Positions 1 to 64,000 of a stretch of 64,000 bases of DNA are shown here, piece by piece (the first letter of the stretch is position 1; each line of letters starts with the position of its first letter). A model generated the notes under the pieces. It did not search any database. It worked only from the letters and a program-made list of their open reading frames with translations, and had not been told where the DNA came from. This stretch comes from Naegleria gruberi. Taxonomy: Eukaryota. A program made the position numbers and the translations under genes. Where the stretch lies: the NCBI GenBank assembly GCA_000004985.1, contig GG738848.1; one strand, 5' to 3'.

Positions 1-704
1 ATCAATATTCGGATATTTTAATCACTTACTGGAACCCATTCATTGTGGAATTTGGAGAATTGATGTATGCTAGAAGAGATGGAGGTATCTACATTTCACA
101 ACTCCAACAATCCAATTCTAACAATTCCAACAAGAGCAATAATAGAAATCCAACCTTTTCACAACAAGAAATTTGCTCTCTCCAATATGGAACTGAAAAT
201 TTCATTGGACAAATATTGAGCTTAGATGAGGATAGATTCTTGGTGAGATCAATATGTAAGAATGAACTCGGCTACAGCATCTATATTCACATGTTCGACA
301 AGAGGAAGTTGTCATTGAATTCTTCTCCATTCCATAGCTGTCTAGTTTCTTACGATTTCGAAGAGAAACATCAACAACTCTTCAATCTTTCCACCATTAC
401 AGAAGAAGTCAATGTTAAAATGTTCATCCACAACTCTCGCTTCCTAATTTGTGGCGATTCAAAAGGATGGCTGAGAGTGTGGGATATCTACAAGGGAGGA
501 AAACCAATCTCTACGAAAAAGTTACAAGATTGTACCTGTTCAGAATTGGTATTCTTTTCTCCGTCTTGTTCTTTGGAACCAGCATCACATTCTTCATCAT
601 TAGGTTCGGATGGATACCTTCTCATGCCAATGGTGCATCATGTAAGGAATGGTGGCTACTTCTCTTCTACTAGTAGTACGTGTGTTGCAATTCCTCTGCA
701 CTAA
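1..704 (+). CDS. 5'-partial hypothetical protein with one WD-repeat-like motif. The gene probably starts upstream of the window.
   Basis: The frame of ORF 45..704 stays open back to position 3 with no stop. It contains GWLRVWD, which resembles the end of a WD repeat. No other conserved motif was found. Confidence 0.3.
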   Translation, partial: QYSDILITYWNPFIVEFGELMYARRDGGIYISQLQQSNSNNSNKSNNRNPTFSQQEICSLQYGTENFIGQILSLDEDRFLVRSICKNELGYSIYIHMFDKRKLSLNSSPFHSCLVSYDFEEKHQQLFNLSTITEEVNVKMFIHNSRFLICGDSKGWLRVWDIYKGGKPISTKKLQDCTCSELVFFSPSCSLEPASHSSSLGSDGYLLMPMVHHVRNGGYFSSTSSTCVAIPLH

Positions 705-863
705 TGGCATTAGTGAAGAAATGTCGACCAAATAATAATTCAAAAGATCATCCTAGGAAATTAATGTATTTGTCATAATTACAGGATTGTACAAAGATCC
801 ATGATACATTTTATTCCCATCACGAAAAACATAAATTATAAATTATTATTATTATTTGATGAT

Positions 864-1220
864 TTACTTCTTGATAACAACTCTCAAATATTCTTCAATA
901 TCGGCACCCTTTCCTACCTTGTAGCTGTGATAGTATCTATCGAACAAAGATTTACAAGACTTTTGGAGGACTGGGAGTTGCTTGGAACAAACAACATTAA
1001 TAACTTCTTCTCTATTCTTAAAATCAAAGTTTTGTTCATTGAGTTTAGAAACTTGAGCTTGGATATCCTTGTCCACAGCAGTCAAGGTTTCTGTGAGTTT
1101 ATGAGATGAGAATTTTCCACTTCCATCAACAGAGTCGTGTCCTCCTTTGAAAGCAACAGCATTAGCTGCAACGAGCAACATTGAAATACCTCCAATCTTG
1201 ACAAGTCTTGAGATGGTCAT
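864..1220 (-). CDS. Small hypothetical protein (118 aa) with a hydrophobic N-terminus
   Basis: Clean ORF flanked by AT-rich intergenic DNA. The N-terminal hydrophobic stretch is LVKIGGISMLLVAANAVAF. No family recognised. Confidence 0.35.
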   Translation of the reverse strand: MTISRLVKIGGISMLLVAANAVAFKGGHDSVDGSGKFSSHKLTETLTAVDKDIQAQVSKLNEQNFDFKNREEVINVVCSKQLPVLQKSCKSLFDRYYHSYKVGKGADIEEYLRVVIKK

Positions 1221-1836
1221 TATGTAATATTTTTTTTTAAAATTTCTTAGTATTACAAAGCTAATTTTTGCTTGCGATTTTTATTCTTGAGAGAAATTTT
1301 TGATTTTGATAGAAGAAGCTAACACACAACATTGCAATACATCAAACTCTGAGCACTACTTGAACAGCAGAGGTATGAATGAATATTAAATTAATCAGCA
1401 CAGCACAAAAAGCCGGCTCTTGATATTACTGCTTTTTGTTGTACATCAATAAAAGGCATCAATAATGTGCCCGCTCTTCTATTGTTCCGAAATTAAAGGC
1501 AGCATTCTTACATCAACAACTCGAAATACATGCATCATCAACCGATGTATGCTTCCTTATAGTCTCATCCCCAGTATACTTCTATGAACATACTATTGTA
1601 AATTCAATTCCATATATCCCTACTGGTCCTGTAGGAATTTTTTTAATCTGGGCACTAATGGAGATTTTACATGTAGCTCTTTATTGAACAAGTGCTACAA
1701 AAGTAGAAAATTATGTGCATTGAGAGAAGAATAGTGTTATCCGAACTGTTGTTGCACAACTGTTGACCACCTTTTGATCTACTGTTATTGTAAACAACTG
1801 AGTGGTCTACAATGCAATATTACAGACAAAATAGGT

Positions 1837-3597
1837 TTATTCCTCATCTTCTCCATTCCATTCAATATCAAAAGTCATGGCAGAAATCAAATTGACTCTA
1901 AAACGCCACATTTTAATGATTGGATCCAGGGCAAAGTATGCCTGCATGAAAAATGGCAGTGGATCATTAGGTTTAAATAGGGCATCCTTTTCAATTCCAC
2001 ATTTCAATACATCTGCGAGCCATGATGAGATTAATTGCATTGAGGAACATCCTACAAAGAGAGTGAGAATCATGGCACCTAATAATTGAGATTTGGTACC
2101 AAATGGTGGTGAGAGAATTTCATGTTCTGCCTTGTTATCTTCATTGCTGGTGGAGGTTGCTTGTTGTGGGAAGAAACATTGAATGAATTTGGCACGATTG
2201 ACATGAGGGGTGTTAAATAAGTGAGCTCCACTGGTGGCTCTTGGATTGCATTCAATTGGATGAATGATTAATTCTTGCCCCTTCTTGGTGACAATAAAAT
2301 CAAATGAAATTTGACCTGTGAAATTTCTATGTGAAACCACTGAGGAAATCCAAGATTTGAGGGCTGTATCAATTTGATCATTACTAATCTGTTCAAAATA
2401 GACAGTACTTCCAACAGGTGTTCCATTCGGCGTGTGAATTCCTCCCAAGTAGGTACAGTGAGCTAGCAATTTTCCTCTCTGAGCAACTCCAAAACTGCAA
2501 ACAATTTGACCATCAACGAATTTTTGGGCTACCCACCAAGTCGATGAATCATTTGAAACCTTTGCACTCTTTACAATATCAATGTAGCTTTCATAGCTTG
2601 GTTTGACAATGGTCTGAGAGGCAAATCTCGAATAACATGGCTTTAAGACAACTTGACCATTACATTTCTTCCAAAAATTGATCATTTCAGTGTTATCTTT
2701 CAGATGGCTATGATTAATGAGAATGGTTTCTGGATTCTTGACTCTAATTTTAGTATTTTCATTCAATGTTTCCTCATTATTTCCAATATATTCCACAAAA
2801 TCATACTTGTTGTGAAGTTCACGTAAATTTTCCAATGGTTCGCAACATACGAAACAGTTGGCCTCCTTTTCAACCTGGACTTTAGCTCTAGCAACATGAA
2901 AAACTTCCTCACAAGTAGGAATGACAATATCAATCTTCAATTCTTTACAAATTTCAATCAATTCCTTTTGAAATGTCTTGAATTTCTTGTTAGGATATAC
3001 TGAAAAGTATCTAACTGACTTGGCATATTTCGAAAGATTTGCCACAAACATTGGTCTATACGATGGGGATTCCACCAAATGAACTGAATGTCCCATCTCT
3101 GAAAACATTCTCAAATAATCCAAACAAACAGGAGCTCTCCCTCCCAACAAGAGAATATTCCTTTTCTTTTTCAATTCTGAATCCTCTTCACTCGATTTCC
3201 TGACCAAATTATAAACCTTTGATGTATCATCAATTTCACAATTATTCACACTACCATCGCCACAATATTCATTTAAATATTCTCCAATAATTAATACAAT
3301 CTGATAAAAGGTAGCCAACACTACAATCACACTCACAATCATCATCTTGACCATCACGAGTGCCACCTTTTTCATGAATGCAACAACAGATGATACGATC
3401 ATTCCTTGATGCATTGTTTGCTCTTCCTTTTGACTTGTCATTTCAACCTCCGAAAAACCAAGAAGCCTTTCTCTGCTTTTGAATATCAAAAAAACGAACA
3501 GCAACAATTTGCCTAGTAGTCTTAAAGTCTTTTTTTTTGTGAGTGACAAATGTGGGGTGGATTTGCAAGTGTGTGAAGGTCCTTCGCCAAAAACCAA
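1837..3597 (-). CDS. ATP-grasp-like domain protein with an N-terminal TM segment. The true ATG is probably near 3440, so the first ~50 codons of the ORF are likely 5'UTR.
   Basis: The C-terminal half contains GQISFDFIVTKKGQELIIHPIECNPRATSGAHLF, a typical ATP-grasp E-x-N-P-R nucleotide-binding motif. The upstream half has a Rossmann-like pre-ATP-grasp stretch, LLLGGRAPVCLDYLRMFSEMGHSVHLVE. The N-terminus MTSQKEEQTMHQGMIVSSVVAF is followed by a TM helix. Confidence 0.5.
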   Translation of the reverse strand: MVFGEGPSHTCKSTPHLSLTKKKTLRLLGKLLLFVFLIFKSRERLLGFSEVEMTSQKEEQTMHQGMIVSSVVAFMKKVALVMVKMMIVSVIVVLATFYQIVLIIGEYLNEYCGDGSVNNCEIDDTSKVYNLVRKSSEEDSELKKKRNILLLGGRAPVCLDYLRMFSEMGHSVHLVESPSYRPMFVANLSKYAKSVRYFSVYPNKKFKTFQKELIEICKELKIDIVIPTCEEVFHVARAKVQVEKEANCFVCCEPLENLRELHNKYDFVEYIGNNEETLNENTKIRVKNPETILINHSHLKDNTEMINFWKKCNGQVVLKPCYSRFASQTIVKPSYESYIDIVKSAKVSNDSSTWWVAQKFVDGQIVCSFGVAQRGKLLAHCTYLGGIHTPNGTPVGSTVYFEQISNDQIDTALKSWISSVVSHRNFTGQISFDFIVTKKGQELIIHPIECNPRATSGAHLFNTPHVNRAKFIQCFFPQQATSTSNEDNKAEHEILSPPFGTKSQLLGAMILTLFVGCSSMQLISSWLADVLKCGIEKDALFKPNDPLPFFMQAYFALDPIIKMWRFRVNLISAMTFDIEWNGEDEE

Positions 3598-3874
3598 GCC
3601 AATCAGTTACGGAAGTTTTGTTTTGAACCTCAGACAGTGGACGTGGGGAGGATTTGTGGGAAAATCGAGGAAATTTGAAAGTCCTTAATGTACAGTAAAT
3701 TTTGAGAACTTTCAAAATTCCACATGATGATAACAAATTCCACACTACACTTGCTATTTTCCTCTCAGATCAATGAAAGATTCAATTTATGATTGAATTA
3801 AAATGTGTTGTTGTGTTTATAATGAAGAGAATAGATAAATTGAGAAAGTGATAGGTTGCGTGTGAATTCAATAT

Positions 3875-5075
3875 TTACATGACCAGACAGCAACCTTTCT
3901 TTTCACCATTTCTATTCTGTGATGCATTATTGGGTGATGTATTGGTCTTTGATGTGTTGTTTCCTCCACTTCCACCTTCGAGATCAGAACTGTTCAAAAC
4001 ACCTTGATATAATAGACCTGTCTCACTTGCTTTTTTGAAAACTTCTGTAATACCAACTTGTGTCTTACCACTACACATACAGAATGCGTAGGCACCAAGC
4101 TTTTTGGCAAGGGCCTCTCCTTCCTCTTTGGTCACTGGTTTTTCGCCATGTTCTTCAAGTTTTTTCAAAGTTTCTGGATCTGTAAATATTTTGTAAAATA
4201 GTTTTCCAATTCCAATAAAATTTCACACAATTATTGAAAGGCAGTTCAACAGTTTGAACATTGTCAAATTCACATCCATCAGATTATTATTTAAATAATA
4301 ATAATAATAATAATAACAATAGAAAATATTCAAAGTCATCATTCGAAAGAAAAACCTACCATTTGCACTATCCAATTTAGTTCCACACAAAACAAATGGA
4401 ACATCCTTTGAAAATGTTCTAATTTCTTTAATCCAATGCGCATCAACATTTTCAAAACTCGATCTACTAATCAATGAAAAACAAATTAGAAAAACATGAG
4501 TTCCAGGAAAAGCTAATGGACGCATTTGTTCATAGCTGTTTTTAAATATTAATAATAATTAGTATTATTATTATCAAGAATATAGAGAGCGTTTAGATAT
4601 ATCAGAAAAAAGGTGATGATGATGGTTTGTTGTTCCTTTCTATTAGAATTATTAGAATTGATGAATGACTTACTCACTGTAAAGAATTGTGTTATTGGAA
4701 TGTGATAAAAAGTACTTACTCTTGACCAGCTGTATCCCACAGCCCAAGGGATACGTGAATTTGTTTATTGTACACCATTGTACATGTCTAATTTAATGTC
4801 AAATGTCTATTTTCAAGTTTTGAAAGTGAATAACAACACTTACATAGTTATCGAAAACTGTTGGCACGTAGTCTTCTGGGAATTTATCTAAAGCGTATGA
4901 CATGAGTAAAGATGTTTTACCTAATCATCATCATTTAGTTTCCAATGAAAAAATTAAATTAATAAAAACATACCGACTGCACCGTCTCCTACGGTCTTGT
5001 TAAAAGGTTGATGATGTTATTATTGGGTGTTTTACTTACCATCAGTTTGACGCTTTCCATGCGAGGTTGAGACAT
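3875..5075 (-). CDS. Rho-family small GTPase (Rac-like), 6 exons
   Basis: Hand-spliced exons are about 5040..5075, 4974..4995, 4844..4920, 4720..4787, 4360..4535 and 3875..4179. All introns are GTAAGT/GTATGT...AG. The assembled protein carries the motifs below. G1: [34 protein letters not shown]3: [20 protein letters not shown], then [17 protein letters not shown]4: CGTKLD. G5: [13 protein letters not shown]. It ends in the CAAX box CLVM after a polybasic/Ser-rich tail. The spliced length is 684 nt, giving 227 aa. Confidence 0.85.
4289..4316. repeat. (AAT)n microsatellite inside the last intron of the Rho GTPase gene
   Basis: aataataataataataataataa read directly from the sequence. Confidence 0.8.
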
Positions 5076-5440
5076 TTTTTATTTTTCCTTGTCAAATGTC
5101 TGTTGATAGTTTTCGCAACAAAGACTTGCAGATAATGGAAACAATTTTTGATGAGAAATTAGTTATCAACAATAAGAGTCACTTGTTCAGTGTTCTAATT
5201 GTATCATGATGTTAAATATTGACCTAAGATGAAGAATTTAATAACATTTCAATATGTTTCAACTAATTAACTATTTCTGACTTGGTCTCAGATGATCTTT
5301 GAACGGATGTTTTTCAAGATAATAAGAAATTCAAAACAAATTTCACCTAACAACAAGATTAAAAAAGAAATGGAATTACTTTTCAAAATACAATTTTATG
5401 TTTATTCGAATCTAATATTCTGTCTGCTTAATAAATTAAT

Positions 5441-7338
5441 TTAGTGTAAATTACTAGTTCCATAATTTGAGTGGAATGAAGAAGTTGGACTTCCCATATC
5501 AACTCTAATATTGTTTACAAGTTGTTTTCGTTGCTTTTGTTCCAAAACGAATTGTTCTTGTTGAGAATCAATCATCTTCTTCATGTTGTAGAGTCTTCTC
5601 TTTTCCAAATCAGCTAACATGAGTTCGAGAGCAGCTCTGGAGACAGTTTCTTCATAGGCAGAAACTTCACTGAATTCCAAGGCATCCAAACCTTGTTCTT
5701 CCTCTTCACGAGTATTGACCAACAAGTGTGGATAGTATCTATTGATCATTCTAATTGAGATGGCAAGAATGAAGGTAATGAGTCCCGACCAGAAGAAGGC
5801 CAAACCAACACCAACCAATTGAGCCATTAATTGCCATCCATTACCATAGAAAACACCATCAGCTCCATCTGGATTGACTGAGGTTGTGGCACAGAAACCA
5901 ATGGCAATACTTCCAATAAGACCAGTAATACCGTGAACACTCTAATTTTAATTGTGAATGGTTCAAGTGAAATATAAATTACAGATTAAAACTCTATTTC
6001 AATAATACTTACGGAAACATCAAGAGCATCATCAATTCTGAGTTTATGCTTCAACAAGTAAATACCCAAATAACTGAAAGCACCAAGAATCAAACCAAGA
6101 ACCATAGCAGCATGAACAGTGATATAACCAGAAGCTGGTGTAATACCAGCAAGACCAGCAATACTACCATTTAACAAACTGACCAAGGATGGCTTCTTAT
6201 TCTTGATCCAGTGCATGATAAGCCAAACAACTGTTGATGTACAAGCAGCAGCTTGGGTATTGACAATGGCAGCAATGGCAACACTTGATGATGAGAGAGC
6301 ACTACCAGCATTGAATCCAAACCAACCCATCCACTATTTAATTCAAGTTAAAAAAATGAATTCACACTTTTTGTAAACTTACCAATCTATTAACGAGGTC
6401 AGTAAATATGAAATATTATAAAAATACTTACAAAGCAGCACCAATAGCAGCAAGTGGAAGATTAGATGGATGAGGTTCACCGTGGTGATCATCAAAATCT
6501 TTTCTTCTACCAAAAACAAGAGCACACACCAAAGCAGCAATACCTGATTGGACGTGAATGACAATACCACCAGCAAAATCTAAAGTATCCAATGGTTTAT
6601 GGGATAAGAAACCACCTCCCCAAATAATGTGAGCAACTGGGTAGTAAACCAAAAATTCCCAAATAAGAATGAAAGCAATATAAGCTAATTTGGTTTAGAG
6701 ATTGAAAAGTTTGAATGAAAAACATACCCCTCCATTTTAATCTTTCAGCAAAAGCACCTGTCATCAAAAGTGGTGTAATGCAAGCAAACCTATTTACATT
6801 GAAAACAAGTGTTTGTAAAAGATTGGTTCAATATATGTGAGAAATTATAATACACTTACATCATTTGGAAAATTGCAAAAGATGCATGTGGAATTGAGAG
6901 AGCATGTTGTGAACACTTATTCAAATCAACTCCAATGAATGCAATATAATCAAGACCACCAATAATACCACCTTGTGTTGGACCAAAAACAAGAGTGTAT
7001 CCAAATAAAATCCATGCCACAGCCAAAACTGCCAGACCAATCCAAATTTGACTGAAAATCGTCAAGGTTTCTTTCTTTCTACTCAGACCTGCTTCAAAGA
7101 AAGCCAAAGCACTCATCATGGCCAATACGAGAATTGATGAAACAGTAACCCAGGCGGTATCACCTATTATATAGCAATGGTCAACATCAAACAAGAAGTG
7201 AATTTTCATGATTATCCACACACAACAATCATCAAGATAACTTTAAATGACAATAAACATACCATCATCAATTAAACAATCCACATCAGGATTAAATCCT
7301 CCATTCACTATACGTTTAGCAGTTAATCCGGAAACCAT
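5441..7338 (-). CDS. Ammonium transporter (Amt/MEP family), about 7 exons
   Basis: Exons are about 7263..7338, 6860..7163, 6728..6789, 6432..6684, a 4-nt micro-exon near 6383..6386, 6013..6333 and 5441..5941. Conserved Amt motifs are GDTAWVTVSSILVLAMMSALAFFEAGL, FQMMFACITPLLMTGAFAERLKW, YYPVAHIIWGGGFLS, LDFAGGIVIHVQSGIAALVCALVFGRR and WMGWFGFNAGSA. Downstream come DALDVS/SVHGITGLIGSIAIG and a C-terminal acidic tail. Confidence 0.9.
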
Positions 7339-7742
7339 TTTCAATGATCAAATTATATATTATCTAATATGTATACTCTCAACTCTCGTGTTTATATTGA
7401 TTTTAAATGATGATATATTCTCTTCTTCTTCTTCCCTATATTGTTATTGTTGTGAACACAAAAAATCCTAGCAAGTATTCAAAAAAAAGAAAGTATGAGT
7501 GAGAGCGTCGTTTGATATTTTTTTTAAAGTTTTCCTCCGGTCTTCGGATAGCATTTTACGGAACGCCTAGTTTTTATTTGGTGGTGGCGGAGTTGGAAAG
7601 GAACGGAAGATGATTTGTTTGGTTGTGCAAGCTTTTGTTGATGGGTGGTTTTGTTTGTGAGAATCTGACGTGGCTAGCCTTTAATTTTGAAACATTATTT
7701 TGTAAAAACATAAATATTGAATGGAATTGAGATTTATTGAAC

Positions 7743-8459
7743 TCATTTCAAAAAAGTGAGCAATTTCTGATCGATTTTGGATCTGGAACTTTCAATGGAT
7801 GTGAGAAGCTTTCCCAATTCAACATGGCTGAGTTTTGCAATGTCCCTTTCCTGAATACTTGAAAATCTTCTGGTTACTCCAATATTCACTTTTAGCTTTG
7901 CATTGGTTGTTGCGAGAATTTTAATTTCGTTCCACAGGTGTTTCGTCTCTTCACTCAACATTTCACCCAGATGTTTTGAATTCTCCATGGATTCATGATC
8001 TTGTTGATTCTCTTCTTGCTGAATATCATCGGTTTCGTTTGTAAGTTGATTTACAGAACATCTAATATTGAGCTGATTGTAGTACATAAACTTGACGCCT
8101 GCAATTATTTTTAATAATTCAGTGAGCTGGTCGTAATTCAGTGGTATCAATTCTTGGTCTGTAATTTGCATTTTGTTAATTGGACTTGACAATTGTTGAT
8201 TTTCTTCGCATAGAACAGAAACCTTTTCTTCAAGTTTTGAGAGAATATTCTTGATGTTACCAAGACGTTTCTTTGGAGAATGGACATCATGAGGGGCATC
8301 AACTTGTTCTTCATCACTTCCCTCATATTCAGAGTCTTCTTCTTCTTCTTCTTCACTATTCTCTTCTTCACCGTTGATAGCAGGTCGACGCACAGTTACC
8401 TTGGCTAGATTGCATTCTCCGTCTTCTTCACATTTGATAGCAAGATGTTTTCTCTTCAT
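7743..8459 (-). CDS. Hypothetical acidic nuclear-like protein (238 aa) with a poly-Glu tract
   Basis: Single clean ORF. It contains EEENSEEEEEEDSEYEGSDEE, encoded by a (gaa)n run. LIPLNYDQLTELLKIIAG may be NET/ET-like. Confidence 0.4.
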   Translation of the reverse strand: MKRKHLAIKCEEDGECNLAKVTVRRPAINGEEENSEEEEEEDSEYEGSDEEQVDAPHDVHSPKKRLGNIKNILSKLEEKVSVLCEENQQLSSPINKMQITDQELIPLNYDQLTELLKIIAGVKFMYYNQLNIRCSVNQLTNETDDIQQEENQQDHESMENSKHLGEMLSEETKHLWNEIKILATTNAKLKVNIGVTRRFSSIQERDIAKLSHVELGKLLTSIESSRSKIDQKLLTFLK

Positions 8460-8642
8460 TTTTTTTTGGTGTGTTTTGTTTGGCAGGACAAGAGTTTTTG
8501 TTTCAAAACCAAAAGATTGGGTACAATCTAATAAACTGTATTATTGATTTTTCTTTCATAATGTATTCATCTGATTCATTTAGTAACAATCGTACCATCC
8601 AACACTTTGAGAACAATCCAATCTTTAATATTAATTTAAAAA

Positions 8643-9612
8643 ATGTTTAATATTCAGAGGAAGGCACACAAGTTGATATCAAATAAGAATTTTCAACCTC
8701 TTTGGAATACCAAATCAAACAATATTGGTACAATACAACAATTTCATTGTTTAAATTGTAGATTATTAGCTTCACTGAAGAGTTTTGATGAATATAATAA
8801 TCATGTTATGAAACTTGTATCGGACGATGATTTTCAGATTGGGAGGAGAAGTAGAACATTGAGATTGGGTGAAAAATTGGTGGATGAATTTATGGAATCG
8901 AGGAGGAACAAGTCTTTAGAGTACGATCTTGAATTAATATTTAAAGAAGGTATGATGATATAATAATTAATATAATTTTTATAATGATATATATTTATTA
9001 AAAGGCTATTTAATTCCTAGTGAGATTTGGGAATTTATTCAACAAGATTTGGAAAGAATATTTGCATGTTTGAGGGCTCCTAGAAATATTGATACTTCAT
9101 TCGAGTTGGCTGTTGAAGTGAGGAATGATATTGATGTGTTAAAGTCAATATGTGAATTTTATAATATATCTGCTTTGATTAACTCTAAAAATCCAGAAGA
9201 AGAGGAAGATGTTAATCAATTGAAAAATTTGATTGTAAAATTGGAGGAAGAATGTGAACTGTTTGAGATTTCAGAAAAAATTAGGGAGTTGGATATGAGA
9301 TTAATTAATTTGAGTAATACTGATGGTGGTAATAGAGAAGTGGATGATTCGGAAGAAAGAGGAGATGATATATTTATCAAATTGGAAAAACCAAGAATTA
9401 TTATCAAGATTGTTGACCTTCTTGAGAGAAGGTTTAATTTACTGAAAAGAATGAACAAGATTCAGGATGCTAACTCTGATTTAAACAAGGCAATTTCCTT
9501 GTTAACTTATCATATCCAACAAATCGAGCTAGGAAACCACTACGAGGGAGATACTAGCTTGTCGAGAGTTAAATTCTGGTTGAATCATCTCAGTGAACAA
9601 TTAATCAAATAA
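8643..9612 (+). CDS. Hypothetical coiled-coil protein, 2 exons (8643..8949 and 9005..9612)
   Basis: The 55-nt intron runs from GTATGA to AAAAG and is a phase-1 junction. It joins the two track ORFs in frame, giving ...LELIFKE-G-YLIPSEIWEFIQQDLERIF.... No family recognised. Confidence 0.4.
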
Positions 9613-10206
9613 TAGAGCTGTTTCATCATTTCCCTTTTCCATTAAATCTACATTCTTATATTTGAATGGTTCTTTCTAGATAATTTCAATCCTTTTGGAT
9701 AGGGATAAACTTTTCAACATTGGTTTCTTCTTGGAGAGGAATAAGATAATCGAGAACTTTAAATATTTTGATCAAATATATTACAACGAGAGATATCAAA
9801 TTGAATTGTCATTTATGATTCAATCCTAAAACAATCATAAGATACTCAGTTAACATATTTGGTGAAAAATTTTGAAATAGATATTTACTCAACAAAATAT
9901 TTAAGGCAATTTAAATAACAGCTGATCTTTGAGTTACAATAATTGTAATTAAAAATGGCGCTAGATTTTTTCAAAGTCCCAACATGTTCTTCTTCACCAT
10001 TTTCAACGTTGGAAGGTTGTGAATTAACTTCCATCACGCTTCATACTAAAATTATTGTTTTTTTCAATTATCAAAATAATTTACAATCGAAATTTCTAGT
10101 GTTCTGTTCAACAAAATTTTGGTAACCGAAAAAACGCGGGTTGACGTTGATGCTTAAAACAGACAGTGCAAATTTTACCTTCTCTTAATATGTAACGTCA
10201 AAAAAA

Positions 10207-11121
10207 ATGACTGAACGTGATGATCATCAGTACTCCAAAGCTGACTGCAAATGTTTGAACGTCCGATCAAGTTGTACGGAAGGTGGAGAAGCAACAAGCC
10301 TTCAACACGAAAAGTCAATGATGATGATCAAGCGTGATTGTAGTAGTATTTGTTCGAGCGTTGTTGTTTCTGAGGATCATAAGGAAGTGATTGGTAGTGT
10401 TTTGTATGACGGCAGGAAGTACTCTTCGTCCACATGCAATAGTAGGGAAGTTAAAAGCTCTTCACAAAAACCATTGCGAGAGAGAAGACATTTTGTATTA
10501 TCACCCCTTTCAACGTTTGACTCTAAAGAGGTCCACCAACACGTACTTTTAGAGTGTAAAGAGAAAGAATTGTATTTTAAAACCAAGCCGTCGAGGAGAG
10601 GAAACAAAATTGAAGAAATTTTGAATCTCTTTGAGAGAAACACCCAAATAATAGAACCTACTTCCCAACAACCAACCGAAACCAAAGACTTGAGCGATAG
10701 AGTCTCCTGTAAATATATTCCTACCAATCACAGAAATGTAAATCAGATTATTCTCTTTAGAAGAGATGAGCAACATCATGGTATGTCTTTGACTAAACAC
10801 CAACATTCAACAATCATTCAAAAATCATCACCACAAAAACCTTCGGTACAAAAATCTTTCAAACGAAAATTTATTGAATTAGAAGAAAGTTGTAGTACTT
10901 TTCCACACGTTAACAATTCCCCTTCAATGAAGAGGTTAATTGTTGCTGCACCTACACCAATAATAGCAAAGGAATTATCAAACAACTCTTCACTTCCAAA
11001 GACTGCATCAGTTTTTGCACATGCCAAATTGCGCAAACAGAAAGCAGCTGCTTTGAAACAGTCAGCTCTTAACACCACCATCATCACTCCTAACTGTACT
11101 TTTCATGACAGGATAGCGTAA
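10207..11121 (+). CDS. Hypothetical Ser-rich protein (304 aa)
   Basis: Single ORF with ATG in an A-rich context. Low complexity, no recognisable domain. Confidence 0.3.
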   Translation: MTERDDHQYSKADCKCLNVRSSCTEGGEATSLQHEKSMMMIKRDCSSICSSVVVSEDHKEVIGSVLYDGRKYSSSTCNSREVKSSSQKPLRERRHFVLSPLSTFDSKEVHQHVLLECKEKELYFKTKPSRRGNKIEEILNLFERNTQIIEPTSQQPTETKDLSDRVSCKYIPTNHRNVNQIILFRRDEQHHGMSLTKHQHSTIIQKSSPQKPSVQKSFKRKFIELEESCSTFPHVNNSPSMKRLIVAAPTPIIAKELSNNSSLPKTASVFAHAKLRKQKAAALKQSALNTTIITPNCTFHDRIA

Positions 11122-11326
11122 ATCATTTCTATTTGAAGAGAGATGAATAAATGCTTCATTCCAAGAAATTCTCGAATATTTATTTTCCTTAATAAAATTA
11201 TTTGAATTTTTCAAACGGAAAATCAATCAATTTTGTAATTTTGTCCAACCTTCTTTCAATACCGTCAGCAAAATCATTTTAATTATCGAGTCATCATTTT
11301 TCTCATTACTATTCAACAACAATATT

Positions 11327-11785
11327 TTAAACTCCTTTGAATAAAGATAATATCAATCTAATAATCCACTCCAAACCTAGCCAATTGCTAGTATTGTTAT
11401 TATTTAATTTTCTCAATCCTGATGTAGTATTATGTTCTATAATTTCCGAATTATGTTTTTCACTCCCTGCTAAAACAACTGATGTAGTATGTTTCCGATG
11501 AAGATCAACAATATTATAATTTCTAAATGCCTTCTCCATCAATTCCGATCTCTTTCTTTCCAATTGATTTTCCAAACCTTGTTTCTTTTGTTGCAATTTT
11601 TGAACATTTCTTGTCATGGTTTGTTCACTACCCAACAATTGTTCAATCATCATCTTGTCATTTATTGTTGTAGAAACATCTCCGAACATGAATCGTTCAA
11701 TCACCTCCCTCACCAACACTCTAATATTTGTAAAATTGAGTTTTTGTTGTCTGGTTGATGAATTTCTTGTTGCATTTTCGTTCAT
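11327..11785 (-). CDS. Hypothetical coiled-coil protein (152 aa)
   Basis: Single ORF. No domain recognised. Confidence 0.25.
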   Translation of the reverse strand: MNENATRNSSTRQQKLNFTNIRVLVREVIERFMFGDVSTTINDKMMIEQLLGSEQTMTRNVQKLQQKKQGLENQLERKRSELMEKAFRNYNIVDLHRKHTTSVVLAGSEKHNSEIIEHNTTSGLRKLNNNNTSNWLGLEWIIRLILSLFKGV

Positions 11786-12126
11786 TTTTATGAGTGTGGG
11801 AAATCATGAGGAAAATTTCAAATTTTCAATTTGCAATGAAGGTGAGGTAAGCATCTCTCCTACTGTTGTAAATTTGCTTTTGAATGAATAGAGGTTCCAT
11901 TTCAATAAAAATCTTTCTTTCCAAGCAAAAACCAATCCATGCCATATGTGGTCAATTTATCCAAAGCACCCTTATCTCATTTACCACCACTACAATAATG
12001 TTATGGCACTAAGGCTTCCCAATTAAAAACGAAACTTATTAATCAATTATTTAAGAGGAATAATTTGAGTGGATGGTCTCTTGAATGATAGGTAAAAGAA
12101 GCTATTTGGTGATGAAAGTTAGTGTT

Positions 12127-13410
12127 TTAAAAGTGAATTACAACATTTGTTGAATATTTCAATTTCTTGAGAGTCATCATTCCTTCCTCACTAATATTGT
12201 TTTGAGCAATCCGCAATGTTTTCAATTTTGTCAATCTAGTGAGTGATTTTGCTCCATCATCTCCAATGTCATTATTTCTAATATCGAGTTCAGTTAAATT
12301 TTCCATTGTACTAATTGATTTGGCACCTTTGTCACTTACAATATTGGAATCTATACATAGATTTTTCAACTGTGATATTTCACTAATTGATTTGGCACTC
12401 TTGTCACCAATATTATTTTCTTGAATAAAGAGACTAGTTAATTGTTTCATTGAGCTGAAAACCTCAGCTGATTGATCGCTAATAGAATTATATCCAACAT
12501 CCAAGTTGGTCAATTTCTTCAATTTTACAATAGATTCATCAAGTGATGATATCCTATTGAGAGACACTCTCAGAAACGTTAAATTTTCCAGCTTTGAAAT
12601 AGGCCCAATTGACCTAAGGCCATTGTTAGCACAATCAAGATATGTAAGATTGATCAATTCACTGATAGATTCCAACCCTTCATTATGTGGAATGCAAACA
12701 CCACAATAGCTAATATCTAGAATGGTTAAATTTTTCAATTTTCCAATTAATTTGGCACCATCTGAGTATAAACTATTTGAAGCAATGTGAAGTTCAGTTA
12801 ATTGATCAAGTTGACTAATCGATTGAAACACATCTTCATAGTCTATACAACAACCAACAGCGCAAAGTTTCTTTAGATTGGTTAGTTGTTTCAATTTTTT
12901 AAATCCTCCATTCCACCTATGACACTGTTTTCTATTAATATCCAGCTCAGTCAATTGTGTCATTTCAAAAACCCCATTGAGTGCATTGCTGTCTACATCT
13001 GCGTACAAATAAAGAGATTTTAATTGTTTCAATTGACTAATTGCCTTGATTCCATCTTCTCCAATTTTCAATCCGCTAATATCAAGTTTGGTCAACTGAG
13101 ACATCTTTGCAAATATTCCACAATACCTTGAACAATCCTTTGATCCGAATGTTTCCACATGAACACCCACAATACAATCTAAAAATTGACTTCTTTTCAA
13201 CAAGGATTCCATCTTGTTTGTTAATTTCTTCTTAAATTCAAGCAAAAATTTAGAATAATTTAGAATAATATTTAACCACTGTTTGGAAATAAAGGAACAA
13301 GTCTGCATGAGAAATTTAGAATCATCAATGTAGGAAATAATTTCGCAACAAATGTCATCAGAGAATATTTCATAACTCTGATCGGAACGTTGTGTTTTGA
13401 GTCGTTTCAT
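12127..13410 (-). CDS. F-box-like / leucine-rich-repeat protein
   Basis: The N-terminus IFSDDICCEIISYIDDSKFLMQTCSFISKQWLNIIL has F-box character. It is followed by more than 10 LxxLxLxxNxI-type LRRs, for example LTELDIRNNDIGDDGAKSL. Confidence 0.55.
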   Translation of the reverse strand: MKRLKTQRSDQSYEIFSDDICCEIISYIDDSKFLMQTCSFISKQWLNIILNYSKFLLEFKKKLTNKMESLLKRSQFLDCIVGVHVETFGSKDCSRYCGIFAKMSQLTKLDISGLKIGEDGIKAISQLKQLKSLYLYADVDSNALNGVFEMTQLTELDINRKQCHRWNGGFKKLKQLTNLKKLCAVGCCIDYEDVFQSISQLDQLTELHIASNSLYSDGAKLIGKLKNLTILDISYCGVCIPHNEGLESISELINLTYLDCANNGLRSIGPISKLENLTFLRVSLNRISSLDESIVKLKKLTNLDVGYNSISDQSAEVFSSMKQLTSLFIQENNIGDKSAKSISEISQLKNLCIDSNIVSDKGAKSISTMENLTELDIRNNDIGDDGAKSLTRLTKLKTLRIAQNNISEEGMMTLKKLKYSTNVVIHF

Positions 13411-13759
13411 TTTTTTAAATCAACCAACTTCTAGCCTTTGAAATTGATTATTGTAAAGATCAATTTGATCCCTCCCCACATCTTAGATGAAGTTTTATTC
13501 TTACTAGCTAGATTTTTGCACCAACATGAATCCAACAATTAAAACCATTTTTTCATTTTTTTCAATTTCAGAAAAAACTTTTCTTATTCTGCTCTATAAT
13601 TTCCATTCCTTTGTATTATACCCACCAACTCCTACTGACCTTTCACTCCATGTTATCTTGTTACCTCAATTCCCATACTGTCATCATCTCCTCAATTAAT
13701 TGATTGTTTGCCCACTGATGATTTATTCAAAATATATTTTAATTTCAACAAAGAAAAAA

Positions 13760-16700
13760 ATGGAGCTCCATACAATTAGCCATGCAAATAAGAGGCGAAA
13801 AATATCAGCAGCAGCTCTTGTAGTAGTGGTGATGATGGGTATCATGATGATGGCCCAATTATTGTCGGCTGAAAGGTTAAAGAGTGAGAAGAATTGGTTG
13901 GAAATTGCTAGAATGACAGCATCTTCATCATCCAACCTCCGAAGAAGTAATATGATGACAGCATCTTCAGTATCCATTTCGGGTTTGGATGGAGGAAGAA
14001 GAAAAATTACATTGGATGACGTCAAGACTCTCAAGAGAGATGGATTTTTAAATTTGGATGCTTTCAAGAGTAATCCTTTTGTTGCTGTTGATAATTCTTG
14101 GTTGCATGATTTGAATCATATGATTAATAGAAAGGATCAACAACAACATGTTATTGTTACATTGAAGAAGGATGGAAAGTTGAATAGCAATATTCTTTCT
14201 ACAATGATTGGCCAACAATCATTCACTGCCAATGTTGACATGACACAATTGGAAAGGTTAGTAGTAGAGGAAATTATATGATTGTCTAAATTTCTGTATA
14301 ATTTTGCTTGTCAAATTATTAATTAGCTTATTGATGGATGACAATGTGGAAAAGGTTGAATATTTTGACCCAATTTACAAGTTTGTCGTTTCTCAATTTT
14401 CTCAAGAAAATTCAGGCTCCCAACAATTAGATCTCGACATTAATGGAAATATAAAGGATACTATGCAACCAACACCATCTAAAAAGGAAAAGGATTGGAG
14501 ACTTACTTTCCAAGATAAAAATGGAGAAGAATTCGTTGTTTTGAGAGTTATTGCTGAAGAATTGACCAACGAAAGAGAATTGAATGGTTTGGAAAGAGTT
14601 TTCAATAATATCAAATCATCATCTAATGGTGCCATTTCTACTATCAAGAGAGCAGGATCAAAGAAATTCATGATGTCTGTCAAGAAGAGTCAAGCTCTTG
14701 CTCTTTCATATGAAATTTCCAAGATTTCTAACATCTTTTGGGTTGAACCAGCTCCAAGAAATGAAGTACACAATCATTGGGCTAAGGGTATCACTCAAAG
14801 TGGTTCTCCATTCGTTGAACCAGTTACTGCTAGAGGAATTACAGGAAAGGGTCAAATTGTTACTGTTGGTGACTCTGGTTTAGATCCAAACTCTTGTTTC
14901 TTCTATGATCCAGATCATGCTTGTCCATACACTAACGTAACCACCAATCTCAAAGTAAGCAACCACAGAAAGATTGCCTCTTACTGGTCTGCTATTGATG
15001 ATGTTTCTGAAGACGATGCTCACGGCACACACGTCAGTGGTACAGTTGTCTCTCAATCCATTGTAGGTTCACTCAGTGAACATGATGGTATTGCACCTGA
15101 TGCAAAGGTTGCCTTTACTGATGTTGGTTGTTCTGATCCAAAAGGTTGTACATGCAAGGGTACTCCTAAGGGATGTCCTTGCGATTTGATGGGTGGTGTC
15201 TGTAGTCCAAATGAAAATGCCATCTATCCACCTAATTCCATGTCTGAAGACTACTTCCCATATGCCTATAATTTAGGAAGTAGAGTTCACACAAACAGTT
15301 GGGGAGAATCATCTGGAGTTTTGGGATATAGTAGTGATTCAGCAGATATTGACAAATTTATTTGGGAACATAAGGACTTTTTAATCTTGTTCTCAGCTGG
15401 TAATAGTGGAAGTGCTTCAGGTTATTCTTCTGTTTCCACACAAGCTGACTCTAAGAACGTTATTGCTGTTGGTGCCTCAATGAATCCAGTCTCAAATTTC
15501 AAATATATTACAGATAATATTTTGGATATGGAATACTATACTACCAGATATGCTCAACAACTCATGAACATGTATGGTTGTCCACCTGTTAACGTCACCT
15601 CTTCAGATAGTTGTGATCAAATTTCATCATCAGTTCTCAAAGTGTGCAACTTTTTGAGAAATTTCAAGACTGAAGCCGATTGTTGCAGTACTGAAGGTGA
15701 ATATTGTTCTGGAACTGGATGTGGATGTAACTTTTTTGGACTTGGAAGTCAATGTTGTAGAAAGTGTAGATCTGCCAAATATGATTCAAACTTGTCTAAA
15801 ATGATTTACAATTCTGAAAATATTGCCTACTTTAGTAGTAGAGGACCAGCTTCTGATGGTAGAATTAAGCCAGATATTGTTGCTCCTGGCTATTTTATTC
15901 TTAGTGCTCGTTCACACAATACTCTCTCACCAATGACTTGTGCTGAATCTAGTACATCTGTTGCCAAGTCTGTTACTCAAATGGGAGGTACATCAATGTC
16001 ATGTCCGTTAACCGTACGTATTTATTTCTTAATATTAACAATATTCAAAAAATTTTAATTACTATTAATTCAATAGGCTGCTAATGCTTTACTTGTTAGA
16101 CAATACTATGTCGAAGGATGGCATTCAACAGGAAAGAATGACAGTTCAAAGGGATTTGCTCCATCAGCTGCTCTTATGAAGGCCACTTTAATCAACTCTG
16201 GTGTTCCATTGCTTGGTTATTTGGACTTCTCTGGAACTTACATTCCAATTCATGACACAAGTAAGGACCCATTCTTCAACCTTCAAAGCAAATACATCGA
16301 AGGTTTTGGTAGAGTTCAATTGGATCGTGTATTGATGTTTGATAATAGTACTAGAAAATTATTAGTCGGAAGAAAGGACAATATTAAGACTAGCTCCAAG
16401 ATTACTACAGAGTTTGGAGATCCAGTCATTTCCTCAACAGAAGATTCCCATACTTATTGTGTTGCTCCAAAGAGTTCTGGTAAGATGAATGATGTCAAGA
16501 TTACTCTTGTTTGGACAGATTATCCAAGTAATCCTGCCAGATCCAAGCACCTGATCAACAATTTGGATCTTGGTGTTAAGGTCAATCAAGATATTTACTT
16601 TGGTAATGCTGAAGAAAAGAATACTTTCGAAAGAGATAATACCAACAATGTTGAACAAGTTATCATTTCAAACACTGATTCCAGAATTGTTATCAATGTT

Positions 16701-17015
16701 GCTGCTTCCTACATTTTCAAGGCACAAAGTTATGCATTGGTTATTACTGGTGAAAATGTTAAATTTGACGAATGTACATCAAGCGATTACTTTGAATACT
16801 CTGCCACAGCCAAGAGCTTCTCGAGCAGTCTTGGAACTGGTATCAAAATCTTTGGATTTGATCTTGCCTTGGTTATGGTATTCATTGTTTTGGTTCTCCT
16901 CATTATTGCTGTTGCAGCCATCGCAACTTGTGTCTTTTCATTCTTTGTTTGGAAGAAACAAAGTCAACCTCAACAATTCGCACGATTGGAAGATGAAAAC
17001 ACTCGTGAATTGTAA
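13760..17015 (+). CDS. Subtilisin-like serine protease (S8 family), membrane-anchored, 3 exons
   Basis: Exons are about 13760..14256, 14327..16013 and 16077..17015. Catalytic triad motifs are VTVGDSGLD (Asp), HGTHVSGTV (His) and GTSMSCPL then AANALLVRQYY (Ser); the intron splits SCPLTV | AANAL. A signal-anchor-like N-terminus is present. A Cys-rich insertion, GCSDPKGCTCKGTPKGCPCDLMGGVCSPNEN, lies between His and Ser. The C-terminal TM helix LALVMVFIVLVLLIIAVAAIATCVFSFFVW is followed by a short cytoplasmic tail. Confidence 0.85.
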
Positions 17016-17166
17016 TCTTTAAACTATTTATTAAATTCAAAACAAACTTATTTATGATTTGATATGTATTTTACCATACCAATCACTACAAAATCTCTAG
17101 AAAACCTTATCAACAACCTTCACCTTGACAATTGCTAAGGATTTTTGAAGTTTGGTTTCCTTGATA

Positions 17167-19410
17167 TTACACATTTTTGAGAGGCGTATCCTGTATGTGT
17201 TCTTGTAAACTGTTGATAGCTTTCCACTCAATATATTGTTCTGTCCTTTGCAAACGTGAAAAAGTATCTCCAATATTGAACATGAGATCCAACATGATAA
17301 CTTTGTACAATTGTTGAATTGTCACACCACTTGCTCTTCGTGATGTGTTACCTCTTGGTGTTGCATCTTCCAGTGATACATTTTCCACTTGATTCGTCAG
17401 ATTTCTGCATGTTTCTACTAACTCTAAAAACTTTTCTTTGGTGCTATGTGAAATGTTAACTTCATACTTTGCGTAAGTTCTCACAAATTCCTCCTCAAAT
17501 TTCAACAAATCATTCAAGGAAACGGTCTTGTCCATTTGTGCAAAATTATTAGACCATTGCCTAATCTTTTCAAAGCACAGAACATTTTCTAAACTGTATT
17601 CATTTCTTGAGTATTCTGTCAATAATTCTCTGATGGAGGCATTGGTAGCCAAAAGATTCTCCAATTCACTTTGTTCTTTCTTTTCCACTCCTCTGAATCT
17701 AATCTTATTAACTATCTCCACAATCATTGAATTTCCTCCACAAATCATCAAGATACAAAAGCAGGCAACTGTATTGAGAAAACCACCAACTGGACCCAAA
17801 CTACCATCGATAGGTAATGCCAGTAAACCAATTACAATACCCAAAGCAATCAAAAAAATTAGGAAGAATGATATCAAATCAATTCTGATGTGGAATGGAT
17901 CGTCAAACAATAAGAATTTCATGATACCATCCTGCTTAATTTTCTTTCGATTCATAACCATATCAATGACAAGGGCTAACATGGCAATAAGGCAACCAAT
18001 AATGAAATAAGCAAAGAGATTGATGGTTCTGAAAATAACTGAAGTGCTACTGTCAGTAAAAAAGCAAAAAATACCATCAGATGATATTACAAGTGCCAGT
18101 CCAAATGAAAATAGTCCTGTGAAAACAAACCCAAATTTGGAAGAGGCCAGAAACCTGTGCATTTTCTTGTGGTTAGAAGTCGAAATGATTTGATACAAGT
18201 TTCTCAAGTACACAAATCGAATCACTGTAAATGTGTAAATGAGAACCCAATATATGGTAATAACCATGGCCACATAATGCACTGGAGCACTGCATACAAA
18301 CGACATGAACGATGTGAATAGAATAAACATGACCCAGCTCAGTAGTGGAATGTAAGGCACAAGCATACGTCTTTTGAGTGATGGCAATTTGAAACTTCCC
18401 GTAGAGAATAAACAAATAAAGTAAATGAGTGTGAGTGAAGTGTAAGCTATGATGAAATAGTCTCCATTAATGAAATTCTCTCCCAAACAGTTTGTAGTGG
18501 TACAAAAGTGACAAGTAGAAGGGAAGAGACGAGACATTACATAATCATTCGACCAATAAAGAGATGTCAAATTATTCAGTGCTAGAAATGATGCTTGGTT
18601 ACTTGTCAAGAGTGAAGTATCGTACTGAAGTGAAATATTCAATACATATTCCAATGTCTGAATATGCAACGGTGTGAACATGGAATACCCAGTTAAAAAC
18701 CTTAAAATTTCAGCATCTGCAATATTTGAATTTTCACAAGTCATTGGACTAATTTCAAAAACATTCTGAGATGCATTCACTCCCTCAATAGACATGCCAT
18801 TTCTATTCTTAATATAAACCATCGAGGGTATCAATGGAAATGGTTTGAAATCATACGAATTAATGAGACCATTTGCTGACTTGGTTTTCTGGTCTCCAAA
18901 ATAGTCCCTGTATCCTCTGACAAAGTACGTAAAATTGTACGTGTCCATCAACACTCCACCAAACGACTCAAATGGATTGATATTCCTTCCACAGGGCATC
19001 AATGTTGGATTGATGACAGTAGTGGAAATAATCCTGTCATGCGATGATGAAATATTGTTGAATGAGAGCCACTTGTTGAAATATCGGAGGTTATCTTGCT
19101 GGGATACTCCAATAGCCACTTGTTGATTGGTGCCAATAATCTGATTCTTCCCCAGGAATTGAACCAATTCATTGATGGTTGAATTTGACGAGGAGAAATT
19201 TGCGGCCAGAGGAGAATTGACCGAAACGAAGAGAGTCAAGAATGATTTCACGCCAACAATGATATCCTTCGCTATCAAATCTCTAACATCCACCAGAGAA
19301 ATCCCATCACCATTAGTGGCAGTGGCCAGCACAGTGCAAAGCAATGTTGGTGATGAACTCACAACCAACAAGACGAGTAGCAGAAAACCCACAAAAAACG
19401 GTGGGCGCAT
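17167..19410 (-). CDS. Seven-transmembrane protein with a C-terminal RGS domain (GPCR-like RGS protein)
   Basis: 747-aa single ORF. It has a signal peptide, an N-glycosylation-rich ectodomain of about 330 aa, and about 7 hydrophobic helices. The cytoplasmic RGS box is ELLTEYSRNEYSLENVLCFEKIRQWSNNF...FEEEFVRTYAKYEVNISHSTKEKF. Confidence 0.7.
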   Translation of the reverse strand: MRPPFFVGFLLLVLLVVSSSPTLLCTVLATATNGDGISLVDVRDLIAKDIIVGVKSFLTLFVSVNSPLAANFSSSNSTINELVQFLGKNQIIGTNQQVAIGVSQQDNLRYFNKWLSFNNISSSHDRIISTTVINPTLMPCGRNINPFESFGGVLMDTYNFTYFVRGYRDYFGDQKTKSANGLINSYDFKPFPLIPSMVYIKNRNGMSIEGVNASQNVFEISPMTCENSNIADAEILRFLTGYSMFTPLHIQTLEYVLNISLQYDTSLLTSNQASFLALNNLTSLYWSNDYVMSRLFPSTCHFCTTTNCLGENFINGDYFIIAYTSLTLIYFICLFSTGSFKLPSLKRRMLVPYIPLLSWVMFILFTSFMSFVCSAPVHYVAMVITIYWVLIYTFTVIRFVYLRNLYQIISTSNHKKMHRFLASSKFGFVFTGLFSFGLALVISSDGIFCFFTDSSTSVIFRTINLFAYFIIGCLIAMLALVIDMVMNRKKIKQDGIMKFLLFDDPFHIRIDLISFFLIFLIALGIVIGLLALPIDGSLGPVGGFLNTVACFCILMICGGNSMIVEIVNKIRFRGVEKKEQSELENLLATNASIRELLTEYSRNEYSLENVLCFEKIRQWSNNFAQMDKTVSLNDLLKFEEEFVRTYAKYEVNISHSTKEKFLELVETCRNLTNQVENVSLEDATPRGNTSRRASGVTIQQLYKVIMLDLMFNIGDTFSRLQRTEQYIEWKAINSLQEHIQDTPLKNV

Positions 19411-19857
19411 TTTTTTTTTAAAAATGAAAGCGGAACGAGAATAATGTTTTTGGAAAAGTTTGACACTTTATGAAGTAGCAAAGGAACAAGAAGGATTTCA
19501 ATGCATTATCGATACAATCAGTTAAAGAAGTATAATGTATACATGGGGTTTCTTGATAAATAGTTGAATGTAAAGTTTTTTCATGTTTATTCTCTATGAA
19601 AATCAATGTTGCTTTCCTGTATGTACACATTCGCATGATTGGAAGATGATAAATTATTCTCAAATGCATTTTTCCACCATTTCACAAATACATCAACTAA
19701 TTCATGCCATTTCTGTATTTCCAATTTTGGAAAGAGCAATCCTAATCTGGTTGTACTCAGACTCTCATTAAGATTTTAAAAAACTGTAGCCAATATTTCA
19801 TAATATCGTGTAAAAATTCAATAATTTTGTCCAAAATCTAATCTTGTTGCCAATAAT

Positions 19858-21048
19858 TCATAAACATTCGTCATTACTATTATATTTCAAGTATTGAGGA
19901 ACAATTCTTGACACCTCATTTAGTGTTAATTGTAAAACATCATTTCCAAAATCAATATCATTGTCAGTGTCCATTTCGTCTTCTTTTTCAACTGAAGAAT
20001 TTTCGTTGTCATCCAAAGATTTGATTTCATATGGTGATTCAGTTTTTACCATTTGAGTTTTGACTTTTTCAAAGTATGTCTTTCCAAACTTGTGACAATA
20101 TGATAAACTCACTTCCTTCTTTGTAATCTTTGTAATAGCTTCATAGATGGTCTTATCTGAGATTTGCTTGCAATTGACATCATCTCTTTGAGAATTAATT
20201 TCCAAAATGACAGAAGTAATTTCTTCAGCTGTTAATTTGGGAGATTTACAACCTCTTGAAAGTTTTTCTTTTCCAGTCAAACAGTTATCATCAAATTGTG
20301 CTAAAATTCTTCCTAATTGATGAATAGAAATCTTATTTTGTTTACAATATAATGATTTTGAACCGTATTCTCTTTGTGGATGGTTTGTGGTATATCGTTT
20401 CGCATGTATCAACATTTCTTCTCTGGACAGTTGAGTGTAAGAGTTCTTCACCTGTTTCCTCTTGAAAGACACTACCAAGGGCACTATAGTATTTGATTTA
20501 TCTGTTAAAGTACTGATGGAAAGCAGAGTATTTTCTGATGAATTGGAGGATTTATGAAAATTCTCTGCCTTCTCTGTCCAATCATTAATTAATTTTTCTT
20601 CTGCTTTTGAAATTTCATCTTCTTTCGGAGTTGTTGTTGTTGAAGATGATGATGATGAAGAATATAATTTAGTAATAATTTCTTGAATCAGTGTCTCTTT
20701 CAATGCTGATACCCCATGGTGTGTAACTTTAAATTCTTCCTTCAATAAATCTCTCAAGATTCTATTGGAGAATAGTCGTAACTTGTTTGCTGTTATTAAT
20801 TTCTTCTCGGCAACAGCTTCATCGTACACAATCTCTTCACTTTTCATTGTGTTGTGTTCGTGATGATCATCATTATTATTGGATTTTTCTTGTAATACTT
20901 GTTTTTTGCTATCATCTTGTGTTTGGCAAGTCCAATCGTTGAAATATAATGTATCAATGTTGTGGATATTTGCTAATGAAAGAACAACGTCGACGTTCTG
21001 TGGTGGAGTATTGTTGGATAGCTTAATAACCTTTCTAATTCTTCTCAT
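19858..21048 (-). CDS. Hypothetical protein (396 aa) with poly-Ser/Thr and acidic stretches
   Basis: Single ORF. No conserved domain recognised. Confidence 0.35.
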   Translation of the reverse strand: MRRIRKVIKLSNNTPPQNVDVVLSLANIHNIDTLYFNDWTCQTQDDSKKQVLQEKSNNNDDHHEHNTMKSEEIVYDEAVAEKKLITANKLRLFSNRILRDLLKEEFKVTHHGVSALKETLIQEIITKLYSSSSSSSTTTTPKEDEISKAEEKLINDWTEKAENFHKSSNSSENTLLSISTLTDKSNTIVPLVVSFKRKQVKNSYTQLSREEMLIHAKRYTTNHPQREYGSKSLYCKQNKISIHQLGRILAQFDDNCLTGKEKLSRGCKSPKLTAEEITSVILEINSQRDDVNCKQISDKTIYEAITKITKKEVSLSYCHKFGKTYFEKVKTQMVKTESPYEIKSLDDNENSSVEKEDEMDTDNDIDFGNDVLQLTLNEVSRIVPQYLKYNSNDECL

Positions 21049-21359
21049 TTAGTTTTTTTGATTGTTTTCGTCTTTTGAGAGGAAAATGTTCGAGTTTGTT
21101 TGCATCTTGGAAATCCACAAAAATCAAGAATTGTAAAGTGATACAATTTTTAAAATCAAATTGTTGTAAAAAAAATACTTTGATCCAATTTGAATAAAAA
21201 GAAAATCAAAGAACCTTGCCTAAATATATTGAAGACATAAATCAAAAAAGAATTTAAACTTTTATAATTTTTCTTCGAGTAATAAAGAAGGTATTTCCAA
21301 AATAGTGCAAATAATTAATTTGTAAATTACTATATCCATCCAATCTATAAAATGTACCA

Positions 21360-24169
21360 ATGACTGCAATAAATAAAATGGAAGAAAGTAAACGAAAGCC
21401 CTCCTCCCACGTATCATACTCAATGGGAACTCAAAACTCAACATCCAATAATGGAGATTCAACTTCCAATCACAAACGATCCCTTTCCACATCTAATTGT
21501 GTTTCTCCTCCAACCATCAGTCACTACTCAATGCTTCAAACCAAGAATGTCAAATCAAACATATCAAGAGAAATCCAACTCGATCAATTACAAGATCTTT
21601 CAAGTAGTGAATCATTTACAATGGGTGATTTAATCATTGTTTCCAATCGTTTACCAATGACCATCACTAGAAAGAAAAATTGTGATCATTGTGAACATCC
21701 ATTTAATTATCAGAAAAGTTCTGGAGGTTTAGTCACTGCTCTGACTGGAATGAATCAGGAATTCACATGGATTGGTTGGACAGGTTCTGAGGTTTCAGAT
21801 AAGAATGATCAGGATATTCTAAAGAGGGAATTATTGGAAGATTTCAATCAGTTTCCAGTCTTTTTAGAGAAGGAAGAGGCAACCATGTATTATGATGGTT
21901 TTTGTAATGGAGTATTGTGGCCTGTTTTTCATTACATGTATGAGAAGAATGTTACTTATAAACAGGAAGAATGGGATGCCTATAAGAAGGTGAATGAAAA
22001 GTTTGCTGATGCTGTGTTGAGTGTTTATAAGGAAAATGACTGTGTTTGGTAAGTTTGTTTACAACAACATTACAAAATATTTACAATGAAATTGTTAAAA
22101 TTGTTAGGATTCATGATTATCATTTAATGTTACTACCAGCAATTCTAAGAAAGAAGAAACCAGATATGAATATTGCCTTCTTTCTTCACATTCCCTTTCC
22201 ATCAAGTGAAATTTATAGAATTCTACCTGTCAGATCTCAACTTTTGGAAGGTTTGCTGTCAAGTAATTTGGTTGCATTTCACACATTTGATTTTGCAAGA
22301 CATTTCCTAAGCAGTTGCACAAGAACTTTGGGTTCAGATACAACTCCTAGAGGATTATTCAGCTCATCATCTGGACTCTTTGTTTCAGTTCATTCATTAC
22401 CAATTGGAATTGATCCACACACGTTCAGAAAGGAATTACACACTGAAGCATGCCAGAAAATCTTGTCAGATTTCAAGAATGTCAAGTATAAGGGCAAGAA
22501 GATTGTTTTGGGTATTGATCGTTTGGATTACACAAAAGGAGTTCAATTGAAATTTGCTGCCTTTGAAAGATTTTTAACAAACTTTCCACACAGAGCTCAG
22601 GATACAGTATTGATTCAAGTTGGTGTTCCAACACGTCCTAACGTTGTCGAATATCAAGAATTATTGAGTGATGTGAATGAAACTACTGGAAGAATCAACT
22701 CAACATTTGGCAGCTTGAATAATGGATTTCCTGTCCATTTCATTTACAAATCAGTTAATATGAGTGAATTATGTGCGCTGTATGCATTAGCTGATATCTG
22801 TTTAATTACATCCATTCGTGATGGTATGAATCTTGTCAGCTCTGAATATGTCGTTTGTCAAGATGAAGCAGTTCGCTTAGGATTAAAAGATCATGTAGGT
22901 GTTTTGATTTTGAGTGAATTTGCAGGTGCTGCCAGATCACTTGGTGGTTCTCTCATCATTAATCCATGGGATGTTGAACAAACTATGAAGAGTATTGCTG
23001 ATGGTTTGGATATGAAAATGTCAGAGAGAAGTGCACGTCACAAACATAACAATTCAATTGTCATGAGAAATACTGCAGCTCAATGGGGTAAAGATTTCAT
23101 GCAAGAATTTGAATCTGCATGTCGATATCAGAAAGATCCAACAGTGTTCAACAGATTGTCAGTTAAGGGGCTTCCAGTATTGAACTATGAAACCCTTGCT
23201 CAGGACTATATTCACTCAACTGCTTGTGGAAAGAGATTATTTCTATTTGATTATGATGGCACTTTGGTTAGATTGAACAAATTCCCATCTCTTGCTCTTC
23301 CTTCTGAAAGATTGTTGCAAATTTTGGAGAATTTGACAAGTGATCCAAATAATATGGTTTACATTATTACTGGAAGATCTGAAGAGCAAATGACTGAATT
23401 TGTTGGACATGTTAAAGGATTGGGAATTGCATGTGAACATGGGTTCTATTGCAGACATCCAAATCAAATAGAGTTTACAACATCTCTTTACAATATCGAT
23501 CCAGAATCTTTGGCATGGATTGAAATGGTCAAACCAATTCTCGAACATGTGACAAGTAGAACACCTGGATCATTCACAGAGGTAAAGAATTCATCCCTTG
23601 TCTTCCATTATAGAAATGCTGATCCAGATTATGGTGAATGGAGTGCCAATGAATTGAAACTCCACTTGGAAATGTCATTCAATTCACAACCATTGGAAAT
23701 TATTCGTGGAAGAAATAAGGTTATTGAGATTCGTCCACAATCTGTCAGTAAGGGTGCCTGTACAAGAAAGCTCATTGAGAAAGGCGATTACAGTTTCATA
23801 TTCTGTTGTGGTGATGATAATACAGATGAATCCATGTTTGAAGAAGTGGAAAGACATTCCAAGAAGAATATGTTAAGTAATCCTCAATCTCCATCCATTG
23901 GTTTGTCCTCATTTGGTGATCATGCAAGACCTGCCTCTACTTTCTCACCACTCAATCCTACTACTGGAACACCTCAATCACCAAAATATTCACCAGCCGT
24001 TGGAGGTTTCTCTGCAAGGAATATTGCAAATATTACTCCAAAGACTGTCTACTCTGTGGTCATTACGAAAGGCACTGAAAAGATTGCAAGTAAGGCAAGA
24101 TATCAGATTAGAGGAGTGGATGGATTGTTGGATGTGTTGGAAGACTTGAATAATGAGCAATGCGTGTAA
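21360..24169 (+). CDS. Trehalose-6-phosphate synthase / trehalose-6-phosphate phosphatase fusion (GT20 + HAD), 2 exons
   Basis: Exons are 21360..22048 and 22108..24169, joined at ...NDCVW|IHDYHLMLLP. TPS motifs are LIIVSNRLP, SSGGLVTALTGM, WIGWTGSEV and HDYHLMLLP. The HAD phosphatase motifs are LFLFDYDGTLV and CCGDDNTDESMF. Total length is about 916 aa. Confidence 0.9.
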
Positions 24170-24189
24170 TGAAATGGTAAATTGAAAAT

Positions 24190-26214
24190 TTATAAATTCT
24201 CTTGTACCATGGTGAATTTCCATTGTTGAGTTTTTGATTTGTCTTTGATGGTGAGAGTATGATCGTGTGAATTTTCACCAGCAAGTGTTGGTGTAGTTTC
24301 ATCAGCTTGTTGTGAGCTGGAACTGCCAACAGACATGTTAAGAGTTGATAGGTAAGGAGAACTTCCTCGGCCGTTTTCACAATCCAAAACAAGGTTCAAA
24401 TTACCAACGTTTGCAATACAGACACTTTCTGTAGAAAGTGGATTGACTGGTTGGAAAACAAGCCACTTTTGTGTTGCATTGTCAGAGTCTCGTTTCTCGC
24501 TAACAACAATATCTGAACCTTCTTCCAGTGTGATACATTCTAATACATAGTCGCAATTTTGAGATAATTCTATAAATCCAGATTCTCTAAATATAAATCT
24601 TTGAGATTGTGAAAGAAGGAATGACTTTTCACTGGTGATAACAACCGAGTTGTCATTCAAATTGGCCTCCAAAACAAACCCATTAGTACAATTCTTGATG
24701 AAAATTTGGGTATTGTAAGGTACTACCGTTGGTCCATTAGTTTTGTTCTTCTTGGCGATGGATGGTTGTGAAACAACATCTGATTCATTCTTCTTGGTCT
24801 TTGGTCTCTTGACCTTATAGAAGGCAAGATAGCATATGTACAAATTTTGATGCCAAGTTCTACTGTCAGCATGTCTTAAATTAACAGAAAATCCATACGG
24901 AGAAATTGTCTTGATAGTTACAGAGTGAATATCATTACTTGGAAGTTGAGGATCACATCTTGGTGTACAAATAACCATTCTTGGCATTACAAAATCATTA
25001 CCAGGAATATTTGGAATATCATTTTGTAAAAATCTAATTTCTCTATCAACATAATCATCATTTGTAATATTTTGTCCAACAGGTAAAATTCCAGCTTTGA
25101 TAATGCAATCCTTTCCGAATGGATTTGGAATTTGAGGTGAATTGTAAAAAACAGTCCAATTGAGTTTGATTGGTTGTGTCCAAGGTTTCGAAACACTGTC
25201 AAAACTAATTCTCCTCACAACAGCAACAAATCTATTTGGATAAACTTCTCTAACAGTAGCAATAAATGTATCATCAGAATTACCATCAGATGAATGAGGT
25301 GTTACAATGACAACTGGAGGATGGCTTGGTATGAGTGTTGGTGTATTGCTCGAGTACATTAAATTTGTAGAGACTGTTGGACTTTCAGGAACAGTAACTT
25401 GACTATTCATCAAGGATTTGCTATCAAATGATGAAGAATATAAATCTCCAGTTGATGTATAAACAGCGTGTTGTTTTGAAGGATGGGTAGCCGTTGATCC
25501 ATTATATCCATGATTCCAACTTGTTGGTATTGGTGGTAAATTAATAGTTACAGACATTAAATAGACCAAATTATTAGAATTGGCAGCTTGACTTGAAATT
25601 GAAGGATTCATAATCATTGAGTTGTTATTACCATTGGCAAGCATCATGATAGTATCGGAAGAAGAAGAGCCATGCATTCCTGAAGGAATGTTAACATTTG
25701 GTGTATGAATTGGATTAGGAACTCCAACAACTGTTCTACCACTGCAAAATGATGGCAATGTGGCAAACCATTGAAGTCTAATATTACTAATCCAAGGTTT
25801 TTCCTTCTTCTTTGATACTCTTCTCACAGCACAACAAAATCCTGTTGTTGTGGTTGAAAGTATTGTGACAGCATATGTATTTGAAACTTCCTTTACAACA
25901 CCTTGAGATGAAGAGGTCATTGTGTGTTGATCAATCAATACCTGCCCATGAACAATTGGTTGTTTGGAGAATGGTTTTGGGAAAATTACATTCACAAAGG
26001 CACATGATTTTCCATTCTTATTATCTCCTACAGAAGTTACACCTGTTTGAGTGACTACATTAGAAGAAGTATTAAAAGAGCTTGAAAGACTATTTTGAAG
26101 ATTGGTCAAGGATTGGGCATTGACTAGTGAAGGAGGTTGGGAAGATGAAAAACTCTTTCTTTGTGAAGGAGTTACAATACTGATACTTCCACGTGATGAT
26201 GTTGTATAAACCAT
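24190..26214 (-). CDS. Multi-lectin protein: three H-type lectin-like domains plus a C-terminal ricin-B (beta-trefoil) domain
   Basis: Three internal repeats each end in a GF...W...W..A pattern. They are TILSTTTTGFCCAVRRVS..W..IRLQWFAT, FVAVVRRISFDSVSKPW..IKLNWTVF and TIKTISPYGFSVNLRHADSRTW...YICYLAF. The C-terminus has QxW repeats (ATQKWLVF ... TQQWKF). Confidence 0.5.
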   Translation of the reverse strand: MVYTTSSRGSISIVTPSQRKSFSSSQPPSLVNAQSLTNLQNSLSSSFNTSSNVVTQTGVTSVGDNKNGKSCAFVNVIFPKPFSKQPIVHGQVLIDQHTMTSSSQGVVKEVSNTYAVTILSTTTTGFCCAVRRVSKKKEKPWISNIRLQWFATLPSFCSGRTVVGVPNPIHTPNVNIPSGMHGSSSSDTIMMLANGNNNSMIMNPSISSQAANSNNLVYLMSVTINLPPIPTSWNHGYNGSTATHPSKQHAVYTSTGDLYSSSFDSKSLMNSQVTVPESPTVSTNLMYSSNTPTLIPSHPPVVIVTPHSSDGNSDDTFIATVREVYPNRFVAVVRRISFDSVSKPWTQPIKLNWTVFYNSPQIPNPFGKDCIIKAGILPVGQNITNDDYVDREIRFLQNDIPNIPGNDFVMPRMVICTPRCDPQLPSNDIHSVTIKTISPYGFSVNLRHADSRTWHQNLYICYLAFYKVKRPKTKKNESDVVSQPSIAKKNKTNGPTVVPYNTQIFIKNCTNGFVLEANLNDNSVVITSEKSFLLSQSQRFIFRESGFIELSQNCDYVLECITLEEGSDIVVSEKRDSDNATQKWLVFQPVNPLSTESVCIANVGNLNLVLDCENGRGSSPYLSTLNMSVGSSSSQQADETTPTLAGENSHDHTLTIKDKSKTQQWKFTMVQENL

Positions 26215-26805
26215 TATTAAATTAAATTATTATATGTATATATAGTATATTATTCTGATGATGAGAATGAATTTAAATAATTATTAATATTGATGATGAC
26301 TATGAAAATCCAATTCCGCTAATAATAAGTAAAATAAACTCGTTAAATTCGGCCACAAGCGTTTTAAAAGGCCTCCACAATCAATAATAAACAGAGAAAT
26401 AGCAACAATCACCGACACGAAACAGAAAGAACGCAAGGGTGAATAAAATCTTCTTAAATTTTTTGATTTATTTTTATTGTAGAGAAGTGCGAATGGGAGC
26501 GAATTTGAAATTGTTTTCTTATTTAGATTTCAAATTTTTTATTTTTAAATTTTTTTGAAAGAATGCAACAAAATACATGTCCAAATAGAAATTGGTTAAA
26601 TTCAAGGGTAATTTAGATAGAAACATGTTCTTTTTACTTTATGGTATCAAAGTAAGGGTTCCAAAGCTTCTTTTACAAGCATGAAAGCAAACAATTCGCT
26701 TTCAAAATGGACCATAAAAGTACTAATGATTCCACTTTAAGTTTTCCAACAACATTCAATTCTAAACGTTTGATTTTCAACAACACTTAAAACTCATCAA
26801 AAAAA

Positions 26806-29800
26806 ATGTCAAAACATCAACAACAACATAATAAACAGCAAACAGGAAATAACTTTTCCGTTCTAACTGTAGATCCAAGTATTGAAGATGATTCATCATC
26901 AACAAGAAAAGCATCAATGAATCAAATGATTTCCTTTCCATCATCACTTTCTCCTCAACAGGAAGTCTTGAAATCTATTCGATTGATTCTCCGTCTTGAT
27001 AAATCAAAATTAATTGATCAACTCAATTCAATGATGGATAATTTTAAGAAAGTTCTTCATCAGTTATTGAATATAGGACAAGTTAGAAAGGAAAATATTG
27101 AATTTTATTGCGAGTGGATGAGAATGATCAAACATTTGTGTATTGGAGGAGGTGATAAGGTTTCGTTTCGTTTGGGAAATGAAACAGATATTATTCCATG
27201 GCTGTTGTATATTGCTTTTGATGCCAATGTTGTGAATGAACAGTTTATTGATGGAGAAATTGTTAGATTAGGTAATTTTCTTTTACTTTCTAATATTAAT
27301 ATTCGAATATTATTATAGCCTGTACAACCATCCATGCACTAATTGATAACGTTGATGAGAATAGAATAATTGTCAGAGAAAGTAGAGGATTAAAGAATTT
27401 TCTCGACCTGATCCGAGTGAACCAACAAAGTTTTGCTGTAAATAGTGAGTGCAAGAGATGTGCTCTGTTGGTGTTAGAAAAGTTTTGCATCAATTGTAAG
27501 TGTTTCTTGACTTTTCACATGTTTAAAATTGTTGTTAAATTTCACAAAATTACACACATTAATTTCAATCATTGAATATATAATCATGACAAATAGCATC
27601 TAACAAATCCCTCTTCCCAATTATTAATGGAACACAAATAGTAATTGATCAAATGAATCAAGCATATAATACCATAATGAATTCACCAAAGAAACAAATT
27701 GATGTTGTACTGTATGGAATAATTGAGGCATGTTCGAGAGTATTGAGATCACTCTGTTTAAATCATCAAAAGAATACAGATGACATTTCATCAAAGACTC
27801 CAATTGCTCCTCTCATTTTGTGTATTTTAAACTCTTTGAATGTTTCAATGAGTGGTGGAAAGAATGAAAAATCTACATCCTCCTCAGAAGGATACAAAAC
27901 GTTGAAAGTTCAGGATAATGATTTCTCCGAGTTACTTTCCCATATACTTTTCATATTATTGGCCATCTCACAAAAAGGTAAGCAGTTTGTGAATTATTCA
28001 ATATATTGAAATATAATATTATTCCAGAAAATCGAAAGACGGAACTGATTGAAATACATTCAACACTGAAAGAGGAAAATCAATTTTTAGAATTGTTACT
28101 TTCCCTTGTGTGCTACTTGTATTCTTCATCTTCTTCGAGTGGCAGTAATTATACCAGAAAGGCTTTCAATCAAACTCTTTCAATTCTTGCAAATTTGAGC
28201 TCAATAGAAAAGGTGAGAAAGGAACTCATATCACAAAAGGAAGGAAAATCAAACAGCTCTAAATATTTCAATTACTATCTGGACAAGAAGTATCTGAATG
28301 GAGCTCAAGTAATACATGTGCAATTCACACGATTTGGAACCTTGAAAACCTCTCAGAATATCGAAGAACAGGAAGAAAGAAGTTTTGCAGAGAGTGTCTT
28401 GTCTCTGTTCACTCACATTGGAGAGTATAATTTTAAGGATTTGTACTTGTTTATTGGGATGAAAGTAACAGAAGTTTTGAATCATGTCTATACAATTATT
28501 AATCATACCAATGACATCATCATTTTGCAACATTGTTTATACTTGATTAGAATGTATCTATCACAAGAGAACAGATCCATTGTGGAGGGTGTTACTAATG
28601 ACCATTTGACCAAAGCTGCGGAATGTATTCTATCAATTTTGAATAGAGAGTTCATTATTAATCAATCATTCACCTCTACATTACACTTAAAGTCGCAATA
28701 TCACTCAGATGTTGAATTGGCCAATCTGCAATATTCTTGCCTGACCACATTCAACTCGCTTAATTTGCAAGATGTTGGAATCTGGAGAGCCCTTATTGAG
28801 AAGGCCCAAAAGTCCATTCACTATCACAGATTATGCGATTGGATCATTCAAATGGAATTGGTAGAGAAGAACTCTCGTGTCTTGCTGGCCATTCTCGAGA
28901 TTCTTAACCAAATGGTTCAATATGAAAAGGTAGATATTAGAGATATTGCACTTCTTGGTATTGGCTCCAAGATTATCAAACTTTTAGATCATGAAATGTT
29001 TCAAGATATTGCCATCTATCTAATCTATAGTCTTTCATTAGATTCAATCTTTAAGCAAACATTTATATTTGGTGGGGGACTGAAAAAGCTTTTCAAACTT
29101 GCCAAAATCAACGAAGCGACCTTTCTCAATAATGTTTTAAAGATATTTACCAACTTTTCTAGGAAGGACAGAAATGCAAAAGTGGCAATAGCTGAAACTG
29201 GTTGTCTCGATTACATTTTAAACAGATTTTCCACTGACAAGACCTATACAAACAAAAATATCAAGAATACAGTTGCCTTGTTGCAGAGTCTTTCAGAGGT
29301 ACCTACATTGGCAACGTTTATTGCATCTTTCGATATAGTTCCTAACCTGGTAAAACTATTGACATCATCAGAATCCTGTGCCATTTTGGAACAAGCAACT
29401 AATTTGATTTTTTCTGTAATTACGATTGCCAAATATGAGCAAGGAAGAAAAAGGGTTATTGAACATTTCAAAGACTTGATTCCTTTCCTCCATTGTGAGA
29501 TTCCTGAGGCACAAGAGAATGTGATTAACATCTTCTCTAATATTGCTGCCATACCTCAACATCAAAAAGCATTGAAGGAAGGAGGATTAGTCACTGAACT
29601 GGAAAATTTAGTGGAAGGTGATGATCAATACATTAGTTTGTTGGCTCAATTGGCTTTGAACAATTTTTCAGGAAAGAAGGGAGAGGAGAGTCTCAAAAAC
29701 AAGCTCCTTACTGCTGCAAACAAATCTGAGGACTTTAAAGCAAAGAAAGAATCCATCGAGAAGCAATATGTCAAAAAGTACGAAAATGAAATCAAGAGAG

Positions 29801-31320
29801 AATCTGTCATGTGGAATAGCTTGTCAAGCAGCTTGAATACCAACGCCTATGAAAAGTTGAATATTGAAATCAATTGGAGTTTCTTTGATGAGTTGAGTTC
29901 AGAAGCAGAAAAGAGAAGAGCTTTCCACTTACTCAAGGAAACCTCTTGGAGAAATCTCAGAGAATCAATTTCTCTGTTTTGCAATCAATCCCCAGTCCAT
30001 AATAGAACCTTCCTTACTTGTGTAAATATTCTGGTTGTCGAATTTGAAATGACATCCTATTTGGCTTACAAACCAATTCTTGGAAACATGAATGCCGACT
30101 TTGCTGAGCTTCCAATGTCAGCAAGAAGCAACAGAAAGACATGTGCCACTCTGAAGAATATTTCAACCTCTGAATCTGTTGCAGAAACATACAAGAGAAA
30201 GTACAACAAGTTGGGTGTCCTATTCTACAATATTGGTTACGATGATATGAATACAATGAGTAAGGAGGACTTTGTTGCTGGTCTCAATCGTCTCCTCCAA
30301 GAAGATATTTCCAAGATTAGAGAAATTACTCCCAAGTCAGTCCTTGAAACTGATAGTCTCAAATTCAGACCTTTCAAGAAGGAAATTCAAAAAGAGGATC
30401 AAAAAGTACATTCGAGAAACAACTCTCTCAATGATTTGGGTCTTGCTCCAATGAATTTGACAGATGACCAAATGTTACTTGCCAAGAATCCAATGCTATT
30501 CCTGAAAGAACAAGCCAGACAAACCTACAAGGGATCTCTATATTTGCAAAGTTTTGCCACCCTCATCAAAACCAAGTACTTTACCCAATATACAGAGGAT
30601 GATGAAAAGGCCTTTGCATTCTGTTTTGAAAAAATCAAAGCTATCGAGGAGACATTTATTAAGGGATGGAAAGTTGTCAAATATAATAAGAGTGGTTTGA
30701 AGCAAGAGAGATTTATTCTACTCACTGACAAGAATTACTACACAATCAAATTTGACTATTCCAAGAAACATGTCGATACTAAACATACCAAGCCACATGA
30801 TTTATCCAATATTCATGTCATTGATATTGGATGTTTTGAAAAGACAAGTTCTCCATGCCTCGTTGTCTACTGCAAAGAAAAGACTAGTAAGAGTAAGAAA
30901 TCATTCGCCAAAACTGCCAAGAAGAGCTTCAAACTCTCCAGCACTGCTGATTTATCCCTAGCCACTTTGGATCATGAGATTGTAATTGATAAGAATAGGC
31001 CTTCTACTTTGGATTGTTATTGTAATATATTTTGTGGTTTGAATGAAAGTAATTCCTCAACATCAGTCTCCTCAAATACTCCCACCTCTGCTCCTAGTGC
31101 AGCAGATCTTCTTTCCTTCAATACCTTAGGAAATCAGGTACAAGTTGATGAATCTAACAAGATTATTTTGGAAGAAATTGCATGGAGCATATATGCTTCT
31201 GCTTGTTGTTTAAGAGGTCAACAATTGTTTGAACCTTACTTGGAACAAATTATTGACAAACCAAAGCAAGGTATTACCAGTTTCATCTATAACAAGCTGG
31301 GATTTGGAAACTTAAAGTAA
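26806..31320 (+). CDS. Large hypothetical protein (about 1420 aa) with armadillo/HEAT-like repeats, 4 exons
   Basis: Exons are about 26806..27271, 27319..27495, 27642..27977 and 28028..31320. The introns are GTAATT...ATAG, GTAAGT...ATAG and GTAAGC...CCAG, and they join the three track ORFs in frame. The central region has ARM-like repeats (IAETGCLDYILNRF, LVKLLTSSESCAILEQATNLIF). The C-terminal region has a PH-like pattern, FILLTDKNYYTIKFDYSKKH. Confidence 0.5.
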
Positions 31321-31495
31321 CCTTAAAATTTCAATCTTTTTCATTGACGCACACAATATTATTAATTGTATTATTAATCATCATTAACATGTTAATAAAA
31401 ACAATTATCATCAGATATGTGTGGATTAAAGTAACATTCCAGTTGTCACTTAAAACACCTAGAATCTCTAGAGTAACCTAGTAAATATCGACCAT

Positions 31496-31987
31496 CTAAC
31501 ATGTTTGATTAGAAACCAGTGATTTCTCTGATGGGAATTTAAAATTATCCAAAGACATTCTCAATGTTGTTGTCCTTGGATCTCGTTGTCTTCTCTCAAT
31601 TTCTCTCTCTGCATAAACAACAGGATCAAACAAATCTGGCTGCACTATAATACATGAGGAGGCCGTTGACTTTTTCTTTGTCTTTTTCGAACTTACGGAA
31701 GCAAGTGTTGAAGTGCTTAATGATGAAGCAATAGTAGGTTGGTGATTGGATGAGGCTCCTTTCACACTACCACTACTGGTATTATTGCTGCTCGAGTATT
31801 GAAGACCTGTCTGTGAATGAGAAGGTCGCATTGTAACCTTAGTGGATGCATTCGATGTAGTATCATTAGGGAAGGGAGATGATGACTTTTCACTCGTCTT
31901 GTACAAATCTTCACTCGAGCTCTTTCTTGCCTGCTTTTTGGAGCTAACATTTTTGCCTACGAATGAACTGCTGCAGGATGATCCCAT
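31496..31987 (-). CDS. Small Ser-rich hypothetical protein with an N-terminal MGxxCSS acylation-like motif
   Basis: The ORF starts MGSSCSSSF, a possible N-myristoylation Gly2 plus a palmitoylatable Cys. The rest is low complexity. Confidence 0.3.
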   Translation of the reverse strand: MGSSCSSSFVGKNVSSKKQARKSSSEDLYKTSEKSSSPFPNDTTSNASTKVTMRPSHSQTGLQYSSSNNTSSGSVKGASSNHQPTIASSLSTSTLASVSSKKTKKKSTASSCIIVQPDLFDPVVYAEREIERRQRDPRTTTLRMSLDNFKFPSEKSLVSNQTC

Positions 31988-33030
31988 TATAATGTTGTAC
32001 TATTAACTGTTGTTAGACTATTCAAGTAGTAGAAGTAGTAATATATATATGATGTTTGATATGGTGTGAGTTAAAAACACAAAGTCCTTCAAAGCAAGAG
32101 GCTGAATTCGCCCTCAATGCAATTATTGATGTTTTTTTTAAGTGGCTAATTAAGAATGCACGGATTCTTGTTTAATTTTCGGTGGTAACTGTTTGTGCCC
32201 GGTTAACCGAATAATGTCCCAAAATATTCCCAATATTTACTTTTTCAAAACAACTACCAACAGACAATGATGTAATCTGGCAAGATGAAAATTGTCCCTC
32301 TTATGATGTCTTACTCACGCTTAATATTTTGCTATTGTGTAATGTTATTTGAGATAGCTTTGAGATTGCAACATCAGAGTGTACAAAAAAAGAAGTGTGA
32401 TTCTCTGAAAAAGCAATTCTGTTGGTCATTCAGGGTAATCGTATAATATTGATCCAAATAATAGAAGAGGAGGCATGTTGTAATTGGTAAGCTTAATTTC
32501 CATTGAGTATTGTTTGCCAACCAATTTATCCCTACAGACAATTTGGTGAAATTTATGTATTGACAAACATTAAAATTACTTCAACAGGAATTGAGATTAC
32601 CTTAAACAAGTCTTGGGCCGCATTGAACAGTATTTACATTTGCATAATGTCCAAAAATCTTATTTGGTCATCATCAAGGAGATTGGTATTAATTTCAAAG
32701 AGGAGACAAATTAGAAAGCAATTGCGTATGATAACATTAATTTGTCTCTTGAATTCATTCCGTTTGTACCGAGCGACGAAGATGTAGACAAGGACCTAAA
32801 AAGATAATTGTATTCAGAATTGAGGATATATCTATTTTCAAATTATGCCAGATCTTGAGATAAAAATTTTAAGGAAAATTTGGAAATTGTTTGACAAAAC
32901 CTCGATACTGCATGTTTGATGGGAAAATCTCAAGACGTGGCATGCATGTATTCTTCAATAGACAATCATTTTTTATTAGAAAAAGACTAAGTAATTTCTC
33001 CATTTTCAAAGATCAACATTGTTTGTAAAT

Positions 33031-34700
33031 TTACAAATTTAAAGTGCCAATCCATAACAAGATAGCACACAACAAGACCATTAGCCCAATTGATTGTCCA
33101 TGACTGTTAGCATCTGATTGTTTTCCTGTACTATTAGATGTGGCAGGACCTGTACAATTACTAGTAGTAGCTCCATTCGTACATTGACAAGCATCTAAGG
33201 AGCTACATTTTCCATTTCCAGAACAAACTGATGCAGAGTTCTTTAACAATCCGAAACAAGTAAATTCTTCACAGTTTCTTCCAAAATATCCAGGAGCACA
33301 AATACATGATTGAGTAACACAAGTTCCATGTCCTGAGCAAACACCAGCATTTGTATATGAAACACCATTACAATACATGGTATCGGAAGTTGCAAGGTAA
33401 TTCCCATTAAGGTTAATTGTTGCATCTGAAATAATATTGCCTGATGGAATTGTGATACTATCGATTTTGTAAGAACCAGAGATGTCAGAAGTGTTTCCAT
33501 TACCGATATTACCATTTTGATTATTACCAAGTGTGTAAATTTCATTGTTATTTGAAATGACCATAATTACTTCATTGGAAGCAAAAACCTTGGAAGGTTT
33601 ACTTCCCAAATATACCAAGGAGGTCAATACAGAACTACCACATGTAGTAGTGGAAGTAATATATTGTCCCAAGTTCATAATCTTGTTTCCGTACAACTGG
33701 GTGAATGTTAGAGAAATTAATTCCAAATTCTTCAACTTACAATAATCTTGGAGGTATTTGTCAACAATAAAATGTGATAGTAAGTTACTGAAATATCAAC
33801 AATTGCTTCCTGAGTTGTGTCAATTGGCAATCCAGTAATCTTTGTTAAGGTTGTAGTACTAAAACAATTGAGCAAAGTTCCCATTACATAAACACTCGAA
33901 TCAGAAGTTAAAACAACTGAAAACTTGGAAGAGGCAGCAACTTTTGTGATAATCTTTCCAGATAAAGGTGTCATGCTCAATAATGTTGGAGTATATACTG
34001 AGCTGGCAAGTGAACTTCCTAGCTCACCATTCTCATTCAATCCAAACCCATAAATATATTGACCAAGAGAATCTTGACAGAACAATAATACATGATCGAA
34101 AATGGAAACCTGTTTCAAATTATCACCTTTACACTTATCTGGAATAACAACCGAAACTGGACTATTCACAACTCCACGACTCGAATTGGTATTTCCATCA
34201 CCCAAACAACCATGCTTGCTATCTCCCCATGAGTATAACATTAAATTACTCTGAGCATCTTTAGTTCCAAGAATTGAACATGCTTTACCATTCTGAACAA
34301 AAGAAACTGTACCAGAAAAATCCATCATTTGTGCAGGGCTGAGTTGTACACTGTAGAAACCATTGCCAGTTGAGAAATTTGGAAGATAGCTCTGATATCC
34401 ATTTCCCATAATTTTGATAATGTTCATATTAGAATCTCTTACAAGCATAAGTGAGGAGTAATACGAAAGACCCTCAACAAATTTTACAGAGGCATAGGTT
34501 TGAGGAAATTGAGAGGTCACAATGCTGCTTGGTGTGGATTGGATAAAATTATTGGCACCACCAATTCCAGATCTAACACCAAGTTGACCCCACATGTCTT
34601 GGCCGAAGGAATAGAGTTGTGTTGCTGCTTTGACATTTGGAAGGGCAAAACAAATCAAAACAACAAGAGGAAGAATGGTAAGTATAAGACTATTAGCCAT
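33031..34700 (-). CDS. Secreted RCC1-like beta-propeller repeat protein with EGF-like Cys-rich modules and a C-terminal hydrophobic anchor
   Basis: The two track ORFs are joined by a short GTAAGT...CCCAG intron near 33735. A signal peptide is present. The repeats YSWGDSKHGCLGDG, YGFGLNENGELGSS and YTLGNNQNGNIGNG are RCC1/ATS1-type. The EGF-like region is CSGHGTCVTQSCICAPGYFGRNCE plus CSGNGKCSSLDACQC. The C-terminal hydrophobic tail may be a GPI or TM anchor. Confidence 0.55.
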
Positions 34701-35819
34701 TATTTTTTGAATTGTTTTCGTGTAAATAAAGCAGCTGTCAAAATGGTTAAATAAAAGTTCATCGAGTTCATCCTTTTTGAATGAAAAGAAAATGTTCTTT
34801 TACAATTTCTTATACAGTGTATGAAATAAATGATATTATCAGTTCAATTTCAAATAGTTTTCATTATCGATCAGAAATTCATCATCCTGTAACACAACCT
34901 GGGCATTCCATAAAATGCATGATAGAATTTGACTCCACCTTGATTAACTAGATCAAAATATCAAATTCCAAATCTACTTTCTAATCGAGTCCAATATGTG
35001 AATATCACAATCCACACATTCCACAATTTACCAAGCACACTATCCACATTATATTCACCAAAAAAAGCCATTTCACTCAGAGGATTCAATCTCCTTCAAT
35101 AATGCCACAAATTCGTCATGTTCTCTAATAAAATCCTCAACTGTAAAATCTAGATTAGTTTCTATTCACCTATTACACTATATTACATAATTCAAAGAAG
35201 AGCACAAGTGCATCAAACTAATATTCAACAATTTAATTATTAGAAATTAATTGTTATTGTTGTAGTATCTGATTAAATTGTGGATTATCCATTCGGAATG
35301 TTGTTTCAGTGCAAGAATACACCTTCTCCTTCCCAGCAGAATTTTCTTCCTCTTTTGTTCTTACATAAACAATTCAATTACAATTTTCAGGGGTAACAGC
35401 AACAAATCAGATTCTTTCATTGAATAATGACGCTTCAATGGTCTTGTTGATGAAGATATGTTGTTACCAACAACAACTCAGTTCTTGAAGGCTTGTGTGA
35501 CGACACTCCAATACAGCTTAAATTGCTCCTCTCTGAGAATATTTTTAATCATCCGATGCATCATCTCCTTCTGGCCACACAACAAGAGGCTTGTTGATGA
35601 TCATTATAAATTTCTTGTTGTTGGATGTTGTTGTTGGCGAGAAGGTGTGTGTTGTGGAGGAATTGATGTGTTGAGAACCTCTTCATCACCAAAAAATAGC
35701 AGGCTTGTTCTACAACATTGTCGGTAGCACTGTGATTGTCGTGTGTGCTCTGAAAACAACTTTGCACAATACAATAATAATAGGAAGTTTATACTTTATA
35801 TTGGATTTTCTTCATCATC

Positions 35820-38800
35820 ATGATGGACTCCACCACAACAATGAATGGAAGTGATGAAGGTAGTACAATAACAATGAATGGAACAATCCATCATCATCAA
35901 AATACCAATGGTATTACTTCTTCATCAACACTAGCAGCAACTAGTAGTGATAATAACAATCATGATACATTAACAAGCACTCTGAATGATGATGCTATTA
36001 TTGAATCCACTCCAATCAAACAAGAAAGCTTTGATGAAAACTTGATGAAACAAAATTCAACAACGAGGCAACTATTGACAAAACCATTGTCTCTGGTTGA
36101 TTATGAATACTTACTCAAATTGGAGACTGACCTTTCCAATCAAGAAGATAACCATCTAGATGAAGGATATTTAAAGGATGCTGCAGAAGATTACGACAAA
36201 TTGGGAGATTACTGTACAAGTTATTTTGAATCGAATAGTTTAGATTTGGAGGTACAAAAACAGTTAATAGCAGAGAATTCAATCGAAACTCTGACAGTAG
36301 AAGAATCTAAAACTTTGGAATCCAAGACAATTTCAAAAACCCTTGAGGAAACATTCAATAGTATTTGTGATGAATATCTTGATATTAATGTGTATGAAGA
36401 GATTTTATCTCAACAATACGAGGAGCAAAATGAAAAGAAGAGAAAGCCATGTGATGGTGTTGCCATTCATACTTGGAAGAATACATTAATAAGAGCAAAT
36501 CAACCAACCTTGTTGGTTTCTTCATCCATGAGAAAAAAGAAGAGAACAAAAAGGGATGAACAAGATAGAGGCAACTTTGAAGTTGCATTCACTGTTCCAA
36601 TGAATGGTTTCAATATTAATAAGGTGGTTGAAAATTTCCAGAATTGCATCAGTTCACACCATCATTTTATAGACAAGGCCACCAATTTGAGAAGTAAGAA
36701 GAGTTGGATTGAAAATATGAATCAAGAACAAACAGAAATCAAAACACAAGTTGAACAATTTTCTAAAGCTCTCATTCATGAAAAGTTGAACGAAACGTTG
36801 AACTCTCAAAAGAGTCACGATACTAGAGCAACAAATGGAACTTCAAAGCCATCTGTAAATATCAAACACTCCAAATTACATCAAATATCCAAAGATGTGG
36901 CTCAAAAGGTAAAGGAAAAACAAACCAAATCAGTAACAGAGCTGGATAATACTGTGGGAGGTATTTCATCTGTACTTTCTGATAGAATGAACTCTTTTTG
37001 GAAGAAACACGAAAAGGAAATATCAGAAAAGAGAAAGAGAAAAAAGAAGGAAGAGGAAGAGAAGGAGGAAGCTGTAAGACAACAAAGAAAGTTAAACTTT
37101 CTCCTCTCTCAAACAGAACTCTACTCTCACTTTATGTCCAAAAAATCAATCACAAGTGCTGTCACTTCTGATGATTCAACAGAAGAGAATGCAGCTCAAT
37201 CAGCTCTTCAGGCATCACAAAGACAAAAGCAATTCACTGAAGATTTTGATAAGGAAATTGAAAAGTACAGAACACAATCATCAATGGAGGATGAAAATAT
37301 AATTGAAGCAGGTGACGAGACCATGCAAGAGCCAAATATTTTCAATGGCTCACTTAAAAAGTACCAGTTGAAGGGTATGAAATGGTTGGTATCTTTGTAC
37401 GAGCAAGGTATCAATGGTATTTTAGCAGAGTAAGTATATTTAACATTGCACTCCTTACTAAGACTAATATTACAATTCTTTATTTTAATGAAAATTTTAA
37501 TAGTGAAATGGGTTTAGGTAAAACAATTCAAACCATTGCATTTATGGCCTATCTGGCTGAAAAGAAGAGTATTTGGGGACCAACCCTTATCATTACTCCT
37601 TCATCTACACTTCACAATTGGCAACAAGAATTTGAAAAATTCTGTCCAACACTTCGAGTATTACCATACTGGGGAGCATTGAAGGAGAGAAAATTGCTCA
37701 GAAAGTACTGGACCAATCCAGATAAGCTCTATCAAAAAGACTCACCATTCCATGTTGTTGTTTCCAGTTATGGTTTAATATTGGAAGATGAAAAGTATTT
37801 CAAAAAAGTCAAGTGGCAATATTTAATTCTAGACGAAGCCCATGCCATTAAATCGAGTAAGAGTTTGAGATGGAAAACACTGTTGAGCATGAAATGTAGA
37901 AATAGAATGCTTTTAACAGGTACTCCTATTCAAAATAACATGAAAGAGTTGTGGGCCTTGCTTCACTTTATCATGCCTTCAATATTCGATTCTCATGACG
38001 AGTTTAATGATTGGTTTTCGAAAGATATTGAATCTCATGCAACAAAGGAACAAGACACCAAACTTAACGAGCAACAATTGGCCAGATTACACATGATTCT
38101 CAAACCTTTCATGTTGAGAAGAGTCAAGAAGGATGTTGAAAGTGAAATGGCACCAAAAACTGAGGTTGTCCTCTCGTGTGGGTTGAGTTCTCTGCAGGGA
38201 GAAACTTACTACCGTATTAAGGACGATTTCAAAAAATCCTCCAAAGATAAGAAGAAGAAGATTGCTGTTGATTCAACAAGCAAGTCAGCACTGATGAATA
38301 TTGTAATGCAACTGAGAAAGGCATGTAACCATACTCATTTATTCAAAGAGTTTAGACAAGACACACTCTCTCCATTCCCATTCACCACGCCAATATCATT
38401 CTTGAAGCACATTCCAGGAAAAATTTATGATGAGTGTGAAAGATTGACCAATCCTATTCAATTCCACCTTCCTAAATTAATTTTTAGGGAGCTGACACCA
38501 CAAGGATCTCTAGAAATGGAATCTAACAGTTTGATGATTTCAAAGAGATTTGACTTTGTTCATGACATTTCATACATGATAGATACGTTTGGAACACTTC
38601 GTTACTTTTTCAAAGATAATTTTTGGAGATTGTACAAACTTAGAAATTTAAAGAATAGAATAGTCGAGTTCAGAGATAGAAAGGGTGGTTTTCAATTTTT
38701 AATGGATGAGTTACTAAGTGAACAATTGAACAACCACCTCGAGAGATGTAATTATCTTATTCAAAATATTGAAATTTTCTACAAATCCAATAGAGATCTC

Positions 38801-39610
38801 CTCAAGAAACTTGGCGAGTGTTGCATTGAAAAAGTTATTGCACCACCAATAGAAGTCAAATGTTCTGATAGAGGTTGTGATTATCAAATGACACCCATTA
38901 AGACTAGGTTCTTTAATAAGAAGTTCTTGTACAATAATCAATTTATTTATGATACCTTTAACACTTCCAGAATATCATTACCGAGTGTTAGCAAACTTAT
39001 TGCCGATTCTGGAAAACTCAAAGTTTTGGATCAATTACTTTCGAAATTGAAACAAGAAGGACATAGAGTTTTAATTTTCTGTCAAATGACAAAAATGATG
39101 GACCTTTTAGAAGAGTACATGTACAAGAGAAGATATACATTCTTTAGATTGGATGGTTCAACAGGAATTTCAGAAAGAAGAGACATGGTAGATGCCTTCC
39201 AAAATCAACGAGTGGATCCAGTTTTTGCATTCCTTCTCTCCACAAAAGCTGGAGGTCTAGGTATTACCTTAACAGCAGCAGATACAGTCATTTTCTATGA
39301 CAGTGATTGGAATCCAACATTGGATGCTCAAGCCATGGATCGTGTCCACAGAATTGGTCAAACTAAGCCAGTTACAATCTATCGTTTAATTACTAAAAAC
39401 TCTGTGGAAGAGAGAATCCTTGCCATTGCCAAGCAAAAGAGTACCATTCAAGAGACAGTCTACAAGGGTCAATTCAAAATGCAAGACAGCAATGAAGAAG
39501 AAGCAGCTGATGAACTTCTCGAAGATGAGGATGCAGTTGAGGCAGCAGTCGTAGTCGATGATGCAGGAGATTTGGATGAGAAGGAAATCATGTCCCTCAT
39601 TCTAGATTAA
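35820..39610 (+). CDS. ino80: INO80-type SNF2-family chromatin-remodelling ATPase, 2 exons
   Basis: Exons are 35820..37429 and 37504..39610, joined at ...INGILA-D-EMGLGKTIQ. The DBINO/HSA signature is RKLNFLLSQTELYSHFM. SNF2 N-lobe motifs are LKGMKWL, DEMGLGKT, LILDEAHAIKS and LLLTGTPIQNNMKELW. A long insertion of about 270 aa between the lobes is typical of INO80/SWR1. Helicase C-lobe motifs are RVLIFCQMTKMMD, FLLSTKAGGLGITL and DSDWNPTLDAQAMDRVHRIGQ. Confidence 0.9.
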
Positions 39611-39846
39611 CCAATCAGCCAACTTGATTGCAACAACCCTCATCATACATGTGTGCATAATTCTTTTCAATAATAATAATTATATTATTACTACTCTATT
39701 CCAATTATCTCCATGATCTCTCTTTGTAAAATAAAAAGAATTATCATTAAAAAAAATAGAGTGAAAGCAAGGGAATTTTTGTTGCCTGTTCTTTTTTGCT
39801 GATCATTATCTTTGTACATATATATATATTTATTGTTGGACATAAC

Positions 39847-40995
39847 ATGTTTTTGGGAAAGGTTGTAATTGCCTTGTTTTTATCATTGTATATAGCTATT
39901 AGAGGGTATCGGAAAAAGAGTTTGGATTTTTCGGGAGCCTTTGCTGCATTGTTTGTTGGATTTGTTTCTGTAGTTGGAGGGTTTTCATGGACTGTGATAT
40001 TACTCTTCTTCTTCTTTTCAAGTTCTGCACTCACCAAATACAAGGCAGATATTAAAAGGAAGAGAGAAGATGGATATAAAGAAGGAGGACAGGTAGGTGT
40101 TTAAATGATGACAATTATTATAATAATTGGTGAAATTACAAATAATAGAGAAATTTTGAGCAAGTAATTGCTAATGGATTCTTTCCAACATTTATTTGTT
40201 TACTATTCCAAGTGGTTAGAATATTCCAATTTGAAAATTTTGAAACAATATTCTGGCAATCACATCAATCAAATCAGCAGGTTGAGTTTTCTAGATTGGA
40301 AGTTCATAGATATTTGTATGGAAATTTCTATTATTTCAATGCTAAGGATTATCCATTGAAGACATTCTTATTGGTCTGCTATTTGTGTTGCTATATTGCA
40401 AATACAAGCGATACTTGGTCATCTGAATATGGAATTTTATCAAAGAAGGAACCAATTTTCATTTTAACATTGAAAAAGACTTTCCATGGTGTAAATGGAG
40501 GTGTCTCATTGAGTGGCTATTTGGCCTCATTGATGTGTGGTATTTCTTATGCTATAATTTGTTTATTAATGATTTGTTTGGATTTCTTTTATGCTAGATT
40601 TTCAGGATTTAATCAAGTTGGAAGTATGTTGGTCGGAAATTCTAATGAGATTCTTCCTTTATTTACTCAATTGGCTGTTGTTCTCAGTTACCAGTATCCA
40701 ATTGTAGTATTATGTATCTTCTCTGCATTATTTGGAACAACTTTGGATTCTGTCTTGGGAGCAATATTTGAATATTCAGGTTTTGATGAGGAAAAAAAGA
40801 TTGTGGTGAAACAACCTGGACCAAATGTTAAAACTATATCTGGCCTTTCATGGCTCAATGGAAATCAAGTGAATTTCCTTTCAGGGTGCATAACAGGACT
40901 TGGTAAGTATTTGATTTTTCATTTCTATGGAGGATAACAATATTGTTAAAGTATCTGGTGTTATATCATTGTGGTTGTTCTACCAATAAATTCAT
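39847..40995 (+). CDS. DUF92 / TMEM19-family integral membrane protein, at least 3 exons; the 3' end is uncertain
   Basis: Exon 1 runs about 39847..40092 (ATG MFLGKVV..., motif SGAFAALFVGFVSVVGG). Exon 2 runs about 40148..40902 and begins RNFEQVIANGFF, matching the RNWxQVLANG consensus. Other family motifs are DTWSSEYG and GVNGGVS. A GTAAGT donor lies at 40903. The last short exon is tentative. Confidence 0.6.
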
Positions 40996-41019
40996 TTCTA
41001 ACTTGATAATTTTATTTAC

Positions 41020-42924
41020 CTATTCTCTTGTGTAACCATTAAGGAATTGAATGAGTTCTTGTTTCTCTTGAGAATATTTGATATCATCCCACTTCAAGTC
41101 ATCCTTCATAATGTCCAAAAGCTTTTCTGGTTCCAATGCAATTCTTAATGGATCATATTTGTACATTTGACATCTAATAGCTACATCCAATGCCTTGATA
41201 CAATTCTCGTGCTTCACCAAATATTTAATTTCACTCTCAATGAATGGCAAGTCTTCCCAAACTTGTTGGTGTCTAAATATTTGCTTATCAGCAACTTGTT
41301 TCACATCTTGTGATAGAACATCCAAGCATCTGTCACCATAGCTGAATTTCAAGTATCTGATAATATCATTAGGAAGGTAAGGATATTTAGACTTCATGGT
41401 TTGAGTCAAGAAGTGAACAAAGTTTTCAGAGCCATAAATTGGTTCAGTATTTTTCATTTCTTTCAAGTCTTTTCCGTAAATATATTTCAATACAGCATGT
41501 GATGAGTAATAATCCTTGGTTTTGTCGATGATTCTCAAAGCATTTTCATATTTCAAACTGATCAATTTGAGCTCATTATCAAATACAAATCTAGAAGAAC
41601 TATAAATATCATTTTTGGTAAAGTCACCTAATCTCAATATTCCCTTCAAGTTTTCCAATTGTTGAGCTGGCAGTGATAATAAGCTGTATCTGTAATGTGA
41701 AATAAATTTTCCATACTGAGTAATGATATTATAGTTGGAAAGCTGTGGAAGAGTGAACAGGTATTCTTCCTTGCATTTGTGTGGATTGAGCCTCTTGAGA
41801 AGTTGTTCATCCTCAGAAGTATTCTCGCAAAATATTACCTTCTTGTACTTGATGGAATATTCCTTTTCGTTTATAATCTTATCTGAAAATGTCAGCAATG
41901 ATTTATCCATATCCACAGATTTGACATTCACATGGTTCAGAGCAATATTTCCAGATGCTGCCGATGTAAGAGCCAAAGAGGAGATAAATCTAGATAAATT
42001 CAGAATACCACTATCATAGTATGTGATACATCTGAAAACATTTCTGGCATCCTTCAAATCTCTAAACAAGTCACTCTCATCCTTTGTTCTTTCTTGGAAC
42101 CTATTCCTCAAAACTCCCAATCTAGCTTCACAATAATTTCTATCATCCAAAATTGTATCCTCCATCCACAAATCCTTTCCATACACAAAATATTCATATC
42201 CCAATAATTTCCACATTTGCTTGTAATACTTGAACTTTTGTGAGTTTCTAAATATTTCTGAATTTCTGTATTCTCTCATTAGGTGAGGAGCTATAGAAAA
42301 CAAGTGATTTCTCTTCTCCAACTTGTCCTTCATTGAATTGTACAAATTTTCATAATGTTTACACTCGATAACATCATTTTCAAAACCTCCAGAGCACTTC
42401 ATCACTTGAGTTTGAAAAAAGTTTGGTAAAAGTCCCTTCAATTCATCACCCTCCAACACATTATGAAAAATCAAATTGGAATTCAATGCCAAATCGTCCC
42501 TCTGTGAAACAAAATCATTAGATGAGAGCAAACAAACTGAATATCCTCTCATCGATGCTTCATAAGCCAACGATGCACCAATCAAACCATCCCCAACAAT
42601 ACACAAATCAAAATCCTCATCCAAATTCTCTACAATTTTAAATTGTTCCTCTCGTGATGGTATTTTCCATATGGCTGTTCGGAATGGAAAGGTTGTATAG
42701 TCAGCACTTGGTAAATCATCAACAGAAAAAGCCTGAATCATCCAAGGCTTTGCTACTACTGCTTGATGTAAATCATCGATGACTTTTTGAATGGATTCAT
42801 GGCCGTATGAGTGAGAAAAGGCTTTTCCTATGAGAAATGTTCCTCCTCCGATCAAAAGACATTTTCCAAGTGTTTTTGATGAGAATGAAGGCTTGCTGAA
42901 AATCTTCCTTCCAAATCTGAACAT
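41020..42924 (-). CDS. Divergent FAD-dependent glycerol-3-phosphate dehydrogenase (GPD2)-like protein, probably catalytically degenerate
   Basis: Collinear matches to mitochondrial GPD2. The dinucleotide fold is DLCIVGDGLIGASLAYEASMRGYSVCLLSSNDF. Other matches are NHLFSIAPHL (vs LLEIAPHL), KYYKQMWKLLGYEY (vs YKWWQLPYYWVG) and ITYYDSGILNLSRFISSLALTSAASG (vs IVYYDGQHNDARMNLAIALTAA). The conserved HGG and HND residues are replaced. Confidence 0.5.
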   Translation of the reverse strand: MFRFGRKIFSKPSFSSKTLGKCLLIGGGTFLIGKAFSHSYGHESIQKVIDDLHQAVVAKPWMIQAFSVDDLPSADYTTFPFRTAIWKIPSREEQFKIVENLDEDFDLCIVGDGLIGASLAYEASMRGYSVCLLSSNDFVSQRDDLALNSNLIFHNVLEGDELKGLLPNFFQTQVMKCSGGFENDVIECKHYENLYNSMKDKLEKRNHLFSIAPHLMREYRNSEIFRNSQKFKYYKQMWKLLGYEYFVYGKDLWMEDTILDDRNYCEARLGVLRNRFQERTKDESDLFRDLKDARNVFRCITYYDSGILNLSRFISSLALTSAASGNIALNHVNVKSVDMDKSLLTFSDKIINEKEYSIKYKKVIFCENTSEDEQLLKRLNPHKCKEEYLFTLPQLSNYNIITQYGKFISHYRYSLLSLPAQQLENLKGILRLGDFTKNDIYSSSRFVFDNELKLISLKYENALRIIDKTKDYYSSHAVLKYIYGKDLKEMKNTEPIYGSENFVHFLTQTMKSKYPYLPNDIIRYLKFSYGDRCLDVLSQDVKQVADKQIFRHQQVWEDLPFIESEIKYLVKHENCIKALDVAIRCQMYKYDPLRIALEPEKLLDIMKDDLKWDDIKYSQEKQELIQFLNGYTRE

Positions 42925-43075
42925 TTTTTTTAATATAATAATTATTTAATATGATTAATAAAATTAAATACTATTCTACTTATTGTCATGTTGTTCTTTT
43001 TTAAATATTACATTTATTGTAATTATGTATTTAATATTAAATTATTAGAGTATATTATATTAATCTTAAAAAAAA

Positions 43076-43426
43076 ATGTCGCAAACAATTACTAAAACTC
43101 AAGTTCAATCCTTGCTCGGAAATTTACCAACCGATCTTGTTTTGCTTGATGTTCGTGAACATTCCGAATATACATCCACAGATTTACCTGCAATTCATAA
43201 TAGTGCTATTAATGTTCCTGTTGCTACTGTAAAGAATGTTTTCGAGTTGAGTGATGAAGAATTTGAGAAACAAGTTGGAAAGAAGAAACCATCAAAGAAT
43301 GATCAAATTGTTACCTATTGTAAATTAGGAGGAAGAGCTCAAAAGGCTGCTGATCAATTGGTTGAATTGGGTTATACAAATGTACATTGTTTTAAGGGAT
43401 CTGCCTCTGAATGGTATTCTAATTAA
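43076..43426 (+). CDS. Single-domain rhodanese-like sulfurtransferase (116 aa)
   Basis: VLLDVREHSEYTSTDLPAIHNSAINVP ... IVTYCKLGGRAQKAADQL ... GSASEW shows a typical rhodanese fold with an active-site Cys in the CKLGGR loop. Confidence 0.8.
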   Translation: MSQTITKTQVQSLLGNLPTDLVLLDVREHSEYTSTDLPAIHNSAINVPVATVKNVFELSDEEFEKQVGKKKPSKNDQIVTYCKLGGRAQKAADQLVELGYTNVHCFKGSASEWYSN

Positions 43427-43445
43427 ATTAACACGCACTTTTTAT

Positions 43446-46142
43446 TTAGGTCTTTTTCTTCTTCTTTACACCACCAGCATCAAATTGAATGAATTGTAAT
43501 TCATACCTAGGAATTCTGAAATGCATAAATGGCATTCCAGCATTAGCAGCTTTGTTATTTGTTGAATTGTTATTTTGGTTTCGTTTTCTCTTCTTTTCCA
43601 CTGGTTGAGTAGTAGTGGTAAGAGGAGGTGTTACAGATTTGGTTTCTGATTTGACATTCGTATCAGTAATGTTATCAACTTGTCCTGAGGCAACTATACT
43701 ACTGCTACTACCAAAATTGGACATTGGTTGTGCATTCATACTCACAAAAGATGAGGTCAAATTGGAATTAACATCATTATTTTGAACATAGTTCCAGAGT
43801 GGATCAATATTTGGTCCTACAAGGGAGTTGGCAATGTCATTATTAACTGAGAGTAAGGAGTGTGGTTGTTCATCAGGATTGACAAGATCGAAATTGAAAT
43901 CTCCATCATCAAAAAGAAGAGCAAATGAATCATCAACAGAAATTGACATTCTATGTGACGCCTTTCTAGCCATAGTGACTGGAGCAACGGATTTTCTTCT
44001 GTATGAGGAAGGTTGTAAGAGAATTGAGGTTTTGTGAATATTCTCAATTTCATCCAATTTTTGTTCTTGGACGAAAATAGAGAGCAAGTCACAAACAAAG
44101 CTCAAAATTTGTTCATCTCGCTCACTAAAGTTACCTGTATGCTTGTTCAAAACTTCTAAAACTCCTACAAATTGGTTTCCACTTCCAACTATTGGAGAAC
44201 AAATAACACTCTTTGTTGAAAATCCTGTTGTTTTGTCCACTTCTGGTGCAAATTTAGAATTACTCCTCACATCAGGTATATTCACACTCTTTCCACTTTG
44301 GAAGCATGATCCTGCAATCCCTCTGTCAGAAGGAATTCTAATTTCATCTTCGCCAATTGCAACTTGTGAAATGAGCTCGTCTGTTTGTCTATCGTACATG
44401 AATAATGTTGTTCTTTCTGCATGTAACATTCTGGTAATACATGAGATTATGTGTTGGAAGAAAACTCCAACCGAGTGCAAGTCCTGTCTTAGAACAGATA
44501 AACGTCTATAGACACAACCCTTCTCTGTTGTTGACTCTCCAATTTTAACATGGTTTTCTTTCTTTTGGGTATTGTTGTTATCTCCTCCATTTTCAGCACT
44601 ATTTTCAACAACTGGAGTTGTTGATGAGGATGCAACCTTTTCTTGAGGCTCAATTCTAAAGAATGAAGGATACATATCCATAGCATACCTGGTTGGGAAG
44701 GCAGCTGGTGGAGTATTCTCTTCACCCCACAATTCAAAGGTTTGGGTCAATTCGTGTCTGTCCTTTTCTTCTGTATTGGAGGTTGTTTCTGGGTCACTGC
44801 TGGATACTTCTTTTTGAGGTGGGAATTTGTAGGTGTTAAGAGTTTCTTCGTCCTTTTTAGGTGGTGGGAATGTAAAGGCAGTAAGGGATTGATAAATATC
44901 ACCCTTTGGAGTGCCATTAGCAGAACCATTTGTACTATTTGGTGTTGAAGGTTGAGAAGTGGAAGTAGCGGATGGTGGCAGCATTGAGCCCATCATTTGT
45001 TGTTGACTTTGAATTGCTCTTGAAATAATATCAGGATTGCTGGAAATGTTGATATTATTGTAGAGATCTAGCATTTTTAGAACTTGTTCATATTTAGACT
45101 TGGCAAAAAGTAAGCAATGTTCTGCAACAACTGCTGTTCCGTATTGTTGAGCTTTGGCCCATTGTTGAAAAACGTTATCCACAGAAAGAGTTCCAATAAT
45201 AAATTCTTGGCATTGACTGAGAAGTGCACTCAGCTGATAGAATTTAGCTGCTTGATAAAGATCCCAAATCTTGTCAGATCTTAGAATGGTACAGTCAGTA
45301 TAAACAAATTCCAAAATATTATAGAAAATATCAGCAGATGCATCTTGAATCTCAATTTCCAAAATGGATGTATTGGAACATTTGACGAGAATTAGTTGAT
45401 TGAAATAATTACTCCTAGCACATAAAATTAATTTGTGAGCATAAAACTTCTTTCCTTGAATAATAAACGTCACATCACTTAAAATTGGATTATTAAAGAA
45501 TTGTTTGATGCTTGATCCCATGGTGTTACTCTTACTAATAAATGTTTGAGCTGTGGACTCTGTTATGGAACTTTGCCCCAATCCAGCCTGTCCTGCATTG
45601 TTAGTGGAACTAGAGGATGTAGAAACTGGTGATTGTGTAGGTTGTTGTATCTGCAAGATGCTTGAAGAGTTGGGAGAAATTTGTTGCAAGTTATTGTTAT
45701 TTGAAAGTTGATTTACGACCATATTCGAAAATTGATTATTCATGGGTGGTGAGGATACTTGGATTACTTGTTGATTTGAATTTTGTTGATTTAACAATTG
45801 TTGTAGCATGTTTTGTTGTTGATTTGTATTGTTTTGTTGTTGGTTTTGTTGAATAAGATTCATCAGGTTGTTGAAAATACCCATTGCTTGCTGATTATTA
45901 TTGTTAGAGGGTGATGGTTGGTTGTTTTGCATTTGTTGTTGTTGTTGGAAGAGATTGATTATACTATTCATGTTGTTATTACTATTACTATTGTTCTTCA
46001 TCATGTTGAGAAGCGAATTGATCTCATTCATTGAATTATTACCATTATTATTATTGTTGTTATTGTTGCCATTGTTATTATTCATCATCATAACTAGAGC
46101 ATTCAATAACTGTCCCGAATTTGCCTGATTATTCGGTAACAT
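43446..46142 (-). CDS. BTB/POZ + GAF domain protein with a long poly-N/Q N-terminus (898 aa)
   Basis: The N-terminal ~200 aa are N/Q-rich ([25 protein letters not shown]). The BTB domain is LSDVTFIIQGKKFYAHKLILCARSNYFNQLIL...DIFYNILEFVYTDC. The GAF domain is FMYDRQTDELISQVAIGEDEIRIPSDRGIAGSCFQSGKSVNIPDV...VICSPIVGSGNQFVGVLEVLNK. Confidence 0.7.
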   Translation of the reverse strand: MLPNNQANSGQLLNALVMMMNNNNGNNNNNNNNGNNSMNEINSLLNMMKNNSNSNNNMNSIINLFQQQQQMQNNQPSPSNNNNQQAMGIFNNLMNLIQQNQQQNNTNQQQNMLQQLLNQQNSNQQVIQVSSPPMNNQFSNMVVNQLSNNNNLQQISPNSSSILQIQQPTQSPVSTSSSSTNNAGQAGLGQSSITESTAQTFISKSNTMGSSIKQFFNNPILSDVTFIIQGKKFYAHKLILCARSNYFNQLILVKCSNTSILEIEIQDASADIFYNILEFVYTDCTILRSDKIWDLYQAAKFYQLSALLSQCQEFIIGTLSVDNVFQQWAKAQQYGTAVVAEHCLLFAKSKYEQVLKMLDLYNNINISSNPDIISRAIQSQQQMMGSMLPPSATSTSQPSTPNSTNGSANGTPKGDIYQSLTAFTFPPPKKDEETLNTYKFPPQKEVSSSDPETTSNTEEKDRHELTQTFELWGEENTPPAAFPTRYAMDMYPSFFRIEPQEKVASSSTTPVVENSAENGGDNNNTQKKENHVKIGESTTEKGCVYRRLSVLRQDLHSVGVFFQHIISCITRMLHAERTTLFMYDRQTDELISQVAIGEDEIRIPSDRGIAGSCFQSGKSVNIPDVRSNSKFAPEVDKTTGFSTKSVICSPIVGSGNQFVGVLEVLNKHTGNFSERDEQILSFVCDLLSIFVQEQKLDEIENIHKTSILLQPSSYRRKSVAPVTMARKASHRMSISVDDSFALLFDDGDFNFDLVNPDEQPHSLLSVNNDIANSLVGPNIDPLWNYVQNNDVNSNLTSSFVSMNAQPMSNFGSSSSIVASGQVDNITDTNVKSETKSVTPPLTTTTQPVEKKRKRNQNNNSTNNKAANAGMPFMHFRIPRYELQFIQFDAGGVKKKKKT

Positions 46143-47111
46143 TTTCGACTGTTTTTATGTTCTCTCTATTCAGTGGCACACAGATAACGAAAATTATGAT
46201 CACCCAAATTACTTTCGGAGATGATAGACTCTATGAAAATCTCTGCGCAAACTATACAAATCCAATCTATTGACTTGTACACGAAGAACTCTATAATCAG
46301 TTGTGATATTCTATGTATCCTCGCCTCGTTTTCGGTATTTTTCTTTGCACTGTAGTTATTTGATGTTTGCTGAGAGTTTTGTGATGCTAGGTTGATGACA
46401 CGATTTTATTGTGATGATGATGAAGTGAGAGAGCGGAATAATTATTTGAAGTAATAAGACAACGACGTTGAATCTAGAACTGTTTCTCTTTTTCCAGGAG
46501 CAGCAGCACAATGGTGAAATTATACTTCTTGACAATAAACAGAAGGATCAAGAAGAACGAATGGATCTCTTGAGATTTTTGTTTTGAGAATATGGTGTGA
46601 GGTCGAACATGATACCATTGCAATAATTTTCATGTGTTTTAGCAAAGAATTTTTATCTGGAAATGGGAGTGGTTAAACTTTTAAGTAGTGTGCGCTGCAA
46701 TACTTTACAACATTGCACAATACTGAGAGAGTAGTTTGTTGTTTGTGTCTTTGTAACAACCGTAGTTGAGGGAACAAATTTAATTAAGGCAATTTTCAGA
46801 ATAAGGTGAAGTCAACTTGAAAATCTCCTTTTTAGAGGATTACAAAATAATCACATGCTATTTGAACTTTTTCGAGGTCAATAAGATACATTCTCTATTA
46901 CTAAATACAAGTTTTTTAAGCTTATTAATATGCATTGATTGGAAATCAGTTTTGGAATTGTTCAAATTGTATTCTTAATAATACTATTTGAAATACTTAC
47001 AATATTCATGTTCAAAAATTTTACAAAATTTAAATTTTAAACTTTAAAAAAAATGCAACAACTGCCTACTCTTTTAATTCATCACTCGAAAAGAAATTAA
47101 TAATTTGCAAA

Positions 47112-48182
47112 ATGAAAAATATTGATAGTGATTGTATGGTATTTGTTTTGGAATTTATGAGTGTGGCGGATCATGTTTATCAATTATCGAGGGTGTGTTC
47201 CGATTGGAGAATAAATTCAATCAAGTTTATTGTGAGGTATTTGGACAAGAGGTATGCAATGTTGGGAGATTTAGTGAAACAATTCGAAACTTGTTTTGGG
47301 TGTTCAGTATCGGGAAGGAAAATGAGAAAGTTTCTGATGAGATGCCATGTCAGAGACTTGGCAGAATATTTACTTGATTCATATGAAGGAGTCCACGAAA
47401 ATCAACAGTTCACCATTCTTTGGGTTAAGAGTGAAATGGAAATTCTGTGTAATTACTTGAAAATTTCTAATAGGATGAAATCAGATGGCAACCAAACTAA
47501 ATCTACTGGGTTTTTCACAAAGATTGGAAAATTATTCTCTAAAAAAACACATGACAAGGCATCTATTCAATCACCCAACAAAGAGGTAGAATCTAATATG
47601 AAACAATTTGATTATATCAATGTGGAGTCTTCTATTCAGGGAAATTTGAATGATTTAGAACGATACTATCTTGTCAATGCTATTATGGGAATTGAGTTTA
47701 TACCAGAGTATGATGAGGAGGGAAACTTGGATGAGAGTGTATTTTCGAGAGCGTGTCTTTATGGAAGCACTGATATTGTGTTGGAATTGAAAGATTGGTT
47801 CAAGATTCATTTGAATATTAGATATCCTAAACTCACAAGTGACAATTTGGAACCTAAAAGTTTGCTATCTCACTCACACCTTCTAATGATATCAGGAATA
47901 TCAATGCAGACAAACAGAAATAACTTGGAATTAATTAAGGAGCTCGACTTGAATAAGAAACTATTTAAAGATGATTCATGTAAGGTTTCCAATTACGAGC
48001 AAGTGGTTGTTGGTGTCAAGGTTAGTGATCCTCTCTTAAACTCACAACAAATGATTCAAACAGCATTTAGTTTTGATGGATTGCAATATTTCGAGTTTAA
48101 CGTCAGCAATCCACATCAAATGAGAGTATTATATTGGTATTCAATATTAATGTCATTCATTCTAAGTTTTTTAAATAGTTAA
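47112..48182 (+). CDS. Hypothetical protein with an F-box-like N-terminus
   Basis: VFVLEFMSVADHVYQLSRVCSDWRINSIKFIVRYL is F-box-like. The remainder is unassigned. Confidence 0.35.
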   Translation: MKNIDSDCMVFVLEFMSVADHVYQLSRVCSDWRINSIKFIVRYLDKRYAMLGDLVKQFETCFGCSVSGRKMRKFLMRCHVRDLAEYLLDSYEGVHENQQFTILWVKSEMEILCNYLKISNRMKSDGNQTKSTGFFTKIGKLFSKKTHDKASIQSPNKEVESNMKQFDYINVESSIQGNLNDLERYYLVNAIMGIEFIPEYDEEGNLDESVFSRACLYGSTDIVLELKDWFKIHLNIRYPKLTSDNLEPKSLLSHSHLLMISGISMQTNRNNLELIKELDLNKKLFKDDSCKVSNYEQVVVGVKVSDPLLNSQQMIQTAFSFDGLQYFEFNVSNPHQMRVLYWYSILMSFILSFLNS

Positions 48183-48348
48183 TATTATTATTAATTATTA
48201 TTAAAGGGTCATTCTACAAGATTATCTGCACAGATAATTTCATCTTGGGGAAAAGTTTGGAAACTTCATCCACACATGCCAATTCGTTTTCTGTTAAATC
48301 CAATTGTGTTAAATTTGGTAATTTGCCAATAAATTCCAAATGTGCATC

Positions 48349-49185
48349 CTAAAAACCTTTAAAATAAAGTATTCCTATATTTTTACATACCTTAACCCTA
48401 CATTTTTTCAATTTTAAAAATTCCAGATTTGTCAATTTGCTTAAACATGTAGCTCCTGTAATGTGTAGGAATCCATTTTCTATTTCTAATCGTTTTAAAT
48501 TAATTAATTCAGAAATTGACATTAGTGCATGATCTCCAATACAATGATTTTCAATTATCAATGAAGTCAATTGTGTTATTTTTTTAAATTCTAAAAAAAT
48601 TGATTTTTTAGGATAAAATATTTCTCTGCCTGATGAATTGATAAAGCAAAGCTCCCTCAAATGGATTAATTTGCTTATTTGATCCAAATGATGGATCTCA
48701 ATATCGTGTACAATTAATTTTCTTAATTTGGGTAAAATTGCCAAATCATGTAAATCTTCCATAATGTAACTCAATTCCAATTCTTCCAAATTTATCAATT
48801 TTTGTAAAGGACTCAACGAAGAGGTAATTTTAGTAAATTTTAAATATTTCAAATTGACAAATTGTGAAATAATTTCCAAAATAAAACTACCATCACAAAT
48901 GAGATATTGTAAATTGATGAAAATTTCTACATGTTCTTGTTTTAGAAAATTGTAAATATTTCGGATGTGTAAATTGTGAGCATTCCGAAACTTTTTAAAA
49001 GCACTAGTAAAATAATTCCAAATATTTTCATCACGAATTAAACTTGTGCGAATGAGGGAAAGTTTAGTTGTGAATAAACATCGCAACCACTTTTCACAAA
49101 CCAAAGAACACACTTGAATTAGAAACTTTGGTTCATGAAATACAAAAATTTGATGAGAAATAATTTCATCCGGTAATTGTTCCAT
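48349..49185 (-). CDS. F-box-like / LRR protein
   Basis: The N-terminus LPDEIISHQIFVFHEPKFLIQVCSLVCEKWL is followed by LRR units (LEELELSYI, LRELCFINSSG, LKRLEIENGFL). Confidence 0.5.
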   Translation of the reverse strand: MEQLPDEIISHQIFVFHEPKFLIQVCSLVCEKWLRCLFTTKLSLIRTSLIRDENIWNYFTSAFKKFRNAHNLHIRNIYNFLKQEHVEIFINLQYLICDGSFILEIISQFVNLKYLKFTKITSSLSPLQKLINLEELELSYIMEDLHDLAILPKLRKLIVHDIEIHHLDQISKLIHLRELCFINSSGREIFYPKKSIFLEFKKITQLTSLIIENHCIGDHALMSISELINLKRLEIENGFLHITGATCLSKLTNLEFLKLKKCRVKVCKNIGILYFKGF

Positions 49186-49228
49186 TTTTTTTAATAAAAT
49201 TTAAAACAATTTTTTTTTCAATTTTTTA

Positions 49229-49273
49229 CATTTATAGTAAAAACAATGAGACAACAAGCTCGAAAACATTGAG
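49229..49273. repeat. Retroelement repeat B (terminal 3' copy)
   Basis: Identical 45 bp. AT-rich host-like DNA follows to the left of 49229. Confidence 0.8.
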
Positions 49274-49438
49274 TTTATTCTTCTACGCGTACACAAATTG
49301 CATACACTTTTATCCTCTTTTCATTCATTCAGCCATCCAGCCAGCTCAGTATTCATGGATATACTACTATATCATACTAAACTAACCTTAGACTGAATAA
49401 ACTCACATATTTGCAACTACTAGCAAAACAAACCAAAT

Positions 49439-49494
49439 AGATATTCCTATGAATATCTATTCGAACTTCAGTAGATATTCCATTGAATATCTAC
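49439..49494. repeat. Two adjacent perfect hairpin palindromes in the retroelement spacer
   Basis: The first is agatattc-ctat-gaatatct, with 8-bp arms. The second is gtagatattc-catt-gaatatctac, with 10-bp arms. The two share the same arm core and are separated by 12 nt. Confidence 0.7.
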
Positions 49495-49652
49495 TTAAAA
49501 AACCCTCATTGGGTATTGATCGTGACAAGGGCTATCCCGGTGTCAACATGTTAAATTATCGCCACCTTCCTGGCCGATCAAATGACACCGTCGTCTATTA
49601 AGCCAATATAATACTTACAGATATTTTCGATCTAGGGTGGGGTGGTGGGTCA

Positions 49653-49854
49653 TCTTAAGTATGTCAGTGATGGTTTCTTGAATTGTTGATTGACTCATAA
49701 TGTGTTGCAATTTTTTCAACTTGAGTTTTACTTTCCTTCAGTAAAACTCTCTATTTAACCTAAATTTTCATTGTAAAATTTAGGTTGACTACGTTACCTG
49801 GTTGTCTATTGTTTTTACAATATAAACTTACGTAAGGTGTGGACCTTACTACCA
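49653..49854. repeat. Retroelement repeat A (internal/3' copy)
   Basis: Identical to 53688..53889 by direct comparison. Confidence 0.85.
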
Positions 49855-49897
49855 TTTATAGTAAAAACAATGAGACAACAAGCTCGAAAACATTGAG
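49853..49897. repeat. Retroelement repeat B (internal copy), abutting repeat A
   Basis: catttatagtaaaaacaatgagacaacaagctcgaaaacattgag is identical to 49229..49273. It is followed by accttacta, which repeats the end of A. Confidence 0.8.
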
Positions 49898-49914
49898 ACC
49901 TTACTAGCATAAGT

Positions 49915-52900
49915 TTAGAAGCCCATCAAGTGTGAACCGTTTCTATCACCTCTAAAGTTAGCTCGAAAATATCTGTCTATAGCATCTGAATTCCAACCAC
50001 CCATGGCCTTGATGGTAGCATCAGGGATACCCATAATGGCAGCCTCCGTGGCTCCACCAATTCTCAACGAATGAGAAGAGTACTTTCCTGGATCAGCTTC
50101 GATCCATGTTGCAACCTGAGTTAAGATGTAAGAAATCTCAACTGTATTTAAAGAAAAACCACCGGTAAACAAAAACTTTCCTTTGTCTCTTGAATCAAGT
50201 AATTTTTGAAGCCATTTCATCGGACACAATTCAGAACCTGTCGCTTCGATACATGATTTTCTTCCTTTCTTATCATTCTTCACTTTTCTCACTGTTATAC
50301 TAAACCCCACCACCGGGAACTTCACAATCTTTAGATCCTCTATTAATAAACCACCCAATTCTGAACCCCTAAACATTGACCTTATACCAAAAATCATTAG
50401 GCACGTGTATAGAACATATGATTTTTCTTTAACAAACTGTCTACCAACAATTACCCATTTACAAATAAATTCTATTCTCCATGGATCTCTTTCTCTCTTT
50501 GTCGCCACTGTAGCCAGATTGCACATACCCTTTATCACCATCTGTACTCTAATGTTTACTGTAATATCCTCCCAACCAATCCTTTTACAAAAATGCTTAA
50601 TAGCATACATTGCACTTCGACAGTTATTACCAGATGGTGTTTTGATGAACATAAAGGTGAGAAATCTGACTACCATTTCACTAGTTGCTGGTGGAACCTC
50701 TTTTTGCTTAATAAGAAAGTTGATAAATCTATTCCAATAACTTTCATAGTTGTCTGTTGTGGATATTTCAATTGAACATGACATTAATGTATCTGCAATC
50801 TTACTCAAATCGTGACTCTGCAGTCTACTAATGTTGCTCTTATGGTCCAAAATCCTTTGCATGGTTCTAGGTTCCCTCCTTGGGAGGCTCTGAAATGATT
50901 TCCATCTAGATTCATAAAACGAATTTGATAACTTTCTATTATCTTCCACCACCACCTCTTTTTCCATACTGGATGAACCAATACCATAACTGCTTTGGAC
51001 TCTAGACAATGTTGTAATACTCTCCCTATTAGATTGAAAGGTACGCAGCACCAATTTACCACTGGCTCTGTCCAAAGGTGAGAGAATGAATCTGCTTTCT
51101 CTCTTCTGCTGGTCTTCTTTCTCACTGTATATGGTTTTGTCTTGAAGTTGTAATGAGAGGCGAATCTGTCCCATCCTATTGATACATCCAGCTGCTTCTC
51201 TACTAATTGAAAAGCTTCTTTGGTAATCTCCCAATCTGTTGGGTCTTTCTCTTGAATATTTCTGCTCAGATTGTCCGCTACTTGATTCTCCTCCGAAGGT
51301 AACCATTCTAACGAAAGCAAACGGATGTCGTGTTCGAAAATAATGCGCCATATTAGTTGAATCAATTGATTCATAATGGGAGACTTTGCTCTTCCCTTCA
51401 TTATACAATATAGAGCCACCTTTGAATCCGTGTAAACAATTAAATTCTTTCCTTTCAAAAGATGTGACCATTCTTTTAGGGCAAGATAGATCGCTCTCAC
51501 TTCTAATACATTGATATGTTCTTGGCATTGTTCTCCCTTCCAAAAACCTTGTAGTTTCAAATTTCTTTCTTTGTGGAAAACTCCCCATCCCAATCTCGAT
51601 GCATCTGTCCAAAAGTATTCCACTAAGCTTGGATATTGGAACACCTTTCCATTCCAATGGTCCAAGTTGTATAAAATCCATTGGAGATTGAAAATTACAT
51701 CTCGGTCTCTGATGCGAAATTCGGAATCCCAGCCTCCAATATTCACCTAGTCCACCACTAAAGAATAAATCGGATTCAACATCACCCTTGCAGGTTGGAA
51801 ACAGTCTACATAAGCAATTATAATACCAGTCATCCGAAACAGTTCTCTGGATGTTACTTTCTGATCTTGGTGATACTTGGCAAGGGCTATGGAAATACGA
51901 GTTCGAATTTTCTCTAATGTAGCTTCTGTCATAATTAATTTCCTGCTGACCAGATCTATCTTGATCCCAAGTAGTTGAAAGACTTTTAATGGAGTTAACT
52001 GACTCTTCTTCTTTTCGATAACTACACCTAATTCTGCACATACCATTGTAACGAATGTATTGTTCCTTAATGCAGATAAATAGGAACCAAAATGTAATAA
52101 ACCAACATCGTCTAAGTAATTGGATGGTGTTAAAGAATCTGATCTCAAAAAATTGATAAATACATTCATCATTTGTGTAAAAAAGTATGGAGATCCATTC
52201 CATCCAAATGGAAGGACTGTGAATTGCAAAACCTCTTCCTCTACTTGAATGGCAAAGTATGGTCTGTCCTTCCTTTTTACCTTCATCTGGTGATATCCGG
52301 ATTTCATATCGAACATAGAACCCCAAATTTGATCTGTCTTGTTCATTGGTACGTGTTCTAAAAACTTCTTCAACGTGTTGTACTTGAATTTGGGGATAGA
52401 ACAAAACCGATTGAGCGGTCTTAAATCGATAATCAGTCGGTATGATTCTTTCTTTGGGACCAGCCGATACTTGGCTATCACTTTTGGATTGTGACAAGGT
52501 TCCAAAGCTCCAATCTCTTTCAAAATACTCACTTCTCTTTTTAACCATTCTCTCTCTTCCAAAGACCATTCTTCTAAATTTACCTTTCCATAGTATGGAA
52601 CAAATTCTTCGTTTGTTTGAACTGATACACCCTCTTTCAACATATCCACTATTTCCATTGAAGCTCCTTTCTTCCTCCAGGTATCCCATTTGTTCGAAAT
52701 GGAATGAATAGCCTCTCTTCTTTCTTCTACCTCTCGGAAAAAACAAATCATCTACATACTCTGAACCCTCTCTTTTATTTCTCTTAGGGCAATCTTTGAT
52801 CAGATGGTTTGGGTCATTACAAATAAAGCATTTCTTCACTTTCTTCATACCATTAGCACTACCAAACATATTCACCTTTTCCTCTGCCTTATCTTTCTTA

Positions 52901-53754
52901 TCATAAATCTTGGCATTTGCATAGGATTTAACAAAACTTGTCTTACCCTTCTCCTTATGGTCGAACTTGAGTAGTTTTTCTGCCATCTTAAGCTTATCCA
53001 TGTTCTCACGCCATAATGGATTGCTTTCTATAAACGCCAATTTAGATGCTAATTCTGGATTGACGGCTTGAACTTGTAATTGGAAAGCTCTTGTCTCTAA
53101 GTTCGCAACCATTTTCTTCGTATCATCTATTTCTGGGAAAAGATTAGCTATCTTCATTGTAAAAGCAGAATCCTTTCTCAAATTCTCATATTCTGTAAGA
53201 AGACTAGAATTAGTTGTTGGCAATGGTGTGTAGATTGTATCTGTGTATTTTCTAACTTCAGATTCAGCTGCCAATTGTTGTAAAACACGTTCTGTTTCAG
53301 CTTTTTCCAGCTTCATCTGTGCAATCTTAGCATCGATTATTTGTTCATAAGCCTTAAATCTCTTCACATCTTCTTCTGATACCTCTTCTCTCTTTCTCTT
53401 GTTAGAGCCATCTTCAACTTCTACAACTGACTCACCATCGTCCTCTTCGTCATCATCATCGTCATCATCATCTCTTGCTTCCTTGAATGCATGTTTAATC
53501 TCATCCTTTAACTTCTCTACATCTTTACTCTTGCCACTTGTGCAAACCGTAAACTTGTCTGCACCAATAAAGTCAACAATTGCCTTTGCCAATACCTTCT
53601 TTTGGCCAGAAACTTCAATTTCCAAGGTACCTATAATCTTTTGTATCAAGGCCTTTGTTAACTTTCCAACAGCACTTTTATCATGCTTCTTAAGTATGTC
53701 AGTGATGGTTTCTTGAATTGTTGATTGACTCATAATGTGTTGCAATTTTTTCAA
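49915..53754 (-). CDS. Retroelement long ORF (1279 aa): gag (N-terminal ~335 aa) ... overprinted linker ... tyrosine recombinase (C-terminal ~300-400 aa)
   Basis: One continuous frame. The N-terminus MSQSTIQETITDILKKH has a poly-Asp tract and a CCHC knuckle. The C-terminus has the tyrosine-recombinase R..HxxR..Y motifs. The central ~600 codons overlap the RT/RNase H frame and show no domain of their own. Confidence 0.75.
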   Translation of the reverse strand: MKKLQHIMSQSTIQETITDILKKHDKSAVGKLTKALIQKIIGTLEIEVSGQKKVLAKAIVDFIGADKFTVCTSGKSKDVEKLKDEIKHAFKEARDDDDDDDDEEDDGESVVEVEDGSNKRKREEVSEEDVKRFKAYEQIIDAKIAQMKLEKAETERVLQQLAAESEVRKYTDTIYTPLPTTNSSLLTEYENLRKDSAFTMKIANLFPEIDDTKKMVANLETRAFQLQVQAVNPELASKLAFIESNPLWRENMDKLKMAEKLLKFDHKEKGKTSFVKSYANAKIYDKKDKAEEKVNMFGSANGMKKVKKCFICNDPNHLIKDCPKRNKREGSEYVDDLFFPRGRRKKRGYSFHFEQMGYLEEERSFNGNSGYVERGCISSNKRRICSILWKGKFRRMVFGRERMVKKRSEYFERDWSFGTLSQSKSDSQVSAGPKERIIPTDYRFKTAQSVLFYPQIQVQHVEEVFRTRTNEQDRSNLGFYVRYEIRISPDEGKKEGQTILCHSSRGRGFAIHSPSIWMEWISILFYTNDECIYQFFEIRFFNTIQLLRRCWFITFWFLFICIKEQYIRYNGMCRIRCSYRKEEESVNSIKSLSTTWDQDRSGQQEINYDRSYIRENSNSYFHSPCQVSPRSESNIQRTVSDDWYYNCLCRLFPTCKGDVESDLFFSGGLGEYWRLGFRISHQRPRCNFQSPMDFIQLGPLEWKGVPISKLSGILLDRCIEIGMGSFPQRKKFETTRFLEGRTMPRTYQCIRSESDLSCPKRMVTSFERKEFNCLHGFKGGSILYNEGKSKVSHYESIDSTNMAHYFRTRHPFAFVRMVTFGGESSSGQSEQKYSRERPNRLGDYQRSFSISREAAGCINRMGQIRLSLQLQDKTIYSEKEDQQKRESRFILSPLDRASGKLVLRTFQSNRESITTLSRVQSSYGIGSSSMEKEVVVEDNRKLSNSFYESRWKSFQSLPRREPRTMQRILDHKSNISRLQSHDLSKIADTLMSCSIEISTTDNYESYWNRFINFLIKQKEVPPATSEMVVRFLTFMFIKTPSGNNCRSAMYAIKHFCKRIGWEDITVNIRVQMVIKGMCNLATVATKRERDPWRIEFICKWVIVGRQFVKEKSYVLYTCLMIFGIRSMFRGSELGGLLIEDLKIVKFPVVGFSITVRKVKNDKKGRKSCIEATGSELCPMKWLQKLLDSRDKGKFLFTGGFSLNTVEISYILTQVATWIEADPGKYSSHSLRIGGATEAAIMGIPDATIKAMGGWNSDAIDRYFRANFRGDRNGSHLMGF
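50805..51746 (-). CDS. Retroelement RNase H (+ downstream domain) ORF, same frame as RT, separated from it by one TAG
   Basis: FWTDASRLGWGVF...LEVRAIYLALKEW...LIVYTDSKVALYCI are RNase H motifs. There is no ATG; it is listed with a GTG start. Confidence 0.75.
   Translation of the reverse strand: MNIGGWDSEFRIRDRDVIFNLQWILYNLDHWNGKVFQYPSLVEYFWTDASRLGWGVFHKERNLKLQGFWKGEQCQEHINVLEVRAIYLALKEWSHLLKGKNLIVYTDSKVALYCIMKGRAKSPIMNQLIQLIWRIIFEHDIRLLSLEWLPSEENQVADNLSRNIQEKDPTDWEITKEAFQLVEKQLDVSIGWDRFASHYNFKTKPYTVRKKTSRREKADSFSHLWTEPVVNWCCVPFNLIGRVLQHCLESKAVMVLVHPVWKKRWWWKIIESYQIRFMNLDGNHFRASQGGNLEPCKGFWTIRATLVDCRVTI
51747..52751 (-). CDS. Retroelement reverse transcriptase ORF, in the +1 frame relative to gag
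   Basis: LIIDLRPLNRF, KSGYHQMKV, LPFGWNGSPYFF and YLDDVGLL are RT motifs 1-5. The ORF ends with TAG at 51747..51749. Confidence 0.8.
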   Translation of the reverse strand: MICFFREVEERREAIHSISNKWDTWRKKGASMEIVDMLKEGVSVQTNEEFVPYYGKVNLEEWSLEEREWLKREVSILKEIGALEPCHNPKVIAKYRLVPKKESYRLIIDLRPLNRFCSIPKFKYNTLKKFLEHVPMNKTDQIWGSMFDMKSGYHQMKVKRKDRPYFAIQVEEEVLQFTVLPFGWNGSPYFFTQMMNVFINFLRSDSLTPSNYLDDVGLLHFGSYLSALRNNTFVTMVCAELGVVIEKKKSQLTPLKVFQLLGIKIDLVSRKLIMTEATLEKIRTRISIALAKYHQDQKVTSRELFRMTGIIIAYVDCFQPARVMLNPIYSLVVD

Positions 53755-53889
53755 CTTGAGTTTTACTTTCCTTCAGTAAAACTCTCTATTTAACCTAAAT
53801 TTTCATTGTAAAATTTAGGTTGACTACGTTACCTGGTTGTCTATTGTTTTTACAATATAAACTTACGTAAGGTGTGGACCTTACTACCA
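53688..53889. repeat. Retroelement terminal repeat A (5' copy). It contains the gag ATG.
   Basis: The 202 bp are identical to 49653..49854. The copy begins tcttaagtatgtcagtgatgg and ends ggaccttactacca. Confidence 0.85.
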
Positions 53890-53940
53890 ATTATTTAGAA
53901 TTTACAAATATAGATAATAATATACAAATAATCGGCAAGA

Positions 53941-55639
53941 TTACTTTTGAGAAACCATATTCTTTGCAATGAGGAGGGATACATTCTTTGCTGAGATTAG
54001 GTTAGTTTCCATAGTACTGACAACACTTTCAACACTATTCGTATAGTAAATATTATTGTGGAGTTTGACAGGAGGTTGAATATTATTTGGTTTGAGAATT
54101 GGATAACTTCCATGTTTCCAAACTTGTTGAACTACTGATGTGGCTCCAACAAACATTTCCTGTAATGTTTTGGTTGAAAGTGGCTCATGACTATACGATT
54201 CGAATATTCTTTCTGATTCATCAGGTGTCTTTCCAATAGGTGCAATATTATTGAGTGGTAGATATTTGGTCAAAAGTGGTTTCATTGTTGTAATATACAC
54301 ATCTGATTCAGAGCAATCAGTTCCAAAATAATTCTTGTTCAAGTCCTTTGCACGAATAATGCTAGTAATCAGAATATTCATATCACGTTTTTGTAAGGCA
54401 GATGGAGGAAGTTTGATATTTTCAAATTTGATATTTGTAAACTCGAGTGGAGTTGCAACAATTACATAATCAAATTGACCGAGTTCAGAATTGTTTCCAC
54501 TCTTGAGAGAATACTTGTTTGATGCTGGATCGAATGAAATTTCAGAAACTTCACTATTCAACTTTAAGGTCAATCGATCTTTTGGAATTGATTCAATGCA
54601 ACCAAGTGGAACTTTTGAGGTTCCTTCAAGAACATGTCTAAAATCAGAAACTGCTCCAGCTAATCCAATAATTCCTCCATAGGCACTGATTTGATCAGAG
54701 TTTTGCATATAATTGATTCTCAAAATTGGATCACAATATTCCTTGATAAAACGTTCTTGAATCCAATTATTTCTTGCATATTCATAGAAAGTCAATTTGG
54801 TCAAATCACTCATTCCAGTATCTTGACAAAAATCTTCAGTACTTTCCCATGTATAGACCTTACTCAATGTTTCTGCATTTAATGGACCAGTCGATGGCAA
54901 TTCTTGGAGTTTGTAAATATTTAAAAATCTCTCCTTTGACAAGTAGTAATTAACACTTCTCTTCAATAAGAAGAGAGGAATACCAAAATCATATCTCCAT
55001 GCTCCTCTAATTGCAGTCTTCCACCAACTGTCAGATTCACAAAATACCATTCTCTTTTCGTCACCATTAAATATACCAATTCTGACATTAAAATGAGGTT
55101 CTTCCAATGTCAAATTAAACTTTTCAATCAAGCCCAAAATGTACTTGTTTTCCAAAATGACAGATGATCCACCCACTTCATATGAATACTTTGAATTTTG
55201 TCAATTAATTTTGATTCTGAAACATTAATTATAATAAACAAACCTTGTATGGATCCTTCTCATCCTGATACAAGACCATTTCCTTCAAACGACCTCCAAC
55301 TCGATCATCCCTCTCATAAACCACCAATTCAATTTCTCTCTTCATTTCTTGAGAATTGGAATTTGGCTCTGGTGAAGAAGAAGAGGAATCATTTTCTCTT
55401 CTATTCATCTCATCAACCAATTCGGAGAGAAAGTAGGCAGAGCCAGAACCAGAAATTCCACTGCCAATAATTGCAACTCTCTTATTGATCATTGAATTAT
55501 TAGCAACCTTTGGTGTTTCAGCTTGAATGGTTGTTGTAGGAAGGATCATGGAGTTTTTAGTGTGAGAAAAGTAGTTAGATCCGATCAAGCCAACTGAACC
55601 AACAGACAAAGTGGCAGCAACTAGACGTTTTAAAGACAT
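53941..55639 (-). CDS. Prenylcysteine oxidase (PCYOX1-like FAD flavoprotein), 2 exons, with a signal peptide
   Basis: Exons are about 55229..55639 and 53941..55187, with a phase-0 junction ...DEKDPYK|YSYEVGGSSVIL. Collinear with PCYOX1. The FAD motif is VAIIGSGISGSGSAYFL, followed by ELVVYERDDRVGGRL. Further matches are YEVGGS, DPILRINYMQNSDQISAYGGIIGLAGA and YVIVATPLEF. Confidence 0.8.
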
Positions 55640-55689
55640 TTTTTTTGATTGTAAAATGTCAAACCAATATGAGAATCTATTTGCAGCTT

Positions 55690-56816
55690 TGAGTTTCCAT
55701 AACTTTCAATCTGCTTGCTGTATCTTTAATTTATTTTCATGATTTTCTTCATATTCAAATATTCTTTGTAAATAGTAGAATATGTAAATATCTGAATGAA
55801 TACTTCCTGGAGGTAGTTCAACACCAGTGTATGTTCTTCCAATAGTGACATAGCCTTGCATTCCTTCATCGTAAATGTGGAATGAATCGTTTCTTCATGC
55901 CTGGAATTTTAAAATCCAAAACACAGCTGGAGAATATGCAAGATCAGTTTGAACAGCAGCTTCATCATGTTGATTAAGCTTAGATGGATTATTTTTAAAT
56001 AATCTAATTGAGTAATGTCATAAATATTTCTAACAGGATCATTAACAGATATTGCATGTCTGAGACATTTCCAGGATTCTTCTAGTGGATGTTGAAATGT
56101 AGTTACAACTTTGTACAAGTGCATGCCCTCGTGCTTTTGATCTTCATCAAACACATATTGAGTTTTGAAAGATTTCCAACTTTTTCGATAATGGAGAGGA
56201 AGAGGTTCTAAATTTCTACAGGATGAGGTTTGTTGATCATTATTTTGATGCAACAATTATAACCTTTAAAGCCGAATATTAAAACAAGATACTGAGTCTT
56301 CCATAACACTGATTGCAAAGTAAATCTCTCGATCCTCAATTGTTTTTCTGGTCAACTCTTTTGGTTTGAATCTAAAATCCACATAAAACCTTTGGAAATG
56401 TCAATCGCAATTGAACGAGTAAATAATTCGCCTTGTTTTTCGAGAAATTCTACAATCATAGAACTTCTAGCAAATCTCAAAAACTGATCGCTCATCAAAT
56501 CCAAAGAGACTGAGAAAATTACATCTTTGAACAATTCATCAAGATCCAATTTGTACTTGTTGCCATAGTGTTAGAACTTTTGACTTTGTGACAATTCCTA
56601 AATTTAGTTCATTCACACTGCCTGTTTTGATGAAGGTGTTAATCAGTTTGCTGCACTGATGGTTCATGTTTGACTGGTTGATACAATTTTCTGAACTCAT
56701 CAATTTCGTTAAGGAAAAGAATGGTTTCTTCACTATGTGCAACTTGTTTCTCAAACATCATCAATTTGCACACCTGCCGTGCATCTCTATTCTTCATCAA
56801 GTTTAAATTTCTCCTC
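55690..56816 (-). pseudogene. RGS-domain gene disrupted by multiple frameshifts
   Basis: The RGS box is readable only by changing frame twice. Frame 1 reads MMFEKQVAHSEETILFLNEIDEFRKL then a stop. Frame 2 reads CSKLINTFIKTGSVNELNLGIVTKS then a stop. Frame 3 reads LDELFKDVIFSVSLDLMSDQFLRFARSS. The frame changes fall within about 30 nt, which is too short for introns. Further downstream, fragments are scattered over 3 more broken frames. Confidence 0.5.
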
Positions 56817-57167
56817 ATTTTTCAAATTAGCAAACAGGCCATTCAATGTTAAAACGATGCCTATTTTAACGAACCTATCAACTATTAGATATGGTTTTAT
56901 TAAGCAAAACTACATTGTAACAAACTTTGAAATGACGCTGGGTAGCTTTCTCTTTTTATACAACAACAACTCATTGGATAGAGCAAATCCCACTTCTAGG
57001 CACAGCCAGCAATAAATGGCATCTAAGGAAAGCAAATTCTGAATCACTAGTGTTCTTTATAAATCCATATTGAAAGCCTGAAGCAAAGCAAAGCCTCAAC
57101 ATAGTGCTTTAGGGAGATGGTTTTCGTCGGGTTGACCCAAAATTGGCTTATTTCAAATAAAAATTGT

Positions 57168-59612
57168 TTATAGATCTGCAAAGTTCATTCTCTTTTCACA
57201 ATTTTTCTTCAAATGGATAGCAACTTTGTCACTTGCATTATTTTGTAAATATTTTGAAAGTAAGGTGGCAGCATTGTTGAAATTCTCATTGAAATATTCT
57301 TGAGTTGCTTCATTGTAAATATTCCATTGTTCATTCTTCTCCTTTGCATTCAATTCATACATCCATTCATCAGCTTCATTATTAATACTTTCACCCAATT
57401 CGTAAACTTTTCTTGGTGCGTGAATTTGACTTTTATCTGCAATGTTTGGATATGAATAATAATCATCCAACACAAAATTCTTAAAATCAACAAATCTAAC
57501 TTGAAACTTGTTGTCAATTTTCTGGAATAATTCATGAGAAATAACTATTGGAATATCCAACTCTTTTGCAGTTTCAATCATGCCTTGAATATTGTATTGA
57601 ACACTTCCAAAAACACCAAAGTTCATAATCTCCTTTGTTCCCACATTACCACACATACATTCTTGAGTTGTTGCAACAATATGGAAATCCAAATTCAATG
57701 TCGGATTATTCTCATAAACAATATGCTGTGATAGCTTATTTTCCTGTAAAGTTATCAATTTTTTCAATAAGGAATGACAACATTGAAGACCCTTCATTTC
57801 ATGTTTATGTTGATCACCTGAAGCATTGAAGAGAATTGTAACTGTTTCATTTTCAAATTTACCAACTTGTCCATTACTAATCTTTGCTACATAGTTAATA
57901 ACATCAAAAACATCTGTCAAAATGGAAAGACACTCTTTTGGATTGGCATTGTTGAACAAAATATTGACACCGTCCAAAAAGGCACTAACAGCAGTAACTC
58001 TCTTCTTTTCCAAATATAGAGAGAACATGTTGACGACAGAACTTTGTTGTTTGAGTAATTTTCTTGAAAGAATGCCTGAATGAGAGTTAGTATTAGAATT
58101 TGAAAACGAGGATGAGTCTTTGTGCTTTTCTTGCAAAGGTGTTTCTTCAACTTTCTCAACTTCTCCATCTTCTGAATTGTTGTTGTCCAACTTACTCAAC
58201 AAGTGACCTGGAATAAATTTTCTGTACAATCTAATTCTTTCTACCATACCTATAAAGTGAACTTGCAAGGATTTCACTTCAGAGAGTAAAGACCTAGACA
58301 AACGAAAATTATCCAGTTCCATATTCGAAACCAATTCAAATGAGTCTATTAAATTTTGGAATGGCTTAACAACCATAATAGAAAACACAGTTGTCATAGT
58401 TAATCCAAATATAACTACCACAACAGACCCAACAATTGCACAAACAATAGCAAAAATCATATTACCAATATAATTCCATTTTGGGACGCTGTACACTAAT
58501 ATCCAATCAATACCTTCATCAATACACATTCTTCGAACTGATACATAAGTGTCATCAATTATAACTGTAACATTGGTGTTACAAGCAAGATTTTGAAAAT
58601 CATTATTGAATTGTAAAGCTATTTGATCTCCAAATTTGGTGACACCACCCCCATGGGTTGAGAATGTCTTTCGAGTGGAATCTCTTTCTGTGAACACGTC
58701 TTCTAGAAAACCTGAAGCAATCATGTTTTTTGATTGTGTTTCAAATACAAACCCAACAGTTCCTGTAATATTGACTGTTTGTTTGTAAAGGAACTCTGAT
58801 AAAACATCAAGATTCATAACTATTGTTACAAAATCATTGATTTTACCATAGGATGATATGCTACTGGTACAAGCAATATTCAACTGATTAGAGTTTGTTG
58901 AAGCAACAAATGATGGAGAGAAAATAGTCTTCCCTGGATTCCTTGTAGCTGTCTGAGAAAGGAATGTGTAATCAGTTGAGTTGACCACCCTATCAGGTTT
59001 TGTTTGATGGATACAAACATCGTTATGCTCTGGGTCTATACAATTCCAATAGCTTTGATTCTGTCCCTGATTCACTGCTGTGTACATTACTGATGTTTCG
59101 TCAACCGTAATTCCATACATGTTACCACTAGCATCACCAATCGAGAGCATGTTCAGAAAATCAATGTGAGATTTAATAACTTTCTGCAATCTAAATGTTC
59201 GATCCATTATGAGAGTTTGATTAGTGAAATCAAAATTAGGGTCGAGTTGTGATTTTGTGGATTCTGTTGCCAATACCACATTCTTAATAGAAGTCTCTGT
59301 GTAGGAAATAATGACATCAAATTCTGATTTTCTCACCTTCTCACTCAATGTACCAACCTCTGAACTGAATGCTGTTATCCATATCGAGTCAAACACGACT
59401 GTACATGACAATATCAAGAGAAATATAATAAAGACAAGAATAAATTTGATGGAAGAAAAAAAGCTTAAAACCCTCGAACGACTCTGAATCGTTTTCCTTG
59501 GTGCCTCAGCTGGTGAAGCGTTTTGGTCTGAATTTTTGCCTGGAACCTTTTCCTGTAGTTTTTGCTCACTATTAGGCTTTGAAGAGGTAACAAGTGGTTG
59601 AATACGAGTCAT
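57168..59612 (-). CDS. Receptor-type class III nucleotidyl cyclase homolog (ACG-like topology)
   Basis: 814-aa single ORF with two TM helices flanking an extracellular sensor region of about 310 aa. The C-terminal region is collinear with class III cyclase catalytic domains. VTAVSAFLDGVN corresponds to VTvlFaDIvGFT, GKFENETVTILFN to KtIGDaym, and CGNVGTKEIMNFGVFGSVQYNIQGMIETAK to the G..G....dytvfGd.VN.AaR motif. Several catalytic residues are substituted. Confidence 0.5.
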   Translation of the reverse strand: MTRIQPLVTSSKPNSEQKLQEKVPGKNSDQNASPAEAPRKTIQSRSRVLSFFSSIKFILVFIIFLLILSCTVVFDSIWITAFSSEVGTLSEKVRKSEFDVIISYTETSIKNVVLATESTKSQLDPNFDFTNQTLIMDRTFRLQKVIKSHIDFLNMLSIGDASGNMYGITVDETSVMYTAVNQGQNQSYWNCIDPEHNDVCIHQTKPDRVVNSTDYTFLSQTATRNPGKTIFSPSFVASTNSNQLNIACTSSISSYGKINDFVTIVMNLDVLSEFLYKQTVNITGTVGFVFETQSKNMIASGFLEDVFTERDSTRKTFSTHGGGVTKFGDQIALQFNNDFQNLACNTNVTVIIDDTYVSVRRMCIDEGIDWILVYSVPKWNYIGNMIFAIVCAIVGSVVVVIFGLTMTTVFSIMVVKPFQNLIDSFELVSNMELDNFRLSRSLLSEVKSLQVHFIGMVERIRLYRKFIPGHLLSKLDNNNSEDGEVEKVEETPLQEKHKDSSSFSNSNTNSHSGILSRKLLKQQSSVVNMFSLYLEKKRVTAVSAFLDGVNILFNNANPKECLSILTDVFDVINYVAKISNGQVGKFENETVTILFNASGDQHKHEMKGLQCCHSLLKKLITLQENKLSQHIVYENNPTLNLDFHIVATTQECMCGNVGTKEIMNFGVFGSVQYNIQGMIETAKELDIPIVISHELFQKIDNKFQVRFVDFKNFVLDDYYSYPNIADKSQIHAPRKVYELGESINNEADEWMYELNAKEKNEQWNIYNEATQEYFNENFNNAATLLSKYLQNNASDKVAIHLKKNCEKRMNFADL

Positions 59613-60222
59613 TTTCTTTTGATTGTGTTAGAGTTTGTGCGTATCGTATTCGGTTTGTTGAACTGTACTTATCAACACAGACGTTATCGCATCAATGGAA
59701 CAATGATCCAGCACTGTGTGGAAAGAGACAACATCCAAAAGTGTCTGGCTTAGTCTTAATATGAAATTATGGGCGAATATAAAAAATATCACCATGGCTG
59801 TAGTAAGGCTCGAGCATTCTGTTGGAAAATATTGTTTCGGGGAGATATTGGTGATCTGAGATACGATAACAAGAGGAGAATTTATTTGTATTTCCTTCTG
59901 CTGCTTGTAAAGCTTGATGCAAGCTATACAACTTGTGAAACAAGGACAATAATTATAGACGTTTCCTATTGATTGCCAATCGAATATTTACGATAGGAAT
60001 ATCGTGCGTGTGGGCATTGATCAATTCCATCTCTTCATTATTGGCCCTATCACCTATTTCGTTTGTTTCATCCAAATGTTCCAATTCTGATTCGTTTATT
60101 TCATCTTGGTTAGAAGCACTTTGCTTTGGTGCTTCAGTTTCCTTTCTCTTCTCTCTTTTTTTCATTTTGAAATTATTCAATAAAACTAATCAATGTATTT
60201 TCTCAATTTAGTCAAAATCCAA

Positions 60223-60858
60223 TTACATTTCAATTTCCTTTTTGAAATGGACACAGCCATCTCTTTCACAAACTTGAATAAAGCCCAACTTTTTGTAGAG
60301 TTCCACTGCTTCAATCCAGGGTGTGTCTGTTTCCACAACAAGCCAGCTCTTCATTACCTTATTTTCATCATCTTTCAATTTCACATATAATTGACCTGCC
60401 TTTGAAATTAAATATTTCATGATTTGGAAAGCCAATCCTTTTCTTCTATATTCTTTAATCACAGAAACCCTCCCTACTCTCAGACAATACTCATTTTCAC
60501 TCTCCCTTTGCTTGGAATTATCCGAATCTTGATCATGATTATTTTCCACAAGTTTTGATGTGAAATGTTCCAAACTCAATGCACCAGTCCCTATCATTTC
60601 ATTATTACTAGTCGAAAACATGGCACAAAAAACCAAATAATTTGCATCCAAATCATTCAAATCTTGATTAAAACTTTCATCGTATTCATCTCCGAATCTT
60701 TCTGCAAGTCCTTGATGAACAATTTGTGCTGCAACTTTCTTTTGCTCAACTGGTGCTGAGCAAGAATAACTTCCTGCAATCTCTTCAATACGAAATTGTT
60801 GATCATTCATTTTTTTCTTATTGATTTTCATAACAACCTTATCAAACGGAGTTAGCAT
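60223..60858 (-). CDS. GNAT-family N-acetyltransferase
   Basis: The C-terminal region LRVGRVSVIKEYRRKGLAFQIMKYLISKA...GF matches GNAT motif A (R/Q-x-x-G-x-G/A) followed by motif B. The 5' ATG may instead be the internal Met at about 60829 or 60808. Confidence 0.55.
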   Translation of the reverse strand: MLTPFDKVVMKINKKKMNDQQFRIEEIAGSYSCSAPVEQKKVAAQIVHQGLAERFGDEYDESFNQDLNDLDANYLVFCAMFSTSNNEMIGTGALSLEHFTSKLVENNHDQDSDNSKQRESENEYCLRVGRVSVIKEYRRKGLAFQIMKYLISKAGQLYVKLKDDENKVMKSWLVVETDTPWIEAVELYKKLGFIQVCERDGCVHFKKEIEM

Positions 60859-60897
60859 TTGCCTTTCTCCGGCGTTACTTTTTCATCTGTAAAAAAA

Positions 60898-62241
60898 ATG
60901 AATAGAATTTGCGCTGTTGCTTTCCTCATCGCAGCCTTGTGTTTGGTTTCTGTGGCTTTTGCCTCTACTGAACAAAAGAGTTTCCATCAGAGAAATCCAT
61001 GTTATAGAAAGGATAAACGTTATGATGGTTCCGATCCACGTTATGTCAAGTCTGTTATCAAAACTCCTAGACCACACGATATTTATGCTCCACAAGATCT
61101 TCCATCTTCTTGGGTATGTTTTTATAGCAAATGTAGTAATTTGTATTTATCAAATGATTCAAAAATCGACGATTGATTGGATGATTTTTGTGTGGATGAT
61201 GAAAATTGTGTGGATAGGATTGGAGAAATGTTAGTGGTGTTAACTATTTGTCTGTTACTAGAAATCAACACATTCCAACATATTGTGGAAGTTGTTGGGG
61301 TATGTTTAATAGTATTTAAATTGTTTTTTCTAATTTTCAAAAGCTCACGGAAGTACTTCTGCTTTGGCTGATAGAATTAACATTGCCAGAAAGGGACAAG
61401 CTCCACGTGCTCTCCTCTCTGTTCAACACGTTATTGCTTGTGGTGATGCTGGAAGTTGTGAAGGTGGTGATGATGTTCGTAAGTGTCAAATGTAATGATT
61501 AATTAATATTAATACGTCAACTATATAGCTGTCTATCAATATGCTCATGATTATGGTATTCCTGATGAATCTTGTAACAATTATAAGGCTCAAGATCAAG
61601 ACTGTACTGCTTTTGCTAAATGTGGTACTTGTAATTCCACTGGATGTTCTCCAATCACAAACTTCAAGAGATGGAAGGTTGGAGAATATGGTAGCATTGA
61701 TGGTGAACATCAAATGATGTCTGAAATTTTTGCTCGTGGTCCAATTTCGTAAGTATATTTAATTGAATTTCCAAAACTGAAATAATTAGTTGTGGTATTG
61801 GTATGTTAATTTTGAATTTAATGAAAATTAATTGTAATTAGATGCTACTAACAAGTTGGAAGCCTACACTGGAGGTATCTTTGAAGAATTTGAAATCTTC
61901 CCAATGATTAATCACATCATTTCAGTTGTTGGTTGGGGAGAAGAAAATGGAAAGAAGTATTGGATTGTTAGAAACAGTTGGGGCGAACCATATGGAGAAC
62001 AAGGTATGTAATAATAATATAATAATAATTAATGATTATCATCTTGAAATAATGATTTATAATTATTATTTTGAAATAATTGCTCAACTACTACAGGATT
62101 CTTCAGGTATGTTATCATTATTTTGAAATAACTAAATTTTTACTCAATTATTTAAATTTTAACAGAATTATTAGAGGTACCACAAGATTCTACAATTTGG
62201 CAATTGAAACACAATGTGCTTTTGCTGTACCAATTGTTTAA
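60898..62241 (+). CDS. ctsZ: Cathepsin Z/X-type papain-family cysteine protease, 8 exons including 11-nt and 10-nt micro-exons
   Basis: Exons are 60898..61113, 61218..61299, 61344..61478, 61529..61748, 61790..61800, 61842..62003, 62097..62106 and 62166..62241, totalling 912 nt for 303 aa. The protein reads signal peptide, [46 protein letters not shown] (active Cys), then [73 protein letters not shown] and [16 protein letters not shown]. This is collinear with cathepsin Z. Confidence 0.9.
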
Positions 62242-62590
62242 ACCTATTAAAAATAATTTATTTACTAAAATGATATTTAATATCATCTCAAAACAATCTT
62301 TTTTGAATTTATTAAAACAAAGAACCACTTAGTAATAATGGAACTCAAGGTTTGACTTGTGATGAAAATATTGTTAAGACATTCATTTCTACAAACAATC
62401 TAATTATCTGAAGAATATTGAATTTAAAGTGGTTGTCACTTGACCAAATTACGCATTAAGTGTTGTCTGAATTTGTCATTTGTCATAACCATGTTACTAA
62501 TATCTCTTCAGTACGCAACAATAGTATTTATCAATTAGTGCTTTCATTCGAAAACAATTAACAATAAAAAACAACAACAATAAACACAAC

Positions 62591-63019
62591 ATGGGTGAAT
62601 TCGTTTGCATAGAAAAGGAAGACAACTCATTCTCTGACATTAAAATCCCAACATTTAATGAAATTATTGCACACAACATTAACACAGAATGGGCCAAACA
62701 ATGTTGCCAAATTTTCACTGAATTTGGAAAGAAAGCAAGACGTGAAAGATCAGATGTTAAAGAATTTGTTCTATTTAATGTGAGAACAATTGGCAAATAT
62801 TTAACTGAACTCGCGTTGAAACAAGAGACAGTTGAAACAATTAGTCAACCAGAAGAAATTAGAAGACATCATCAAGAAATTCAATCACTTCTCCAAGAAT
62901 ATATTGATGAGTTGACTTCAAAGATTGTTGCTGTCATTGCAGAGAAATCAGAAAGCGAGATTAAGACCATCATTAATGAAGGCACTGGTGCGGATTATGG
63001 AATTGGTGGTGAAGAATAA
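62591..63019 (+). CDS. Hypothetical small acidic protein (142 aa)
   Basis: Clean single ORF between the cathepsin and esterase genes. No family recognised. Confidence 0.3.
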   Translation: MGEFVCIEKEDNSFSDIKIPTFNEIIAHNINTEWAKQCCQIFTEFGKKARRERSDVKEFVLFNVRTIGKYLTELALKQETVETISQPEEIRRHHQEIQSLLQEYIDELTSKIVAVIAEKSESEIKTIINEGTGADYGIGGEE

Positions 63020-63065
63020 TCATTAAAAATTAAAGTTTCCATTTATAGTAAATGTTACAAAGTGT

Positions 63066-64000
63066 CTAGTTCAGTTTTGTTTTAGTATTTTTATCCCTTT
63101 GTTGATTAAACCATCCATGATCATATCCAATAAAATCCAATTCATCACAATACTTCTTATGGAAATCAGTGACAATTTGATTGGCAGGAGTTTGGAAAAA
63201 CAATGTCTGACGATTATCAGCAGAGAATTTAGGCCACTGAATGAGATTGGTTGTATTCTTTCCTTGATTTGGATTACCAAATTTCACAAAGTTAGTGATA
63301 TACTCAACCATGGATGCTGACAAACGTTCTTCCTCTGGATTGAAATGCATATCTGGCATGAATGTTGTTCCAATTGAGTGGAATACGAATGGTAATTCAG
63401 CTCCATGACAAACATGACCAACACAATAGTTATATCTTGGTCCCCAAGCATCAAATGACAAGACATGGTCAAAGATATAGTTATAGATTGGAAGTTGTGG
63501 ATTTTGTTGTGAAATTTGAGAGAGAATCTTTCTCAATGGACACAAGAAAATGTAATCTGTACCAAGAACTGATGTAATAGGTCTCTTATCACCATCCAAT
63601 AGTGGTCTATACCAATCTAGAATTCTAACTCCATCCTCAACTCCGAAAATGTCCATAATTAATGCTAAATATTCAACAGTATTGAGCTTGTTGTGAATTC
63701 CCATATAAATGAACAAGAGAGCTTCCTCTCTGACGTTTCCAATCATGATTGGCACCTTGTGATACAATCCCTTCTCAATAGCTTTTCATATTTACATTAA
63801 AATCACTTTCGAATACAATTCCAACACAAATTAAACCTACCTTCAAAAGTTTGATAAGGAATCAATCCACCCTTTGATACAGTTGGAGCCCACGGTAAGA
63901 ATGTCTCCAAAGGAATTGATAAATTCTTATAAGTATCCATGAAATATTGTCCCTCAAGAATTTTTTCAATTGACAAATTTTGGAAACATTCAAAATCATT
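63066..64000 (-). CDS. Type-B carboxylesterase/cholinesterase-family protein, 3' part. The gene continues beyond the window end.
   Basis: The last exon runs 63066..63781. An upstream exon starts at 63841 and runs off the window. The junction reads ...IPYQTFE-A-IEKGLYHKVPIMIGNV. The C-terminal esterase-B region contains GTDYIFLCP, VCHGAELPFVF and FNPEEERLSASMVEY. Confidence 0.7.

What the first reader, a model, noticed from the sequence alone, without database searches (positions are those of the whole stretch)
51740..51756. Single in-frame TAG separates the RT and RNase H domains of an otherwise pristine element
RT (ending ...NPIYSLVVD) and RNase H (starting VNIGGWDSEF...TDASRLGWG) are in the same frame, interrupted only by the TAG at 51749..51747. 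The terminal repeats are identical and all other motifs are intact. So this is either a very recent nonsense mutation, making the copy non-autonomous, or programmed stop-codon readthrough in pol.
Basis: seen in the sequence. Interest (0 to 1): 0.55.

Follow-up and report, generated by a model that had tools for sequence, protein, structure and literature searches.

The report
Nonsense-mutated Naegleria tyrosine-recombinase retrotransposon copy
The in-frame TAG is real, but it is most likely an ordinary, recent knock-out mutation in one copy of a DIRS/PAT-type retrotransposon of Naegleria gruberi, because every related element that could be examined has a normal amino-acid codon at that spot and nothing around the TAG resembles a readthrough signal.

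Summary
The window is Naegleria gruberi NEG-M. The element (minus strand, about 53889 to 49229, 4.66 kb) is a tyrosine-recombinase retrotransposon with split direct repeats, so it is PAT-like and not an LTR element.

TAG at 51749-51747 is the only in-frame stop in a 648-codon pol frame. It lies between the RT part (334 codons) and the RNase H/methyltransferase-like part (313 codons). The repeat pairs are identical (202 nt and 45 nt).

The readthrough interpretation is not supported:
- All five related lineages recovered have a sense codon at the site (ATG in three, TTG in one family of three sequences, ATG in N. lovaniensis).
- The N. lovaniensis element is full length, has the same architecture, and has an uninterrupted 676-codon pol.
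- The 3' context (UAG GUG AAU) matches no known readthrough motif.
- Downstream RNA folding is no better than shuffled sequence, and there is no Rfam hit.
- TAG terminates an annotated host gene in the same window.

The region downstream of the TAG shows no extra amino-acid divergence, so the stop is young.

Best reading: a private nonsense substitution, possibly TTG to TAG (one of eight possible one-step routes), that makes this copy non-autonomous. A base-call error remains a minor alternative. No second N. gruberi copy could be reached with these tools. Interest is low.

The parts
51747..51749 (-). In-frame TAG, the only stop inside the pol frame. It aligns with ATG (Met) or TTG (Leu) in relatives.
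51750..52751 (-). pol part 1: ORF from ATG 52751, 334 codons. Reverse transcriptase (RVT_1 at about 52460-51957, YLDD present) plus the conserved segment ...CFQPARVMLNPIYSLV.
   Evidence: RVT_1 E=4.8e-18
50805..51746 (-). pol part 2, same frame, 313 codons plus TGA. RNase H (about 51608-51261) and a methyltransferase-like C-terminal domain (about 51245-50808; the motif is CVPF at 51047-51036 where more distant relatives have NPPW).
   Evidence: (hhalign probability 98.3%, E=1.3e-14 to the C-terminal domain of other DIRS-type pols, where P0007 matches Pfam Dam)
49915..53754 (-). Frame-0 ORF, 1279 codons from TTG 53754 or 1272 from ATG 53733, ending at TAA 49915-49917. It holds gag (zinc knuckle 52830-52789), then a stop-free stretch that overlaps all of pol, then the tyrosine recombinase (Phage_integrase about 50421-49969). 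pol lies in its +1 frame.
53688..53889 (-). A1, the 5' terminal repeat (202 nt, identical to A2). It contains the gag ATG at 53733.
49853..49897 (-). B1, internal copy of the 3' terminal repeat (45 nt). It overlaps A2 by the dinucleotide TG (49854-49853). B1 followed by A2 is the internal image of the joined element ends.
49653..49854 (-). A2, internal copy of the 5' terminal repeat (202 nt).
49274..49652 (-). Unique non-coding spacer X between A2 and B2. It contains a pair of 22-25 nt palindromic repeats at 49435-49496.
   Evidence: The N. lovaniensis relative has an equivalent spacer of about 500 nt.
49229..49273 (-). [quoted passage not shown]

Best explanation
The TAG is a loss-of-function nonsense substitution carried by this one copy, or its very recent lineage, of a PAT-like (DIRS-order) tyrosine-recombinase retrotransposon of Naegleria gruberi.

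The ancestral codon encoded a hydrophobic residue, Met or Leu. One possible last step is TTG to TAG, a single T-to-A change that is silent (CTT to CTA, Leu) in the overlapping gag-recombinase frame. The one-step precursor cannot be determined; any of eight sense codons would do.

Translation of pol therefore stops after residue 334. The product is an RT without its RNase H and methyltransferase-like domains. The next in-frame Met lies beyond the first two RNase H catalytic residues, so the downstream part cannot be made separately. The copy is predicted to be non-autonomous. It could move only with pol supplied in trans, or through background misreading of the stop.

Shown: the stop itself, its uniqueness within pol, sense codons in all relatives, absence of readthrough signals, and absence of decay downstream.

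Inferred: the ancestral codon and the loss of autonomy. It is also unresolved whether the change arose as a reverse-transcription error in the cycle that made this copy, after insertion, or in a parent that was mobilised in trans.
For: 1. Five related lineages all have a sense codon at the aligned position: L001 ATG, L002/L003/P0032 TTG, L086 (P0081) ATG, N. lovaniensis L087 ATG.
2. L087 has the same architecture: split repeats of 187 and 44 nt, gag-to-recombinase as one 1332-codon ORF, and pol in the +1 frame. Its pol is 676 codons with no interruption.
3. In the list of the 150 best of 21,045 pol homologues, about 140 match P0005 as one stretch that runs from the RT through the RNase H across the junction. 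This is read from the coordinates listed; the alignments were not inspected.
4. The flanking residues (CFQPA.V.LNPIYS / GGWD) are conserved, so the TAG sits inside a conserved segment and not in a dispensable linker.
5. Amino-acid changes unique to this element are no more frequent downstream of the TAG (26/187) than upstream (33/191), so the downstream domains have not been drifting.
6. Both repeat pairs are identical, which is consistent with a young copy.
7. About 6.1% of all single-base changes in pol create a stop (355/5823), so one hit is unremarkable.
8. TAG is a working terminator in this genome. The annotated protein XP_002682073.1 ends at TAG 41020-41022.
9. [quoted passage not shown]
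Against: No second N. gruberi copy of this family could be examined. It is therefore not shown that a sense codon exists in this species, nor that the TAG is absent from a parent copy.

A copy that is otherwise perfect (all frames open, repeats identical) is also what one would expect if the stop were tolerated.

The nearest relatives are only about 60% identical in protein. A lineage-specific recoding event that arose after their divergence is not formally excluded.

Using repeat identity as a clock assumes that both copies of each repeat are templated from one source at transposition. That assumption was not tested.
Confidence: 0.8

Rival explanations
1. Base-call or assembly error: the real NEG-M sequence has a sense codon (for example TTG), and the copy is fully intact and autonomous.
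For: The element is otherwise flawless: one stop in 648 codons, no frameshift against the intact N. lovaniensis relative, and identical repeats. A single wrong base would account for everything.
Against: The TAG is not in a homopolymer or low-complexity run. The flanking host ORFs in the window match the annotated proteins exactly, so there is no sign of local sequence problems. Substitution errors at assembled consensus depth are rare (general knowledge, not tested here).
Confidence: 0.1
2. Programmed stop-codon readthrough: a fraction of ribosomes decode the UAG. The element would then make both an RT-only product and a full RT-RNase H-methyltransferase-like product, loosely like the p51/p66 pair of HIV-1 RT.
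For: The stop is in frame and is the only defect. The copy looks young and intact. The base after the stop is G, as in MuLV (MuLV context as described in PMC2194720).
Against: The stop is absent from all five related lineages, including the intact N. lovaniensis element. The 3' hexamer GUGAAU is not CAR-YYA, and the base after the stop is not C (signals as summarised in PMC2194720). The 70 and 120 nt downstream fold no better than shuffles (z -0.71 and -0.61). There is no Rfam recoding element. [quoted passage not shown]
Confidence: 0.04
3. The TAG is removed or bypassed at the RNA level. This could be a tiny intron (GTGGTGGACTAG, 12 nt, starting GT and ending AG, a multiple of three), or RNase H/MT could be translated separately by reinitiation at the adjacent GTG.
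For: The 12 nt ending in the TAG start with GT, end with AG and keep the frame. A GTG follows the stop directly.
Against: Relatives have three or four residues aligned to this stretch (SRM, SRL, IFKM), so it is coding and not an intron. 12 nt is far below any known spliceosomal intron length (general knowledge). A spliced retroelement RNA would lose the segment in its progeny. Termination-reinitiation at GTG has no support in eukaryotic retroelements (general knowledge).
Confidence: 0.01

Closest known systems
Pat1-like (PAT) elements of the DIRS order, 'echinoderm form' (e.g. SpPat1), as defined in PMC4157794
   Same: It has split direct repeats in the order A1 ... B1A2 ... B2. It has a gag with a CCHC zinc knuckle, RT/RNase H followed by a methyltransferase-like domain, and a forward-oriented tyrosine recombinase. 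The internal repeat pair lies downstream of the recombinase.
   Different: A 379-nt unique spacer separates A2 from B2. gag and the recombinase share one uninterrupted reading frame that overlaps all of pol. The methyltransferase motif reads CVPF instead of NPPW. The host is a heterolobosean. Phylogenetic placement within PAT was not tested.
DIRS-1 of Dictyostelium discoideum and DIRS1-like elements (PMC3266345, PMC7192593)
   Same: It has the same domain set (gag, RT, RNase H, methyltransferase-like, tyrosine recombinase). It has a long overlap between the recombinase ORF and pol, with the catalytic recombinase domain in the non-overlapping 3' end. An internal sequence mirrors the joined termini. 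DIRS-1 proteins can act in trans.
   Different: DIRS1-like elements have inverted terminal repeats plus internal complementary regions. This element has direct split repeats and no terminal inverted repeats.
N. lovaniensis element at PYSW02000016.1 (locus L087; gene model P0034)
   Same: Its architecture is the same feature for feature: repeat layout, a single gag-to-recombinase ORF, pol in the +1 frame, a U6 run at the gag/pol boundary, and the CVPF motif. Protein identity is 44-45% in pol.
   Different: Its pol is uninterrupted (676 codons) and has ATG where the N. gruberi copy has TAG.
MuLV-type gag-pol UAG readthrough (as summarised in PMC2194720)
   Same: It is an in-frame UAG inside a retroelement coding region, followed by G.
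   Different: The MuLV signal sits at the gag-pol boundary, is conserved, and needs an 8-nt purine-rich spacer plus a pseudoknot. Here the stop is inside pol, is not conserved in relatives, and is followed by no significant structure.

Membership tests
DIRS order (tyrosine-recombinase retrotransposons) | RT and RNase H of the LTR-retrotransposon type | tested here: met
   RVT_1 E=4.8e-18. RNase H-like models score about 3e-5.
DIRS order (tyrosine-recombinase retrotransposons) | A tyrosine recombinase instead of a DDE integrase | tested here: met
   Phage_integrase E=2.4e-6, 27.8 bits against a cut-off of 27.1, for the C-terminal 304 residues. The RGSEL, HSLRIGG and RYF motifs are read in the sequence. 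No integrase hit.
PAT / Pat1-like | Split direct repeats A1-B1-A2-B2 with A1=A2 and B1=B2 | tested here: met
   A 202/202 nt and B 45/45 nt, in the order A1 ... B1A2 ... B2. A 379-nt spacer between A2 and B2 is an addition to the textbook scheme.
PAT / Pat1-like | Methyltransferase domain downstream of RNase H (this separates DIRS/PAT from Ngaro and VIPER) | tested here: inconclusive
   There is no direct Pfam hit and only weak pairwise similarity (E=0.38). The profile-profile match to the C-terminal domain of other DIRS-type pols is strong (98.3%, E=1.3e-14), and one of those (P0007) matches Pfam Dam above its cut-off. The NPPW-type motif reads CVPF here and in the close relatives.
PAT / Pat1-like | Zinc finger in gag (Pat1-like as opposed to Toc or kangaroo) | tested here: met
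   CFICNDPNHLIKDC has the pattern CX2CX4HX4C. Pfam zf-CCHC scores E=7e-4, 20.0 bits, just under the 20.8 cut-off.
PAT / Pat1-like | Phylogenetic placement of RT and recombinase within the PAT clade | not tested
DIRS1-like | Inverted terminal repeats with internal complementary regions | tested here: not met
   The repeat search on 48000-57000 found only direct terminal repeats. The only inverted pairs are a hairpin inside repeat A and a chance-level 71% match.
Programmed stop-codon readthrough site | Stop codon conserved at the same position in related elements | tested here: not met
   0 of 5 related lineages have a stop; they have ATG, TTG, ATG and ATG. About 140 of the 150 best homologues listed match across the junction as one stretch, read from the coordinates and not from alignments.
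Programmed stop-codon readthrough site | Readthrough-promoting 3' context (CAR-YYA, or C after the stop) | tested here: not met
   The context is UAG GUG AAU. The motifs are as listed in PMC2194720.
Programmed stop-codon readthrough site | Stimulatory RNA structure or pseudoknot a few nucleotides downstream | tested here: inconclusive
   Minimum-free-energy folds of +1..70 and +1..120 are not better than shuffles (z -0.71 and -0.61), and there is no Rfam hit. Pseudoknots are not predicted by the tool used.
Programmed stop-codon readthrough site | Measured readthrough product | not testable with these tools
   This needs a reporter assay, ribosome profiling or proteomics.

The most novel reading that the evidence does not exclude
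The UAG is deliberately leaky in this N. gruberi lineage. Most ribosomes would stop and make an RT-only protein, and a minority would read through to make RT-RNase H-methyltransferase-like protein. That would set a fixed ratio of two RT isoforms by recoding inside pol, where retroviruses achieve a comparable p51/p66 ratio by proteolysis. It would be the first readthrough site inside a retroelement pol, and the first recoding event described in Naegleria.
Probability: 0.03. Interest if true: 0.6.

Novelty: new member of a known kind. Interest (0 to 1): 0.15.

Why it matters
The stop codon matters little. It marks one retrotransposon copy as probably dead or dependent on a helper, which is routine for transposable elements.

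The useful by-product is a clean anatomical description of a Naegleria tyrosine-recombinase retrotransposon family. An earlier survey could only call such elements 'uncertain' in N. gruberi, because the copies it saw were degraded (PMC3266345).

The family shows split direct repeats. It also shows a complete nesting of pol inside a single gag-to-recombinase reading frame, conserved between two Naegleria species. That is a good system for asking how such overlapping frames are translated.

Tried and rejected
1. Search for a second N. gruberi copy. The exact sequences of the element's ORFs are not in the protein collection. The RT-RH query found no protein above 60% identity. The recombinase query found no N. 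gruberi protein. There is no other copy in the 64-kb window.
2. A protein search with the whole 1272-residue frame-0 ORF returned nothing, probably because low-complexity words filled the candidate list. It was repeated with the recombinase part only.
3. The metagenome scan with the family alignment returned 80 loci of 22-45% identity. Of the 11 whose match spanned the junction, apart from L001-L003, most carry a Ty3/gypsy-like tether motif. They were useless for the codon, and the scan did not return L001 among the 80 loci it kept.
4. Two viral-contig scans found nothing.
5. Rfam found no match in the element.
6. TAG reassignment or pyrrolysine-type decoding was rejected. TAG ends the annotated host protein XP_002682073.1 in this window.
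7. The 12-nt intron idea (GTGGTGGACTAG) was rejected. The stretch aligns to coding residues in relatives and is far too short.
8. P0081 starts exactly at the Met aligned with the TAG, which briefly suggested a split ORF in a relative. Its gene starts 5 nt from the contig end, so this is an edge effect.
9. L084 and L085 (N. lovaniensis and a metagenome) are 5'-truncated copies that lack the junction.

Full report
**Source and setting.** Four long host ORFs of the window are identical to annotated proteins of Naegleria gruberi strain NEG-M (XP_002682077.1, XP_002682074.1, XP_002681926.1, XP_002682073.1). The window is therefore N. gruberi nuclear DNA. The feature lies in an insertion of about 4.66 kb on the minus strand. 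On one side is the stop of a prenylcysteine-lyase-like ORF (53941). On the other is the ATG of an F-box/LRR ORF (49185).

**Observation.** Read on the minus strand, 51785-51690 is AAT CCG ATT TAT TCT TTA GTG GTG GAC TAG GTG AAT ATT GGA GGC TGG GAT TCC GAA TTT. This translates to NPIYSLVVD*VNIGGWDSEF.
- The ORF upstream (52751-51750, 334 codons, ATG start) matches Pfam RVT_1 with E=4.8e-18.
- The ORF downstream in the same frame (51746-50808, 313 codons) matches three RNase H-like models at about 3e-5.
- The TAG is the only stop in the 648-codon pol frame.

**What the element is.** It is not an LTR element. A second frame (frame 0) is open for 1279 codons, from 53754 to 49915.
- Its start carries a gag with a CX2CX4HX4C knuckle (52830-52789).
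- Its end carries a tyrosine recombinase (Phage_integrase E=2.4e-6; RGSEL, HSLRIGG and RYF motifs).
- pol lies in the +1 frame relative to it.

The repeats are split direct repeats. A1 (53889-53688) is identical to A2 (49854-49653) over 202 nt. B1 (49897-49853) is identical to B2 (49273-49229) over 45 nt. B1 and A2 abut and overlap by TG. A 379-nt unique spacer separates A2 from B2. No terminal inverted repeats were found.

The C-terminal 146 residues of pol have no direct Pfam hit. As a three-sequence profile, however, they match the C-terminal domain of other DIRS-type pols (hhalign 98.3%, E=1.3e-14). One of those pols, P0007, matches Pfam Dam above its cut-off.

By the structural criteria of PMC4157794 the layout is that of a Pat1-like PAT element of the 'echinoderm form'. 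The criteria are split direct repeats, a methyltransferase-like domain, a gag zinc finger, a forward recombinase, and an internal repeat downstream of the recombinase. Phylogenetic membership was not tested.

DIRS-like sequences have been reported before in Naegleria. In N. gruberi there were 7 copies in 6 families, at most 2 per family, and they were considered too degraded to classify (PMC3266345). In N. lovaniensis there were 89 RepeatMasker hits (PMC6125883).

**The codon in relatives.** No second N. gruberi copy could be reached. Five related lineages were recovered.

| Lineage | Source | Sequence at the site | Codon |
|---|---|---|---|
| This element | N. gruberi | NPIYSLVVD*VNIGGWD | TAG |
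| L001 (P0005, 60% identity) | JGI metagenome | NPIYSLVSRMVNTGGWD | ATG |
| L002/L003 and cluster-mate P0032 (58%) | ENA metagenomes | LVHSLISRLVVSGGWD | TTG |
| L086 (P0081) | metagenome | begins MINIGGWD, 5 nt from the contig end | ATG |
| L087 (gene model P0034) | N. lovaniensis PYSW02000016.1 | NPIYSRIFKMVEDGWD | ATG |

L087 is the most informative. It has the same repeat layout: A of 187 nt, B of 44 nt, and a spacer of about 500 nt. Its gag-to-recombinase ORF is a single 1332 codons. Its pol lies in the +1 frame and is 676 codons long without any interruption.

In the list of the 150 best of 21,045 homologues of the pol protein, about 140 match as one stretch that runs across the RT-RNase H junction (coordinates; alignments not inspected). 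The residues on both sides of the TAG are conserved. The intact state of this family is therefore a continuous RT-RNase H-MT-like protein with Met or Leu at this position.

**Readthrough signals.** The known signals, summarised in PMC2194720, are:
- CAR-YYA after the stop;
- C directly after the stop;
- the MuLV arrangement of an 8-nt purine-rich spacer plus a pseudoknot.

Here the context is UAG GUG AAU AUU. The 70 and 120 nt after the stop fold no better than dinucleotide shuffles (z -0.71 and -0.61). Rfam finds nothing in the element. TAG is an ordinary terminator in this genome, since the annotated glycerol-3-phosphate dehydrogenase-like protein ends at TAG 41020-41022. Pseudoknots were not assessed.

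**Age of the stop.** With L001 and L002 as comparators, residues unique to the N. gruberi element number 33 of 191 in the RT part and 26 of 187 in the RNase H/MT part. The domains downstream of the stop have therefore not been drifting. Both repeat pairs are identical, and there are no frameshifts relative to L087. This fits a young copy with one recent hit. It assumes, as for LTRs, that both copies of each repeat come from one template at transposition.

About 6.1% of all possible single-base changes in pol create a stop (355 of 5823), so a single nonsense hit is not surprising. TTG to TAG, one of eight possible one-step routes, is silent in the overlapping frame (CTT to CTA). That is true of 49 of the 355 stop-creating changes, so it carries no weight.

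**Mechanistic consequence (inferred).** Translation of pol ends after residue 334. The RNase H and MT-like domains are not made, because the next in-frame Met lies beyond the first two RNase H catalytic residues. The copy should be non-autonomous. DIRS-1 proteins can act in trans (PMC7192593). The stop could therefore have arisen in any of three ways, and these cannot be separated here:
- as an RT error in the cycle that produced this copy;
- after insertion;
- in a defective parent that was mobilised by a helper.

A base-call error is a minor alternative. The site is not low-complexity, and neighbouring host ORFs match their annotations exactly.

**Verdict.** The finding is ordinary.

**Side observations.**
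- In both Naegleria elements the whole of pol is nested in the +1 frame of one gag-to-recombinase ORF.
- The overlapping frame has 0 stops where synonymous-codon permutation of pol predicts 39.2 +/- 4.1 in N. gruberi and 40.7 +/- 4.4 in N. lovaniensis. The minimum over the permutations was 26 and 27.
- The metagenomic relatives keep that frame open too, although its protein identity is only about 32% against about 60% for pol.
- A run G UUU UUU CC(G/A) AGA at the gag/pol boundary is shared by the two Naegleria elements.
- In L001 the pol frame has no ATG between the preceding stop and the conserved AIHSISN motif.

Together the last two points suggest, without proving, that pol is entered by +1 frameshifting on a U run.

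Noticed in passing
window 53754-49915 (minus); L087 7905-11900: gag and the tyrosine recombinase lie in one uninterrupted frame (1279 codons here, 1332 in N. lovaniensis). That frame overlaps the entire pol ORF, which sits in its +1 frame. Across the overlap the frame has 0 stops, against about 39-41 expected from synonymous-codon permutation of pol (minimum 26-27). The metagenomic relatives L001-L003 also keep it open, although its protein identity is only about 32%. Long ORF overlap is known for DIRS1-like elements (PMC3266345). Complete nesting of pol, with gag and the recombinase in a single frame, seems worth a remark.
   Followed up: partly
window 52744-52732 (minus); L087 9035-9047; L001 about 800-830: At the gag/pol boundary both Naegleria elements share G UUU UUU CC(G/A) AGA, 10-14 codons upstream of the conserved pol motif AIHSISNKW. 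In L001 the pol frame has no ATG between the preceding stop and that motif, and has a U4 run instead. This suggests that pol is entered by +1 frameshifting of tRNA-Phe on a U run. It is speculation and was not tested. In the N. gruberi copy the pol frame opens as TAG|ATG at 52754-52749.
   Followed up: partly
window 49652-49274: A 379-nt unique, GC-richer, non-coding spacer lies between A2 and B2. It contains two 22-25 nt near-palindromic repeats (49435-49459 and 49472-49496). The N. lovaniensis element has an equivalent spacer of about 500 nt with two 81-nt direct repeats (L087 12225-12305 and 12361-12441). Its function is unknown.
   Followed up: no
window 49910-49842 and element ends 53889 / 49229: B1 is flanked on both sides by the 14-nt motif ATG(C/G)TAGTAAGGTC. 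B and A overlap by TG at the internal junction, and both element ends carry that TG (flank ...AATAATT|TGGTAG... and ...ATAAATG|TAAAAAATTG). No target-site duplication is present. This is consistent with recombinase-mediated insertion of a circle at a very short identity.
   Followed up: no
window 51047-51036 (minus): In the methyltransferase-like domain, the position where more distant DIRS-type pols have NPPW reads CVPF (NWCCVPFNL). The same is seen in L001, L002 and N. lovaniensis L087. The domain may be catalytically inactive throughout this Naegleria-type clade.
   Followed up: no
L001 about 1075-1118 and about 2690; L002 about 2070 and about 3205: The metagenomic relatives each show two one-base frame swaps relative to the Naegleria elements. 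Because both overlapping frames are open, each swap yields long chimeric ORFs: gag fused to RT in P0005, and RT-RH fused to the recombinase frame in P0006 and P0032. Whether these are real mutations or assembly errors is unknown.
   Followed up: partly
L002 2-1705, L003 3-1571, L085 688-1908: Two different 5'-truncated relatives lie directly downstream of protein-kinase-like ORFs in metagenome contigs. L084 (N. lovaniensis PYSW02000001.1) is another 5'-truncated copy, holding only the end of pol and the recombinase.
   Followed up: no
window 49185-49273 and 53889-53941: The element sits in a short intergenic space. Its 3' end (B2) is 43 nt upstream of the ATG of an F-box/LRR ORF. Its 5' end is 51 nt downstream of the stop of a prenylcysteine-lyase-like ORF. 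It may therefore affect the promoter of the downstream gene.
   Followed up: no

What the first reader, a model, noticed from the sequence alone, without database searches (positions are those of the whole stretch)
57168..59612. ACG-like receptor cyclase homolog with substituted catalytic residues
The topology is two TM helices around an extracellular sensor of about 310 aa, with a cytoplasmic class III cyclase-homology domain. This resembles osmosensing or germination adenylyl cyclases, but key positions differ from the catalytic consensus. The N/R transition-state residues appear as NIQGM rather than N..AAR, and the second metal-binding Asp is unclear. It may be a pseudo-cyclase, a regulatory partner, or a highly divergent active enzyme.
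Basis: partly seen in the sequence, partly recalled or inferred. Interest (0 to 1): 0.5.

Follow-up and report, generated by a model that had tools for sequence, protein, structure and literature searches.

The report
Naegleria dCache receptor with dead cyclase
This single-exon Naegleria gruberi gene encodes a membrane receptor with a bacterial-type double-Cache sensor outside the cell and, inside, a domain that has the cyclase fold but lacks residues needed to make cAMP or cGMP; it belongs to a large, apparently undescribed family in Naegleria-type amoebae that shares these losses, so part of the "hundred cyclases" credited to Naegleria are probably not cyclases.

Summary
Window 57168-59612 (-) is an intact 814-aa ORF in Naegleria gruberi NEG-M. 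It has two hydrophobic spans around a ~306-aa ectodomain and a C-terminal class III cyclase-homology domain (CHD). The CHD is supported by a family HMM match to CyaB (E=5e-24) and by Foldseek against 3R5G (TM 0.85).

Catalytic positions are degenerate:
- Metal Asp-1 is F545.
- Metal Asp-2 is E589.
- The specificity Thr/Asp is G666.
- The transition-state Arg is M678 or G677, depending on alignment register.
- K585 is kept.
- Asn is kept (N674) in only one register.

This is a family trait, not decay. Of 120 related sequences, 118 lack Asp-1 and none has Arg at the 678 position.

- The ectodomain is a dCache fold, not an ACG-type osmosensor.
- Every family member carries a disordered insertion of at least 35 aa between the transducer helix and the CHD.
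- A family-specific DEWMYEL motif precedes a TPR-like tail.

Named members are all Heterolobosea. The best reading is a receptor pseudo-cyclase with non-catalytic output. It is a new variant of a known kind, of moderate interest.

The parts
57168..59612 (-). Complete single-exon CDS of 814 aa plus TAA stop (57168-57170). It is a dCache receptor with a degenerate cyclase-homology domain.
   Evidence: ORF list. In-frame stop six codons upstream of the ATG. Collinear with N. gruberi paralogs P0002 and P0003 from Met1 to the end. The exact product is not on record in the protein collection.
59460..59612 (-). N-terminal cytoplasmic segment, residues 1-51. It is disordered and net basic.
   Evidence: AF2 pLDDT below 50 for residues 1-50. 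9 K+R against 4 D+E. Lowest conservation among the paralogs, 0.12-0.28 identity.
59385..59459 (-). Transmembrane helix 1, about residues 52-76.
   Evidence: Hydropathy peak of 2.9. Helical in the AF2 model.
58467..59384 (-). Extracellular double-Cache (dCache) sensor domain, residues 77-382.
   Evidence: Ectodomain AF2 model has pLDDT 88 and pTM 0.85. The 50 best Foldseek PDB matches are all dCache ligand-binding domains, including TlpQ 6FU4, TlpC 5WBF, PctD 7PRQ and Tlp3 4XMR, with E from 1e-9 to 1e-6. Pfam dCache_1 is only E=0.035, below the cut-off. The family profile hits bacterial dCache histidine kinases at E=9e-24.
58371..58466 (-). Transmembrane helix 2, about residues 383-414.
   Evidence: Hydropathy peak of 3.0. 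It forms a continuous helix 378-429 in the model.
58230..58370 (-). HAMP-like helix-connector-helix, residues 415-461.
   Evidence: AF2 places a helix to 429, a loop at 430-443 and a helix at 444-466. It is among the most conserved regions: 0.60-0.63 identity among paralogs, with P417 and E445 near-invariant. No Pfam HAMP hit. The full-length model matches a dCache chemoreceptor model, 9A69_B, over 420 columns.
58182..58229 (-). Cyclase-transducer-element-like helix, residues 462-477 (LYRKFIPGHLLSKLDN).
   Evidence: P468 is invariant, and F466, H470 and L472 are near-invariant. It aligns with the 'YVP..L' segment of canonical relatives P0158, P0160 and P0162. The CTE concept is taken from PMC5995499.
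58032..58181 (-). Low-complexity, Ser/Asn-rich disordered insertion, residues 478-527. This is a family hallmark.
   Evidence: pLDDT below 50 for residues 474-528. The Pro-to-Thr(beta1) distance is 72 here and 59-116 (median 73) in 112 family members, against 24 in all three canonical relatives. Least conserved region.
57387..58031 (-). Degenerate class III cyclase-homology domain, residues 528-742.
   Evidence: Family HMM against CyaB at 5e-24. hhalign probability 99.2%. Foldseek 3R5G at E=2e-11, TM 0.85. pLDDT about 90.
57978..57980 (-). F545, at the position of metal-binding Asp-1.
   Evidence: Aligned to the Asp of 'FSDIRGFT' in CyaB and 'FTDICNFT' in P0158. The paralogs have Cys and Tyr. 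In the family the position is K21, R19, Y17, H14 and others, with Asp in only 2 of 120.
57843..57860 (-). K585-FENET590. K585 is at the substrate-specifying Lys position and E589 is at the metal Asp-2 position.
   Evidence: Aligned to 'DKFVGD' of CyaB. E587 and E589 are invariant in the three closest sequences. In the family, position 589 is D37, S18, N17, E13 and position 585 is S42, N21, K8.
57636..57653 (-). CGNVGT, residues 654-659, the conserved beta-strand motif shared with CyaB and Cya2 (GNxG).
   Evidence: G655 is present in 120 of 120, N656 in 110 of 120 and G658 in 116 of 120. These are invariant in alignment A4.
57615..57617 (-). G666, at the second substrate-specifying position (Thr in CyaB and P0158).
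   Evidence: Alignments. In the family the position is T54, S26.
57579..57593 (-). NIQGM, residues 674-678, the helix that carries the transition-state Asn and Arg in active cyclases.
   Evidence: The phmmer register gives N674 for Asn and M678 for Arg. The hhalign and family-HMM register gives Y673 for Asn and G677 for Arg. There is no Arg or Lys in either register. In the family, position 678 is L63, M32, I11.
57351..57371 (-). DEWMYEL motif, residues 748-754. It is family-specific.
   Evidence: E749 and W750 are near-invariant. The motif is absent from the tails of canonical relatives P0158, P0160 and P0162.
57171..57386 (-). C-terminal helical, TPR-like tail, residues 743-814.
   Evidence: AF2 predicts four helices at 750-813 with pLDDT 89-95. 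Relatives give weak TPR Pfam hits. A comparable tail is present in canonical relatives.

Best explanation
The gene encodes a type of receptor pseudo-cyclase.

Shown:
- It is a two-pass membrane protein.
- The extracellular part is a double-Cache ligand-binding fold.
- The cytoplasmic part runs HAMP-like helices, then a transducer-like helix, then a ~50-aa disordered linker, then a class III cyclase-fold domain, then a DEWMYEL motif and a TPR-like tail.
- The cyclase-fold domain lacks metal Asp-1 (Phe), has Glu for metal Asp-2, has Gly for the specificity Thr/Asp, and has no transition-state Arg.
- The same losses, the linker insertion and the DEWMYEL motif are shared by a large family. Its named members are all Heterolobosea.

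Inferred:
- The protein cannot synthesise cAMP or cGMP as a homodimer. It also cannot supply a complete half-site to a partner.
- The family descends from a bacterial-type dCache class III cyclase that was duplicated many times after losing catalysis.
- Ligand binding to the dCache domain is relayed through TM2 and the HAMP-like helices to a still-dimeric cyclase-fold module.
- The output of that module is non-catalytic. The most likely output is regulated protein-protein contact through the conserved DEWMYEL/TPR tail. Nucleotide binding without turnover, or the Ser-rich linker acting as a regulatory (for example phosphorylation) region, may also contribute.
For: Fold and homology.

Catalytic map of the window protein against CyaB, Cya2 and the intact relatives P0158, P0160 and P0162 (all of which carry D / K..GD / T / N...R).

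Family-wide degeneracy:
- The Asp-1 position is K, R, Y, H, L, T or F, with Asp in only 2 of 120.
- Position 678 is always hydrophobic.

Evidence that the gene is not decaying:
- The ORF is intact.
- There are 21 synonymous against 13 non-synonymous differences to a 98% identical environmental copy.
- The CHD (0.38-0.47 identity) and tail (0.37-0.44) are at least as conserved as the ectodomain (0.34-0.37) among paralogs.
- New family-invariant residues appear: N596 replaces the canonical Gly of 'FGAP', and G655, N656, G658, R706, E749 and W750 are conserved.

The insertion of at least 35 aa between the transducer helix and beta1 is present in 112 of 112 members, against a fixed spacing of 24 in canonical relatives. 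It is predicted to be disordered.

dCache fold.

Family size: 113 representatives at E<=1e-30 and 494 at E<=1e-10.

Named members are only Naegleria, Willaertia and Percolomonas.
Against: - No activity assay exists, and unusual class III cyclases with non-canonical substrate residues are known.
- Glu at Asp-2 and the conserved E587 could in principle bind metal.
- K585, and in one register N674, are retained in this particular protein.
- The Asn/Arg register is not resolved: phmmer and hhalign disagree by one residue.
- The output mechanism (tail-mediated interaction) is pure inference. No partner was identified, and no dimer model could be made.
- The environmental copy carries a 2-bp deletion inside the CHD. 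If real, it would hint at relaxed constraint.
Confidence: 0.65

Rival explanations
1. Regulatory heterodimer partner. The degenerate CHD pairs with the CHD of one of Naegleria's many catalytically intact cyclases. It tunes or silences that enzyme, either as a dominant-negative or as an allosteric subunit. This would be analogous to the one-functional-site arrangement of mammalian AC C1/C2 or sGC alpha/beta.
For: The dimer-forming core motifs of the CHD are conserved: GNxG, F665 and G669. Naegleria genomes encode many cyclases (PMC9928731). K585 and possibly N674 are the 'C2-type' residues that this protein still has.
Against: In a heterodimer both composite sites would be defective. The site using this protein's C2-type residues lacks Arg (and Thr/Asp), and the other site lacks Asp-1. 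dCache, TM and HAMP-like modules normally homodimerise. No cyclase gene lies nearby. The neighbour named 'adenylate/guanylate cyclase' is a BTB-GAF protein with no CHD. The disordered insertion loosens coupling to the CHD.
Confidence: 0.2
2. Highly divergent but active cyclase, or another nucleotidyl-transferase. It would use alternative residues for metal binding and transition-state stabilisation, for example E587/E589 on the beta2-beta3 hairpin.
For: E587 and E589 are invariant in the three closest paralogs. K585 and the GNxG strand are retained. The overall fold is intact with high model confidence.
Against: Asp-1 is a bulky Phe here and Cys or Tyr in the paralogs, so there is no conserved replacement. 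No basic residue sits at the Arg position in either register. E587 and E589 are not conserved across the wider family, where they are S, N or G. From established knowledge of class III cyclases, loss of either metal Asp abolishes activity.
Confidence: 0.08
3. Non-functional relic: a duplicated cyclase gene on its way to becoming a pseudogene.
For: The exact product is absent from the deposited N. gruberi protein set. The 98% identical environmental copy has a 2-bp deletion at codon 653.
Against: The 2445-nt ORF is uninterrupted. Substitutions are biased to synonymous, 21:13. New motifs are conserved across more than 100 representatives that share the same losses. AF2 models of both domains are confident.
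Confidence: 0.04

Closest known systems
Bacterial-type sensor-linked class III cyclases: P. aeruginosa CyaB (PDB 3R5G), Synechocystis Cya2 (2W01, CHASE2-TM-CTE-CHD), and the environmental dCache_1+PF00211 protein P0158
   Same: The CHD fold matches (TM 0.85 to 3R5G). The GNxG strand is shared, as are the 'YxP..L' transducer helix and a TPR-like C-terminal tail. P0158 has the same dCache-TM-linker-CHD order.
   Different: All of these keep D / K..GD / T(G) / N...R and a fixed 24-aa spacing from the transducer Pro to beta1. The window protein has F / K..NE / G / (N or Y)...(M or G), a 72-aa spacing with a disordered insert, and an extra DEWMYEL motif.
   Same: The gross topology matches: two TM helices flank an extracellular sensor and are followed by a cytoplasmic CHD. 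This is from established knowledge; Saran and Schaap 2004 is cited in PMC9928731.
   Different: ACG is an active adenylyl cyclase, whereas this protein lacks catalytic residues. The sensor here is a dCache fold. No ACG sequence was compared directly, so no specific relationship is shown.
Degenerate half-sites of heterodimeric class III cyclases (mammalian tmAC C1/C2, soluble guanylyl cyclase alpha/beta)
   Same: Both are cyclase-fold domains in which canonical catalytic residues are replaced while the fold and dimerisation are kept (established knowledge). sGC and AC structures are among the fold matches.
   Different: In those enzymes each subunit still supplies one complete set (Asp pair, or Lys/Asp/Asn/Arg), so one site stays active. 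This protein supplies neither complete set.
dCache chemoreceptor and sensor-kinase ligand-binding domains (TlpQ, TlpC, PctA/B/C/D, Tlp3, Mlp24)
   Same: The ectodomain fold matches (Foldseek E 1e-9 to 1e-6, TM up to 0.68). So does its placement between two TM helices followed by a HAMP-like unit.
   Different: About 10-14% sequence identity, below Pfam's dCache_1 cut-off. It is eukaryotic and has N-glycosylation sequons and conserved Cys. The output module is a dead cyclase fold instead of an MCP or kinase module.

Membership tests
Class III nucleotidyl cyclase catalytic domain (CHD; Pfam PF00211) | Cyclase (palm-like beta-alpha-alpha-beta-beta-alpha-beta) fold | tested here: met
   AF2 pLDDT is about 90 over residues 532-742. 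Foldseek gives 3R5G at E=2e-11, TM 0.85, rmsd 2.6 A. 2W01, 1WC0, OaPAC/bPAC, Rv1625c and sGC also match.
Class III nucleotidyl cyclase catalytic domain (CHD; Pfam PF00211) | Sequence match to the curated family model above its gathering score | tested here: not met
   The window protein and P0002/P0003 have no PF00211 hit at E<10. Homology is nevertheless secure: 11 of 30 relatives hit PF00211 (best 2.5e-10), the family HMM matches CyaB at 5e-24, and hhalign gives 99.2%.
Class III nucleotidyl cyclase catalytic domain (CHD; Pfam PF00211) | Two metal-coordinating Asp residues (beta1, and the 'GD' of the beta2-beta3 hairpin) | tested here: not met
   These positions are F545 and E589. The paralogs have C/Y and E/E. 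In the family, Asp-1 is present in 2 of 120.
Class III nucleotidyl cyclase catalytic domain (CHD; Pfam PF00211) | Substrate-specifying pair (Lys plus Asp/Thr for ATP; Glu plus Cys/Gly etc. for GTP) | tested here: inconclusive
   K585 is present and the second position is G666. This combination is not assignable to AC or GC. In the family the Lys position is mostly Ser or Asn.
Class III nucleotidyl cyclase catalytic domain (CHD; Pfam PF00211) | Transition-state Asn and Arg on helix alpha4 (N-x-x-x-R) | tested here: not met
   The Arg position is M678 in the phmmer register or G677 in the hhalign/HMM register. Asn is kept only in the first register (N674). In the family, position 678 is L, M, I or V in 110 of 120.
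Class III nucleotidyl cyclase catalytic domain (CHD; Pfam PF00211) | Cyclase activity (NTP to cNMP plus PPi) | not testable with these tools
   Requires expression and an enzyme assay.
Double Cache sensor (dCache_1, PF02743) | Long N-terminal stalk helix plus two tandem PAS-like alpha/beta modules, located extracytoplasmically between two TM helices | tested here: met
   The ectodomain model (pLDDT 88, pTM 0.85) has helix 2-51 followed by two beta-sheet modules. The 50 best PDB fold matches are all dCache domains. The two TM segments were found.
Double Cache sensor (dCache_1, PF02743) | Sequence match above Pfam's gathering score | tested here: not met
   dCache_1 scores E=0.035 and 14 bits against a cut-off of 45. 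Three relatives hit MCP-like_PDC_1 at 6.6e-5. The family profile hits bacterial dCache kinases at E=9e-24.
HAMP domain (PF00672) | About 50-aa helix-connector-helix directly after the last TM helix, with a sequence-model match | tested here: inconclusive
   The predicted secondary structure fits: helix to 429, loop 430-443, helix 444-466. A conserved Pro (P417) and Glu (E445) are present. There is no Pfam HAMP hit in the protein or in 30 relatives.
Cyclase transducer element (CTE) coupling | Short conserved helix immediately N-terminal to the CHD, at fixed distance from beta1 | tested here: not met
   The helix and motif (LYRKFIPGHLL) are present and highly conserved. The distance to beta1 is 72 aa here and 59-116 aa in the family, against 24 aa in P0158, P0160 and P0162. 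The insert is predicted to be disordered. CTE definition from PMC5995499.
Dictyostelium ACG-type osmosensing cyclase | Two-TM receptor topology with an intracellular CHD | tested here: met
Dictyostelium ACG-type osmosensing cyclase | Specific sequence relationship to ACG, and an active, osmolarity-stimulated adenylyl cyclase | not tested
The catalytic residues required for any active cyclase are missing.

The most novel reading that the evidence does not exclude
The gene is one member of an undescribed, lineage-expanded class of eukaryotic dCache receptors found in Heterolobosea and in unassigned environmental protists.

In this class a horizontally acquired bacterial-type cyclase domain has been converted into a non-catalytic signalling module. 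The module has its own hallmarks:
- Systematic loss of metal Asp-1 and of the transition-state Arg.
- A disordered insertion of at least 35 aa that uncouples the transducer helix from the domain.
- A new DEWMYEL motif ahead of a TPR-like tail.

If so, a sizeable share of the roughly 80-108 'cyclases' credited to Naegleria are pseudo-enzymes that signal by protein-protein contact. The dCache sensor would also be far more common in Naegleria than the single instance reported from Pfam-based surveys.
Probability: 0.5. Interest if true: 0.6.

Novelty: new variant of a known kind. Interest (0 to 1): 0.45.

Why it matters
**Cyclase counts.** Naegleria is repeatedly cited for an exceptional repertoire of membrane cyclases, 'at least 81' in the pangenome study (PMC9928731). 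Annotation pipelines label relatives of this protein 'class 3 adenylate cyclase' or 'Guanylate cyclase domain-containing'. If a large branch of them cannot make cyclic nucleotides, those counts, and inferences about cAMP/cGMP-based environmental sensing in these amoebae (including the pathogen N. fowleri's relatives), need revising.

**A natural pseudo-enzyme experiment.** The family shows what a sensor-HAMP-cyclase module does once catalysis is lost. Its conserved new motifs could guide a search for partners.

**dCache in eukaryotes.** The result shows that divergent dCache sensors are widespread in a eukaryote where only one had been recognised (PMC4822843).

**Unrecorded gene.** The gene's product is not in the searched protein collection, even though seven other window ORFs match deposited N. 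gruberi proteins exactly.

Tried and rejected
- **Direct family scans.** Pfam and NCBIfam scans of the protein returned nothing useful: only a spurious DUF2706 hit in TM1.
- **Word-indexed homologue searches.** Three runs found only two paralogs, one fragment and a few distant proteins. The exhaustive profile search was needed to see the family.
- **PDB sequence search of the ectodomain.** The profile search gave no meaningful hit. The dCache assignment rests on fold comparison.
- **AFDB fold library.** It was not available. I therefore could not rank full-length relatives such as ACG by structure.
- **Nearby gene as a partner.** The gene at 43446-46142 is named 'adenylate/guanylate cyclase' by its source. 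I rejected it as a catalytic partner because it has BTB plus a cNMP-type GAF domain and no cyclase domain.
- **Asn/Arg register.** I tried to settle it with a second method. phmmer and hhalign differ by one residue. The conclusion that Arg is absent holds in both registers.
- **Pseudogene reading.** Rejected on the intact ORF, the synonymous-biased divergence and the family-wide conservation.
- **Exact-sequence look-up.** It found no record of the product.
Full report
**What is at the coordinates.** Window 57168-59612 on the minus strand is an uninterrupted 814-codon ORF. It begins at the first ATG after an in-frame TAA six codons upstream and ends in TAA. Seven of eight other intact ORFs from the window are exact matches to Naegleria gruberi NEG-M proteins on one 712,659-bp scaffold, so the window is N. 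gruberi. The 814-aa product itself is not on record. Three homologue searches returned only a 98% identical, 654-aa environmental fragment (P0001) and two N. gruberi paralogs. These are P0002 (821 aa, 39% identity) and P0003 (861 aa, 37%), both 'predicted protein' with no Pfam domain. The paralogs align from Met1 (MTRIxP) to the C-terminus, so this is a complete single-exon gene that seems to be missing from the protein set held in the collection. P0001 lies on a metagenome contig with the same upstream GNAT gene.

**Checking the observation.** Only two hydrophobic segments stand out, at about residues 52-76 and 383-414. They enclose about 306 residues carrying five N-x-S/T sequons and five cysteines, and the N-terminus is net basic. 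This confirms the stated topology.

The C-terminal region is homologous to class III cyclases. The signal is weak for the single sequence: phmmer against PDB gives 2W01 at E=3.8e-4 and 3R5G at 7.8e-3. Pfam PF00211 gives no hit even at E<10. The signal becomes decisive with profiles and structure:
- A three-sequence profile gives E=4e-7.
- A 109-sequence family HMM gives CyaB 5e-24 and Cya2 2e-23.
- hhalign gives 99.2% probability.
- 11 of 30 relatives reach PF00211 on their own.
- The AlphaFold2 model (pLDDT about 90 in the domain) superposes on CyaB 3R5G with TM 0.85 and rmsd 2.6 A. All other leading matches are class III cyclases.

**Catalytic residues.** I mapped the protein against CyaB, Cya2 and three catalytically intact relatives recovered here. 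The relatives are P0158 (dCache_1+PF00211), P0160 (a dinoflagellate AC) and P0162 (CHASE2+PF00211). All carry D / K..GD / T or G / N...R. The window protein maps as follows:

| Canonical role | Window protein | Two close paralogs |
|---|---|---|
| Metal Asp-1 | F545 | C, Y |
| Substrate Lys | K585 | K, Q |
| Metal Asp-2 | E589 (in FENET) | E, E |
| Second specificity residue | G666 | S, S |
| Asn / Arg, phmmer register | N674 / M678 | not tabulated |
| Asn / Arg, family-HMM and hhalign register | Y673 / G677 | not tabulated |

The phmmer register has a one-residue gap. The family-HMM and hhalign register is ungapped. I could not resolve the register because model coordinates are not exposed. 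In neither register is there an Arg or Lys. It missed that the first metal Asp is gone.

**This is a family property.** An exhaustive profile search of 1.84 billion representatives found 2683 proteins at E<=1e-3, 494 at E<=1e-10 and 113 at E<=1e-30. I analysed the 120 sequences among the 150 best that cover the domain:
- The Asp-1 position is K21, R19, Y17, H14, L9, T8, F6 and others, with Asp in only two.
- Position 678 is L63, M32, I11, V4 and never Arg.
- The Asp-2 position is D37, S18, N17, E13.
- The Lys position is S42, N21, K8.

Other positions are strongly conserved. G655 is present in 120 of 120, N656 in 110 of 120 and G658 in 116 of 120. N596 is present in 103 of 120, replacing the canonical Gly of 'FGAP'. 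R706 is present in 109 of 120, and E749 and W750 are near-invariant.

Named members come only from N. gruberi, N. lovaniensis, Willaertia magna and Percolomonas cosmopolitus. The rest are unassigned environmental sequences, some with an N-terminal ankyrin-repeat extension. Sources label them 'class 3 adenylate cyclase' or 'Guanylate cyclase domain-containing protein'.

**The rest of the protein.** An ectodomain-only model (pLDDT 88, pTM 0.85) matches only double-Cache ligand-binding domains in its 50 best PDB hits. These include TlpQ, TlpC, PctA-D, Tlp3, Mlp24 and sensor kinases, with E from 1e-9 to 1e-6. At the sequence level Pfam dCache_1 is below threshold (E=0.035). However, the family profile hits bacterial dCache kinases at E=9e-24.

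After TM2 the model shows a helix-loop-helix of HAMP-like layout and then a short helix, LYRKFIPGHLL. This stretch is the best-conserved part of the protein, at 0.60-0.82 identity among paralogs. It corresponds to the 'YVP..L' cyclase-transducer segment of the intact relatives (CTE concept from PMC5995499).

In the three intact relatives the distance from that Pro to the Thr/Ser of strand beta1 is 24 residues. In all 112 family members that could be measured it is 59-116 residues (median 73), and 72 here. The extra segment (478-527) is Ser/Asn-rich, unconserved and predicted to be disordered.

After the CHD come a family-specific DEWMYEL motif and four confidently predicted helices (750-813). 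Relatives give weak TPR hits there. The intact relatives also have a TPR-like tail but not DEWMYEL.

**Is it alive?** Against the environmental copy there are 34 substitutions in 2181 nt, 21 synonymous and 13 non-synonymous. Because non-synonymous sites outnumber synonymous ones by roughly 3:1, this indicates purifying selection. Among the three paralogs the CHD (0.38-0.47 identity) and the tail (0.37-0.44) are at least as conserved as the sensor (0.34-0.37). The environmental contig has a 2-bp deletion at codon 653. I cannot tell whether this is an assembly error or a real lesion.

**Interpretation.** The evidence best fits a receptor pseudo-cyclase. A homodimer would have no metal site. A heterodimer with an intact cyclase would have two defective composite sites, one without Arg and Thr/Asp and one without Asp-1. 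Catalysis is therefore very unlikely in any arrangement.

The family most plausibly arose from a bacterial-type dCache-CHD cyclase. Cache domains in eukaryotes have been attributed to horizontal transfer, and a single 'bacterial-type adenylate cyclase' with Cache was noted in Naegleria (PMC4822843). That ancestor would have lost catalysis and then expanded.

The mechanism I propose is inferred, not shown. Ligand binding at dCache is transmitted by TM2 and the HAMP-like helices to a still-dimeric cyclase-fold module. The module's read-out is protein-protein interaction through the DEWMYEL/TPR tail. The Ser-rich linker may act as a regulatory region, and the former active-site cleft may act as a nucleotide-binding pocket.

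The rivals are a modulatory heterodimer partner of intact cyclases (about 0.2), a cryptically active enzyme (about 0.08) and a decaying gene (about 0.04).

**Comparison with known systems.** It works like, and descends from, sensor-linked class III cyclases such as CyaB, Cya2 and P0158. It fails their defining catalytic features. It also fails the fixed transducer spacing, so I do not file it as a cyclase. The ACG analogy is topological only. It differs from the degenerate half-sites of mammalian AC or sGC, where each subunit still contributes one complete residue set.

I found no paper describing this family or pseudo-cyclases in Heterolobosea, but the searchable library is incomplete.

Noticed in passing
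window 57168-59612 (-): The 814-aa product is not in the protein collection, although seven other window ORFs are exact matches to deposited N. gruberi NEG-M proteins. The gene appears unannotated or differently modelled in the deposited proteome.
   Followed up: partly
window 43446-46142 (-): This 898-aa protein (EFC49330.1) is named 'adenylate/guanylate cyclase' by its source. It contains only BTB (213-317) and a cNMP-type GAF domain (560-691), with no cyclase domain. The GAF domain matches the CyaB2 GAF tandem 1YKD at E=1.7e-27 and the PDE2/5/6 GAFs. The name is probably transferred from the GAF match. A BTB-GAF protein could be a cyclic-nucleotide-sensing CUL3 adaptor.
   Followed up: partly
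L001 3278 (equivalent to window codon 653, about 57654): The 98% identical environmental copy (ENA ERZ929261 contig) has a 2-bp deletion just before the CGNVG motif, which splits the gene into two called ORFs. It may be an assembly error or a real frameshift.
   Followed up: partly
window 49915-53754 (-): A 1279-aa ORF has a CCHC zinc knuckle and a tyrosine-recombinase (Phage_integrase) domain. This suggests a DIRS- or Ngaro-like retroelement about 3.4 kb downstream of the target's neighbours. Nested ORFs lie at 50805-51746 and 51747-52751.
   Followed up: no
window 53941-55176 and 55229-55639 (-): Two adjacent ORFs look like two exons of one prenylcysteine lyase/oxidase gene. One carries an N-terminal FAD/NAD-binding GxGxxG segment and the other the Prenylcys_lyase domain (E=2e-52). 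They are separated by a short intron.
   Followed up: no
family-wide (P0004-P0151); window 58467-59384: Pfam-based surveys reported Cache in a single Naegleria protein (PMC4822843). This family's ectodomains are dCache folds that fall below Pfam thresholds, so dCache is much more common in Naegleria than recorded. Three relatives have swapped the sensor for a NIT domain (best E=1.1e-30).
   Followed up: partly
P0065, P0071, P0077, P0093 and others (1150-1300 aa, environmental): A distant branch of the same degenerate-CHD family carries a ~400-aa N-terminal extension that JGI annotates as ankyrin repeats. Its source organisms are unknown.
   Followed up: no
P0136 (Willaertia magna, 905 aa): This is one of only two family members with Asp at the Asp-1 position. 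It also has Asp at Asp-2 and Arg at position 677, so it may be a near-canonical, possibly active, relative that marks the transition.
   Followed up: no
window 22046-24169 (+), 35820-39610 (+), 14304-16058 (+): Ordinary eukaryotic neighbours are present: a fused trehalose-6-phosphate synthase/phosphatase, an INO80-type SNF2 ATPase split over two ORFs (DBINO plus SNF2/helicase), and a subtilase. None is related to the finding.
   Followed up: no
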